The notes under the pieces were generated by a model. It was given only the letters and a program-made list of their open reading frames with translations. It was not told the DNA's origin and did no database searches. The position numbers and the translations under genes are program-made. A stretch of 49,113 nt of DNA from Syntrophaceae bacterium (GTDB lineage: Bacteria; Desulfobacterota; Syntrophia; Syntrophales; UBA2185), in the NCBI GenBank assembly GCA_003142295.1, contig PLLV01000090.1, positions 6,458 to 55,570 of the forward strand, given 5' to 3'. Numbering within the stretch: position 1 is the stretch's first letter; each line of letters starts with the position of its first letter. Shown here piece by piece: positions 1-49,113 of the stretch.

Positions 1-230
1 CGGGTTCCGAATGTCCTCCCAATGATATACCCCATCGTTATACCCAAAGACGTGCCTGTGAAGCAAACTGCAAAGGCATAGAGATAGTTTAATTTTTCCT
101 CATAAACTAAAAAGCCTACAAATGCAATCAATGTCTCATCAGGGACGGGAAAACCGAGGATTCCCAGTCCCAGAGCGACAAAAATTCCCCAATAAGAATA
201 TTTTGTGATGGTCAACAGAAGGGCATGCAT
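1..230 (-). CDS. DedA family membrane protein (partial, runs off window start; not in ORF track)
   Basis: Manual translation from ATG at 230: MHALLLTITKYSYWGIFVALGLGILGFPVPDETLIAFVGFLVYEEKLNYLYAFAVCFTGTSLGITMGYIIGRTFGT; the GxPxPxE and GYxIGR motifs are typical of DedA/SNARE-associated proteins. Confidence 0.85.
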   Translation of the reverse strand, partial: MHALLLTITKYSYWGIFVALGLGILGFPVPDETLIAFVGFLVYEEKLNYLYAFAVCFTGTSLGITMGYIIGRTFGT

Positions 231-420
231 TTATGACCCACGGGCTCTGTGTTAAGAGTTCTTTTGGCAGTATTATAGAATAAATGCTTTCAAAAATGCG
301 AGCTGAAATATCGTAGCAGAATCCGGAAAGGGACAAGATGCTTAGAGGAGAACTCAGTACCTCTGTTGAGACTGCATGTCTATAAGGTTCAATTTGAGGC
401 AGTTATCGGCACTGCTTCTT

Positions 421-458
421 AAAAACAAGAAAGGGCGGGAACTTCATCCCACCCTTTC
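421..458 (-). terminator. Rho-independent terminator downstream of hup
   Basis: Stem gaaagggcggga / tcccaccctttc followed by a U-rich tract (ttgttttt) on the minus strand. Confidence 0.7.
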
Positions 459-513
459 CTGTCAAATAGTCTATAACCAAAAATATTGAACGTATTTTTA
501 TAATGTCTGAATG

Positions 514-783
514 TTACTTAACGGCATCTTTTAATGCCTTACCGGCAGCGAACTTGGGGACCTTTTTGGCCGCAATCTTGATCGGTTTGCCGGTCTGGGG
601 ATTTCTTCCTGTTCTGGCGGATCTTTTCGCGACTGAGAAAGTTCCAAAACCGACCAGCGTTACCTTGTCTCCTTTTTTCAGGGCTTTCTTGATTGCATCA
701 AGGACGGAATTAACGGCGCTTACTGCCTCGACCTTGCTGCAGGTGCTCTTTGCAACCTCGTTGATCAGATCTTCTTTATTCAT
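514..783 (-). CDS. hup: DNA-binding protein HU
   Basis: MNKEDLI...[25 protein letters not shown]...[13 protein letters not shown] signature; SD AGGAGG upstream. Confidence 0.97.
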
Positions 784-1102
784 AGCATCCTCCTCCTTCC
801 TTTCTTTCTTCTATTGGTCTCGGTCCGCCAAAGGCGGAAACATCAGCCCCTCTGTGTCAATGCATCCTTATAGATTCTGAGCTTCAAAAAAGCAACATTA
901 AAATAATGTTATTTTAACTTTATTTTGAATCGGTGACAATAGACACAAAGCGGTTTTCCAGCCTGAAAATTAACCGCGCACACTTATACTGCATGGATCA
1001 CTCTCTATGGTCAGAAGAGACAGGAAGTCTTGCGTTTCGGCCTCAGTTGTGAGTAACTGTTTGTATTGATCAGCGACGTATCTGGTGATGACAGAATAGT
1101 GA

Positions 1103-1645
1103 TTATGTAACATGCTGATTTTGCTTTAAAAAATAGGTTTGCGTAGGATATATCAAATGACGCCTGCTGGATGATGCCTTGCGTGTTGTGCATTTGCTGC
1201 GGTCCAGATTCCGCAAACCGATTGAATCGAAAAGCCAGATTCGCTTGCTCGAGATCTTACGAACAATCGTCCAGTGGTCATGCAGACCACCCAAGCTGAA
1301 AAGAATGGCTCTCTTTCCCCCGTTTGCACGTTTCTCGTGAAGAAACCTTGTCATTTCTGTCCAGAACTCACTGATCCCCACATCTGTCTGCTTTTGGAAA
1401 GGAATTGCTCGGTTTATTTTTTCTCCGATAATATCCTTGAATATGCTCCCCATGACCGTTATGCTGATCCCCTGCGCCAGCGTTACAGCCAGACTCTTAT
1501 TCTCTTCAAGGTAGCTGATAATCTGTGTGAACAGTTCCTGCGATTCCTCGTTATTAAGTCCCCTGATGACGCGCATGGCATTTACAATACTGTATATGCC
1601 GCAAAGCGAATCGAGAGCTCCCTGTTCATAAGGTTTAAGTTTCAT
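1103..1645 (-). CDS. Hypothetical protein with a papain-fold (Josephin/C39-like) cysteine protease motif set
   Basis: EQGALDSLCGIYSIVN (Q8, C15), HWTIVRK (H124), WLFDS (D140); GGAG SD upstream. Confidence 0.65.
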   Translation of the reverse strand: MKLKPYEQGALDSLCGIYSIVNAMRVIRGLNNEESQELFTQIISYLEENKSLAVTLAQGISITVMGSIFKDIIGEKINRAIPFQKQTDVGISEFWTEMTRFLHEKRANGGKRAILFSLGGLHDHWTIVRKISSKRIWLFDSIGLRNLDRSKCTTRKASSSRRHLIYPTQTYFLKQNQHVT

Positions 1646-2008
1646 CGGTCACTCCTGGGAGGGTTGCTAAAAGAATTCTCCAATGCGGGATAATATACGA
1701 TGGTATTCTTTCACATTGCTCCGCACTTGAAAAGAAATCTTTTAGATTTTTTTGAAGGGTGATTATTGTCTGATAATTGTTGTATAATTACAATGATATG
1801 CAACAGGAAGATGGCTGCAAGTTATGTGGGGAATGTACCCTGTTCCTGAGGAAACCTGACGAAGTCCCGGTCTGAAAACCCGCAGATGGCCGGCATGCGG
1901 AAAGATAGTCTTATGGATTGGATCTTATAAAAAATGCAAAATGCGGGACTGAGTTCATTCGGTCCGTATCGTCTGCAGTTTACAGGCAGGCTCCTTCTTT
2001 GAAATATT

Positions 2009-4150
2009 TCATTGAACATGGAATTTAAACAGATCCATATTATACCTGGCTAAGTGGTATCTAATATTTTCGACTAATGGCGCCAGTATATTTATATAAT
2101 CGTCGGTCCATGATGCACTTCCGTTCAAGCCGTCATCATTTCCCAGCCTCACCCAACCGCGGTTCACCAATGGTTGGAGGCGTGCGGGGTTCCTTGCAAG
2201 GGCGACACACCAGGAGGCATTCTGGTAATATTTCAGCTTGTCTCTTGTTGCCGGTACATTTATGGCGCCATACAGGTTCAGCCCCGCAGATGTGGATTTG
2301 ATCACGGGTCTGAGTTCATAGTAGCGGTTAGAGACGTGAAAGAGGATCACCCCATCTTCCGCCAGCCTACTGAGGTATATTTCCATGGCTTCCCGTGTCA
2401 GCAGGTGGGTCGGGATACCATCACCGGTAAAAGCATCCATGTGGATTATGTCATAATCATGACCGGCGCTTTCTGACTTTTGCATTGAGAGGCGGCCGTC
2501 ACCGACAATAACGCGAACTTTGACCTTGCAGTCATCAAGATACGTAAACCACTGCCGGGCGATCTTTTCATTTTCAGGGTCTATTTCATAATAGGTGATG
2601 CGGTCGGCCTTTTTTGCGTACGCGGCGACGGCGCCCGAACCGAGCCCCAGTACAGCGATTCTCCTCGGGGTGTTAGTTGTTTGATAGACGTCGGCAATTC
2701 CTCCCCCCAGATAGAAGTAAGAAATCGGTGTCTGCCGCATGTCCGGATCGAGCAGCTGGGCTCCGTGCAGAGTCCTGCCATGAAGCAGTTTTCTCAGCCC
2801 TCCCGGTAGTCCTTCGACGGACGGCTCGTCCTTAATGCGGTACGTTCCGTAAAAATTCCGATGGCGGAATTTAATTGGCTCTTGCCATGATGCCCAAGAC
2901 TCCATGCAGATGACCGTGAGCATAATGACCATGATCAGGATACGGCTGCCAGCGGCCAGTATGGGAGTGCCGGGCCTGTAGGGGACAAAGGACTTGTCAC
3001 AGCACCACCAGAAGGAACAACCTAATAATAGGAGCAAGATAGGATACTCAAACAGTCCCTTAAACATATAAGGGGCGATTAGACTGACGAGGACGCCGCC
3101 TATCCAGCCCCCCAAGGCGATAGTGAGATAGAAATTGGTCAGAAGGCCGGGGCGCGGTCGACACTCGTAGAGCGTGCCGTGGGCAACCAAACAAATCATA
3201 AAGAAGACAGACAGATGTCCGATGATGGCAAGCCAATGTGAAGGCCCCCACAGATAAAGTATGAATGTGATGAGCAGGATTTCCGGCCATAATATTTTCA
3301 GAAACCGGGGGACGCCACCCCTGTTCGAGAAGGTTACGATGAAGCTGCCTAAGTAAAGGGCTAAAGGCATGACCCAGGTCAATGGGAAAGAGCCAACTTC
3401 CAGAGCAATGAAATTAGTTACGGCCAGAAGGAATGCAGAAGGGAGGCTGCTCAGCAGCAGCCACCTGGCATAGGTTAAAGACGTAACCTTGTCCTGTTCA
3501 ATTTCGCTCCCGACTTCTGAAGTCTGAATATTTCGCCCTTTATCCGGGCGGAGTTGAAACCAGGCCGCCACGCAAATTATCGCATAAACAATATACGTTC
3601 CCGTCCAGGAAAGGCTCTGTATTCTTAGACCCACCAGAGGTTCGGCTATGAACGTGTAACCCATTAATGCAATAAGAGACCCTGCATTTGAAGCCGCATA
3701 CAGCGGATATGGCTCACGGTGCTCTCCGAGCGAAGATCGATAGAGCCATAACTGGGCGACGACCGCCGTTGTCGAAAGGACAATGAAGGGCAGTGCCACA
3801 TGCATAAACAATATGCCGAGAATGTTGAGGAGTGGCGCGTGGGCATCGGGTTGGGCATTGATATTCAATGGCAGATTTATCAGGGGAAGGGCAAGCAGAA
3901 GCAAATGCCAGCCCCCCATTTTTTTTGCACAGAGATGCGCATACAGATACCCGATGAGGAGCATGGCTTGATAGAACATGAGGCACGTAAGCCAGACATG
4001 GGCCGCACCCCCGAAATAAGGTGTCAGCAGTCGACCTACAAGGGGCTCCATCCCGAAAAGGAGAAGGGCGCCGGAAAAAACCATACTCGTAAGTACTTTC
4101 ATAGCCAGTCTCTGGCCCTTTGCGCCCGCTGTTGCGCTGATTTTTTCCAT
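2009..4150 (-). CDS. Fused multi-pass membrane / spermidine synthase-like SAM-dependent transferase
   Basis: About a dozen hydrophobic helices, then RNFYG, LHGRTLHGAQ, VLGLGSG, YEIDP, GDGR, DIIHMDAFTGDGIPTHLLTREA, WTDDY. Confidence 0.9.
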   Translation of the reverse strand: MEKISATAGAKGQRLAMKVLTSMVFSGALLLFGMEPLVGRLLTPYFGGAAHVWLTCLMFYQAMLLIGYLYAHLCAKKMGGWHLLLLALPLINLPLNINAQPDAHAPLLNILGILFMHVALPFIVLSTTAVVAQLWLYRSSLGEHREPYPLYAASNAGSLIALMGYTFIAEPLVGLRIQSLSWTGTYIVYAIICVAAWFQLRPDKGRNIQTSEVGSEIEQDKVTSLTYARWLLLSSLPSAFLLAVTNFIALEVGSFPLTWVMPLALYLGSFIVTFSNRGGVPRFLKILWPEILLITFILYLWGPSHWLAIIGHLSVFFMICLVAHGTLYECRPRPGLLTNFYLTIALGGWIGGVLVSLIAPYMFKGLFEYPILLLLLGCSFWWCCDKSFVPYRPGTPILAAGSRILIMVIMLTVICMESWASWQEPIKFRHRNFYGTYRIKDEPSVEGLPGGLRKLLHGRTLHGAQLLDPDMRQTPISYFYLGGGIADVYQTTNTPRRIAVLGLGSGAVAAYAKKADRITYYEIDPENEKIARQWFTYLDDCKVKVRVIVGDGRLSMQKSESAGHDYDIIHMDAFTGDGIPTHLLTREAMEIYLSRLAEDGVILFHVSNRYYELRPVIKSTSAGLNLYGAINVPATRDKLKYYQNASWCVALARNPARLQPLVNRGWVRLGNDDGLNGSASWTDDYINILAPLVENIRYHLARYNMDLFKFHVQ

Positions 4151-4330
4151 TAATAAACCTGAACACCTGGCGTTACTGGCGGCTCTATTATCACATTAGA
4201 TAGGGAACGGCTATTAAAAATCATTGCATCGGCATTGTGCATTAAATCTTTCTAAAACGTCCTCTTGAGATAAATGAAGACATAGGGTAATATGCCCACG
4301 CTTTGTCATAAAATGCAGGAGGACAACTTC

Positions 4331-5698
4331 ATGGATTTTCCGAATCTTAAGAAACAGGATCCCGAGATTTACAAGCTGGTCAAGAAGGAGGAAGAGAAGC
4401 AGCAGTACAAACTGTCAATGATCCCATCGGAGAATTTTTCCAGTCCCGCAGTGCGGGAGGCCTTATCATCAGTATTTGTGCATAAATATGCCGAGGGATA
4501 TCCTCATAAGAGGTATTATGAAGGAAACCAGTTCGTGGACAATCTTGAGGAACTTTGCCAGCAGAGGGCACGGCAGGCCTTCTCTCTCCCTGATGACTGG
4601 CATGTGAATGTGCAGCCACTTGCGGGAGGTAATTCGAATCTGGCCGTTTATAACGGGCTTCTGGAGCCGGGCGATACTATCTTGAGCATGTATCTGCCGG
4701 ATGGCGGGCACTTGTCGCATGGCTGGTCATTTCCCGAAAAGGATGAGCAGGGATTGGAAGGGCAGGTTGAGCAGGCCATATATCTGGGCGGCAAGAGAAA
4801 AATCAGCATCGTTTCAAAAATTTTTAAAGTGGTGCAGTACAAAGTTGAACCCGATTCACGGCTCTTTGATTATAAGAAGATCATGGCTATTGCCAAGGAG
4901 TACCGCCCGAAGATGATCATCTCAGGGGGTACCGCATATCCGCGCGAAATCAATTATGACGCCCTTCACTCTATTGCGAAGGAAGTAGGCGCCTATTATC
5001 TTGCGGATATTGCCCATGAGGCCGGCCTCGTTGCGGCGGGCGCCAATAAATCACCCATAGGGAAAGCGGATGTTATCACTTTTACAACGCATAAGACCAT
5101 CCGCGGGCCAAGGGGTGCCGTTATCTTATGCAGAGGCGACTTGGCAGATAGAATAGATTTCGGCGTTTTTCCGGGCTTGCAGGGTGGCCCTTTCGAACAC
5201 ACAATCGCTTCCCTTGCGGTTTGTCTGAAAGAGGCGTGTACGCCGGCGTTTAAAAAATATGCCTTTCAGGTGGTAAAGAATGCTCAGAGGCTGGCTCAAA
5301 GGTTCATAGAGAGAGGCTACGATGTTGTTTCCGGCGGAACTGATAAACATCTGTTGCTCATTGATATGAGAAGCAAGAAACTATCGGGTCGCAATCCTGC
5401 CAAAGCCCTTGACCAGGCGGGTATCATCATGAACCGCAATTCCGTCCCCAATGAAACCGGATCGCCAATGAACCCGTCAGGACTGCGCATGGGCACGCCA
5501 ACCATCACTACACGCGGCATGAAGGAAAAGGAGATGGATAAGATTGCCGAGTGGGTTGATTATGTCATTAAAGTTGTCGCACCTGACTGTGATCTGAAGC
5601 CTGCTGAATTTGAAGAGAAAATCAAAAAAATGCCTGAGCTTCGGAAAATCGCCGCGGAAGTGAAATCCCTCTGCCAGAAGTACCCTCTTAATATTTGA
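4331..5698 (+). CDS. glyA: Serine hydroxymethyltransferase (divergent, with insertion)
   Basis: IPSENF, KYAEGYP.KRYY, GGHLSHG, TTHKTIRGPRG (PLP Lys), VSGGTDKHL, SGLRMGTP; AGGAGG SD before ATG 4331. Confidence 0.95.
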   Translation: MDFPNLKKQDPEIYKLVKKEEEKQQYKLSMIPSENFSSPAVREALSSVFVHKYAEGYPHKRYYEGNQFVDNLEELCQQRARQAFSLPDDWHVNVQPLAGGNSNLAVYNGLLEPGDTILSMYLPDGGHLSHGWSFPEKDEQGLEGQVEQAIYLGGKRKISIVSKIFKVVQYKVEPDSRLFDYKKIMAIAKEYRPKMIISGGTAYPREINYDALHSIAKEVGAYYLADIAHEAGLVAAGANKSPIGKADVITFTTHKTIRGPRGAVILCRGDLADRIDFGVFPGLQGGPFEHTIASLAVCLKEACTPAFKKYAFQVVKNAQRLAQRFIERGYDVVSGGTDKHLLLIDMRSKKLSGRNPAKALDQAGIIMNRNSVPNETGSPMNPSGLRMGTPTITTRGMKEKEMDKIAEWVDYVIKVVAPDCDLKPAEFEEKIKKMPELRKIAAEVKSLCQKYPLNI

Positions 5699-5721
5699 CC
5701 AGGCATAATCCTGCCAATTTT

Positions 5722-5758
5722 CGTGAAGCTCCCCGCCAGCGGGACGGGGAGCTTCGCG
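5722..5758. terminator. GC-rich hairpin between convergent genes (bidirectional terminator or REP-like palindrome)
   Basis: cgtgaagctccccg / cggggagcttcgcg inverted repeat; no clear U tract. Confidence 0.5.
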
Positions 5759-5932
5759 GCCGGGAAAATATCATTAAATTGCATACCTTCACCTGGCCTT
5801 CAGGAGGGCCTGACAGGGTGTGCTGCCTGTCGAGGGTCGACACCTGCAGAGCAACATTTCCTGATGAGCAGGTGTCATCTGTATAACAAAACATGCCCGG
5901 AACAGAATGCAAAATAGAGAAGCGGAATTTTT

Positions 5933-6244
5933 TCACTCTCTATTATGTATAAGACCCATCGTAGCAAGTAGGAGAATGGCGAAACCGAACGCTATGTAGA
6001 GCAAAGTAATGCGATTGAGCTGTAATTCTCCTTTTTCTGTGAATAGTATAACGTTCGAGAGGTAGCTCCAGTAAATTAGAAAGCTGTAGTTGAGAAGCAA
6101 CGCCATCCTGGTGTAACCGAAAATCAATACAAGTGTAGTGAGGGACAGAAGGACGAGGATATGAGAAAGTGGTACCGATAATTGTGTTGACATTAATGGT
6201 TCCATGTTATTTTCCTCTTTTGTCAGATATGCTTGCTCTTTCAC
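5933..6244 (-). CDS. Small hypothetical membrane protein (about 3 TM)
   Basis: Hydrophobic segments throughout; the start may be at the downstream MEPL after GAGGA. Confidence 0.7.
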   Translation of the reverse strand: MKEQAYLTKEENNMEPLMSTQLSVPLSHILVLLSLTTLVLIFGYTRMALLLNYSFLIYWSYLSNVILFTEKGELQLNRITLLYIAFGFAILLLATMGLIHNRE

Positions 6245-6628
6245 CCTTGATTCGCAGCCTATTCATTTTTTTTACAAGCCCTTTTGGATTATAATCTAAG
6301 TAACAATATAAAAAGAAGCTGTGACAATAATCACACGTATAATCAATTTATATAGAGTCAGGGTCTGATGATTTGGTCTGAATCTAAGAATCTGTTCAAT
6401 TTTTTAATGCGTTAGAACTGTTACGGTAAGGTTTGGCAGGTATCTTGAATTGCTCTTATGCCGAATTGATAGCATAACTCCCCGCAGATTCGGCAGGTGC
6501 ATCCACTTTGTCTATCCTTTGAAAAGTAAAACATTGCGAATTTACACATGACTTTTTATGAGGTCGCAATATGCGAAGATGTGTTTATGGACGCTGTATG
6601 TGATAGTCTAAGGTAGGTGTTGGTCTTA

Positions 6629-6955
6629 TTACCGTCTGCCGCGACTGCCTCTAAATCCTCCGCCGGAATCCGACTGGTATGGTCTTGCTCTTCCTTTATC
6701 CCTTTCTTTTTTCGGTCTGGCTTCACTGACGACGATTGTATTTCCGTCGAGCTGGCCGCCATTGAATTTTTCAATTGCCTCTTTTGCTTCCTCTTCGGAG
6801 GCCATCTCGACAAATCCGAATCCTTTGGATAGTCCCGTTAGCCTGTCCTTTATGATATTTACCGACATGACTTTACCCGCTCCGGCAAAGTTTGACCTCA
6901 GATCATCCTCAGTAACCTTGCTGGACAGATTCCCGATGTATAATTTTTTATTCAT
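6629..6955 (-). CDS. RRM-domain RNA-binding protein with RG-rich tail
   Basis: RNP2 KLYIGNL, RNP1 KGFGFVEM, VSEARP, C-terminal GGGFRGSRGRR. Confidence 0.95.
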   Translation of the reverse strand: MNKKLYIGNLSSKVTEDDLRSNFAGAGKVMSVNIIKDRLTGLSKGFGFVEMASEEEAKEAIEKFNGGQLDGNTIVVSEARPKKERDKGRARPYQSDSGGGFRGSRGRR

Positions 6956-6995
6956 GTTTCGTCTCCTTTACGGTTACCGCACAAAAGACCTGAAG

Positions 6996-7045
6996 ACAGA
7001 AAGAGGCACCCCGGTTCAGGTATTTACAGGGGTGCCTCTTTCTGT
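6996..7045 (-). terminator. Long hairpin terminator after the cold-shock gene
   Basis: 17-bp perfect inverted repeat acagaaagaggcacccc / ggggtgcctctttctgt. Confidence 0.7.
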
Positions 7046-7055
7046 AAAGAACCTC

Positions 7056-7265
7056 TTATACAGTCTTCACATTAACAGCAGACGGACCTTTTGGACTCTG
7101 CTGGACGTCAAATTGGACGCGCTGGCCCTCAGATAACGTCCTAAAACCGCTGTCTTGAATGGCGCTGAAATGAACAAATACATCGCCGCCTTCATCATTA
7201 GCAATGAATCCGAATCCCTTCTTCTCATTAAACCACTTAACGACTCCTTCTGACATTGTTTTCAT
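7056..7265 (-). CDS. Cold-shock protein (CspA family)
   Basis: [41 protein letters not shown]. Confidence 0.97.
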
Positions 7266-7555
7266 CCTCCTTTCTTAGATTTTTCAAAAGTTGGATTTCC
7301 ACGTTGACAGAAAGAACAATTCACCATATCCCTTACGAACATGATGGTTTACCTTATACTGCAAAATGCCATTACCCAACTTTTTATGACTTTCTGAACC
7401 GTAAAAATGCTTCTTTCCTCAAGGAGTTGTCTATCTATTATGACCTTTTGTCCAATGTCAAGTCTTTTCTGTAAAATTTTTAGGGACAATTAACCGGTAT
7501 TCATCCGGCTTCTTTTCATCTACCCATCAGAGGAAGAAAAACTTTATCGGGTTGA

Positions 7556-7984
7556 TCAGATAATTCCCAGAAGCTGGATTTCGAAAATCAAATCCTTCCC
7601 CGCCAGTGGATGGTTACCATCGAATGTAACGCTCGTATCAGATACGCCAGTTACAGTAACTTCGATAACTTGTCCGTCATCCCGGCGGAATTGCAGCAGT
7701 TGACCGACACTTGGCTGAAAGTCTTTAGGAAGCTGATCCCGCTGAAAGACAACCACCATTTCTTCAAGGTGCGATCCGTAGGCCTTGTCGGTCGTGATTC
7801 TGGAGGTCTTCGTTTCTCCCACCTGCATTCCGATAACGGCATCTTCAAAGCCGGGAATGACTTGCCCTCCACCGCTTTTGAATTCCAGAGGATCACAATC
7901 CAGGGAGGAATCGAAGACTGAGCCGTCATCAAATGATCCTTTATAATGAACCTTCACATTGTCGCCTCTGCCTGCCTTTTTCAT
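7556..7984 (-). CDS. FKBP-type peptidyl-prolyl isomerase (SlyD/FkpB type, no His-rich tail)
   Basis: VKVHYKG, FDSS, GQVIPGFEDA, AYG, DGNHPLAGKDLIFEI. Confidence 0.93.
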   Translation of the reverse strand: MKKAGRGDNVKVHYKGSFDDGSVFDSSLDCDPLEFKSGGGQVIPGFEDAVIGMQVGETKTSRITTDKAYGSHLEEMVVVFQRDQLPKDFQPSVGQLLQFRRDDGQVIEVTVTGVSDTSVTFDGNHPLAGKDLIFEIQLLGII

Positions 7985-8155
7985 TCGTCAATTCCTTTCC
8001 TTATTTGAGTAACCCCTTCGGTCAGAGAAAAATAGAGGGCGTCCCCGCTCCAGGCATTAGACCGTGTGATGCAGGGGAGCGCTGCATATCTGATGCAAGG
8101 TGTCCTACCTGCAGCTCCGCTTTTCAGACGGTGATGAAATATCTCGGGGCACGTA

Positions 8156-9076
8156 CTACTTGATGCTGCCGTCCTGTCTCATTCTGGAAATGATCTGGTT
8201 AATATTGGGCAGGGCACTTAGTGTTGCCTTCTCTCCCTCGAGGATGGCTTCATGTCTCTTAGAAAAATCGGCCGCTCCTATGTGGCCCACATTGGGTCTT
8301 ATCACGACATCTGCCCTGCCCAGTTGTATCTGAGATATCTTGGCATGCATGATGTCGATTGATTGCAATATCGTTTCTATGGTGCTACTGGGGGGTGAAT
8401 TTGCAGGACTCGAGGATATATCGACGGCTATGACGACATCAGCGCCGTATCTTCTGGCTGCATCAATGGCCAGGGGGCTTACGACGCCTCCGTCCACATA
8501 TGTCCCGTCTGAAAGTTTCACGGGCTTGAATATGCCGGGAATCGAACAGCTTGCCCGCACTGCAGTTCCCGTGTTGCCCGTACCGAAAACGACTTCTTCA
8601 CCGGTCTGTATATTCGTGGCGACTGCATAAAAAGGGATCTGCAGCTTTTCAATGGGGGTGTCCCTTAATACCCAGTTCACATAATTTTCCAGTTTTTCGC
8701 CCTTGACGAATCCATTGTCTGGGATCGTCAGGTCTACAACATCGTCCCTCTGGATAGAGAAAGCCATGGTTTGAAGTGTATAGGCATCAATTCCATATGC
8801 GTACAGGCTTCCTACAAAACTCCCGGCGCTCGTGCCGACTATCATGTGGATAGGGATTTTGTTGGATTCGAGGATCTTCAGTACGCCGATATGCGCAAAT
8901 CCCCTTGACGCCCCTGCACCGAGGACCAAGGCTATCTTGGCGGGCTTAGGCGGAGGCAGGAGGGGAGGCGGCTTGGGAACACATGCAAGGGTAGTGAGGA
9001 TGCAGGCTATGATAACTATAGATAAGCCGGTATACTTAATTCTCTTCAAAGAGTCCTGATAAGACATCTTCAGCAT
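8156..9076 (-). CDS. Patatin-like phospholipase, probable lipoprotein
   Basis: LGAGASRGFAHIG, GTSAG nucleophile, DGG motif; TTLAC lipobox-like sequence followed by a Pro-rich linker. Confidence 0.92.
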   Translation of the reverse strand: MLKMSYQDSLKRIKYTGLSIVIIACILTTLACVPKPPPLLPPPKPAKIALVLGAGASRGFAHIGVLKILESNKIPIHMIVGTSAGSFVGSLYAYGIDAYTLQTMAFSIQRDDVVDLTIPDNGFVKGEKLENYVNWVLRDTPIEKLQIPFYAVATNIQTGEEVVFGTGNTGTAVRASCSIPGIFKPVKLSDGTYVDGGVVSPLAIDAARRYGADVVIAVDISSSPANSPPSSTIETILQSIDIMHAKISQIQLGRADVVIRPNVGHIGAADFSKRHEAILEGEKATLSALPNINQIISRMRQDGSIK

Positions 9077-9132
9077 ATATTAAATTTTATGGTCAGAAAG
9101 GCTTGGGGCCAATCTGACCATATCTCGTGCAT

Positions 9133-9585
9133 CTATTTATAGTATCCGCAGGCGATGACCAGGTCACCCACTTTTTCAAAGAAGATTGACTTTTGTTCCA
9201 CTTTCTTGCTCGTGGGATTGGTCCACTTGTAGTCCATGATCCCCTTGCCCTTTGCTTTTGCTTCATCAAGTATGACTTTGATGAATGTTTTCCCGTCAGA
9301 GTCTTTGAGATCAATCAGATTCTGTCCGATCAGCTTGGCATTGGCGCCGTGGGACACGACGACGCCTTTCGGGTCCAGCACGTAGATATACAAGTCTTCT
9401 TTTACAAATTGTCCTTTCTGATCGTCAAATGCCGCAAATGCCTTGTCCTTTCCGTTTGCCTTGTAATACTTAACGGCTTTGTCCAACATGCTTTTAGCTT
9501 CTTTTGCCGTGCCTTTGGCCAGTGCAAAAGTAGTCATTCCTGCCAAAAGGCCGACCACCAAAATTACCGTAATCAGTTTTTTCAT
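9133..9585 (-). CDS. Stand-alone secreted single Cache (sCache_2) domain protein
   Basis: Signal peptide MKKLITVILVVGLLAGMTTFALA after AGGAG; DLYIYV, SHG, LIGQN, DSDG, GIMDYKWTNP, CGYY motifs; no cytoplasmic domain. Confidence 0.85.
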   Translation of the reverse strand: MKKLITVILVVGLLAGMTTFALAKGTAKEAKSMLDKAVKYYKANGKDKAFAAFDDQKGQFVKEDLYIYVLDPKGVVVSHGANAKLIGQNLIDLKDSDGKTFIKVILDEAKAKGKGIMDYKWTNPTSKKVEQKSIFFEKVGDLVIACGYYK

Positions 9586-9764
9586 TTTTTCTTCTCCTTT
9601 TTTACTTCTTGAGATTCTCCCACCTTTATCATTTGACGACCTCATAATTCTCGTGATTGACCCATTCACTAATTGAACTTGCCCCCTCCTTTCTCCTGAT
9701 TGCTGCGCATTAATAAATGCAGTTGCAATTACTTGTTCAGAAAACCAGCAGTGTAAGTGATTCC

Positions 9765-11456
9765 TTACTTAACCGTCAGACCACTCACCCGGTAATTGAA
9801 TTCATAGTTCAGGGCGCCGCTCCAATTCTGCTGGAATACGCTCTTATAACGCGTTCCATCGACAGGTCCGACGGGCTTTCCGTAGGTATAGAACCAGTTG
9901 ACAATAGGGCTTCCCGTAAAACCCAGGGCAATCCAGTAGGAACCCGGCATAAGGATTGGATTATCCCGGCTGAAGTCGAAGTCTGACCATCTGTATCCAG
10001 GTTTAAGAGAGAGCTGATCGATACTAACGAAGTCGCTTGTGGTAATGGGTTGACCGGGCTTCCCCTGATCATCCTGGAAGATGTCAACCCAGAGCAAGCC
10101 GTCACCGCCGAACTTATGCAGGGCCAGACCGACTTTCTGGAGTTTTACAGGTTTTCTCAGGACAACGACCTGCGCGTACTGGGTTAGGTTGGTGGTTACA
10201 TATTCTGCCGTCTCCACGAGAAAGTTCCGGGACATCTCAAATTGATTTACCCCCGTGGCTTTCGTCACCCGCGGGAACGCGAAATCCACGTTTTCGGGGA
10301 ACTCCAAATTGCCGAATACAAACGGCACATCATACCGGAGTCCTTTTTTCTCCTCTTCCGGTATTACGGGGGGCGGCGGGGGTGGGGATACTTCGATCTG
10401 CTTGAACTCTGCCTTCACTAATGGGGAAAGAATGAGGTTCTTAGGGCCATAGGTTTGCCGGTCTCCCTTTACATTAACCTTATCGCTATTAAAGTTAGCG
10501 GCGATACTCTCCTGGAGTTTTGGCCTCTCCGCATCCTTGAGTTGGGCCCACCGCAGAAGCCCATCATTTTTTGTCTCATTGTTATCAACGCCAACTTCTA
10601 TACGAAGGTAACGGGTAGACACGAACAGCATGGTATTCTGGGGGTCAAAAGGCACCCAACCGAGTTCCGGAAACCAGACTTCAACCCATGAATGGCGGCC
10701 CTGGCCCATTTTGAAGGTCAGGGTCCCCTTCTGCCAGGCAATATCAAAAGGCTGGTTGAAAGTGACACCATTGATGATCCGGACAGGTATGCCGACAGCC
10801 CGGAGCAATGCAGCGGTCAGATGGGAAAAGTTCTGGCAATTACCCTTGCCGGATTCCAACGAATAAACGGCGTCATACCTGGCAGGGGGGGTCACGTAAT
10901 GGACGTGATCCACTACCCAGGCGATGACACGCTGCACTGCATCGAACTCTGTCTTGACATTCGATGTAAGCTGAGATGCGAGTTCACGAATGCGGGGGTT
11001 ATTGGACTGCACCTGCTCTGTCGGTTTAAGATAATCCATTAATTCCTGCTTCATCGCTACGAGCGGAAACGGATCCTGTGTTGCAATGGCAGGGAGCTTT
11101 GTTTCACTTTGGGCGTTGCAGAAAAGGCGTACATCTATGACGTCCGGGGGTCTTATCCACGTCGCCACAATAATCTGGTTGCCCCGGCCGTCAGTGGTGT
11201 TTTTCTTGTCTTGCGGTTCAGGGGAAAAAGCGAGGCCGAACTCTTTGATCTCCTGACTGGACGTTGGCGATTGGAAGCTCTGGGGCACGACAAAGCTAAG
11301 AACCATCTTCTGGATGCCTCCGCCTGCTGTAACCTGCTCCTGAAGCTCATAGCGGATACTCGACCCCATATCTCCCTTGACTGTATAATTTTCGGCCGGA
11401 GACAGGACTGGCCATAATAAGGTTATACTGAGAATTGCAGCGAACAACTTCTTCAT
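9765..11456 (-). CDS. Secreted transglutaminase-like domain protein
   Basis: Signal peptide; GNCQNFS (Cys), RAVGIPVR, HSWVEV (His), GWVPFDP (Asp); poly-Pro linker and an additional C-terminal domain. Confidence 0.88.
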   Translation of the reverse strand: MKKLFAAILSITLLWPVLSPAENYTVKGDMGSSIRYELQEQVTAGGGIQKMVLSFVVPQSFQSPTSSQEIKEFGLAFSPEPQDKKNTTDGRGNQIIVATWIRPPDVIDVRLFCNAQSETKLPAIATQDPFPLVAMKQELMDYLKPTEQVQSNNPRIRELASQLTSNVKTEFDAVQRVIAWVVDHVHYVTPPARYDAVYSLESGKGNCQNFSHLTAALLRAVGIPVRIINGVTFNQPFDIAWQKGTLTFKMGQGRHSWVEVWFPELGWVPFDPQNTMLFVSTRYLRIEVGVDNNETKNDGLLRWAQLKDAERPKLQESIAANFNSDKVNVKGDRQTYGPKNLILSPLVKAEFKQIEVSPPPPPPVIPEEEKKGLRYDVPFVFGNLEFPENVDFAFPRVTKATGVNQFEMSRNFLVETAEYVTTNLTQYAQVVVLRKPVKLQKVGLALHKFGGDGLLWVDIFQDDQGKPGQPITTSDFVSIDQLSLKPGYRWSDFDFSRDNPILMPGSYWIALGFTGSPIVNWFYTYGKPVGPVDGTRYKSVFQQNWSGALNYEFNYRVSGLTVK

Positions 11457-11474
11457 CGTTCCCCTCCTTTCAAA

Positions 11475-12065
11475 TCAAAACGTCGCAGGTTTGCAGATTA
11501 CTTCCCTCACTTTCAGATCAAAGAAACGGGCGCTGTTAGCAGGCTTCAAAACCAGTGCTGAATCGACTCCTTGAGCGGTTCCCCCTACGGATATTACATC
11601 TTCGTCAGTTCTTACAAGACCGGCATCTGCAGCCATCAAGGTCACTTCAATGGCGACCTTGACACCCTGACCGAATACGCGCAGTGTGTGGGCCATAATT
11701 TCATCTACCTGATAAGTGTCAAGCTTGTTCCTCACACCACGGCCGACTCCACCGAAAGCGTGCTGGCAGGTAAGAACTTTAACACCCTGAGATTCCAGTT
11801 CCCTTCTGTCCTTTTCGTCCAGTTCCTGAAAGTCAGGTTTTGCGTACCCCGTGACATGGGTAACGGCGATGATCTTAATGTCTTTGTCAAGAATCTTCAA
11901 GGCTTCAAAAGCAGTTCGTCCGCTGCACGTGGCGATCAGTACCTTTCCTATGGAAAGCTCCTTGGCCCTCTTGGAGACGGTTTCAAGGACTCCCTTCGTA
12001 TTTTTCCCTCCTGGTTTATGGAAATAACGGCAGGATATGTCGCGGTAAGGAGATGATTCAGACAT
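11475..12065 (-). CDS. Pyruvate kinase alpha/beta-domain stand-alone protein (DUF1867-like)
   Basis: YFHKPGGKNT, VLIATCSGRTA, VTH, GQGVKVAIEVTLMAADAG, VGGT..GVDSALV. Confidence 0.85.
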   Translation of the reverse strand: MSESSPYRDISCRYFHKPGGKNTKGVLETVSKRAKELSIGKVLIATCSGRTAFEALKILDKDIKIIAVTHVTGYAKPDFQELDEKDRRELESQGVKVLTCQHAFGGVGRGVRNKLDTYQVDEIMAHTLRVFGQGVKVAIEVTLMAADAGLVRTDEDVISVGGTAQGVDSALVLKPANSARFFDLKVREVICKPATF

Positions 12066-12149
12066 GATTTCTTGCCTCCACGGAAACACATTCCCGTACG
12101 ACGTAGTAAATGTTCTGTTCCTGACGATTCTTTACATCAGGTCGGCTTC

Positions 12150-12240
12150 TGTCATTTCCACACCCGACAAATGCATTCGATAGCATGCGCCGGCGGGGCA
12201 TACAAAAACAACTGGATGCTGCTTTACGTGCGGAATGACA
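12150..12240. repeat. Degenerate GTCATT...AATGAC palindromic (REP/MITE-like) element
   Basis: Ends tgtcatttcc ... ggaatgaca; the internal aaaacaactgga..ctgctt is shared with the copy at 39756. Confidence 0.5.
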
Positions 12241-12335
12241 AAGTAGTATATAGGCAAGCATCAGCCGCGTGTCAATCATAAAGTTGAGTTATCTTCCCCC
12301 TAATGATCATAGACCGCCAAGATGCAAAATATCAT

Positions 12336-12363
12336 TTGACAAAATGGTTTAAGTGTATACGTT
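12336..12363 (+). promoter_or_regulatory. Putative sigma-70 promoter for the HesB-like/TPR genes
   Basis: TTGACA-N16-TACGTT. Confidence 0.4.
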
Positions 12364-12412
12364 AGATGCCAATAAACTGTCAACAAAGCAGCAAATCTGA
12401 AAGGAGCATATA

Positions 12413-12727
12413 ATGTTTGAAGTTACGGAAAAAGCGGTTGAGATGATTCAAGACTTTCTCAAAGAAAGGAGTGAAGAACATATCATCAGGATCACGATGA
12501 ATGAGGGTGGGTGATCCGGGTCCTCTCTGGGCATGGCTCTGGACGAGCCAAAAGAAGGCGATGAAACGTTTAAGAAAGACGGGTTGACCTTCATAATCAA
12601 TAAAGAAGTGCTTGAGTTGGCTAAACCGATTGCAGTAGATTTTGTGGGCACACCGCACGGATCCGGTTTCAGACTGACATCCAGCCTGGATGCCGGCAGT
12701 TCATGTGGAAGGTCATGCAGTTGTTAA
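12413..12727 (+). CDS. HesB/IscA-like selenoprotein (Sec at codon 34; 104 aa)
   Basis: AAGGAG SD + ATG 12413: MFEVTEKAVEMIQDFLKERSEEHIIRITMNEGG-U(TGA 12512-12514)-SGSSLGMALDEPKEGDETF...SCGRSCSC; the UGA sits where HesB/IscA proteins have GGC. Confidence 0.88.
12534..12550 (+). promoter_or_regulatory. Putative bacterial SECIS hairpin
   Basis: Stem tggctc / gagcca with loop tggac (G at second loop position); the loop starts 25 nt after the UGA. Confidence 0.6.
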
Positions 12728-12742
12728 GATAGCAGGGGGCTT

Positions 12743-13690
12743 ATGACTGAAGAAAGGAAGGCTGAATATTTTCGTCACCTTGCCGATGACTTCATGAATG
12801 CAAAGAGGTACGACGATGCGATCCTCCTTTACCAGAAATTAGTTGAAATGCATCCAGGTCAGGATTCCTTTCTTTTCTCATTGGCCTGGGCCTATCACGA
12901 CAGCGGAAGGCTCGATGATGCCATCGTCTGTTTCGAACGCCTCCTCAGTGTTGAACTTGAGCGGAAAGTTTTTACCGGTTTTGCCTTCGATGAGCTTGTA
13001 AGGATTTTTAAGAAAGCGGGAGATTATGAGCGCCTTCTTGATATATGCGAGCGGGCGGTGGCAGCGCAACCGGATGATGTGGCGCTTCTCAATGATCTTG
13101 GCGATGCCTATCTCAAGGCGGGCAAGGCAAGTGAGTCTGTCAGAGTATTTAAAAAAATGACTGACATGGAACCGGATGCTTCAGCAACTTACTGCAGTCT
13201 TGGGAATGCACTCGTCCGAGCAGGAGACTTTGATGGTGCAGAGGCGGCATACAGAAAAGCAGTCGAGATTGACCCATCAGAGGCGGGCCCCTTCTATAAT
13301 AGGCTCGCTAATGTATATTGCAATGAGGGGCATGACGAGAGGGCAGAGAGGGCTTTCAGAAAGTGTCTCGAATTCCGATTTGATGATCCCATGTACCACT
13401 GCGGTCTTGGCGATGTTCTTGTGAAACGGGGAAAGATTGACGACGCCCACGGCGTCTATGAAAAGGCCGTCGATCTTCATCGTACTTCAGCGGGCGCTTA
13501 CTACAACAGGTTTGGAAATACCCTCACCCGGGGGAATCACCACAGCCAGGCGATAGAGGCCTTCAAAAAAGCGATTGCCGCCGATCCTCGCAATCCCTTC
13601 TATTATGTCCATCTTGCGGACTCATATGCCGCGCTTGGCCTTTCCGATGCGGCAGAAAGAACTTACCGTCAGGCCGAATCTCTGAAATGA
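12743..13690 (+). CDS. Tetratricopeptide repeat protein
   Basis: Multiple 34-aa TPR motifs (e.g. LGNALVRAGDFDGAEAAYRKAVEIDP). Confidence 0.92.
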   Translation: MTEERKAEYFRHLADDFMNAKRYDDAILLYQKLVEMHPGQDSFLFSLAWAYHDSGRLDDAIVCFERLLSVELERKVFTGFAFDELVRIFKKAGDYERLLDICERAVAAQPDDVALLNDLGDAYLKAGKASESVRVFKKMTDMEPDASATYCSLGNALVRAGDFDGAEAAYRKAVEIDPSEAGPFYNRLANVYCNEGHDERAERAFRKCLEFRFDDPMYHCGLGDVLVKRGKIDDAHGVYEKAVDLHRTSAGAYYNRFGNTLTRGNHHSQAIEAFKKAIAADPRNPFYYVHLADSYAALGLSDAAERTYRQAESLK

Positions 13691-13786
13691 CGACTTCACA
13701 AGAAGTTCCCCTCCCTCAGAACTTTTTTTGAGAGCGGTCCATCTTCAACCGTTTTGAAAATTTTTACGGGATTGTAAGAAAAGAAA

Positions 13787-14302
13787 TCAGACCCGCCCTT
13801 TCTTTTTCAGGGCATCTTTGAAGACGTGGTAAAAGGCTGTATTATCAGCAAGGCTGCGCTTGAGAATGCTACTGATGTCATCGATGTTTTTCATGTTAAC
13901 GATAACATTTACGCTTTTATTAAAGGCCGTCATATTATCCATGGTGCGGAACCTGCCGCTCAGCAGGGCGACAAAAATCTGTCTTCTCGTGCTTACGTTA
14001 AGATTGGCCAGGTAATTGAGTACTATGTTGGTATCGGGGTTTTCCGTGTCAAAATTCTCGTTCACAACAACCACGTCATAAATGTGAAACCGCATATTCT
14101 TGAGGGCATCTCTTATAGAAGCCGGTTCTGTAATCTGGTAACCCATGAGCTTCAGGGCGCTGCTGATTTTTTCTCTCGCAGCGGGGTCTGATTCGCAGAC
14201 CAATGCCGTTCCAATGCCCACTTCCACGAAATCAAAAGGTTTGTCGGAGGCGTCATATTCATATGAGTCTTCTTCATTGAAAAGGGTTTTCTCTTCTTCC
14301 AT
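13787..14302 (-). CDS. Pseudo-receiver-like protein downstream of the PilT pair
   Basis: Receiver-like pattern ALVCESD...LKLMGYQI...YDVVVVNE, with Asn at the usual phospho-Asp position. Confidence 0.6.
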   Translation of the reverse strand: MEEEKTLFNEEDSYEYDASDKPFDFVEVGIGTALVCESDPAAREKISSALKLMGYQITEPASIRDALKNMRFHIYDVVVVNENFDTENPDTNIVLNYLANLNVSTRRQIFVALLSGRFRTMDNMTAFNKSVNVIVNMKNIDDISSILKRSLADNTAFYHVFKDALKKKGRV

Positions 14303-14323
14303 GGGGATCTAATTGCCTCCTTA

Positions 14324-15499
14324 TCAGCGTTTTTTGAATCTTCCGTATTCCTTGTCGACCTCGAGCTTGCCCAGGATATCTGTAGTTGCCTGTCCCCTTT
14401 CACTCTTTACAGCATCAATACCGCGGCCCACCGCTCCCTTATTGGACGCATAGGCCTTGGCCGTCTCTTCGCTGATAAAACCTTGTTTATAGAGATCAAC
14501 GATGTAATCGTCGAATGTAAGCATGCCGAACGCCTTACCGGCCAGAATGATGTCGTGAAAGGTTTTCCCTTCCGATTCGCCGTGAAGAATGGTGTCCCTG
14601 ACGCGCATGTTAGCGCCCATTATCTCGAAGGCCGCAACGCGACCTCCGTCCTCTCTCGGCAGAAGCCGCTGACAGACGATCCACCGAACCGTGTCGGCGA
14701 GGCGTATGCGAACCTGAGTTTCCTCTTCCGCAGCAAACATGCCCAGGATGCGATTAATGGTCTGTCCTGCATCAACCGTATGGAGAGTAGCCAAGACCAG
14801 ATGTCCTGTTTCTGCGGCGCTGAGGGCTATATCCACGGTCTCCCTGTCCCTCATCTCGCCGACCAGTATGACCTTGGGCGCCTGCCTGAGAGCGGCCCGA
14901 AGTCCGCTGGAAAAGGTGTCAAAATCTGTGCCTAATTCTCTCTGGTTGAAGGTAGCCTTCTTGTGAGGATGCGCGTATTCGACAGGGTCTTCAAGAGTGA
15001 TGATATGAATTGATTTCTGTTCATTCATCTCATTCAATACGGCGGCAAGCGATGTGGTCTTGCCGGTGCCCGTGGCGCCGGTTACGAGGATGAGCCCGTT
15101 CTGCTCCTGGGCCATTTTATAAAAGGCGTCCGGCAGATTCAATTCCTTGCACGCAGGTATTTTAGATTCCAGTTTCCGAAGGGCTACAGAGTAATTGCCC
15201 TTCTGCGAAAACACATTGACCCTGAAGCGTGCCTTTCCCGGCAGTTCGTAAGACAAATCGCATGAACCTTCGTTAATAAGAATCTCCGTCAGCCGGCGGT
15301 CCTGATTAATGAGATTCAGGGCAAATATTTCCGTCTGGAAAGGGGTCAGTCCTTCAAAAGGAGGGTCGAACTCCGCTACGGTTAACACTCCCGCAGTCTC
15401 TACCTGGAATGGCTTGCCTACAGTGATGTTGAGGTCAGAGACGTTTTTCTGAGAATCCAGCATCTTCGTCAGTATATAATCTATTTCCTGTTTTCTCAT
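14324..15499 (-). CDS. PilT/PilU family type IV pilus retraction ATPase (second paralog)
   Basis: RFRVNVF, Walker A GATGTGKT, TLEDPVE, LRQAPKVILVGEMRD, AAETGHLVLATLHT; lacks the AIRNLIRE motif. Confidence 0.92.
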   Translation of the reverse strand: MRKQEIDYILTKMLDSQKNVSDLNITVGKPFQVETAGVLTVAEFDPPFEGLTPFQTEIFALNLINQDRRLTEILINEGSCDLSYELPGKARFRVNVFSQKGNYSVALRKLESKIPACKELNLPDAFYKMAQEQNGLILVTGATGTGKTTSLAAVLNEMNEQKSIHIITLEDPVEYAHPHKKATFNQRELGTDFDTFSSGLRAALRQAPKVILVGEMRDRETVDIALSAAETGHLVLATLHTVDAGQTINRILGMFAAEEETQVRIRLADTVRWIVCQRLLPREDGGRVAAFEIMGANMRVRDTILHGESEGKTFHDIILAGKAFGMLTFDDYIVDLYKQGFISEETAKAYASNKGAVGRGIDAVKSERGQATTDILGKLEVDKEYGRFKKR

Positions 15500-15561
15500 G
15501 GTTTTTTCCTCGGGATATAATAGTTAAACACCTTACGGGACCTGTAACCGGAACTGGATCT

Positions 15562-16644
15562 TCATGCTTCCGTAAAGTCAAGCGGCGGCGCTTTTAAAAG
15601 AGGTCTGAACCTTGTCTTATCGTTGGCCTTCATATATGCGTCGTCGGGACTTATCCATCCCCTATTGCAAAGTTCCCAGATGGCATCGTCGAGCAACTGC
15701 ATGCCGTATTTTTTACCCGTCTGGATCATTGAAGGAATCTGGAAGGTCTTGGATTCCCGGATGAGATTACGAACGGCCGAATTGGCGATCATAATCTCCA
15801 GCGCTACACAACGCCCCTTCCTGTCAATCCGCTTGAAGAGAACCTGGGAAATAACCGCCCGGATACCATCGGCCAGCGTGGACCGTATCTGCATCTGTTC
15901 CTCTGCCGGGAAGACCTCAATGATCCGGTCAACAGTTCTGGCAGCGCTGGTGGTATGCAGGGTGGAAAAAACGAGATGCCCCGTGTTGGCCGCTTCGACA
16001 GCAAGAGATATGGTTTCCAGATCCCGCATCTCGCCGACGAGAATTATATCAGGGTCCTCGCGAAGTGCCCCGCGAAGAGCCGCTGAAAAACTCTTGGTAT
16101 GGAGGCCGACCTCCCTGTGATTTATTATGCAGCCCTGACTTTGGTGGACAAACTCGATTGGATCTTCAACCGTGATGATATGATCCTTTCGCATGCGGTT
16201 TGCTTCGTCAATGATGGCGGCAAGGGTTGTTGATTTTCCGCATCCTGTCGGACCCGTGACCAGGACAAGTCCTCTCGGCAGGGTGGCCAGTTTCGTAAGC
16301 ACCGACGGCAGTCCCAAATCCTGGCATGTCATAATCCTGCTCGGGATTTCTCTGAAAACCGCTGCCACTCCGAATTTCTGTGAGAAGAAATTGGCCCGGT
16401 ACCTGGCAAGGTTCGGAATTTCGTATGCGAAATCCACATCTCCTGTTTCTTCAAATTGCTTGACCTTATGCTCCGGCGCAATTTCATAAAGCATGGCTTT
16501 GAGTTCATCATTATTCAGCACGTTGAACTTCACCCGTTCCATCTCACCTCTTATCCTGAGGACCGGCTGCTGGCCTGACACTAAATGCAGGTCTGACGCA
16601 CCCTGGTCATGCATCAACTGGAAGAAGGCATCAATCTTTGCCAT
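15562..16644 (-). CDS. pilT: Type IV pilus twitching motility ATPase PilT
   Basis: ASDLHL, GPTGCGKST, EDPIE, LREDPDIILVGEMRD, TGHLVFSTLHT, AVRNLIRE. Confidence 0.95.
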   Translation of the reverse strand: MAKIDAFFQLMHDQGASDLHLVSGQQPVLRIRGEMERVKFNVLNNDELKAMLYEIAPEHKVKQFEETGDVDFAYEIPNLARYRANFFSQKFGVAAVFREIPSRIMTCQDLGLPSVLTKLATLPRGLVLVTGPTGCGKSTTLAAIIDEANRMRKDHIITVEDPIEFVHQSQGCIINHREVGLHTKSFSAALRGALREDPDIILVGEMRDLETISLAVEAANTGHLVFSTLHTTSAARTVDRIIEVFPAEEQMQIRSTLADGIRAVISQVLFKRIDRKGRCVALEIMIANSAVRNLIRESKTFQIPSMIQTGKKYGMQLLDDAIWELCNRGWISPDDAYMKANDKTRFRPLLKAPPLDFTEA

Positions 16645-16797
16645 AAACAGTCTCCTTGGTAATTTTGAAATATAAATTTGTGTAGGGCAGGTACATCATC
16701 GATCGTCTCGTGATCAAGTTTAAGAATCTTATGGATTTACCGGGAGAATGGAAATTTACTTTCTTAAAGCTATTAGATTTCAATTCAGCGTGATTGG

Positions 16798-16826
16798 AGT
16801 ATAGGAAAAGGATATATGTTTGTCAA
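16798..16826 (-). promoter_or_regulatory. Sigma-70 promoter for the pilT operon
   Basis: Minus strand TTGACA-N17-TATACT. Confidence 0.65.
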
Positions 16827-16853
16827 GATGAAAAGCCCGTTCTTAACTATTGC

Positions 16854-16883
16854 TTGACATGCGTTGCCGGCATCTTATATTAT
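16854..16883 (+). promoter_or_regulatory. Sigma-70 promoter for tRNA-Ala
   Basis: TTGACA-N16-TATATT or TTGACA-N18-TATTAT, back-to-back with the pilT promoter. Confidence 0.6.
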
Positions 16884-16930
16884 CGCTTCCACAGCCGAAA
16901 TTTTTCGCGAGACCGGCTTTGAAAGAAAGT

Positions 16931-17006
16931 GGGGATGTAGCTCAACTGGGAGAGCGCGGCGTTCGCAATGCCGAGGTCAGGGGTTCGATCCCCCTCATCT
17001 CCACCA
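16931..17006 (+). tRNA. tRNA-Ala (anticodon CGC)
   Basis: 76-nt cloverleaf GGGGATG...CATCTCC-ACCA, anticodon loop TT-CGC-AA, GGTTCGATCC T-arm, G3:U70 alanine identity pair, encoded CCA. Confidence 0.97.
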
Positions 17007-17011
17007 TGGAT

Positions 17012-17067
17012 AAAAAGACAGGCTGCTTTCTTTTGAACCGCACAAAAAGCAGCCTGTTTCTTTTTTC
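17012..17067. terminator. Bidirectional terminator between tRNA-Ala and the deoxyhypusine synthase gene
   Basis: acaggctgcttt / aaagcagcctgt stem with flanking A and T tracts. Confidence 0.75.
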
Positions 17068-18079
17068 AGAATATCTTCGCAAACTGCCGCTTCTTTCTCG
17101 TCTTCCAATTCCCCTTGTGGTAGGCATAGCTTGCAAGGAGCGGCAGCACAGTGGTCGCTTCGGCAAAGACCATCTGCTCACAGGCCATGTCCACTTTCCC
17201 CCAGGATGTCGCTTCCTTTAGTGTGGAGCTGGAACAGGCTCCATCCCTCACGTCTGCCACGGTTATCTGCACGGCATATTTGTGCATGGGGGCATCAAAT
17301 CCCAGAATCTCGGCGCATATCACCGTGTCCTGGGCAAAGTTTTTTGGGACTCCGCCGCCGATAATAAGGAGTCCTGTTGTCTGGGCCTTTACCTTGATCA
17401 TGGTCAGCTCACGAAAATCCTTTACCGCATCGATGGAAACGTGCTTTTCCGGACGCCGGTGCTGGTGCAGCACAAGGCCGAAGCCGGCGCTGCTGTCGGA
17501 AAAGGCGGGACAAAAAATGGGAACATCGTTTGCATAGGCAACCTGAACCAGAGAATCCTGTTTGGCGGCGCGTCTTGCAAGAAATTTTCCCATCTCACGT
17601 ATGAATTCCCGCGATGAGTATGAACCGGGCGGCAGGGCGTCGGCTATCTCTGTAATCGTTTTGTCACAGACCTGGAGATCTTTCTCGTCGATATAGGTGT
17701 CGTATATTCTGTCGATGTATAGCTTTCTGAGGGTCCGATCATCCACGTGGGGGCTGCCCTGGTAGTGCCTGAATCCCAGGGCCTCAAAAAAATCCATATC
17801 GACAATCGTGGCGCCTGTGGCGACGATCACATCCACCATGTTGTGTTTCACGAGATCCGCATAGACCTGCATGCAGCCCGCGGCGCTCGTGCTTCCCGCT
17901 ATGGTGAGAATAATGGTGCATTCTTCATCTCTCAGCATCCTGTCATAGATGTCTGCGGCCTGGGCCAGGTCTCTTGCCGAAAAGGACATCCCTCTCATGG
18001 CATCGATGATATCAACTGCATTGAATGATTTTATGTCAATGTGCGCAACCGGCGTCTTCAGATATTCCTTCTTTTCCAT
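17066..18079 (-). CDS. Deoxyhypusine synthase-family protein (possibly homospermidine synthase activity)
   Basis: DRIYD, PIFCPAFSDSSAG, GGGVPKNF, DVRDGACSSSTLKEATSWGK (catalytic Lys), FAEAT; GAGGAG SD before ATG 18079. Confidence 0.92.
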   Translation of the reverse strand: MEKKEYLKTPVAHIDIKSFNAVDIIDAMRGMSFSARDLAQAADIYDRMLRDEECTIILTIAGSTSAAGCMQVYADLVKHNMVDVIVATGATIVDMDFFEALGFRHYQGSPHVDDRTLRKLYIDRIYDTYIDEKDLQVCDKTITEIADALPPGSYSSREFIREMGKFLARRAAKQDSLVQVAYANDVPIFCPAFSDSSAGFGLVLHQHRRPEKHVSIDAVKDFRELTMIKVKAQTTGLLIIGGGVPKNFAQDTVICAEILGFDAPMHKYAVQITVADVRDGACSSSTLKEATSWGKVDMACEQMVFAEATTVLPLLASYAYHKGNWKTRKKRQFAKIF

Positions 18080-18171
18080 AATCTCCTCGGTGAGTTTTTT
18101 GATCCCAGGATTAACCAGTTGGCTCAAGCCTCCCGACTTGAACCAATAAGAATGTCTTTCTTGATGGGCCA

Positions 18172-18201
18172 AGTATAAGGAATGAGGGGTTTGTATGTCA
18201 A
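18172..18201 (-). promoter_or_regulatory. Sigma-70 promoter for the DHS-family gene
   Basis: Minus strand TTGACA-N18-TATACT. Confidence 0.6.
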
Positions 18202-18462
18202 GGCAATTCGACGACAAATAGCGGTCCGCGCCGCTGCGCGATTTTATTCGGAGCGGCCGGGGGAATTTTTTTGAGGGCTAGTCGAGGGGTGAGTTGGAAA
18301 ATAGAGGCCCGCACCTTGATCACTGATGGGAGCCCTCTGTTCTTCAGAAATTTACCGTGACGATTCCTTTAGGAATTATTCCGGCCACCGGTCATTATCC
18401 TCCTGAATATCCCGGTCGAAGCTGCGGAGCGAGGCCGCACCTGCTACTGAAATGACGGATTT

Positions 18463-20310
18463 TTACGTCTTCTGCGGGAGCGTAAAATAAAAGGTCGCTC
18501 CTTCGTTCACTTTGCCTTCCGCCCAGACGCGGCCTCCGTGCCGCTGCACGATGCGCTCGACCGTTGCCAGACCCACGCCCGTGCCCTCGAACTCGTCGGG
18601 CTTGTGAAGGCGCTGGAAAATGCCGAACAGCTTATCGTAGTACTCCATCTCAAAACCTACGCCGTTGTCCCTGACGTAATACACATTCTCGTTTCCCTCA
18701 GCATAGCCGCCCGTTTCAATAAGCGCCGGATCACGGTACTTCGTGAATTTGACGGCGTTGGAAAGCAGGTTGGCATAGACCTGTTTAATGAGTGTCCTGT
18801 CACCGTATGAGACAGGCACATCCTGGACAGTCAGTTTCATGTTCCTTTCCGGGTTGATGGTTTCAAGCTCTTTCCACACCTCCCTGATGACGGCGTCCAT
18901 CTCCAGCTGCGACGTAGATAAATGTTTTTTGACCACGCGCGATAATGTCAATATATCGTCGATGAGCTGGCCCATCATCTGTGCATTTGATCTTATGACG
19001 TTGAACTTGCGCATCGTCTCTTCGTCAAACTTGTCCCCCTCTTTTTTCAGGATCATGCGTGCATAGCCGTCGATGGCGCGAAGCGGCGCCCGCAGGTCGT
19101 GGGAGACGGAGTAGCTGAAGCTCTCCAGTTCCTTGTTTGCCGCTTCGAGTTCAGTGGTGCGCTCTTTAAGGGCATCCTCCGCCCGCTTGCGCTCGGTGAA
19201 ATCCGTGAAAATGACGGCGAACTGGCGGGGCGCGGGACAGTAGGCGAACACCTCGTAATGCCGGTTGAGGGCCGATGAATAGTTCTCGAAGTGCACCGGC
19301 TCGCCCGTGAGGGCGACCTTGCCGTAGATATCTACCCAGTAAGGGTCATTATTGGGCAGAATATCGCACACGGTTCTGCCGACAACCTCCTCCCGCTTCA
19401 GTCCGGTCAACTCTTCAAAGGCCGGATTGATATCCAGAAAACGATAGTCACAGGGAACGCCTTTATCATTGCAGATGATCTCGTGCAGTGCGAAGCCCTC
19501 CGTCATGCTGTTAAATAATGAACGGTAACGTTCCTCGCTCTTGCGCAGCACCTCCTCGGCCCTTTCGCGGGCGAGAATCTGCTTTTCCCAACCCGTTTTA
19601 GCTATCACTATCCCTGCGATGCCGATTATCCAGAAGAAAAGGTGGCCCAGCCACATTCTCGTGATAAGCGGTCTTTCAATGGCCCGGAGAGGCTCCAATT
19701 GTACAGAAACGCTTATTCCTCCCCTGATGTCTCCCTCCTTGTATCCCTGCGAAGCATGGCATTTAAGACAGGCTTTTTCCGCGATAAAGGGACGCATGAG
19801 GCGTATGTATTCTTCATCTCCTATTTTCGCAACGGAGCTGACTTCTTTAATGCCCTTCTCAAAGGACTTTAGAGCGGCGGCCTCCCACTGATCAGGAATA
19901 TTCTCCGGACGAATGGGATTGAGGCTGGTGATATGCCCCCGGCTGCCATGGATATCCACCGCCATTTCGTTTACCTGCCGGGCCATATATGCAGGATTGA
20001 CAAGAGTGAGAGACCGTCCGGAAGAGGTAGTAACATCGCGGTTTGGGACCTTGAGGTATGGATTGGGAGGTGTGTGCTCCGATGCGGGTACGTAAACGCC
20101 TCCCTGCTTCGCCGCCCATTTACGGTACATGACATCATTTTCAAAAGTAATCTGCGCGGTGTTCCGGGCAATTTTGATAATTTTCTCTCTCTGCTCAAAC
20201 AGATTCCACAGTAGGGAAACGACAACGCATCCCGTCCATAATAATATGAGGAGCCAGGAATAGCGCTTTAAACGGTCAGAGAGCTTTCCTGTTCTTTCTC
20301 CATTCATCAT
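18463..20310 (-). CDS. Membrane sensor histidine kinase with periplasmic c-heme motif (DUF3365-like) and PAS domain
   Basis: Two TM helices flanking a domain with CLKCH; PAS domain; SVSHDLRAPL, NLLSNAVKFT, DNGVGF, GTGVGL. Confidence 0.93.
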   Translation of the reverse strand: MMNGERTGKLSDRLKRYSWLLILLWTGCVVVSLLWNLFEQREKIIKIARNTAQITFENDVMYRKWAAKQGGVYVPASEHTPPNPYLKVPNRDVTTSSGRSLTLVNPAYMARQVNEMAVDIHGSRGHITSLNPIRPENIPDQWEAAALKSFEKGIKEVSSVAKIGDEEYIRLMRPFIAEKACLKCHASQGYKEGDIRGGISVSVQLEPLRAIERPLITRMWLGHLFFWIIGIAGIVIAKTGWEKQILARERAEEVLRKSEERYRSLFNSMTEGFALHEIICNDKGVPCDYRFLDINPAFEELTGLKREEVVGRTVCDILPNNDPYWVDIYGKVALTGEPVHFENYSSALNRHYEVFAYCPAPRQFAVIFTDFTERKRAEDALKERTTELEAANKELESFSYSVSHDLRAPLRAIDGYARMILKKEGDKFDEETMRKFNVIRSNAQMMGQLIDDILTLSRVVKKHLSTSQLEMDAVIREVWKELETINPERNMKLTVQDVPVSYGDRTLIKQVYANLLSNAVKFTKYRDPALIETGGYAEGNENVYYVRDNGVGFEMEYYDKLFGIFQRLHKPDEFEGTGVGLATVERIVQRHGGRVWAEGKVNEGATFYFTLPQKT

Positions 20311-20444
20311 TTAGCGACTCCGAATCTGAATTAACTTCTGCAATACCTCTATCTGCCTGTCCTGATATTTATGCATATGGCACCCGGCACTGCCAGGGAT
20401 AGTTCGTCCGTGAACAGGAATCTTGGACGGCCCTTTTTACGCAA

Positions 20445-20591
20445 TTATTCATCTTTGATAGTCCTGCCGCCCGCGGCCTTAATCTCCGAGAGTCCCAGGG
20501 TGCCGTCACTTCCCTTGCCGGACAGGAGGATGCCAACGCTGCGATGACGCTGTTCAACGGCCAGGGAGCAGAAGAAATGATCGATGGGCAT
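20445..20591 (-). pseudogene. CheB methylesterase fragment (48 aa; not in ORF track)
   Basis: MPIDHFFCSLAVEQRHRSVGILLSGKGSDGTLGLSEIKAAGGRTIKDE matches the C-terminal half of the CheB domain (PID.FF.SLA; G.GSDG..G...IK..GG). Confidence 0.75.
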
Positions 20592-20642
20592 CCGGTTCCT
20601 TATTGTTTCCCGCTATTGAGACTGTGCAACAATTCTCTTTTT

Positions 20643-20751
20643 TGTCATTTTGAGCCCTTCGGTTTACTCAGAGCAAACTCAGCGAGAAATCTTTAAGGTT
20701 GATATCGCACCCTGGCGAGTATATGAAAAGCTCTCTTATGTGTCAATGACA
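20643..20751. repeat. Degenerate GTCATT...AATGAC palindromic element
   Basis: tgtcattttgagc...agcgagaaatct left half; aatgaca right end. Confidence 0.4.
20718..20746 (-). promoter_or_regulatory. Sigma-70 promoter for the CheB fragment / histidine kinase unit
   Basis: Minus strand TTGACA-N17-TATACT. Confidence 0.55.
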
Positions 20752-20941
20752 GTTTGGCGATGCAAATCAGGGCAGGGAAACGGGCAGTTGCGTGGAGATG
20801 CGCCTATAGTCTTGCTGATGAATGTTTCATCACGGGGAGAGAGGTTGTTTCCGCATAATCGCAGTTTCATCGCGATATCTTTCAGACCAGGGGGAAAATC
20901 GGCCTTGTCAGCGACTGCAATATCTGGTACTTGCAGCCAAT

Positions 20942-22294
20942 ATGAAGGAAATACTGAGCGTCACAGAGTTAAATGAAAATATCAAGATTCTCCTGGAGGC
21001 GAGCTTCGATACACTCTGGGTGGAAGGGGAGGTATCCAATTTGCGACGGCCTGCATCGGGCCATATATACTTTACCCTCAAGGATGAAAAGAGTCAGATC
21101 AGGGCCGTCATCTTCCGGGCTTTGCCCATGCAACGGCAGTCTCCATGGCCCAGATCGGCAAAGTTCGATCTTGAAGAAGGGATGAGCGTCGTCTGTTGCG
21201 GAAGGGTGAGTGTCTATCATCCGCGAGGCGAATACCAATTGATCGTGGATGTGGTGGAACCAAAGGGCATTGGCGCCCTCCAGAAGGCCTTTGAACAGCT
21301 CAAAGCCCGCCTGCTGGCAGAGGGCCTTTTTGATCCTGCTCACAAAAAACCCATCCCTTTTCTCCCCCGGAGGATCGGGGTAATCACCTCTCCTACAGGG
21401 GCGGTTATCAGGGATATTTTGAATATCACGAGGCGGCGGTTTCCTTCCGTGGATATTCTTGTTGCTCCCGTAAGGGTGCAAGGCATGGAGGCGCCCCCGG
21501 AAATCATAAAGGCCATCACCGATATGCAAGCGGTGGGGAATATTGATGTCATTATCATAGCCAGGGGAGGGGGATCGCTCGAGGACCTGGCGCCTTTCAA
21601 CGATGAAGGGGTGGCGAGAGAGATTTATCGTTCCCGGATTCCAATAATCTCCGCTGTCGGGCATGAGATTGATTTTACTATCGCTGACTTTGTGGCGGAC
21701 CTCAGGGCCCCGACTCCTTCGGCGGCGGCGGAACTTGTTGTTCCCGTGAGAAGGGAACTTATGAGTTCAATAGAGGCCCTGCTTTCGAGACTGATCAATC
21801 ACGAGCGTCGCCTGATAGTCAGGATGGGTGAACAGGTGCGCCTGCTGCGAGAGCGGCTGAAGGATCCCAAGAGAAGGATTGATGATCTTCGCATGCTCGT
21901 CGATGACCGTCTGGAGAGGCTTAAAAAGGGCCTTGACCACAAGCGGGCCGGGGAGAGACCTAAACTGCTTAATCTTGAACTTCGCCTGGACCATGCAAAT
22001 CCCCTTTTGAAGATCCGGGATCATCGGTTTATCCTTGAAAATTTTAGAAAGAATGTGATAGCCGGGTGGCATGATGTGGCGGAGCGCCTCAAGGCGCAGG
22101 TGGGAACAAACCTCGCTGTGCTGGACACGTTAAGCCCTCTCGCTGTCCTGGGAAGGGGCTACAGTATTGTGAAGAAGCTTCCTGAAGGTCTTATCGTGAA
22201 GGAAGCGGCATCGGTTGCTGTGGGCGGCAGTGTGGACGTCAAGGTTTCGTCGGGTAGCTTTCAGGCGAAAGTAACGGATGTCAATCAGGAGTAA
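20942..22294 (+). CDS. xseA: Exodeoxyribonuclease VII large subunit
   Basis: LSVTELN, WVEGEVSN, SGHIYFTLKD, ITSPTGAVIRD, RGGGSLEDL, SAVGHEIDFT, RAPTPS. Confidence 0.97.
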   Translation: MKEILSVTELNENIKILLEASFDTLWVEGEVSNLRRPASGHIYFTLKDEKSQIRAVIFRALPMQRQSPWPRSAKFDLEEGMSVVCCGRVSVYHPRGEYQLIVDVVEPKGIGALQKAFEQLKARLLAEGLFDPAHKKPIPFLPRRIGVITSPTGAVIRDILNITRRRFPSVDILVAPVRVQGMEAPPEIIKAITDMQAVGNIDVIIIARGGGSLEDLAPFNDEGVAREIYRSRIPIISAVGHEIDFTIADFVADLRAPTPSAAAELVVPVRRELMSSIEALLSRLINHERRLIVRMGEQVRLLRERLKDPKRRIDDLRMLVDDRLERLKKGLDHKRAGERPKLLNLELRLDHANPLLKIRDHRFILENFRKNVIAGWHDVAERLKAQVGTNLAVLDTLSPLAVLGRGYSIVKKLPEGLIVKEAASVAVGGSVDVKVSSGSFQAKVTDVNQE

Positions 22295-22298
22295 GAAC

Positions 22299-22538
22299 AT
22301 GGCAAAGGAAAAATTCGAAGAAGCGCTGGGGCGATTGGAAGACATAGTAAAGAAAATGGAGGCAGGGGACATGACCCTCGAAGAATCCCTCAAGGCTTTT
22401 GAGGAGGGGATTAAGCTTGCCCGTCTATGTTCACGGAAGCTGGACGAGGCGGAGCGACGGGTGGAAATCTTGCTTAAGCAGGAAGAGGAGCTGGTCATCA
22501 GGCCGTTTAAGGTGGAAGAGAATGAGTCCGAATCTTAA
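22299..22538 (+). CDS. xseB: Exodeoxyribonuclease VII small subunit
   Basis: FEEALGRLEDIV.KME.G..TLEESL..FEEG. Confidence 0.96.
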   Translation: MAKEKFEEALGRLEDIVKKMEAGDMTLEESLKAFEEGIKLARLCSRKLDEAERRVEILLKQEEELVIRPFKVEENESES

Positions 22539-23430
22539 TGTGCCACTCGGCACATATTTGGATGCCAGGAAGAAGATAATCGATGAGGCCCTTGAGAGAT
22601 ACATACCCGGAGAGGACAACTATCCACCTGTAATTTTCAAAGCCCTCCATTACAGCCTGTTTGCAGGCGGGAAAAGAATCAGGCCCATCTTATGCCTGGC
22701 CTCGGCGGAGGCATTGGGCGGCAATATCGAATCGATTCTTCCTGTGGCCTGCGCTTTAGAGCTTATCCATACATATTCTCTTATCCATGACGACCTTCCC
22801 GCCATGGACGACGATGACTACAGGAGGGGAAGACTTACAAGCCACAAGGTTTTCGGTGAAAATATGGCCATTCTCGCCGGCGACGCCCTCTTGACGGAGG
22901 CGTTTCATCTGATGTCGGACAGAGGCCTGACGGATAAGATCGCGCCGGAAAAATTGATTTCCGTGATCCACGACATTGCCGGGGCGGCAGGATACTTCGG
23001 CATGGTAGGAGGTCAGGTAGTTGATGTCCAGTCGGAGGGAGAAGCGGTTGACACCGAAGTCCTGAACTTTATCCACACACGTAAAACGGGAGCAATGATT
23101 ACTGCCGCTGTGAAGGCAGGGGCCGTATTATCAAATGCCGGTGAAGTTGAGCTCAATGCCCTTACATCATACGGGCGACATGTAGGCCTTGCATTTCAGA
23201 TAGCCGACGATATCCTTAACGTCGAGGGGGACCAAAAATTAATGGGAAAAGGTACGGGGAGCGACACCAAACGGGGCAAGGTAACTTACCCTGCCCTCGT
23301 GGGTATGGACGCGTCCCGGAAAAAGGCGGGAGAGCTTGTAGAAGGTGCACTCTCGGCGATAAAGAACTTTGATCACAGGGCAGAACCACTAAGGATGATT
23401 GCCGCATATATCATAGAGAGAAAAGCGTAA
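22522..23430 (+). CDS. ispA: Farnesyl/geranylgeranyl diphosphate synthase
   Basis: GGKRIRP, YSLIHDDLPAMDDDDYRRG, GMVGGQ, KTG, FQIADDIL; overlaps the xseB end. Confidence 0.95.
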   Translation: MSPNLNVPLGTYLDARKKIIDEALERYIPGEDNYPPVIFKALHYSLFAGGKRIRPILCLASAEALGGNIESILPVACALELIHTYSLIHDDLPAMDDDDYRRGRLTSHKVFGENMAILAGDALLTEAFHLMSDRGLTDKIAPEKLISVIHDIAGAAGYFGMVGGQVVDVQSEGEAVDTEVLNFIHTRKTGAMITAAVKAGAVLSNAGEVELNALTSYGRHVGLAFQIADDILNVEGDQKLMGKGTGSDTKRGKVTYPALVGMDASRKKAGELVEGALSAIKNFDHRAEPLRMIAAYIIERKA

Positions 23431-23440
23431 GGGAAAAATA

Positions 23441-25339
23441 ATGAGTGGAGAAGACAAGAGCAGTATCCTTTCTGCAGTCAATTTTCCTGAAGATATCAGG
23501 AGGCTCGATCTTGCCCAGTTGAACAGACTTGCCGGAGAGATAAGGGGAAAGATTATCGACGTCGTCTCCAGAAATGGCGGCCATCTTGCTTCATCTCTGG
23601 GGACGGTTGAATTGACGCTTGCTATTCACTACGTATTTAATACACCCAGGGATAAAGTCGTCTGGGACGTGGGACATCAGGCCTATGCCCATAAGATCAT
23701 CACAGGTCGCAAGAACCTGTTTCACACCTTAAGGACGAAGGGCGGAATAAGCGGTTTCCCCAGGAGAGAGGAGAGTCTGTATGATGTCTTCAACACGGGG
23801 CACAGTAGCACTTCCATATCTGCCGCGATAGGTATGGCCGAAGCAAGGTGCCTTAACGGGGGAGACTTCAAAATCCTTGCCGTCATCGGCGATGGTTCCA
23901 TATCGGCGGGGATGGCCTTTGAAGCCCTGAATTGGGCGGGAGACCGCAACAAGAATCTCATCATCATATTAAATGACAATGAGCTGTGCATCTCACCCAA
24001 TGTGGGGGCCATGTCCTCCTATCTTAATCGCATCATGACGGGTCACACCGTCACAAGATTCAAGACGGAGCTTAAGAACTTTCTGAAGTCTATTCCCTCC
24101 ATCGGGGAACAGATGGTGAAGTTTTCTAAACAGGTGGAGGAATCCCTGAAAGGTCTCGTCCTTCCCGGCGTCTTGTTTGAGGAGCTGGGGTTCACCTATG
24201 TAGGGCCCCTGGAAGGGCATCGCCTCGATAATCTCATCAAGAACCTGAAGAACGTGAGAGAATTGGAGGGCCCCGTGCTCGTCCACGTCATTACAAAAAA
24301 AGGACAGGGCTATAAATTCGCCGAAGATGATCCGGCAAAGTTCCACGGCATTGCCCCATTCAAGATCGATACAGGCGAGCCTGTTGATGACGGCGCTCCG
24401 CCTTTGTCTTACACAAAAATGTTTGGCAGGACCGTTATAAAACTCGCCCGCGACAATTCCCGCATTGTTGCCGTGACAGCCGCCATGAGCGAAGGCACGG
24501 GCCTCGATGAGTTTGCCAGGGAATATCCGGGGCGTTTCTATGACGTAGGCATGGCTGAACAGCACGGCGTGACCTTTGCCGCCGGACTCGCGACGGAGGG
24601 CCTGATCCCGATTGTGGCGATATATTCGACATTCCTGCAAAGGGCCTATGACCAGATTCTCCATGACGTCTGTCTCCAGAAACTTCCGGTGGTACTCGCC
24701 CTCGACCGGGGCGGCTTCGTGGGAGCGGATGGACCCACTCACCACGGACTCTTTGACTTTTCCTATCTCCGTTCCATTCCGAATATAATCGTGATGGCGC
24801 CCAAGGACGAAAATGAACTCCAGCATATGCTTAAGACAGCGGTTGAGTGCGGGGGACCTGTTTCAATAAGATATCCCCGCGGCAGGGGAGTTGGTGTGCC
24901 CATCGATGATATTCCCGTGTCTCTTGCAGTTGGGAAAGGCGAAATTGTCTATGGCGCCGAAAACGCGAACCTTGCCATTGTAGCAATTGGTTCTACTGTT
25001 TATCCTGCCGTTGCTGCCGCAGCGAAACTGAAGGCTGAAGGAATCAATGCTAGGGTCATCAATGCCCGTTTCGTCAAGCCCCTTGATGAAGGGCTCCTTT
25101 GTGATACCGCTAATTCCATAAAGAGGATAATCACTGTCGAAGAAAATGTCCTCATGGGCGGGTTCGGAAGCGCCGTTCTGGAATTGTTTGAAGAAAAGGG
25201 TATTCATGATGTCATCGTGAAGAGGCTCGGCATCAAGGATAAATTTGTCGAACATGCCTCGCAGAAGGAATTGAGAGGGATGTACGGCATTGACGAGGAG
25301 GGCATCATTGCAGCGGTGCAGTCTGTGATGGAGCCGTAA
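23441..25339 (+). CDS. dxs: 1-deoxy-D-xylulose-5-phosphate synthase
   Basis: GGHLASSLG, WDVGHQAY, GHSSTS, GDGS...NDN, AEQH, YSTFLQRAYDQ, DGPTHHG. Confidence 0.98.
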   Translation: MSGEDKSSILSAVNFPEDIRRLDLAQLNRLAGEIRGKIIDVVSRNGGHLASSLGTVELTLAIHYVFNTPRDKVVWDVGHQAYAHKIITGRKNLFHTLRTKGGISGFPRREESLYDVFNTGHSSTSISAAIGMAEARCLNGGDFKILAVIGDGSISAGMAFEALNWAGDRNKNLIIILNDNELCISPNVGAMSSYLNRIMTGHTVTRFKTELKNFLKSIPSIGEQMVKFSKQVEESLKGLVLPGVLFEELGFTYVGPLEGHRLDNLIKNLKNVRELEGPVLVHVITKKGQGYKFAEDDPAKFHGIAPFKIDTGEPVDDGAPPLSYTKMFGRTVIKLARDNSRIVAVTAAMSEGTGLDEFAREYPGRFYDVGMAEQHGVTFAAGLATEGLIPIVAIYSTFLQRAYDQILHDVCLQKLPVVLALDRGGFVGADGPTHHGLFDFSYLRSIPNIIVMAPKDENELQHMLKTAVECGGPVSIRYPRGRGVGVPIDDIPVSLAVGKGEIVYGAENANLAIVAIGSTVYPAVAAAAKLKAEGINARVINARFVKPLDEGLLCDTANSIKRIITVEENVLMGGFGSAVLELFEEKGIHDVIVKRLGIKDKFVEHASQKELRGMYGIDEEGIIAAVQSVMEP

Positions 25340-25351
25340 ACTTTTCACCGC

Positions 25352-26098
25352 ATGAGCAAGAAAATCAAAAAAGTCAGATTGGACCTGCTGCTGGTGGATA
25401 GAGGTACATGTCAGACCCGCGAGAGAGCCAGGGCGCTGATTATGTCAGGCGCCGTGCTTGTGGGAGAAACCAAGATGGACAAGGCGGGTACCCTCGTTTC
25501 CCCGGATGCAGAAATCAGGATAGAAGGAGAAGATAATCCATACGTCAGCAGGGGAGGATTGAAATTAAAAGGCGCTCTTACGGCGTTCGATATCAATGTG
25601 AGAGACCTCGTTGCCCTTGATGTAGGTGCTTCCACCGGCGGATTTACCGACTGCCTTCTTCAGGAAGGGGCGCGAAAGGTCTATGCCATTGATGTTGGTT
25701 ATGGTCAGTTGGCGTGGAAGCTGAGGAAGGATGAACGGGTAGTCAACCTCGAAAGGACAAACATAAGATATTTCGAAGGTTCGGAAATAAAGGACGGCAT
25801 TGATTTGGCCACGATAGATGCGTCCTTTATTTCGCTCAGACTTGTCATCCCTGCCGTGCTCAGGCTGGCGAAGAAGAATGACGCCATCATGCTTGCCCTT
25901 ATTAAACCTCAGTTTGAGGCAGGGCGCGATGAGGTTGAAAAGCACGGCGTCATCCGAAATCCCGAAGTTCATGACAAAGTAATAGAGGGAATAAAGGAGT
26001 TCTCCGCAGAATTAGGGCTGTCAGTTATGGGCGTCTGCGAATCCCCACTCATAGGGCCCAAAGGCAACAGGGAGTTTTTTATTTATCTGAAAACTTGA
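25352..26098 (+). CDS. tlyA: TlyA family rRNA 2'-O-methyltransferase
   Basis: S4 domain RLDLLL, YVSRGGLKL, DVGASTGGFTD, DVGYGQL, DASFISL, KPQFE, GNREF. Confidence 0.95.
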   Translation: MSKKIKKVRLDLLLVDRGTCQTRERARALIMSGAVLVGETKMDKAGTLVSPDAEIRIEGEDNPYVSRGGLKLKGALTAFDINVRDLVALDVGASTGGFTDCLLQEGARKVYAIDVGYGQLAWKLRKDERVVNLERTNIRYFEGSEIKDGIDLATIDASFISLRLVIPAVLRLAKKNDAIMLALIKPQFEAGRDEVEKHGVIRNPEVHDKVIEGIKEFSAELGLSVMGVCESPLIGPKGNREFFIYLKT

Positions 26099-26196
26099 GA
26101 GAGTTATTAATGAGAGACATCTGAAAATTGTCTTCAGAAGTGCTCAAAATCTTTTTTCGACCGTGGTGTTAGTGAAGTAAAGGTCTTGCAAAACAA

Positions 26197-27942
26197 ATGG
26201 GTGTTAAACTGGCCAAGACAGCGGGATTTTGTATGGGCGTGAGAAGGGCCGTCGATCTCGTTCTTGATATTGCCCAGCGCAAAGGAAAAGAAGATATCTA
26301 TACGTATGGCCCCCTGATTCACAATCCCCAGACTGTTGAACTCCTGAGGACAAGGGGAATTATTCCGGTAAGTGATATCGACGATATTGATGCATCTGAA
26401 AAAAGCTCCACGATCATAATCAGGGCCCACGGCATATCCCCGGAGGAGAGAAATAAGATCGGGGAGAAAGGAATCAAAATCGTTGATGCCACCTGTCCTA
26501 AAGTAGCTCATGTTCAGGCTATTATCAAGAAGCACGCATCATCGAACTATGCGGTTCTAATCATCGGCGACAGGGAACACCCGGAGGTTAATGGTCTTCT
26601 GGGGTATGCCTATGGCAAAGGCTTCGTTATCGGCAGCGCGGAAGAGGTTGATAATCTCCCGCTCCTGGATAAGGTGTGTGTAGTTGCTCAGACCACGAAG
26701 AGTACGGACGAGTTTATTGACATTGTGGAGAAGATCAAGACAAGGTTTCCTGACTCTGTGATTTTCGATACTATTTGTGATTCCACGGAAAAGAGGCAGT
26801 CGGAGGTTAAGGCTCTGGCCGCAGAAATGGATGCCGTATTTATCGTCGGCGGCAGGAACAGTGCAAATACAAAAAGGCTGGTCAGGATTTCACAGCTTGA
26901 GTGTAAGCCGACGTTTCACATCGAGACTGCAGATGAATTAAACGACATTCCCTCAAGCCAGTATGAGAAGATCGGTATTTCCGCAGGCGCATCGACGCCC
27001 AACTGGATCATTAACAGGGTCTTTGACGCTGTTACAAGCCATCAGGATGAGAAACAGAAGCAGGTAAAGAGGCTATTCAACTTCTGGGTATTCGCAGTCA
27101 AGACGGAGATCTATTCTGCTATTGGAGCAGGATGTCTGTCTTTCTCAAGCATGCTCTTGCAGAGACTCCCTGTGAATATATTGAATATTCTGACAACGTC
27201 CCTTTATGTATATGCCATGCATACACTCAACCGGCTCATCAACAGAAAAACGAGCACCATCATCGGATCATTCAGGGAAGAATCTTATCTCAAACATGAA
27301 AAGGCTTATGTGTCGGCGGCAATAGTGTCTCTGGTTCTGGCCCTGACAATTTCCTTCATTGCAGGCTTGAATGCCTTCATATTGCTTTTCTTGATTTCCA
27401 TTTTTGGCGTGCTTTATAATACGAAAATACTGCCGGGGAACCTGCGTTTCAAGAGTCTTAAAGACCTGCCGGGTTCCAAGAACATTTTCATGGCTATGGC
27501 CTGGGCAGCTGTTGTGGCAGTGCTGCCGCAGTTAGAAATTAGTCTCTCCGTTACCGCCGGTATGCTTGTGGCTTTTCTCTTTACCTTCGGCATTGTCTTC
27601 GTCCGCTCTGCCATATCTGATATCCTGGATATCCAGAGCGATAGGCTCATCGGTCGGGAGACGATACCTGTTCTGATAGGCAAGAAAACCACCCAGATTC
27701 TGTTGCAGGGAATACTCGTTTTGCTGGTCATTTTGCTCAGCGTATCCAATACCTTAGGGTGGACTCCCTCACTGAGTTTTACCCTCTTAGTGTGCATATT
27801 TTTTATGTGGATTTATTTCAGGCTTTATGTTAGAAGGGCGTCATTTTCCGGCGTTGTTCAGGAGGGTATTCTCGAGACCAGCTATATCATAGCTGGCATA
27901 AGTTCCCTGGTCTGGCTTTGTCTGGCAAGGTATTTGGGCTGA
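26197..27942 (+). CDS. ispH: HMBPP reductase IspH fused to a C-terminal UbiA-like multi-pass prenyltransferase domain
   Basis: N-terminal ~280 aa: GFCMGV, IHN, RAHG, DATCP, HPEV, QTT, TICDST, SAN, SAGASTP. C-terminal ~290 aa: about 8 hydrophobic helices, LKDLPGSKN, DILDIQSDRLIGRETIPVLIG. Confidence 0.93.
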   Translation: MGVKLAKTAGFCMGVRRAVDLVLDIAQRKGKEDIYTYGPLIHNPQTVELLRTRGIIPVSDIDDIDASEKSSTIIIRAHGISPEERNKIGEKGIKIVDATCPKVAHVQAIIKKHASSNYAVLIIGDREHPEVNGLLGYAYGKGFVIGSAEEVDNLPLLDKVCVVAQTTKSTDEFIDIVEKIKTRFPDSVIFDTICDSTEKRQSEVKALAAEMDAVFIVGGRNSANTKRLVRISQLECKPTFHIETADELNDIPSSQYEKIGISAGASTPNWIINRVFDAVTSHQDEKQKQVKRLFNFWVFAVKTEIYSAIGAGCLSFSSMLLQRLPVNILNILTTSLYVYAMHTLNRLINRKTSTIIGSFREESYLKHEKAYVSAAIVSLVLALTISFIAGLNAFILLFLISIFGVLYNTKILPGNLRFKSLKDLPGSKNIFMAMAWAAVVAVLPQLEISLSVTAGMLVAFLFTFGIVFVRSAISDILDIQSDRLIGRETIPVLIGKKTTQILLQGILVLLVILLSVSNTLGWTPSLSFTLLVCIFFMWIYFRLYVRRASFSGVVQEGILETSYIIAGISSLVWLCLARYLG

Positions 27943-27965
27943 ATAATAACGCGGGGGCGGCAATT

Positions 27966-28556
27966 GTGACGAGAAAGACATTTCTTTTTCCTTTAATGAT
28001 GCTTCTGCTATCTGCGCTTGTCGGCTGCGGAGGAATCCGCTATTCCCATGTCGCCCCGGAAGCAAAGGATTTCCATCCCAAAAGAGTCGGTGTGCTGTCC
28101 GCTGATGTGGGGACATATGAAGAGGCAAGAGGGGTAATTGACCAGATCATCGCAGGTGTGCTCGTTGATACAAAGTGGTTTACTGATGTTGTTGCTGCGG
28201 ATAAAATGAATAACCGGATTAAGTCCAGTGAGGAACTTCAGAAGGTGTTTGTCGATTATATCTCCAAGCTCAGAGCAGTCAACTTTTCCGATCCTGATCT
28301 GAGTCGCAAGCTCGGTGAAATGATAAAAGTCGATGCCTTCCTGTTGGTCAACGTTGATTACTGGAATTACACTAAGGAAAACGATGACAAGGTAGCCAAA
28401 GTAGTCATGGGCGTCAAAATGATCGATGCAGCTTCCGGCAAAATAATGTGGAATGCAGGGCATCATGAAGCAGAGGCCTATATACTTATGAAACCTGCCC
28501 TTCCTGATGTGGCAAAGAGCCTCGTCAAAAAGATGATAAAAGAGATGCCCCATTAA
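27966..28556 (+). CDS. Putative lipoprotein
   Basis: GTG start; basic residues, hydrophobic stretch and lipobox LVGC; MIDAASGKIMW motif seen in CsgG/LpoB-like lipoproteins. Confidence 0.75.
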   Translation: MTRKTFLFPLMMLLLSALVGCGGIRYSHVAPEAKDFHPKRVGVLSADVGTYEEARGVIDQIIAGVLVDTKWFTDVVAADKMNNRIKSSEELQKVFVDYISKLRAVNFSDPDLSRKLGEMIKVDAFLLVNVDYWNYTKENDDKVAKVVMGVKMIDAASGKIMWNAGHHEAEAYILMKPALPDVAKSLVKKMIKEMPH

Positions 28557-28646
28557 TCCGAGGGCACCTATAAAGAGACCAGGGGCAAACTTTTTTGATC
28601 GTCTACAGCTTGCCCTTGATGCTGTTAATGAATGGAGGTTATGTAT

Positions 28647-28871
28647 ATGAAAGAAGAAGTACGCAGTGCAATAGAGCGTATCCGGCCCAATCTGCAGGCG
28701 GACGGAGGTGACGTTGAGCTTGTTGACGTGAATGATGAAGGTATTGTCAAAGTGAAACTTCTGGGAGCCTGCCGCGGCTGTCCCATGTCGCAAATGACCC
28801 TGAAAATGGGGATACAGAAATATTTGCAGAAGGAAGTTCCTGGAGTAAAAGACGTCGTTTCCGTGACGTAA
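28647..28871 (+). CDS. NifU/NfuA-type Fe-S scaffold (Nfu domain)
   Basis: IRPNLQADGGDVELV, LLGACRGCPMSQMTLKMGI; GGAGG SD. Confidence 0.95.
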   Translation: MKEEVRSAIERIRPNLQADGGDVELVDVNDEGIVKVKLLGACRGCPMSQMTLKMGIQKYLQKEVPGVKDVVSVT

Positions 28872-28921
28872 ATTTTTCAGTAAGGGTCTTTATCTAAAAA
28901 ACCCATAGAGTAAAAAAATAA

Positions 28922-29113
<192 letters not shown>

Positions 29114-29136
29114 AGTCAAGACCAGCATATGAGGTC

Positions 29137-29192
29137 AAAAGGGGAAGCCATTCGCCTTGGTCAAGGTCGGGTGCTTTCCCCTCGTTTGTTTT
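29137..29192 (+). terminator. Probable terminator after the ferredoxin gene
   Basis: aggggaagc...gctttcccct stem followed by tttgttttt. Confidence 0.6.
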
Positions 29193-29224
29193 TACTGATG
29201 CCCTTCCATTGAACGACTTCCACT

Positions 29225-29306
29225 TGTCATTTCGACTGAGAGGAGAAATTTTGCAACCTGTGCATAGCAAGCAAAATTCCTCGTCGCTTTTCTTTTTGGA
29301 ATGACA
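29225..29306. repeat. GTCATT...AATGAC palindromic element
   Basis: tgtcatttcg...gagaaattttgc / gcaaaattcctc...ggaatgaca. Confidence 0.6.
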
Positions 29307-29352
29307 TAAAATACATATCTCTATTAAAAAGTCTCCGGTTAAGATTGTCACT

Positions 29353-30015
29353 ATGGAACGATTTATCACCTTTGAAGGCATCGAAGGTTGCGGGAAATCA
29401 ACCCAGGTAAACCTCGCTGGAAGCTATCTTAAACAGCACAGTATACCGTTTATCACTACAGAAGAGCCGGGAGGAACGCCCATCGGAAGAAGGGTCAGAG
29501 AGATGCTCCTGAATAAAGCCCCATATGATTCAGCAAATAATAAGATGTGCGCTGAAACTGAGCTTCTTCTCTTCTCCGCGGCCAGGGCACAGCATGTCAG
29601 AGAGGTGATTCTTCCAGCATTAAAAGATGGAAAAGTGATATTATGTGACCGGTTTTCTGATGCAACGATTGCCTACCAGGGTTTCGGCAGGGGCTTAGAT
29701 ATCGACTTGATCAGACTCATTAACGACTTTTCTTCCGATGGTCTGAAGCCGGACTTCACACTTCTTTTTGATCTGCCGGTTGAGATGGGTCTAAAAAGGG
29801 CCATGGAAAGAATTTCCAGCAATAAGGGGATTCCAGCGGAAGATCGATTTGAGAGGGAGGCATTGGAGTTTCACAGCAGAGTGAGGGAGGGTTATCTGTC
29901 CCTTGTGAGAAACGAACCTGATCGATTCCGAATCGTCGATGCGTCAAAGGATATCGAATCTGTCCATCATGAAGTCTGTGTCCATCTCTCACAATTCACA
30001 AACGAGAAGCTCTAA
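29353..30015 (+). CDS. tmk: Thymidylate kinase
   Basis: FITFEGIEGCGKST, EPGGT, LLFSAARAQH, CDRF, AYQG.GRG. Confidence 0.97.
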   Translation: MERFITFEGIEGCGKSTQVNLAGSYLKQHSIPFITTEEPGGTPIGRRVREMLLNKAPYDSANNKMCAETELLLFSAARAQHVREVILPALKDGKVILCDRFSDATIAYQGFGRGLDIDLIRLINDFSSDGLKPDFTLLFDLPVEMGLKRAMERISSNKGIPAEDRFEREALEFHSRVREGYLSLVRNEPDRFRIVDASKDIESVHHEVCVHLSQFTNEKL

Positions 30016-30124
30016 GTATAAAATCCCAATTCTTAAAACAGCATCAAAATTCTCATAGCCAAACCTATGGGATTTTTGATATGAGAGTTCCTGTATTGTT
30101 TAGACCTCAGAAAAGGTTGGTTTC

Positions 30125-31114
30125 ATGTCTTTCAAAGATATTTATGGTCATGAAAAACAGGTAAAGGTCCTTCAAACGGCGATGGCAAGGGATCGTATTC
30201 CCCATGCGTATCTTTTTTACGGCGCGGAAGGTGTCGGGAAAAGGACCGTGGCGGAGGTATTTGCCAAGGCACTGAATTGCGCAACGGGGCGGGACAGCCT
30301 CGATGCGTGCGATGTATGTCCTTCCTGCCTGAAGATAGATCACGGGAATCATTCCGATGTTATTACGATAAGGGCTCAAGGGCAATTCATAAAAATTCAG
30401 GAAATCAGAGAACTCCAGGAGCAGATGAAATTCAGCCCCTTTGAAGGAGGGAAACGAATTTTTATCATCGGAGATGCTGACAGGATGAATATCGCTTCTG
30501 CTAATGCCATCCTGAAAACACTTGAAGAGCCCTCGGCATCAAATATATTGGTATTGCTCACTTCACGCCCCCATCAGCTTCCTGCTACTGTTCTATCCAG
30601 GTGCCAGCACTTGAGGTTTAATCCACTTAGGCGGGAAACTGTTGCTTCGTTCTTAGAGGAAAAATTATCACTGGACCGTAAATTGGCCCATTCGATCGCC
30701 TTATCGTCGGGCGGCAGCATCGGGAAGGCCCGGGCAATGAATGATGAGTCATATCTGACAACAAGGGCGACAGTCCTTGATATAATTGCAAGGATCAAAA
30801 CGAAAAATCCCCTCGAGCTGTTAGCCGCTCTCAATGATTTTGGACAGGAAAGAAAAGATATTATGGAAAGGCTCGGCATCTTAATGACCGGTTACAGGGA
30901 TGCATTGGTGTATAAGGAAACCGGCGATGCGGACAGTCTTATCAATCAGGATTATATTGATATCATAAAGTCTGTTGCCGAGAGTGAATCGGGCCGCGAT
31001 ATTGTGAGCTGCATAAGGGCTGTGGATCGGGCATTCCACACACTAAATCAGAATGCCAATAAACAATTGACTTTAGAGGTCATGATGTTTACACTTGGTA
31101 GGTATCGTGAATAA
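30125..31114 (+). CDS. holB: DNA polymerase III delta-prime subunit
   Basis: PHAYLFYG.EGVGK, zinc-binding Cys cluster, ANAILKTLEEP, TVLSRC; follows tmk. Confidence 0.95.
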   Translation: MSFKDIYGHEKQVKVLQTAMARDRIPHAYLFYGAEGVGKRTVAEVFAKALNCATGRDSLDACDVCPSCLKIDHGNHSDVITIRAQGQFIKIQEIRELQEQMKFSPFEGGKRIFIIGDADRMNIASANAILKTLEEPSASNILVLLTSRPHQLPATVLSRCQHLRFNPLRRETVASFLEEKLSLDRKLAHSIALSSGGSIGKARAMNDESYLTTRATVLDIIARIKTKNPLELLAALNDFGQERKDIMERLGILMTGYRDALVYKETGDADSLINQDYIDIIKSVAESESGRDIVSCIRAVDRAFHTLNQNANKQLTLEVMMFTLGRYRE

Positions 31115-31216
31115 TTGGTTTTCTGTCATTACACAGGTAGCAGCATCCAACCTACCGACAAATGGGTAATGGCTGATTAAGACCAGTTCGAGTAACGGGA
31201 AAAGGAGCAAGTAAAT

Positions 31217-32005
31217 CTGAAAAATATTGTCGGCATAAAGTTTCGAAAAGATGGAAAGATATATAACTTTGAAGCTGCTGATCTCCAGCTTGCGAAAAAC
31301 GATCAGGTTATTGTCAATACGGAAAACGGCATGTCTTGGGGTACAATTATTACTCCAGTGATGCCTGTGCCGATTAATAAACTGCCGAATGGTCTCAAGA
31401 GTGTCGTCCGCAAGGTTACAGAGGAAGATTTCAGAATCAAGAAAGAGAATGAAACCCTGGAACAGGAGTCCCGCCAATTCTGCCTGGAGAAAATCAAGGC
31501 ACGGGATCTTCCCATGAAGCTGATTGACGTGGAATGTCTCTTCGATAAGAGCCAGATAGTATTTTATTTCACAGCGGAAAGCCGGGTAGATTTTCGGGAA
31601 CTCGTAAAGGATCTGGTTCAGCAGTTCAAGATGAGGATTGAGTTAAGGCAGATTGGCGCCCGTCATGAAGCCCGGATGATAGGGGGTCTGGGGATTTGCG
31701 GCAGAGAAGTATGTTGTGCGAATTCGATCCCCAATCTGGACCGGGTATCCGTCAAGATGGCCAAAGAACAGAGTGTGTCTCTGAATCCGGAAAAAATTTC
31801 AGGCCTCTGCGGGAGATTGATGTGTTGCTTGGCCTTTGAATTTGAGGGGTATCAAGATATGAAAAAACACATACCAAAGTGCGGCAAGGTCATAAATGCT
31901 CCTGAAGGGCGCGGCAAGATCATAAGGCAAAATATCCTCAAGGGTGAAATAGTTGTCGAGCTGGAAAGCGGTAAAGAGATTACAGTTAATATAAAAGACT
32001 TGTAG
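31217..32005 (+). CDS. ricT: PSP1/RicT (YaaT) family protein, probable CTG start
   Basis: Frame extended from CTG 31217 (LKNIVGIKFRKDGKIYNF...DQVIVNTENG) matches the family N-terminus; RVDFRELV, RIELRQIG, CGREVCC, KISGLCGRLMCCL. Confidence 0.88.
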   Translation: MKNIVGIKFRKDGKIYNFEAADLQLAKNDQVIVNTENGMSWGTIITPVMPVPINKLPNGLKSVVRKVTEEDFRIKKENETLEQESRQFCLEKIKARDLPMKLIDVECLFDKSQIVFYFTAESRVDFRELVKDLVQQFKMRIELRQIGARHEARMIGGLGICGREVCCANSIPNLDRVSVKMAKEQSVSLNPEKISGLCGRLMCCLAFEFEGYQDMKKHIPKCGKVINAPEGRGKIIRQNILKGEIVVELESGKEITVNIKDL

Positions 32006-32066
32006 ATGTGGGATTTTGCAGCTCTCTGTTGATGCCGGCGGCTTTTTAAAAAGAGAGGGATTGTTT

Positions 32067-33971
32067 GTGGAGAAAGCTTATTATATTACGACGCCGATAT
32101 ATTACGTCAATGCCTCGCCGCATATAGGCCATGCCTATACGACTATTGTTGCCGATGTTCTGGCCAGGTATCATCGCCTTTCCGGATACAGGGTATTTTT
32201 TTTGACCGGTACGGATGAGCATGGTGACAAGATCGTCGAAGCCGCCCGGGGAGCCAACACAACCCCTAAAGAATATGCAGACCGCATCAGCGCCCAGTTC
32301 AGGAACCTATGGCCGCAGCTTGCCGTCACCAATGACTATTTCATCAGGACCACCGATACAAACCACGTCGACACTGTCAGACTGATTCTCAAGAAGGTCT
32401 ATGACGCCGGGGACATCTACTTCGGAAAATACGAGGGATACTACTGCGTAGGCTGTGAACGATTTTACACGGAGAAAGAGCTGGTGAACGGGCTCTGTCC
32501 CGATCATAATGCAGCCCCGGAGTATCGGGAAGAGAGTAATTACTTTTTCAAGATGAGCAAGTATAAGGACTGGCTGATAGAGTATATCAAAGATCACCCG
32601 GATTTCATCAGGCCGGAGCGTTACAAGAATGAGGTCCTTGCCTTCTTGAGGGAGCCGCTGGAAGATTTATGCATATCGAGACCGAAGAGCAGGTTGAACT
32701 GGGGAATAACTCTGCCCTTTGATGAAGACTACGTGACGTATGTCTGGTTTGATGCCCTCATCAATTATATTACGGGACCGGGTTATCCGGACGGCGAAAA
32801 GTTCAGGGTATTCTGGCCTAATGCCCAGCATCTTATCGCGAAGGATATCCTCAAGCCGCACGGCATTTACTGGCCCACCATGCTGAAAGCCGCAGGGATT
32901 GAGCCTTACCGGCATCTCAACGTCCATGGCTACTGGATCGTCGACCAGAGCAAGATGTCGAAAAGCCTCGGCAATGTGATCAAGCCCCTGGATTTAAAAG
33001 ATACATATGGCCTCGACCCCTTCCGTTATTTTCTTCTTCGGGAGATGGTTTTTGGTCTTGATTCCAGTTTCAGCGAAGAGAGCTTCGTCCAGAGGATCAA
33101 CTCGGATCTGGCCAATGATCTTGGCAATCTGGTGAGCAGGACCATGACGATGGCTATGAAATACTGCGCCGGAAAAGTGCCTGAAGCGCATACTCAAACT
33201 GAAGAAGACAGGCTGCTTGTGGCGGCTGCAGGCAAGGCCGTTGCTGAGGTGGAGAACTGTTTCCAGGAACTTACGCTCCACAGGGCCTTGATTGCCATCT
33301 GGGATTTTATCAACGTGACGAATAAATATATCGTCGAGCAGGAGCCGTGGAGACTTGGTCAGGATACGGCAAATAAGAGCCGGCTGGAGACTGTTATCTA
33401 CAATCTCCTCGAATCGCTTCGTATCATTGCCATCCTGGTCTCTCCTTTCATGCCTGGTTCGGCAGAGAAGATTATGGATCAGTTGGGCATCACGAGCGCA
33501 GATTCGCAGGATTTTGACAGTATCCGAAGCTGGGGAGGGATCACGCATGGAAAAAGTATCAAGAGATCTGATGCGCTCTTCCCGAGGGTTAAATTTGAAA
33601 AAGAAAGGGAGAAACCGGAGGTGACAGAGAAAGAGATTCAACCGGTAAAGCCGCTAATGGATTATGCAGATTTCGAGAAGGTGGACCTTCGCGTTGCCAA
33701 GGTCATCGAGGCGGAGGCCGTTCCCAAATCCAGCAAGCTCCTGAAGCTCACGATCGATATGGGTGAAAAAAGGACTCTTGTGGCGGGCATAGCAAAGGAT
33801 TACAAGCCGGAAGACCTCATCGGGAAAAAAATCGTCGTTGTGGCAAACCTGAAACCGACAAAGATGATGGGTATAGAATCCCAGGCTATGCTCCTTGCTG
33901 CCGATACGGAAGATGGCCTGACGCTCCTGTGTTTCGATAGAGAACCCGTCACGGGGGCAAGAATCCGGTAA
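32067..33971 (+). CDS. metG: Methionine--tRNA ligase with C-terminal tRNA-binding domain
   Basis: YITTPIYYVN, HIGH, GTDEHG, YVWFDALINY, KMSKS, NLKP. Confidence 0.98.
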   Translation: MEKAYYITTPIYYVNASPHIGHAYTTIVADVLARYHRLSGYRVFFLTGTDEHGDKIVEAARGANTTPKEYADRISAQFRNLWPQLAVTNDYFIRTTDTNHVDTVRLILKKVYDAGDIYFGKYEGYYCVGCERFYTEKELVNGLCPDHNAAPEYREESNYFFKMSKYKDWLIEYIKDHPDFIRPERYKNEVLAFLREPLEDLCISRPKSRLNWGITLPFDEDYVTYVWFDALINYITGPGYPDGEKFRVFWPNAQHLIAKDILKPHGIYWPTMLKAAGIEPYRHLNVHGYWIVDQSKMSKSLGNVIKPLDLKDTYGLDPFRYFLLREMVFGLDSSFSEESFVQRINSDLANDLGNLVSRTMTMAMKYCAGKVPEAHTQTEEDRLLVAAAGKAVAEVENCFQELTLHRALIAIWDFINVTNKYIVEQEPWRLGQDTANKSRLETVIYNLLESLRIIAILVSPFMPGSAEKIMDQLGITSADSQDFDSIRSWGGITHGKSIKRSDALFPRVKFEKEREKPEVTEKEIQPVKPLMDYADFEKVDLRVAKVIEAEAVPKSSKLLKLTIDMGEKRTLVAGIAKDYKPEDLIGKKIVVVANLKPTKMMGIESQAMLLAADTEDGLTLLCFDREPVTGARIR

Positions 33972-34025
33972 ACGGGTGATTCCTCATAGCCAGAATGAAT
34001 CAGAGACATCCTTATCTCAACAGCA

Positions 34026-34895
34026 ATGAATGAAAAACCTCATCCGGAAGATATAGCCGGCGGCCAGGCTATTATAGAAGGCGTAATGATGCGGCACGGG
34101 AATAAGATCGCAGCCGCCGTAAGAAAGCCTGACAAAGAAATAGCTATCCGGGAACAGTATTATGTTCCGCTTACCAAGAGATATAAATGTCTGGGGCTGG
34201 CATTTATACGCGGATCCGTCACCCTTTTGGAAATGATGGTGATCGGTATGAAATGCCTTATGTATTCTGCCGAGCTGGCCTTGACGGAAAATGATGTGAA
34301 GCCGAAAAAATGGGAAATGACAATTTCAGTCATAATTGGTTTGGGCACGGCCATATTTTTTTTCGTTGTCGTCCCCGCTTACTGCTTTTCAGTGTTGAAA
34401 GGTTTCATATCAAGCACAATTCTCTTGAACATAGTAGAGGGTTTTATTCGTCTGGGGATTTTCCTGTGTTTCCTGGGTACCACCCTTTTGATGGAAGACA
34501 TGAGGCGGGTATTCATGTATCATGGGGCGGAGCATAAGACCGTATTCGCCTGGGAAAATGGTCAGGAATTGACCGTGGAAAATATCAAGAAATTCTCTAC
34601 ACGCCATCCGCGCTGCGGGACGAGTTTTGTCCTCGTCGTTATGATCACGGCAATCCTGGTATTTTCACTCCTCGGGAGGCCTGACTTTGTGCACAGAGTT
34701 TTCTATAAACTCATGCTGCTTCCTGTTATTGCCGGAATTTCATATGAGATTATTCGCTTTACCGGAAGAAAGAGAGACTTGAAATGGGTACAAATCTTGA
34801 GCTGGCCGGGATTACTATTGCAAAAGATCACCACTAGGGAGCCAACGGACGACCAAATCGAAACAGCCATTGCCGCAATGAAGAAGGTCATTTAG
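34026..34895 (+). CDS. DUF1385 family membrane protein
   Basis: GGQAIIEGVMMR, YHGAEHK, HPRCGTSF, TTREP. Confidence 0.92.
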   Translation: MNEKPHPEDIAGGQAIIEGVMMRHGNKIAAAVRKPDKEIAIREQYYVPLTKRYKCLGLAFIRGSVTLLEMMVIGMKCLMYSAELALTENDVKPKKWEMTISVIIGLGTAIFFFVVVPAYCFSVLKGFISSTILLNIVEGFIRLGIFLCFLGTTLLMEDMRRVFMYHGAEHKTVFAWENGQELTVENIKKFSTRHPRCGTSFVLVVMITAILVFSLLGRPDFVHRVFYKLMLLPVIAGISYEIIRFTGRKRDLKWVQILSWPGLLLQKITTREPTDDQIETAIAAMKKVI

Positions 34896-34904
34896 GTGCC
34901 GAAA

Positions 34905-35145
34905 ATGAAAGTAAAACAGTTGGCAAAAGAGAGTTTTCTTATTCCTGCAATTTTAGTGTTGTCCTTCATAGCCTTATCAACCCTTAAATTCATCTAAATT
35001 CATCTCCATGGATGATGAAAGATTCGTTCACCTAAAGAAGTTGATACAGTACAACATGGCAATGCGGAACGTGTCGATGCCGAACTTCGGCGTCCTGCCT
35101 TCAGCTGATATGGAGCGGTGCATATTTAAAATACAGGATATATAG
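34905..35145 (+). pseudogene. Small single-TM protein gene frameshifted by a 10-bp tandem duplication
   Basis: taaattcatc is duplicated at 34985-34994 and 34995-35004; removing one copy gives a 76-aa ORF that fills the gap exactly. Confidence 0.5.
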
Positions 35146-35151
35146 GTTAGT

Positions 35152-35382
35152 ATGTCTGAATCTGAAGATCCAAAAATAAAAAAAGCAAATATCCGCCTGA
35201 CGGACGGATCCCACGTAAAAGGTCAGATTAATATCAAGGACCATGACAGGCTTTCCGACCTGCTCAATGTCGGCGAAGACCCTTTTATCGTCTTATTCAA
35301 TGCTACAATCCCTGGCGGTCTCGGTGGAAAGGTAATTTTCGTCAGCAAGAGTCAGATTCTGTGGATCTGCCCCGAAGACTGA
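35152..35382 (+). CDS. Small hypothetical protein (DUF6812-like)
   Basis: GQINI...RLSDLLN...FIVLFNAT...IFVSKSQILWICP. Confidence 0.75.
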   Translation: MSESEDPKIKKANIRLTDGSHVKGQINIKDHDRLSDLLNVGEDPFIVLFNATIPGGLGGKVIFVSKSQILWICPED

Positions 35383-35467
35383 ATATAACTATCGTCCATT
35401 ATTCCTTCGCCTCCAAATCCAAGGATAAACGAAATCAATTATACCTCGGCAACATTCGTGTGGGAGT

Positions 35468-36265
35468 CTATGTCTTTTGAAAAATATACGAAGAGCCTTT
35501 AAATGATGAAAGTGTATGTGTTTGAGAAGGTAGCCTCTCGTGGCTTCCGATAATGAAAAATCCACCGTCATCAAGGCTATCCAAAACATTCAGAAAGACG
35601 GAAGAGATGCTTTCCTCGCGGTAATAGGTGAACAGGCTGTTTCTTAAGAATATGATTTGAAACACCTCTGCAGGGGGCCGCTCTTTCATCAGATTATGCA
35701 CTTCCCACGCGATATTCTTTTTCAAATAATCCGCCACACAGTAGTCTTTCCGGTCCTCACATGCGTGGAAATAAACCGATTTAATTTCGTCCGACAATAC
35801 TTTTAGACTGCTTCTGCCATAGACCCCTGCCATGGCTTTACCTATGTAATCGGGATTAATGTCGGTAGCCCGGATCCGAAGTTCAGGCAGAGCGGAGCGC
35901 TTTTTTTTCAGCATGTCCCACTTTATTGCAAGGCTGTAGGCTTCCTGTCCCAGCGCGCAACCTGCCGACCAGGCATGAATTTTTTCATTGTGTCCGGCTG
36001 TGATGTCCGGGAGAATTTCCTCTTCGAGAGTGCGCCACAGATTTTGATCACGGAAAAAATGGCTTATAGAAACGCTCATGAGCCTTTCGACCTCTTTCAA
36101 AATCTCGGGGTCGGTCAGAGCTTGAAGATAGTCATCCATAGTCGGCAAGCCAAGCTCCCGCATATGACGGCCAATGCGTTTCTTAACGCCTTTTCTCACC
36201 TTGGCGTAACCCTGCCAGGAGAGACCGAGCCGGTTCATGAGCTGCCTGAAGGAATTATCGTCCAT
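35468..36265 (-). CDS. Orphan CheR-type methyltransferase
   Basis: SISHFFRD, WSAGCALGQEAYSLA, ATDIN, HNL, IFLRN, GSHE. Confidence 0.9.
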   Translation of the reverse strand: MDDNSFRQLMNRLGLSWQGYAKVRKGVKKRIGRHMRELGLPTMDDYLQALTDPEILKEVERLMSVSISHFFRDQNLWRTLEEEILPDITAGHNEKIHAWSAGCALGQEAYSLAIKWDMLKKKRSALPELRIRATDINPDYIGKAMAGVYGRSSLKVLSDEIKSVYFHACEDRKDYCVADYLKKNIAWEVHNLMKERPPAEVFQIIFLRNSLFTYYREESISSVFLNVLDSLDDGGFFIIGSHERLPSQTHTLSSFKGSSYIFQKT

Positions 36266-36394
36266 AAACAATGCGATAGTAAATAAAATAGTGATTGATA
36301 TACTCTTACCACGACGAAGGACGGAGCGCAATGCAGCAGGACCGTCCCTATGCAGGCGGGGCACCTTTGCATGAAGCCGTAAGAATATACAGGC

Positions 36395-36423
36395 TTGACA
36401 AGAAACACCCGTTTCTCCATAAT
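36395..36423 (+). promoter_or_regulatory. Sigma-70 promoter for the LUD-ispB unit
   Basis: TTGACA-N17-CATAAT. Confidence 0.6.
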
Positions 36424-36464
36424 GCCCAAAAATCGGAGCGTCCAATCAAAGCAGGAGGTATGAC

Positions 36465-37118
36465 ATGGACAGTTCTGTCGATAGGTTCTGGCAGATCAGG
36501 CTTGGGGATATTAAACTATCCCTGGAGGCAAATAACTTCGATGTGTTTGTGGCTCAAAATGCTTCCGAAGCAAAAAATATTGTGCTTAAAGAAATTATTC
36601 CCACGATTGCCCCCAAGAGCATTTCCTGGGGCGGCTCCATGACATTCGTCGCCACCGGGCTTTATGATGAACTGAAGAACAATAAGAAAATAAAAGTGAT
36701 TGACACATTCGACAAGACCATATCGCGCGAGGACGGCTGGGAGCGACGCCGGCAGGCTCTCCTTGTTGACCTCTTCATTACGGGAACGAATGCCGTTACT
36801 GAATCGGGAATGTTAGTGAACCTTGATATGCTGGGTAATCGTGTCGCGGCTATTACCTTCGGGCCGAAAAATGTCATCATTCTGGTCGGGAGAAATAAAA
36901 TTGTCGCGGACCTGGAAGATGCAGTGATGCGAATCAAGAATTATGTGGCGCCGGTAAATGTCCTGCGGTTGGGCATAAAAAACCCCTGCGCCAAAACATC
37001 GTACTGCGAAGAATGCAAAAGCGGCGGGCGCCTTTGCAACAGTTGGGCGATCACAGAAAAATCCTTCCCGAAAGGCAGGGTGAAGGTCATCCTGATAAAC
37101 GAAGACCTGGGATTATAA
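36465..37118 (+). CDS. LUD-domain (LutC/YkgG family) protein
   Basis: SWGGSMT, DLFITGTNAVT, NLDMLGNRVAA, GRNKIV, C-terminal PC...C.EC...R.C. Confidence 0.88.
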   Translation: MDSSVDRFWQIRLGDIKLSLEANNFDVFVAQNASEAKNIVLKEIIPTIAPKSISWGGSMTFVATGLYDELKNNKKIKVIDTFDKTISREDGWERRRQALLVDLFITGTNAVTESGMLVNLDMLGNRVAAITFGPKNVIILVGRNKIVADLEDAVMRIKNYVAPVNVLRLGIKNPCAKTSYCEECKSGGRLCNSWAITEKSFPKGRVKVILINEDLGL

Positions 37119-37136
37119 TCATATAAGGATCGCTTC

Positions 37137-38111
37137 ATGCAAATACAGGATGTTTTCCGCACTTATGAGGATGACTTAAAACGCGTCGAAGAACAAATGG
37201 AAACGCATCTCCGTTCGGGAGTGCACCTCATACCCGAAATCATCCATCATCTCATAGGCAGCGGGGGAAAAAGATTCAGGCCTCTTTTGCTTCTGTCCAC
37301 CGCTTCACTTTGCGGTTACAAAGGCGAGAAAAAGTACGCCCTGTCCGCTGTGATTGAATTCATCCATACAGCCACACTGCTGCACGATGATGTAATTGAT
37401 GAAGCAACGACCCGGAGAGGCAAAATTTCCGCAAACAATATATGGGGGAATGCGGCCAGCGTGCTCGTTGGCGATTTCCTCTATTCCAAATCCTTCAAAC
37501 TTATGACGGAGCATGGCAATTTAGCCATCATCAAACTCCTCTCCACGACGACAAACACCATGTCGGAAGGGGAAGTTCTTCAACTTGTCAAATGCGGCGA
37601 CATCAATATAAGTGAAAAAGAATATCTCACCATCATCGAGAAAAAGACGGCAACCCTCATATCCGCCGCATGCGCGGTAGGAGGTATTCTGGGAAAGGCA
37701 TCAGATGATCAGGTGGGGGCCCTCACCCGTTTCGGAATGCGCCTCGGCTCGGCATTTCAGATTACCGACGATACCCTCGACTATGTGGCAGAGGAAGACG
37801 TATTTGGAAAGGCTATCGGAAAAGACCTGGAAGAGGGGAAAATAACCCTGCCTCTTATCCATGCCTTGAAGAAATGTACATCGGAAGAGAAGAAACTGAT
37901 CAAAAAGGCAGTTGAGGAAAAAGAACAGGATGAAAAGGTTATCTCGGATATCGTCTCTGTGATCCACCGTCATGACGGCATTAATTATTCTCTCAATAAG
38001 GCAAAGACATACATTGGCGAGGCAAAAGGGTATCTTGAATTATTTGAAGACTCTAAGCCAAGGGCATCGCTGCTTGCCATATCAGACTACATCATTGAAA
38101 GAAATATATAG
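37137..38111 (+). CDS. ispB: Long-chain polyprenyl diphosphate synthase (octaprenyl type)
   Basis: GGKRFRP, EFIHTATLLHDDVID, VLVGDFLYS, EGEVLQ, FQITDDTLD, GKDLEEGKITLP. Confidence 0.92.
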   Translation: MQIQDVFRTYEDDLKRVEEQMETHLRSGVHLIPEIIHHLIGSGGKRFRPLLLLSTASLCGYKGEKKYALSAVIEFIHTATLLHDDVIDEATTRRGKISANNIWGNAASVLVGDFLYSKSFKLMTEHGNLAIIKLLSTTTNTMSEGEVLQLVKCGDINISEKEYLTIIEKKTATLISAACAVGGILGKASDDQVGALTRFGMRLGSAFQITDDTLDYVAEEDVFGKAIGKDLEEGKITLPLIHALKKCTSEEKKLIKKAVEEKEQDEKVISDIVSVIHRHDGINYSLNKAKTYIGEAKGYLELFEDSKPRASLLAISDYIIERNI

Positions 38112-38123
38112 ACATCCTCGATC

Positions 38124-39698
38124 TCACACCACATAAGGCCCTTCGTATATGTCTCTGAAATCGTCGAGGGGGCCTTCCCTATCGTACCTCATGGCAAAGG
38201 GTAGATAATCAAGAATGTCCTGAGCCGTGATGCCGTCCTCGCCTTTGTCCGCGGCTGCAAGGTCTCCGGAGAATCCATGGATAAAGACGCCCTTCTTTAC
38301 CGCATCCTCCAATGACAGGCCGAGACCGAACATGGCTGCAATGGTCCCTGTCAGGACATCGCCTGAGCCCGCCGTGGCCATTCCCGGATTGCCGCTGAGA
38401 TTGACAAAAACCCTTTCGTCGGGGTAACCGATCAATGTATGGGCTCCTTTCAGGACGATGATTGCACGCAGCGACATGGCCGTGAGCTGCAATATGTCTA
38501 TCTTCTGCTTGTTGATTTCGGCGGTACTCTTCTTCGCAATGCGGGCCATCTCCCCAAGATGGGGGGTAAGGATGGTCTCTCCCTTTCTTTGTCTGATCAT
38601 CTCCAGTTGATCTGCAATGGCCGTAATTCCGTCCCCGTCGATGAGGATAGGTTTCTTGATAATCCGCACGAGCTCCCTGACGAGTTGTTGTGTCTCATCG
38701 TCCAGAGAAAGGCCGGGTCCGATCACTACCATATCCATCTTTTCCGAGAGTTCGATCAGGCTGTCTCGATTTTCCAGCGCGATGCTTCCCGCCCGTGTCT
38801 CCTTCTGTGGAACAAAGACAATCTCACTTCCCTTCGTTGCGATAAACGGCGTCATCGATACAGGCGCAGCCAGACGGGCATACCCTCCGCCTGCCTTGAG
38901 AAAGGATAATGCCGAAAAATAGGGAGCACCGAAGTACGATGCAGCGCCGGCAATAAAAAGAACCTCTCCCATGCGTCCTTTGTAGACATCCCTCTCGCGG
39001 GGTGGAAGCTTCACATAATCGTTGATCTGGACCTTGAGGGCGTCGCTGTTATAGAGGGAAGGCGGAAAAGAAATATGCGCGACGTAAAGTTTTCCGCCCA
39101 GGTCATATCCGGGATAGAACATGTTCCCGATTTTGGGGAGACCGAACGTAACCGTATAATCGGCCTTTACAGCCACGCCCATGACCTCTCCCGTGTCTCC
39201 ATGAACGCCGGAAGGAATATCCAGACTCAGAACCTTCTTGCCGCTTGAGTTGATCAACTGAATCAATTCCTTATAGAGACCCGTCGCTTCCCGATCCAAG
39301 CCCGTACCAAGAAGGGCATCTATAATCCCGTGACAGTGGAGGACATCGCTCTTAATCTCTTCGACAGACTCAATCCTCCGTGCTTCAATGGGAAGTTTCG
39401 ATATAATATTCCAATTGGTTTTGGCTGCCCCTTTAAACTTCTTCATGTCTCCAGCAACCAATACCTTAACTAATCCGCCATTGCTGTGAATTTTTCTCGC
39501 TACGACGAGGCCGTCACCGCCATTGTTGCCGATGCCGCAGAACACAACAAACTTCTTATCCTTTATGCCAATCTCCTGTGCTAAGACATATGTCGAAGCC
39601 TGCCCGGCGTTTTCCATGAGGATCTCTTCCGGTATATCGAGTTTTTCAACAGCGTATCTATCCATGAACCGCATCTCGCTGGTCTTGCTGATTTTCAT
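38124..39698 (-). CDS. nnr: Bifunctional NAD(P)HX epimerase/dehydratase
   Basis: LMENAG, GNNGGDG, DALLGTG, DIPSG; IGPGL, TPHLGE, GNPGMATAGSGDVLTG. Confidence 0.96.
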   Translation of the reverse strand: MKISKTSEMRFMDRYAVEKLDIPEEILMENAGQASTYVLAQEIGIKDKKFVVFCGIGNNGGDGLVVARKIHSNGGLVKVLVAGDMKKFKGAAKTNWNIISKLPIEARRIESVEEIKSDVLHCHGIIDALLGTGLDREATGLYKELIQLINSSGKKVLSLDIPSGVHGDTGEVMGVAVKADYTVTFGLPKIGNMFYPGYDLGGKLYVAHISFPPSLYNSDALKVQINDYVKLPPRERDVYKGRMGEVLFIAGAASYFGAPYFSALSFLKAGGGYARLAAPVSMTPFIATKGSEIVFVPQKETRAGSIALENRDSLIELSEKMDMVVIGPGLSLDDETQQLVRELVRIIKKPILIDGDGITAIADQLEMIRQRKGETILTPHLGEMARIAKKSTAEINKQKIDILQLTAMSLRAIIVLKGAHTLIGYPDERVFVNLSGNPGMATAGSGDVLTGTIAAMFGLGLSLEDAVKKGVFIHGFSGDLAAADKGEDGITAQDILDYLPFAMRYDREGPLDDFRDIYEGPYVV

Positions 39699-39755
39699 TT
39701 CTCATCCCTCTTTGATATCTTCGGGTTAAAATACCCGAAGATTGCTTCACATTGG

Positions 39756-39833
39756 GTCATTCCCGCGAAAGCGGGAATCCATAGTTTGTCCATTTGAAAA
39801 AAGCAACTGGACTCCTGCTTCCGCAGGAGTAAC
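39756..39833. repeat. REP-like palindromic element (GTCATTCCCGCGAAAGCGGGAATCCA type)
   Basis: gtcattcccgcgaaagcgggaatcca ... tggactcctgcttccgcaggagtaac; two internal hairpins in inverted arrangement. Confidence 0.75.
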
Positions 39834-39915
39834 AGCAAATTAATCATGGCATTCTCGGCAGATATAATTTATTTGTCGCCGCAAATCAAGTGAAAGCATT
39901 TCATCCCGAAAATTC

Positions 39916-39944
39916 TTGACATCATTTTTCTTTCACAGCATAAT
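39916..39944 (+). promoter_or_regulatory. Sigma-70 promoter for the 40142-43618 cluster
   Basis: TTGACA-N17-CATAAT. Confidence 0.6.
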
Positions 39945-40141
39945 TTAAGAAAGTCATCATAAATATCATGAATATCATAATTATTTTGTGTTTCAGAACT
40001 CGCGGGATTTCACTTATTCCTATTTTTGTAACTACCACCCTCACAAGAATAAGTTCAGGCGGTAATCCCATGTTTATTGAATGGGTCCCCCCTCCTGCGG
40101 GACGGTGACTGCGCTGGTATATCAGGCACCGTGATGCGAGG

Positions 40142-40501
40142 TTGATGATGTTTGAGCGAAAGCATGAAAAAGTAGCGCCCTTATCAGTTTTTGTCAGAAG
40201 GATGGCCGCCTCTGTTCTTCTGGCAGGTCTCCTGGTGGCAACTGCTTTATCTCTCGGCATATCAGGTTACCACTGGATAGCCGGATTTGGTTGGGTTGAT
40301 TCTCTGCTGGAGGCATCCATGATTCTCGGGGGGATGGGGCCTGTCAATCAGCTCACGACGAAAGGAGCGAAGCTATTCGCTTCAGGATACGCGCTTTTCA
40401 GCGGCCTCATGTTCATAGTCGTCCTGGGGATTGTCCTTGCACCGGTGACTCATCGGCTGCTTCATAAATTTCACATTGATGAGGAAGATGAGAAGGAATG
40501 A
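40142..40501 (+). CDS. Small 2-TM protein resembling a minimal ion-channel subunit
   Basis: TM - WVDSLLEASMILGGMGP pore-loop-like segment - TM; HRLLHKFH tail. Confidence 0.75.
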   Translation: MMMFERKHEKVAPLSVFVRRMAASVLLAGLLVATALSLGISGYHWIAGFGWVDSLLEASMILGGMGPVNQLTTKGAKLFASGYALFSGLMFIVVLGIVLAPVTHRLLHKFHIDEEDEKE

Positions 40502-40539
40502 TGCCCTTGTCGTAGTGCATCATAGAAAGGGTGGATAAT

Positions 40540-40845
40540 ATGATTAGCGTGATTGCATCGGTACGTGTCAAGGCCGACTGGCTCCCTCAATTTATTGAAA
40601 TATTTAAGGTCAATGTTCCCAAGGTCAGAGAGGAGAAGGGCTGCATCGAGTACTTCCCTACAAGCGATATCGATTCGGGTTTGCCTGTGCAGAAGCTTGA
40701 TAAGAACGTCGTCACAATCATTGAAAAGTGGCAAAGTGTGGAAGCCTTGAGAGCCCATTTGAAGACTCCTCACATGTTAGCCTATAGAGACAGGGTCAAA
40801 GACATGGTTGATGACCTTTCTATTAAGGTACTGCAGGAAGTGTAA
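40540..40845 (+). CDS. ABM-domain putative quinol monooxygenase
   Basis: VREEKGCIEY, IIEKWQS.EAL.AHL.TPHM. Confidence 0.9.
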   Translation: MISVIASVRVKADWLPQFIEIFKVNVPKVREEKGCIEYFPTSDIDSGLPVQKLDKNVVTIIEKWQSVEALRAHLKTPHMLAYRDRVKDMVDDLSIKVLQEV

Positions 40846-40859
40846 GAAAGAGGATCGAG

Positions 40860-41774
40860 ATGGGTAAGAGCAGAAAGATCCGCAAAGTTATTAGGAGCAA
40901 ACCGACCATCGAGGGAGCCGGCGTCCACCTGAAGCGTGCATTCGGCTTCAGCGAAGTGCCACAGTTCGATCCGTTTCTGCTTCTCGATGATTTTCGCTCC
41001 AACGATCCGCGATATTACATCAAGGGGTTCCCCTGGCATCCGCATCGCGGAATTGAGACTATAACTTATGTCCTTCGCGGAGATGTCGAACATGGCGACA
41101 GTATGGGGAACAAAGGCGTTATCGCCTCAGGGGACGTACAGTGGATGACAGCAGGCAGCGGCATTATCCATCAGGAGATGCCCAAAGGGGATGAGAAGGG
41201 CACGATGTGGGGTTTCCAGCTATGGGCCAATCTCCCGGCCTCGCAAAAGATGATGAAGCCGCGGTATCGAGACGTGAAGGACAATCAGATACCCGAAGTC
41301 TCTGCCGGAGAGGGCGTTAAAATAAGGATCATCTGCGGAGAAGTCAAAGGAACAAGAGGTCCCGTCCGGGACATCGTGGTTGATCCGGAATACCTCGATT
41401 GCACCGTGCCTGCAGGATCAGAGTTCATCCACCCAACCAAGCCGGGGCACACGGTCTTCGCATATGTCATCGGAGGGAAGGCCTTCTTCTGTAAGGAGAA
41501 GAACCCGTTCGCCTATGAGATTGAAGGAGCAAACTATTCTGACATTCAAAAGGATGCCTTCGTGCGCAATGAAAACCTTGTGCTCTTCGATGACGGGGAA
41601 CAGATAGTCGTCTCTACGGAAGATGAGCCTGTTCGCTTTCTCCTGATGTCCGGAAAACCGTTGAGGGAAGCGGTCGCGTGGTACGGACCCATCGTAATGA
41701 ACACAAAGGAAGAATTGCGGATCGCCTTCGAGGAGTATCAGAACGGTACATTTATTAAATACAGGAATGCATGA
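40860..41774 (+). CDS. Pirin family protein
   Basis: DPFLLLD, FPWHPHRGIETITY, VQWMTAGSGIIHQEMP, FQLWANLP, YGPIVMNT. Confidence 0.96.
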   Translation: MGKSRKIRKVIRSKPTIEGAGVHLKRAFGFSEVPQFDPFLLLDDFRSNDPRYYIKGFPWHPHRGIETITYVLRGDVEHGDSMGNKGVIASGDVQWMTAGSGIIHQEMPKGDEKGTMWGFQLWANLPASQKMMKPRYRDVKDNQIPEVSAGEGVKIRIICGEVKGTRGPVRDIVVDPEYLDCTVPAGSEFIHPTKPGHTVFAYVIGGKAFFCKEKNPFAYEIEGANYSDIQKDAFVRNENLVLFDDGEQIVVSTEDEPVRFLLMSGKPLREAVAWYGPIVMNTKEELRIAFEEYQNGTFIKYRNA

Positions 41775-41842
41775 GCCGTTTCAGGGGCTGAAATGCATGG
41801 CAAGTTACTTGTCACTACGGGACTGAAAGCGAGGTATAGAGG

Positions 41843-42913
41843 ATGCCGAAAGTCATGATCCATCCTGCCACCTATGATAATGTCCGAGGGGCCGTGGATC
41901 GGGCGTTCGAAATCTTCCCCCTCAAATTGCGGGGGAAGCGGGTTTTGTTAAAACCCAACGTGCTTCGGGCGTCGGAGGCAAAAGAAGGCATAGTCACGAA
42001 TCCTGCCGTGCTTCGTGCCGTGGTGGAAAAGGTGGAGACAATGAAGCCCGCAGCAATCGTCGTGGGCGATAATCCGGGCCTTTTCGACTACGGGGCAAAC
42101 GAGGCAAGCTTCAGAAAGACGGGACTGCTGGAAGCAGCGAAGGGCTATTATCAGAACATCGGCGGAGATTCGCATAAGGTTGATTTCAATCCTGCGTTCA
42201 TGCCCGCCGTCAACGTCTCCAGGGCTGTCCTCGATGCCGATATCGTGATCAGCCTGCCGAAATTCAAGACCCATGGTCTCACGGTCATTACGGGGGCGAT
42301 CAAAAATAGTTACGGCATCCTGCCCGGCGCCCAGAAGGCACAGCTCCACAAGGCGGCGGGAAACGCCGAACGCTTCCAGGAAATGCTGGTGGACGTATTC
42401 CGCCTCCGCATACCGGACCTCTTTATAATGGACGCCGTGGTCGGCATGGAGGGCAACGGCCCGGCTTCTCCGGACCTGAGAGACATAGGCATGCTCCTCG
42501 CCTCTGACAATGCCGTGGCCATGGATTCCGTTGTGGCGGTGATGATGGGATGTGAACCGGGCCGGCTGCGATTCCTTCAGAAGGCGAAGGAGGTCGGTCT
42601 GGGGGATTACGACCCGAGTACAATTGAAGTCATCGGGGAGCTGAAACCAATACGCGATTTCAAGCTTCCTCCGTTCGGCGGCCAGGTGATGCTCCAGAAT
42701 GACGCTATACAGACGCTGATCAGCAATCGAACACTCATGCGACCGCAAGCGGATGGCGAATTATGCACAGGCTGCGGCACCTGCATCGATCAGTGTGCCG
42801 TATCGGCTTTGTCCATGAGCGACGACAACCTTCCCGTAGTTGATGCCGATACCTGTATTACCTGTTTCTGCTGCCAGGAGCTTTGCCCTGAGAAGGCCAT
42901 TACCTTAAGATAG
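41843..42913 (+). CDS. DUF362 protein with C-terminal 2[4Fe-4S] domain
   Basis: VLLKPN, PKFKTH, GAIKN, DAVVGMEGNGP; CTGCGTCIDQC and CITCFCCQELCP. Confidence 0.92.
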   Translation: MPKVMIHPATYDNVRGAVDRAFEIFPLKLRGKRVLLKPNVLRASEAKEGIVTNPAVLRAVVEKVETMKPAAIVVGDNPGLFDYGANEASFRKTGLLEAAKGYYQNIGGDSHKVDFNPAFMPAVNVSRAVLDADIVISLPKFKTHGLTVITGAIKNSYGILPGAQKAQLHKAAGNAERFQEMLVDVFRLRIPDLFIMDAVVGMEGNGPASPDLRDIGMLLASDNAVAMDSVVAVMMGCEPGRLRFLQKAKEVGLGDYDPSTIEVIGELKPIRDFKLPPFGGQVMLQNDAIQTLISNRTLMRPQADGELCTGCGTCIDQCAVSALSMSDDNLPVVDADTCITCFCCQELCPEKAITLR

Positions 42914-43033
42914 ATCGTGTGCTTGCCGAGGTCTGACAGCCGCCCGGCCTATCTTGTCATTGTCGCTTCTTGTCGTCCGGCGAGGGCGGGATCTACGACA
43001 ACGGAGATTAAATGAATCAGGAGGTAAATCTGT

Positions 43034-43618
43034 ATGGAAAAGATTAAGCTGGATAAAAATTCCTTCCTTTTTCCCATGCCGATGGTTCTCGTCGGCGCGG
43101 TTGTCGATGGACGGGCTAATTTCATGGCCGTGGGCTGGGTATCGCGGGTAAACTTCGATCCTCCTATGATGGCCGTGGCTCTGGGTAAATTTCATTACAC
43201 TAACACAGGCATCCATAAGAACAAGGCCTTCAGCGTGAATATTCCGGGGATCGCATTGATGGAGAAAGTGGATTATTGCGGAATCGTATCCGGTGAGAAG
43301 ACAGACAAATCCAAGATATTCGATATTTTTTACGGTGAACTGCCCGCCGCCCCCATGATCAGGGAGTGTCCGCTCTCCCTGGAATGCAGGCTCGTCAATA
43401 CTGTGGATCTGCCTACAAACAGCCTCTTCATCGGCGAAATCGTGGGCGCATACTCTGAGAAACGTTATCTCACAGAAGGCAAGCCTGATATCAGAAAAAT
43501 CAGTCCCTTCACATTAACCATGCCTGACAACAATTACTGGAAGATTGGGGAAAACGCAGGCAAGGCGTGGAGTGTTGGAAAAAACTTCGGCAAGAGCGCC
43601 GCAGGGAATAGGGGATAG
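43034..43618 (+). CDS. Flavin reductase-like (flavoredoxin) protein
   Basis: PMPMVLV, NFMAVGW, FSVNIP, DYCGIVSG, PMIRECPLSLEC, FIGEIV. Confidence 0.93.
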   Translation: MEKIKLDKNSFLFPMPMVLVGAVVDGRANFMAVGWVSRVNFDPPMMAVALGKFHYTNTGIHKNKAFSVNIPGIALMEKVDYCGIVSGEKTDKSKIFDIFYGELPAAPMIRECPLSLECRLVNTVDLPTNSLFIGEIVGAYSEKRYLTEGKPDIRKISPFTLTMPDNNYWKIGENAGKAWSVGKNFGKSAAGNRG

Positions 43619-43657
43619 GGTGCAGGGGACAGGGGCAGAACAGATGAAGACTTCGGC

Positions 43658-44344
43658 TTAACGGTAAAACCGGATGAGCTTTTCCGGCCTAACCCCGAAG
43701 AGGTACAGGGAGAGGATCAGCCAGTTTCTGAGAGTCGTATAGACGATGCCCTCTTTTTCCCACCGTCGAGGGGATGTCCGGACTGCTCTTCCTATGATAC
43801 ATATTTTCCCCTTCCGTTTCTTGATCCGCTGCATGATCTCTACGTCTTCCATTATGGGAATATTATTGAAACCGCCCAGCTCACGGAACCCCCTTTTTCT
43901 TATAAAGATGGTCTGATCTCCGTACGGTATCCTCGTCATGCGAGAACGGAAAGAGGCCGCCTTCTCTATCAATCTGAATACAGGCCTCTCTGAATCGATT
44001 GCTAAATCGAATGCCCCGGCAATGCAGGAACTATCCTCCATTGCCGTTTCTATGAGTTCCAGGGCATCGGGGGGAAGGAGGGTATCGGCGTGCAGAAAAA
44101 TCAAGATCTCCCCGGCAGCAAGAGATACGCCGAGATTCATCTGATTCCCGCGCCCCTTCTCCGAGATTGCAGTTTTCACATCCATATGACGGGCAACCTT
44201 TACCGTTTTCCCCCCCGGGTCTCCATCCACGACAATTATTTCCGCGCTGCCGGACGCGCGCAGACCGCGGACATGCTCGATCGTCCGGGAGATGATCGCC
44301 TCTTCGTTCCACACGGGGATGATAAAAGAAAATTTCGGAATCAT
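43658..44344 (-). CDS. TIGR04283-type GT2 glycosyltransferase (rSAM/selenodomain-associated, arsenosugar-related)
   Basis: IIPVWNEE, VVDG, GRGNQMN.G, FLHADT, PYGDQ, MEDVE, TSPRRW. Confidence 0.9.
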   Translation of the reverse strand: MIPKFSFIIPVWNEEAIISRTIEHVRGLRASGSAEIIVVDGDPGGKTVKVARHMDVKTAISEKGRGNQMNLGVSLAAGEILIFLHADTLLPPDALELIETAMEDSSCIAGAFDLAIDSERPVFRLIEKAASFRSRMTRIPYGDQTIFIRKRGFRELGGFNNIPIMEDVEIMQRIKKRKGKICIIGRAVRTSPRRWEKEGIVYTTLRNWLILSLYLFGVRPEKLIRFYR

Positions 44345-44350
44345 GAGATA

Positions 44351-45031
44351 TTATGCAAGGCCTATGGTCTTGAGATACAACATGGTCTTAGAGTCTGCAA
44401 ATCCTGTTTTCTGACTGTTTTCGATGAGGGCCGCTATGTCCTCCGGTTTGTCGATGTCCCACCATACGGGAAGCACATGCACCGGGGCTCCGGCTCTGCG
44501 CAAAATCTTCATCGTCTCCTGAAAAACCGTCTCGGCACCCCAAGGAAGCCCCATAAAAACATCTCCGTTAAAAGTGTCCTGCTTGAATCCAAGCAGATAA
44601 TAGCCTCCGTCGACAGAAGGGCCGATTACAGCCTCGTATTCGTCCAGGGCGAGGAAGGCCTCATCGACGATCCGTGCCGGCAGATCGGGGACATCGCTCC
44701 CGATCAAAACAACGGCTCGGAGCCCTTCCGAGAAGCATCGCAAAAAGGAGAGTTTCATTCTCTCACCGAGATCCTCTCCCGTCTGCGGGATATAAGAGAA
44801 TTCATCGCCCAGCATTTCTCTCATCTCGCGTTCCTTTTCCGCGGGATAGAATGCTATGCGGAGCCTGTAAGCTTCTTTGGAAAACCGCTCCAATAAATCT
44901 TCCACGAAGCAGCGGTAGAGATTTGTCGCCGCCTCCTCACCCAGGTCTTTTGCAAGCCGCGATTTTACCTGACCTTGCCCGGGAAACCTGACAAACATGA
45001 CCAGGCATCTGTCTTCTGCTATCGCACTCAT
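44351..45031 (-). CDS. TIGR04282-type (DUF2064) transferase
   Basis: PGQGQVKSRLA, QTGEDLGERM, LIGSDVP, GPSVDGGYYLLG, DIDKPED. Confidence 0.9.
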   Translation of the reverse strand: MSAIAEDRCLVMFVRFPGQGQVKSRLAKDLGEEAATNLYRCFVEDLLERFSKEAYRLRIAFYPAEKEREMREMLGDEFSYIPQTGEDLGERMKLSFLRCFSEGLRAVVLIGSDVPDLPARIVDEAFLALDEYEAVIGPSVDGGYYLLGFKQDTFNGDVFMGLPWGAETVFQETMKILRRAGAPVHVLPVWWDIDKPEDIAALIENSQKTGFADSKTMLYLKTIGLA

Positions 45032-45398
45032 GAATTTTTCTCTTGCCTCACATGGTAACAAGTCCTTGCTCCATCAAATACCACGGTATTTAGAGGCCGC
45101 TTCACATATCTTAGTTGAAAAAAAATAATAATAAAACAGAAAAAAATATATCAACTCCCATGGGGCGATATGCCTCTCATGAGTATAGTTACCTCACTGC
45201 AGAGGGAGTGGCATTGGCGGCATACAAAATAATTGCTGATATTAGCATCTTCACTATGGTGACATTATAATTACCATTCCAGTTTTACCGTTGTAAAGCG
45301 CGCCAATGTCACGAAGACTGATTGTTATAATATTTATGTCGTGATATAATTTCATTTAGTTAGCAACGTTGCAGCAATAAGACGCTGAGGGATACACG

Positions 45399-47405
45399 AT
45401 GAAATTTGTCGACAGGCTAGTGAGTCAACTCTTCAAGCTGGATCTGCGCCGCCGCCTAATAGTGGGATTCCTGATTGCCACATGTCTCACCGGGTTCATA
45501 GCCACCGTCATCGGCATATGGACGATTAATAAAAGCACAATAGACGAAGTACAAAACCGGGTCAGACAGGACATCAATACGGCAAAACTTATCTATAGTC
45601 AGACCCTGGAAAAGATAACTTCCCAGATTCAATTTGCGGCAGAAGCAGTAGACCTGCACACAACAATAGCCAACCATGACATCTCTAAAATGGAGAACTT
45701 GAGGGGCTTAATCCGGCATGAGCGCGGGAATCAGGCACAAGACGGCGACGTGTTCCTTGATATGCTCGTGGTCGTCGATGCCAAAGGTCGTGTCCTCTAC
45801 AGGGCGGCGAACCCGAAAATCAGGGGTGACAGCATGCTCTGGACACCGGTCGTGAAAAACTGCATAGTAAATAATTCTACACAGGCATCTGCTGAACTCA
45901 TGCCCATTGATGACATTCTCAGGGAGAATCCCGGTCTTGCCGGGCGGGTCAAGATAGAAATCATAAAAACGCCTCTCTCCTTTGAATCGAGTGAGAAGCA
46001 ACTCTCCCATGGCATGGTAATGATGGCAGCATATCCAATCCTTGATGAGACTAAGAGATTAATCGGCGCTGTAATCGGGGGGGTTCTCCTTAACAGGGAC
46101 TATACCATCGTGGACAAAATAAAGGAAACCGTATACCAGGGTGAAAAGTACAAAGGCCGTGAAATGGGTGTTGCAACCATATTTCAGGGTGGCGTGAGAA
46201 TATCCACCAACGTTATGACGAAAGATGACAAGAGGGCCGTCGGCACTATGTTGTCCAAGGAAGTCTATGACAGGGTCATAGTAGAAGGTAAAGACTGGGT
46301 TGGCAGGGCCTTCGTGGTGAATGACTGGTACATAACCACCTATACCCCCATCTACGACATAAGCAAGAAGCTCATAGGGGCGCTCTATGTGGGCATACTG
46401 GAGGCAAAGTACAGGGACATAAAATGGAATACCATCTGGATCAACCTGGGGATCACATCTCTTGGCATGATCATCGCCTTTATCATCTCATTTCGACTGG
46501 GGGACACCATAATAAAACGCATACGCATGCTGAAGGAGGCCGCGGAGTCTATAGCCGCCGGCAATCTCGACTACAAATTGTCGCCAGATAAAATCTCCGG
46601 GTTTGACATGCTGGATGAGGCATTCAATTACATGTCGAAATCCCTGAAGAACAACAATGAAATGCTCTACAGGGCTCATCAGCAACTGGCCAGAACGGAA
46701 AAGCTGACGGCATTAGGTGAAATGGCGGCAGGTGTGGCCCATGAGATAAACAACCCGCTGGGGGGCATTCTCCTTTACAGCAACCTTGTTCTCGAAGATA
46801 TTCCGGAAGATTCTCCTGCAAGGGAAAATATGCAGAAGATAATCTACCAGACGAACAGGTCAAAGAGAATCGTCCAGAGCCTGCTTGACTTCGCCCGGAC
46901 TCCGACAGGCGAGATGCTGCCTCTGAATATAAACAGCGCCATAGAGAGCTCCCTCAGTCTGGTAAAGGACCAGGCAATGTTCCACGGCATAGAAATAAAC
47001 ACCCGTCTTGGAGAAGATCTCCCCGAAGTGATTGGTGACAAGTCCAGGCTGGAAGATGTTTTTCTGAACCTCTTCATCAATGCCGCTGATGCCATGAAAG
47101 GCGGCGGAACGTTAACGATTACCACCATGCAGGGTGCCGATAATTCAGTGAAGATCCTGATTTCAGACACCGGCAAAGGAATAGAAGAAAAAGATTTCCC
47201 TCATATTTTCGAACCTTTCTTTACAACAAAAGAACCCGGCCACGGGACCGGCCTCGGGCTTCCTATAGCTTACGGTATCATCAGGAAGCATAATGGCTCT
47301 ATCGATGCGGAAAGCAAGCCCGGAAATGGAACGACTTTCATTATCTCCCTTCCCGCATATTTGGGCAGATACAGCGGCATGGACGAAGACGTGTTTTACA
47401 GTTAA
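45399..47405 (+). CDS. Cache/HAMP sensor histidine kinase (NtrB-like)
   Basis: 2 TM, Cache-like ATIFQGGVRISTNV, HAMP domain, AGVAHEINNPL, NLFINA, DTGKG, FFTTK, GTGLGL. Confidence 0.95.
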   Translation: MKFVDRLVSQLFKLDLRRRLIVGFLIATCLTGFIATVIGIWTINKSTIDEVQNRVRQDINTAKLIYSQTLEKITSQIQFAAEAVDLHTTIANHDISKMENLRGLIRHERGNQAQDGDVFLDMLVVVDAKGRVLYRAANPKIRGDSMLWTPVVKNCIVNNSTQASAELMPIDDILRENPGLAGRVKIEIIKTPLSFESSEKQLSHGMVMMAAYPILDETKRLIGAVIGGVLLNRDYTIVDKIKETVYQGEKYKGREMGVATIFQGGVRISTNVMTKDDKRAVGTMLSKEVYDRVIVEGKDWVGRAFVVNDWYITTYTPIYDISKKLIGALYVGILEAKYRDIKWNTIWINLGITSLGMIIAFIISFRLGDTIIKRIRMLKEAAESIAAGNLDYKLSPDKISGFDMLDEAFNYMSKSLKNNNEMLYRAHQQLARTEKLTALGEMAAGVAHEINNPLGGILLYSNLVLEDIPEDSPARENMQKIIYQTNRSKRIVQSLLDFARTPTGEMLPLNINSAIESSLSLVKDQAMFHGIEINTRLGEDLPEVIGDKSRLEDVFLNLFINAADAMKGGGTLTITTMQGADNSVKILISDTGKGIEEKDFPHIFEPFFTTKEPGHGTGLGLPIAYGIIRKHNGSIDAESKPGNGTTFIISLPAYLGRYSGMDEDVFYS

Positions 47406-47414
47406 TCTTATAAA

Positions 47415-48779
47415 ATGAGAAGGGTGACGGAAACAGTGACTTCTAAAGATAAGAAAATTCTGATTATCGATGACGAGGAATCCATGCGGGACGGATGCAC
47501 ACAAGTCCTGTCACGCAAAGGGTACCAGGTGGAATGCACGGGAGATGCGCTTCGGGGGCTTGAGATGGCTCTCAAGGATATCTATGACGTGATCCTGTTA
47601 GATGTCCGGATGCCCAAGATGGATGGATTGGAGATTCTCGCAAAGCTGAAAATCGAAAGAAACATCTCTGCAAAAATCATTGTTATCACCGGCTATGGCA
47701 GCATCCCTATTGCCGTTGAGGCAATGAGGCAGGGCGCCTTTAATTTCCTGACGAAGCCCTATTCCGCAGCCGACCTGAAAAAAGCGGTCGAGGATGCCCT
47801 CAAGCGTGATGAGGGCAACGCGGAAAAGGGACTTTCCCTGCTCTACGGCACGAGCGACTATATGAAAGAGCTTAAGGAATCCATCAACCGGATAGCGCAG
47901 ACTGACAGCACCGTCCTCATCACAGGGGAGAGCGGGACGGGAAAAGAACTTGTGGCGCGCACCATCCACAATCTCAGCAAGAGGGCCGATCAGCCATTTG
48001 TCCCCGTCGACTGTTCCTCGCTGGTTGAGACCCTCATGGAAAGCGAACTATTCGGACATGTCAAAGGGGCATTCAGCGGCGCTACAGAGTCGCGTGAGGG
48101 CCGTTTCCAGATGGCGGATAAGGGAACATTATTTCTTGACGAGATTTCCAACATCAATCTCAACATTCAGGCCAAACTGCTTAGGGTAATCCAGGAACAG
48201 GAGGTGCCCAAGGTTGGCAGATCATCACCGGAACGGATAGATGTCAGGCTGATTGCTGCAACGAATAGAGATATCCGCGCAGAAATTGAAGCAGGGAGGT
48301 TCAGGGAGGATTTATTCTACAGGCTTTCAGTTGTGCCTCTCCCCGTAAAACCATTGAGGGAACATAAAGCCGACATCCTGCCCATTGCTCAGCATTACCT
48401 TGATATATTCATAACGAAGTACGACAGCAAGGTGCGATCCTTATCGGAAGAGGCAAAGAAGTCGCTCGTATCATTCAGGTGGCCCGGCAATGTCAGGGAA
48501 CTAAAGAACATCGTCGAGCGTCTATGTGTGCTGTGCGACCATGAGGTTGTCAATCTGTCTGATATATTTTACTTGGGTCAGGTCGATCAGGCAAAGGCCC
48601 CTGTGGTTGATTCTTCTACCGGCAGGATGACTTTGATAGATGTAGAAAAAGAACACATAGAAAAGGCCCTCAACCATTTTCACTTCCAGATTAATAGAAC
48701 GGCAAAATTTCTCGGTATTGACAGAAAGACCCTCCGGATGAAGATGCGTAATTACGGTATAAAAATAGAGCATCATTAA
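47415..48779 (+). CDS. Sigma-54-dependent response regulator (NtrC family)
   Basis: Receiver domain, [43 protein letters not shown], Fis-type HTH. Confidence 0.96.
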
Positions 48780-48800
48780 AAAAAGAAATGTTGCCGTAAG

Positions 48801-48836
48801 GGGGTTATCCGCCTCAGAGACGGGGAGTTTTACCCC
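48801..48836 (+). promoter_or_regulatory. Putative tandem upstream activator sites for an enhancer-binding protein
   Basis: GGGGTTATCCGCCTC and GGGGAGTTTTACCCC, starts 21 bp apart, about 65-100 bp upstream of the -24 element. Confidence 0.55.
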
Positions 48837-48882
48837 CTCAAAGTTTCCATTCTTCCACCACTCGCCATATCTTCTTTTTACA

Positions 48883-48895
48883 AATCAATAAGTTA
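48883..48895 (+). promoter_or_regulatory. IHF binding site
   Basis: AATCAATAAGTTA matches the WATCAANNNNTTR consensus exactly. Confidence 0.7.
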
Positions 48896-48900
48896 CAATC

Positions 48901-48916
48901 TGGCATCATCCTTGCT
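48901..48916 (+). promoter_or_regulatory. Sigma-54 (-24/-12) promoter
   Basis: TGGCATCATCCTTGCT: GG-N10-GC. Confidence 0.85.
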
Positions 48917-48955
48917 CATATTAATTACAAAAATCAAAAATGGAGGTAATGAACA

Positions 48956-49113
48956 ATGACAAAGAAAAAAATTCTCCTAATAGACGATGACAAAGACTTT
49001 CTATTCGCGACCAAACTGATTCTCGAAAAGGGCGGGTACGAAGTGTTTCTGGCAGAAGACGGGAAGAGCGGAGTTGAGATGTGGAAGTCGGTGTCTCCCG
49101 ATCTTGCCATTAT
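48956..49113 (+). CDS. Response regulator receiver protein (partial, runs off window end)
   Basis: GGAGG SD; MTKKKILLIDDDKDFLFATKLILEKGGYEVFLAEDGKSGVEMWKSVSPDLAI. Confidence 0.9.
   Translation, partial: MTKKKILLIDDDKDFLFATKLILEKGGYEVFLAEDGKSGVEMWKSVSPDLAI

What the first reader, a model, noticed from the sequence alone, without database searches (positions are those of the whole stretch)
26197..28556. IspH fused to a UbiA-type membrane prenyltransferase domain beside the isoprenoid operon
Seen: one uninterrupted 581-aa ORF. The first ~280 aa are a complete IspH with all three [4Fe-4S] Cys, the His residues, HPEV and SAN. The rest is about 8 TM helices with the UbiA-superfamily second acidic motif (DILDIQSD..GRETIP), while the first motif is degenerate (HTLNRLIN where NDxxD is expected). 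It follows xseA-xseB-ispA-dxs-tlyA and precedes an unknown lipoprotein. Known: IspH makes IPP/DMAPP and is normally soluble (RpsA-type fusions exist); UbiA proteins transfer prenyl groups in the membrane. Inference: either a channelling unit that feeds DMAPP or prenyl-PP into an uncharacterised membrane prenylation, or a catalytically dead UbiA fold that tethers or regulates IspH, e.g. by sensing prenyl-PP. The lipoprotein could be a partner. This is my best candidate for an undescribed system here, although the fusion may already exist unstudied in related genomes.
Basis: partly seen in the sequence, partly recalled or inferred. Interest (0 to 1): 0.8.

Follow-up and report, generated by a model that had tools for sequence, protein, structure and literature searches.

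The report
Known IspH-UbiA membrane fusion protein
This gene joins the last enzyme of bacterial isoprenoid-precursor synthesis to a membrane domain of the prenyltransferase type; the fusion is real and common in this group of anaerobes, but it was already described in 2015 and the job of its membrane half is still unknown.

Summary
Window 26197..27942 (+) is one 581-aa ORF. Residues 3-279 match LytB/IspH and 328-547 match UbiA, both above Pfam cut-offs. An AlphaFold model (pLDDT 93) hits solved IspH and solved UbiA-fold structures.

It is not an assembly error. Contigs from two other runs bridge the junction without gaps. 163 of 401 sampled genomes of the phylum carry the C-terminal domain, almost always in ~580-aa frames.

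It is not undescribed. Rao et al. 2015 (PMC4746011) published IspH-UbiA "Rosetta stone" proteins and left the function open.

- The fusion is the only IspH in 155 of the 163 genomes.
- UbiA motif 2, Tyr407 and Lys428 are near-invariant. Motif 1 is only NxxxD family-wide, and the window's protein has no carboxylate there.
- Both halves are under purifying selection.
- One sister lineage cleanly lost the domain, and another family carries a more degenerate version.
- The lipoprotein link is only order-level synteny, and the lipoprotein survives loss of the domain.

Best reading: a membrane-held housekeeping IspH with a ligand-binding, probably still catalytic, non-canonical UbiA domain. A sensor role is a close rival.

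The parts
26197..27942 (+). ispH-ubiA fusion gene, 581 aa
   Evidence: Single ORF. Pfam LYTB + UbiA. AF2 pLDDT 93, pTM 0.88. Fused homologues in 163 of 401 genomes.
26197..27051 (+). IspH domain, residues 1-285, with Cys12/100/194 for the [4Fe-4S] cluster and H42, H128, E130, S222, N224, S266
   Evidence: Pfam and TIGRFAM above cut-off. Invariant columns in A1. Foldseek 3dnf (40% identity, TM 0.81) and 3ke8/3szu (TM 0.86).
27052..27108 (+). Basic linker with an amphipathic helix (residues 286-304)
   Evidence: DSSP helix 288-302. The W270-A311 distance is 40-41 residues in 75 of 87 fusions, range 38-44.
27109..27939 (+). UbiA-fold membrane domain, residues 305-581, 9 TM helices, N-terminus in the cytoplasm
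   Evidence: Pfam UbiA 51.4 bits. Foldseek 7bpu, 4od4 (TM 0.73), 4tq4, 6m31, 8djk. K/R-rich loops 353-367, 408-426, 478-495, 545-551.
27220..27276 (+). Remnant of Asp-rich motif 1 at the end of TM2 (residues 342-360: H-T-L-N345-R-L-I-N349 ... R360), no carboxylate before E361
   Evidence: Sequence. Family consensus is N345-x-x-x-D349 ... N-[DE]-P-x-R. Position 349 is N in 75 and D in 36 of 112 close relatives.
27415..27480 (+). Y407 ... P425-G-S427-K428 segment (TM4 end and cytoplasmic loop 4-5)
   Evidence: Y407 78 of 79, S427 75 of 79, K428 73 of 79 plus 6 Arg. Matching to AfUbiA Y139 and K146 is inferred from position (PMC4106721).
27604..27681 (+). Asp-rich motif 2 and what follows it: R470 ... 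D475-I-L-D478-I-Q-S-D482-R-L-I-G486-R-E488-T-I-P491 ... G495
   Evidence: D482 79 of 79, R470 76, G486 77, E488 73, T489 71. Fully kept in the window's clade.
27966..28556 (+). Lipoprotein gene of unknown family (196 aa from GTG 27966, lipobox LVGC). A neighbour, not shown to be part of the system.
   Evidence: No family above threshold. Linkage only within the order. Kept beside a plain ispH in L162.
28632..28871 (+). Nfu-type (NifU-like) Fe-S carrier gene, 79 aa. Candidate helper of IspH (inference).
   Evidence: PF01106 E 1e-29. Conserved here in 48 of 52 Syntrophales loci.
28934..29113 (+). 2x[4Fe-4S] ferredoxin gene, 59 aa. Candidate electron donor of IspH (inference).
   Evidence: PF00037 E 3.5e-16, two stretches. 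Conserved here in 48 of 52 Syntrophales loci.
22399..26098 (+). Upstream isoprenoid cluster: ispA (22399..23430 as listed), dxs (23441..25339), tlyA (25352..26098), preceded by xseA/xseB (20822..22538)
   Evidence: Pfam polyprenyl_synt, DXP_synthase_N, FtsJ+S4, Exonuc_VII_L/S.

Best explanation
SHOWN.
- The gene encodes the cell's only IspH, and that IspH is catalytically complete.
- It is fused through a linker of fixed length to a 9-TM UbiA-fold domain.
- The cytoplasmic loops of that domain lie on the same side of the membrane as IspH.
- The fusion is old, mostly vertically inherited in this phylum, and under purifying selection in both halves.

INFERRED.
- The membrane half keeps a working pocket for an allylic or prenyl diphosphate: N345, Y407, K428, R470, D475/D478/D482 and E488.
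- It holds IspH at the membrane, where it takes up a diphosphate made from IspH's products.
- I commit to it still being a prenyltransferase of unknown acceptor, working with a reduced first motif (NxxxD in the family, NxxxN here).
- On this reading the protein makes C5 units and uses a prenyl donor in one place. The same pocket could also report prenyl-diphosphate levels to IspH.
- The lipoprotein is not part of it.
For: Identity and fold.

Sole IspH:
- One LYTB match in the window's own genome, which is 93% complete.
- By my hand comparison of the tables, 155 of 163 fusion-bearing genomes have exactly one LYTB match.

Spread:
- 163 of 401 genomes and 108 of 254 genera carry the domain.
- 143 of the 150 listed matches lie in frames of 560 aa or more.
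- 78 of the 150 best 50%-identity cluster representatives are 550-640 aa.

Pocket residues are near-invariant at 30-40% identity:
- Y407 78 of 79, K428 73 of 79 plus 6 Arg, R470 76 of 79, D482 79 of 79, E488 73 of 79, N345 68 of 79.
- All are kept in the 112 close relatives.
- In AfUbiA, the residues that I match to N345, D349 and K428 are needed for GPP binding, and the Tyr is conserved in 97% of the family (PMC4106721 passages).

First motif: the active enzyme UBIAD1 also has only NxxxD (N102TYYD; PMC9314443 passage).

Selection: dN/dS is 0.10-0.23 for the UbiA half and 0.08-0.18 for the IspH half among 8 close genomes that all carry N349.

Geometry: the linker length is fixed and the whole-chain pTM is 0.88. 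These suggest a set arrangement of the two halves.

Other UbiA proteins: two separate MenA-like UbiA proteins with full motifs exist in the genome, so this domain is not the menaquinone enzyme.
Against: - No carboxylate is left in motif 1 of this protein. Position 349, which I match to AfUbiA D72 (D72A abolishes GPP binding), is Asn.
- Position 349 switched between N and D at least 4-5 times among 112 relatives.
- The loop N-[DE]-P of the wider family is I-G-S in the whole clade.
- A sister family of the same order (L162) has a plain 284-aa ispH in the same gene order. Its genome is 100% complete and shows no copy of the domain at E <= 1e-10. Whatever the domain makes is therefore dispensable.
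- Another family (code f36) keeps IspH fused to a homologous domain (hhalign probability 79.5%, E 1.5e-5). That domain has no counterpart of the Y407...PGSK428 segment and has Tyr in place of D478.
- No acceptor pathway gene is linked to the fusion across 19 loci of other families.
- No product is known. The only experimental attempt in print failed to express the full-length protein (PMC4746011).
- The residue mapping to AfUbiA and UBIAD1 rests on motif pattern and helix position, not on an alignment. Profile and single-sequence searches found no solved chain at E <= 1.
Confidence: 0.42

Rival explanations
1. Sensor or regulator. The UbiA-fold half no longer transfers anything, or transfer is secondary. 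It binds a membrane prenyl diphosphate and, through the fixed linker and docked interface, tunes or stabilises IspH. This would be a covalent bacterial counterpart of UBIAD1, which binds HMG-CoA reductase and lets go when it binds GGpp.
For: - Pocket residues are conserved, while the one motif-1 carboxylate is dispensable in this clade.
- The fusion persists in family f36 without the Y407...K428 segment, but with other invariant polar residues.
- The domain could be lost without loss of IspH.
- No linked acceptor genes were found.
- Linker length is fixed and pTM is 0.88.
- Precedent: UBIAD1 is a GGpp sensor bound to HMGCR (PMC9314443 passages). That complex (8djk) is among the fold matches.
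Against: - There is no evidence of any kind that IspH is regulated by its products' derivatives.
- UBIAD1 is also an active enzyme, so sensing does not exclude catalysis.
- The UBIAD1-HMGCR contact is between transmembrane helices, whereas IspH is soluble.
Confidence: 0.3
2. Anchor only. The membrane half merely places IspH at the membrane, for example near its reductant or Fe-S supply. Its UbiA ancestry is a relic.
For: - The degenerate f36 version and the clean loss in one lineage show that canonical UbiA chemistry is not what keeps the fusion.
- Motif 1 is degraded.
- In the IspH-RPS1 fusions, the added domains are not needed for IspH activity (PMC4746011 abstract).
Against: - A mere anchor would not keep D482 in 79 of 79, nor Y407, K428, R470 and E488-T489, at 30-40% overall identity.
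- It would not show dN/dS as low as the enzyme half.
- Even f36 keeps invariant polar residues in the cytoplasmic loops: E166, Q171, D173, R237, Q241, E246.
Confidence: 0.13
3. The fusion works with the downstream lipoprotein as a two-part membrane system.
For: - The two genes are adjacent, 24 nt apart if GTG 27966 is the start.
- They are adjacent in 51 of 52 Syntrophales loci.
Against: - The whole 11-gene block is syntenic in that order, so adjacency carries no specific signal.
- No homologue was found beside the fusion in 17 loci (flank 1.5 kb) or 20 loci (about 7 kb each side) of other families.
- In L162 the lipoprotein gene directly follows a plain ispH that lacks the UbiA domain.
- A lipoprotein would sit on the periplasmic side, where the domain has only short loops.
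Confidence: 0.04
4. Artefact: two genes joined by an assembly or sequencing error.
For: In two few-contig genomes of one genus (L140, L141), the two halves lie in different, overlapping frames.
Against: - Contigs of two other runs from two studies bridge the junction with 0 gaps.
- 143 of the 150 listed matches are in single frames of 560 aa or more.
- The 120 best hits of the 733 in the protein collection all carry both Pfam domains.
- The AF2 model is confident over the junction.
- The split-looking cases are in assemblies of 89-91% completeness and look like frameshifts.
Confidence: 0.01

Closest known systems
IspH-UbiA 'Rosetta stone' fusions (Rao, O'Dowd, Li, Wang, Oldfield 2015, Chem Sci 6:6813, PMC4746011)
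   Same: Same architecture: IspH at the N-terminus and a UbiA-like domain (their 'PT_UbiA_5') at the C-terminus, about 580 aa. Same group of anaerobic 'delta-proteobacteria'. A separate MenA/UbiA is present in the genome. Function unknown. Same two hypotheses.
   Different: - They counted 47 sequences, 'all in sulfate-reducing bacteria', and state that two DXXXD repeats are present.
- Here the host is a Syntrophales MAG lineage (record titles).
- The window's clade has no DxxxD in motif 1.
- I could not see their supplementary list, so I cannot say whether Syntrophales were among the 47.
Stand-alone IspH/LytB (PDB 3dnf, 3ke8, 3szu, 4n7b)
   Same: Fold (TM 0.81-0.86), 30-40% identity, three cluster cysteines and the conserved His/Glu/Ser/Asn residues.
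   Different: About 300 extra C-terminal residues form a membrane domain. The enzyme must therefore be membrane-bound.
UbiA-superfamily prenyltransferases with solved structures: AfUbiA (4tq3-6), ApUbiA (4od4/5), archaeal DGGGPS (7bpu, 6m31)
   Same: - 9-TM fold (Foldseek E about 1e-5, TM up to 0.73).
- Motifs on cytoplasmic loops after TM2 and TM6.
- Second motif DxxDxxxD, plus a conserved Tyr and Lys.
   Different: - No sequence-level match to any solved chain, even with a profile.
- The first motif is NRxxN instead of NDxxDxxxD.
- All NCBIfam prenyltransferase equivalogs score far below cut-off, the best being NF010117 with 66 bits against 238.
- Donor and acceptor are unknown.
UBIAD1 bound to HMG-CoA reductase (PDB 8djk; PMC9314443)
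   Same: A UbiA-fold protein physically joined to a key enzyme of isoprenoid-precursor synthesis. Its first motif is only NxxxD. It senses a prenyl diphosphate.
   Different: A non-covalent complex of eukaryotes in the mevalonate pathway, with contact between membrane helices. UBIAD1 is a proven enzyme. Here nothing is tested.
IspH-RPS1 fusions of Clostridia and relatives (same 2015 paper)
   Same: IspH at the N-terminus of a double-length protein in anaerobes. IspH activity is independent of the added part (abstract).
   Different: The partner is soluble S1 RNA-binding repeats, not a membrane domain. The best NCBIfam hit NF000907 covers only the IspH part here, scoring 321 bits against a cut-off of 624.

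Membership tests
IspH/LytB (PF02401, TIGR00216) | Family model scored above the curated cut-off over its full length | tested here: met
   PF02401 313 bits (cut-off 24.5), profile positions 1-266 of 267. TIGR00216 293 bits (cut-off 188) and NF002187 286 bits (cut-off 276).
IspH/LytB (PF02401, TIGR00216) | Three cysteines for the [4Fe-4S] cluster and the conserved His/Glu/Thr/Ser/Asn substrate residues | tested here: met
   C12, C100, C194, H42, H78, H128, E130, T167, S222, N224 and S266 are invariant or nearly so in 87 fusions. Their roles are known from E. coli IspH (recalled, not from a call).
IspH/LytB (PF02401, TIGR00216) | Trefoil IspH fold | tested here: met
   Foldseek ranks 1-10 are all IspH, TM (target) 0.73-0.86.
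IspH/LytB (PF02401, TIGR00216) | HMBPP reductase activity | not testable with these tools
   Inferred from it being the only LYTB match in the genome.
UbiA prenyltransferase superfamily (PF01040) | Family model above the gathering score | tested here: met
   51.4 bits against 34.2, residues 328-547, profile positions 23-235 of 250.
UbiA prenyltransferase superfamily (PF01040) | Nine-helix UbiA fold with both motifs on cytoplasmic loops | tested here: met
   Foldseek 7bpu, 4od4, 4tq4, 6m31 and 8djk at probability 1.00. Helices and K/R-rich loops.
UbiA prenyltransferase superfamily (PF01040) | First Asp-rich motif NDxxDxxxD (consensus as given in PMC4106721) | tested here: not met
   The window has N345-R-L-I-N349-R-K-T-S353. 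The family consensus is NRxxD. Note that the active member UBIAD1 also has only NxxxD.
UbiA prenyltransferase superfamily (PF01040) | Second Asp-rich motif DxxxD | tested here: met
   D478-I-Q-S-D482, with D475 before it. D482 is present in 79 of 79.
UbiA prenyltransferase superfamily (PF01040) | Near-universal Tyr at the end of TM4, and a basic residue that binds the diphosphate | tested here: inconclusive
   Y407 (78 of 79) and K428 (73 of 79) lie at the expected places. Equivalence to AfUbiA Y139 and K146 is by position only, because no residue-level alignment to a solved chain was obtained.
UbiA prenyltransferase superfamily (PF01040) | Mg2+-dependent prenyl transfer | not testable with these tools
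   No assay exists. Published expression attempts failed.
Named prenyltransferase equivalogs (DGGGPS, MenA, ChlG, heme o synthase, NF010117) | Score above the NCBIfam equivalog cut-off | tested here: not met
   The best is NF010117 at 66 bits against 238. DGGGPS models score 20-23 bits against about 300.
Published IspH-UbiA fusion class (PMC4746011) | IspH N-terminal and PT_UbiA_5-type domain C-terminal in one polypeptide of an anaerobic 'delta-proteobacterium' | tested here: met
   The CDD label PT_UbiA_5 itself could not be checked with these tools.
Published IspH-UbiA fusion class (PMC4746011) | 'Two DXXXD repeats' as stated in the paper | tested here: not met
   There is only one DxxxD (478-482) in the window's C-terminal half. 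In relatives below 45% identity, D/E is at position 349 in 57 of 80.

The most novel reading that the evidence does not exclude
The UbiA-fold half is a prenyl-diphosphate sensor that throttles or stabilises the only IspH of the cell. This would be feedback control of the last MEP-pathway step from the membrane isoprenoid pool, and a covalent bacterial analogue of the UBIAD1-HMG-CoA reductase pair. The lineages that lost the domain (L162) or remodelled it (family f36) would be natural variants of that control.
Probability: 0.25. Interest if true: 0.75.

Novelty: new member of a known kind. Interest (0 to 1): 0.35.

Why it matters
- IspH is essential wherever the MEP pathway is the only route to isoprenoids, and it is a drug target.
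- In at least two fifths of the sampled genomes of a large phylum of anaerobes, the only IspH is welded to a membrane domain whose function nobody has measured. The organisms include sulfate reducers and syntrophs of peat and sediments.
- If the domain is an enzyme, there is an unknown prenylated membrane compound in these organisms.
- If it is a sensor, it would be the first known control of the MEP pathway at its last step.
  - the residues to mutate: N345, N/D349, Y407, K428, D478, D482;
  - a natural domain-loss lineage and a natural degenerate lineage for comparison;
  - a nearby ferredoxin and Nfu gene that may serve IspH.
- For the scan itself, this finding is a rediscovery, not a new system.

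Tried and rejected
1. Stand-alone form of the domain. The 'shorter' search gave 91 hits, almost all pieces on contigs of 1-3 kb, many still named IspH. Short cluster representatives mostly begin inside the IspH C-terminus. No clear free-standing gene was found.
2. Natural split genes. L140 and L141 show the halves in overlapping frames. I read these as frameshifts in 89-91% complete, few-contig assemblies, and they remain undecided.
3. Sequence link to solved UbiA structures. phmmer and a 52-sequence profile found nothing at E <= 1.
4. hhalign of the domain against the genome's own MenA-like protein gave probability 7% and a motif-1 register shifted by four residues. I rejected that register in favour of the N(0)...D(+4) pattern at the end of TM2.
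5. PF04240 (Caroten_synth) as a partner. It lies near the fusion in 2 of 19 loci but was not found in the window's genome, which is 93% complete. Dropped.
6. Dus upstream (4 of 19), GT2 downstream (3 of 19) and ParAB upstream (3 of 19). The GT2s have only generic hits. No consistent partner emerged.
7. ESM Atlas returned only generic UbiA clusters. The control list for NF010117 names four genomes without saying which passes.
8. RNA evidence. Contigs of two metatranscriptome runs touch both halves. X18 lies at 90-99% likeness, and X19 has one 143-base piece with no differences. This is too little to claim transcription of the fused message.
9. Complex prediction, IspH half against UbiA half. 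There is no verdict.
10. AlphaFold of the f36 domain. The fold of that variant is therefore untested.
12. No Rfam family was found in 25900-29500 at E <= 0.1.
Full report
**1. What is there**

Window 26197..27942 (+) is a single 581-aa ORF.
- Pfam places LytB/IspH on residues 3-279 (E 2e-93).
- Pfam places UbiA on residues 328-547 (E 1.2e-13, 51.4 bits, cut-off 34.2).
- TIGR00216 (IspH) scores 293 bits against a cut-off of 188.
- No named prenyltransferase equivalog comes near its cut-off. The best is NF010117, 66 bits against 238.

An AlphaFold2 model built on 87 aligned fusions has mean pLDDT 93.0 and pTM 0.88, with no segment under 50. Foldseek against the PDB gives two sets of matches:
- Ranks 1-10 are IspH (3dnf at 40% identity; 3ke8/3szu at TM 0.86).
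- From rank 13 come UbiA-fold membrane enzymes: 7bpu and 6m31 (DGGGPS), 4od4/4od5 (ApUbiA, TM 0.73), 4tq3-6 (AfUbiA) and 8djk (UBIAD1 in complex with HMG-CoA reductase).

The model has nine membrane helices after an amphipathic linker helix. The loops rich in Lys/Arg are 353-367, 408-426, 478-495 and 545-551. These loops carry the motifs and lie on the side of IspH, the cytoplasm.

**2. Not an artefact**

- DNA contigs of two other runs from two studies cross the domain junction without gaps. X2 covers 26000-27421 and X3 covers 26763-28700.
- In the protein collection, 733 proteins match the C-terminal half at E <= 0.001. The 120 best listed all carry both Pfam domains.
- In a search of 1.84 billion cluster representatives, 474 clusters match at E <= 1e-10. 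Of the 150 listed, 78 are 550-640 aa long.
- Most shorter representatives start inside the IspH C-terminus, so they are pieces.

**3. Already in print**

[quoted passage not shown] I read the abstract, all passages on UbiA, and section 16.

They report the following:
- They found 47 IspH-UbiA sequences, mainly in Desulfobacterales.
- They note the domain is CDD type PT_UbiA_5, of unknown function.
- They note a separate MenA/UbiA in those genomes.
- They state that two DXXXD repeats are present.
- They could not express full-length protein.
- They proposed either local supply of IPP/DMAPP to a UbiA-like transferase or a sensor role.

Searches for 'IspH-UbiA', 'PT_UbiA_5' and 'LytB + prenyltransferase + fused + Desulfo' found nothing further. 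The only other returns were a citation in a reference list and an unrelated paper. I could not see the paper's supplement.

*(a) Spread.* In an even sample of 401 genomes of the phylum, 163 genomes (108 of 254 genera) hold the domain at E <= 1e-10.
- 143 of the 150 listed matches lie in frames of 560 aa or more.
- Families are mostly all-or-none, for example 12/12, 10/10 and 8/8 against 0/11, 0/11 and 0/9.
- The record titles of the closest 52 loci name Syntrophales, Syntrophaceae, Smithella and Smithellaceae MAGs.
- From recall, these are mostly syntrophs rather than sulfate reducers, which would be a small extension of the published range.

*(b) Sole IspH.*
- The window's genome (93% complete) has one LYTB match, which is this gene.
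- I compared the tables by hand. 155 of the 163 fusion-bearing genomes have exactly one LYTB match.
- The exceptions are one genome with none, six with two and one with four. Several of these look fragmented.
- The IspH half must therefore be the housekeeping enzyme.

*(c) Conservation.* Across 79 fusions of 30-40% identity to the window, the UbiA half keeps:
- N345 (68 of 79), G404, Y407 (78), P425, S427 and K428 (73, plus 6 Arg);
- W436, P444, R470 (76), D475 (64), D478 (59, plus 9 Glu) and D482 (79);
- G486, E488, T489, P491 and G495.

The first motif in the family is N345-R-x-x-D349 ... N356-[DE]-P-x-R360, not NDxxDxxxD.

In AfUbiA (PMC4106721, passages):
- Mg2+ is held by N68, D72, D198 and D202.
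- N68A, D72A and K146A abolish GPP binding.
- The D198A and D202A changes are milder.
- A Tyr on TM4 is conserved in 97% of the family.

By pattern and helix position I map N345, D349, Y407, K428, D478 and D482 onto these residues. This mapping is inference. UBIAD1, an active enzyme, also has only N102-T-Y-Y-D (PMC9314443). The family-wide motif is therefore compatible with catalysis.

*(d) The window's clade.* This covers 112 proteins at 60% identity or more in the C-terminal half.
- The loop N-[DE]-P is I-[GS]-S in all of them.
- Position 349 is Asn in 75 and Asp in 36.
- It changed at least 4-5 times on a FastTree of these proteins.
- The window and its 12 closest relatives all have Asn, so no carboxylate is left in motif 1.
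- Yet Y407, S427, K428, D482, G486, E488, T489 and P491 are kept in all 112. R470, D475 and D478 are kept in all but a few.
- Nei-Gojobori dN/dS among eight close genomes is 0.10-0.23 for the UbiA half and 0.08-0.18 for the IspH half.
- The domain is under selection, not decaying.

*(e) Linker.* The distance from W270 to A311 is 40-41 residues in 75 of 87 fusions, range 38-44. Together with pTM 0.88, this suggests a fixed arrangement of the halves.

*(f) Natural variants.* On a quick IQ-TREE of 86 IspH domains (SH-aLRT only, no bootstrap), the labels fused/plain need only 3 changes against a shuffled mean of 31.

One plain IspH (L156, a family of the window's own order) nests inside the fused Syntrophales clade (99). 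Its locus L162 has the same gene order: xseA-xseB-ispA-dxs-tlyA-ispH-lipoprotein-nfu-fdx-tmk-holB-psp1-metG.
- There, ispH is a 284-aa gene directly followed by the lipoprotein gene.
- That genome is 100% complete and had no match to the domain at E <= 1e-10.
- This is a clean secondary loss.

Another family (code f36, genomes of 0.9-2.3 Mb) has IspH fused to a 265-aa hydrophobic domain that Pfam does not recognise. It occurs in 31 of 41 genomes.
- Profile-profile comparison with the main family gives probability 79.5%, E 1.5e-5, over 218 columns in register.
- D475, Q480 and D482 correspond to E, Q and D. D478 corresponds to Tyr.
- The Y407...PGSK428 segment has no counterpart in two alignments.
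- The variant has its own invariant motifs.
- Its IspH domains form a clade among the fused ones. Support for the clade is 100, and for its placement 84-92.
- These genomes were 'no match', so 163 of 401 is an underestimate.

**5. Surroundings**

Within Syntrophales the whole block is syntenic. The lipoprotein is present in 51 of 52 loci, tlyA in 49 and tmk in 48.

Outside the order the lipoprotein is not next to the fusion:
- 0 of 17 loci with 1.5-kb flanks;
- 0 of 20 loci with about 7 kb on each side.

In 19 of those 20 loci the neighbours differ from family to family:
- Dus upstream in 4;
- a GT2 downstream in 3;
- ParAB upstream in 3;
- tlyA, IspG and a polyprenyl synthase once each;
- PF04240 twice.

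No acceptor pathway is linked. With the L162 case, the lipoprotein-partner idea loses its basis.

The lipoprotein probably starts at GTG 27966, with lipobox LVGC. It has only a sub-threshold likeness to GNA1162-like lipoproteins (E 0.012).

One is a NifU-like Nfu gene (28632..28871, PF01106 E 1e-29). The other is a 2x[4Fe-4S] ferredoxin gene (28934..29113).
- Both are conserved there in 48 of 52 Syntrophales loci and in L162.
- Nfu is absent near the fusion in 20 loci of other families, and ferredoxin gives only two weak hits several kb away.
- They are plausible helpers of IspH as cluster carrier and reductant. This is inference only.

The genome has two further UbiA proteins, MenA-like, with complete motifs.

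**6. How it most likely works**

Shown:
- a membrane-bound, sole, complete IspH;
- a UbiA-fold partner domain with a conserved, selected set of polar residues on the cytoplasmic side;
- no dependence on the lipoprotein.

Inferred: the conserved residues form a diphosphate-binding pocket. A mere anchor would not keep them, so I put 'anchor only' at 0.13.

Whether the pocket transfers a prenyl group or only binds one is open.
- For catalysis: nearly all UbiA-family proteins are enzymes, and the family's NxxxD motif matches that of UBIAD1.
- Against catalysis: the lost carboxylate here, the f36 variant, the dispensability in L162, and the absence of any linked acceptor gene.
- I commit to a non-canonical, still active prenyltransferase of unknown acceptor at 0.42.
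- I put the UBIAD1-like sensor/regulator at 0.30. The two are not exclusive.

**7. Verdict**

The kind of protein is already published, and the window's gene is one more member of it, from a clade with a further reduced first motif. Interest is modest (0.35): it is a rediscovery of an unsolved but known fusion.

Noticed in passing
window 28632..28871 (+) and 28934..29113 (+): Two small genes lie between the lipoprotein gene and tmk: a NifU-like Nfu Fe-S carrier (79 aa) and a 2x[4Fe-4S] ferredoxin (59 aa). Both are conserved at this place in 48 of 52 Syntrophales loci. They could supply the cluster and electrons to IspH (inference).
   Followed up: partly
L108:808-2442 (-), L109:302-1924 (+), loci L110-L139: In another family of the phylum (code f36), IspH is fused to a 265-aa membrane domain that Pfam misses. 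It occurs in 31 of 41 genomes and is a remote homologue of the UbiA-like domain (hhalign probability 79.5%). It lacks the Y407...PGSK segment and D478, and has its own invariant motifs. Its fold is not tested.
   Followed up: partly
L162:5830-6684 (-) and 5153-5836 (-): A sister family of the window's order keeps the whole gene order but has a plain 284-aa ispH directly followed by the lipoprotein gene. This is a clean loss of the UbiA-like domain in a 100% complete genome.
   Followed up: yes
L140 (627..2303 and 1489..2370, +), L141 (578..1477 and 1326..2321, +): In two few-contig genomes of one genus, the IspH and UbiA-like halves lie in overlapping different frames. This is either a frameshift error or a programmed or real split, and is not resolved.
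   Followed up: no
window 27966..28556 (+): The lipoprotein more likely starts at GTG 27966 than at the listed TTG 27918. There is an RBS-like G-run upstream and the signal ends in LVGC. Its only family hint is a sub-threshold GNA1162-like match (E 0.012).
   Followed up: partly
L094, L097, L101, L105 (upstream); L094, L097, L104 (downstream): In several other families the fusion is preceded by a dihydrouridine synthase gene (4 of 19 loci) and followed on the same strand by a GT2 glycosyltransferase of about 275-290 aa (3 of 19 loci). The GT2s have only generic family hits.
   Followed up: partly
window 22399..23430 (+): The listed ispA ORF starts at a TTG inside xseB, and the Pfam match begins only at residue 78. 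The true start is probably further downstream.
   Followed up: no
window 18463..20310 (-): A histidine kinase with an N-terminal Tll0287-like domain and PAS domains lies divergently upstream of the xseA-isoprenoid cluster.
   Followed up: no
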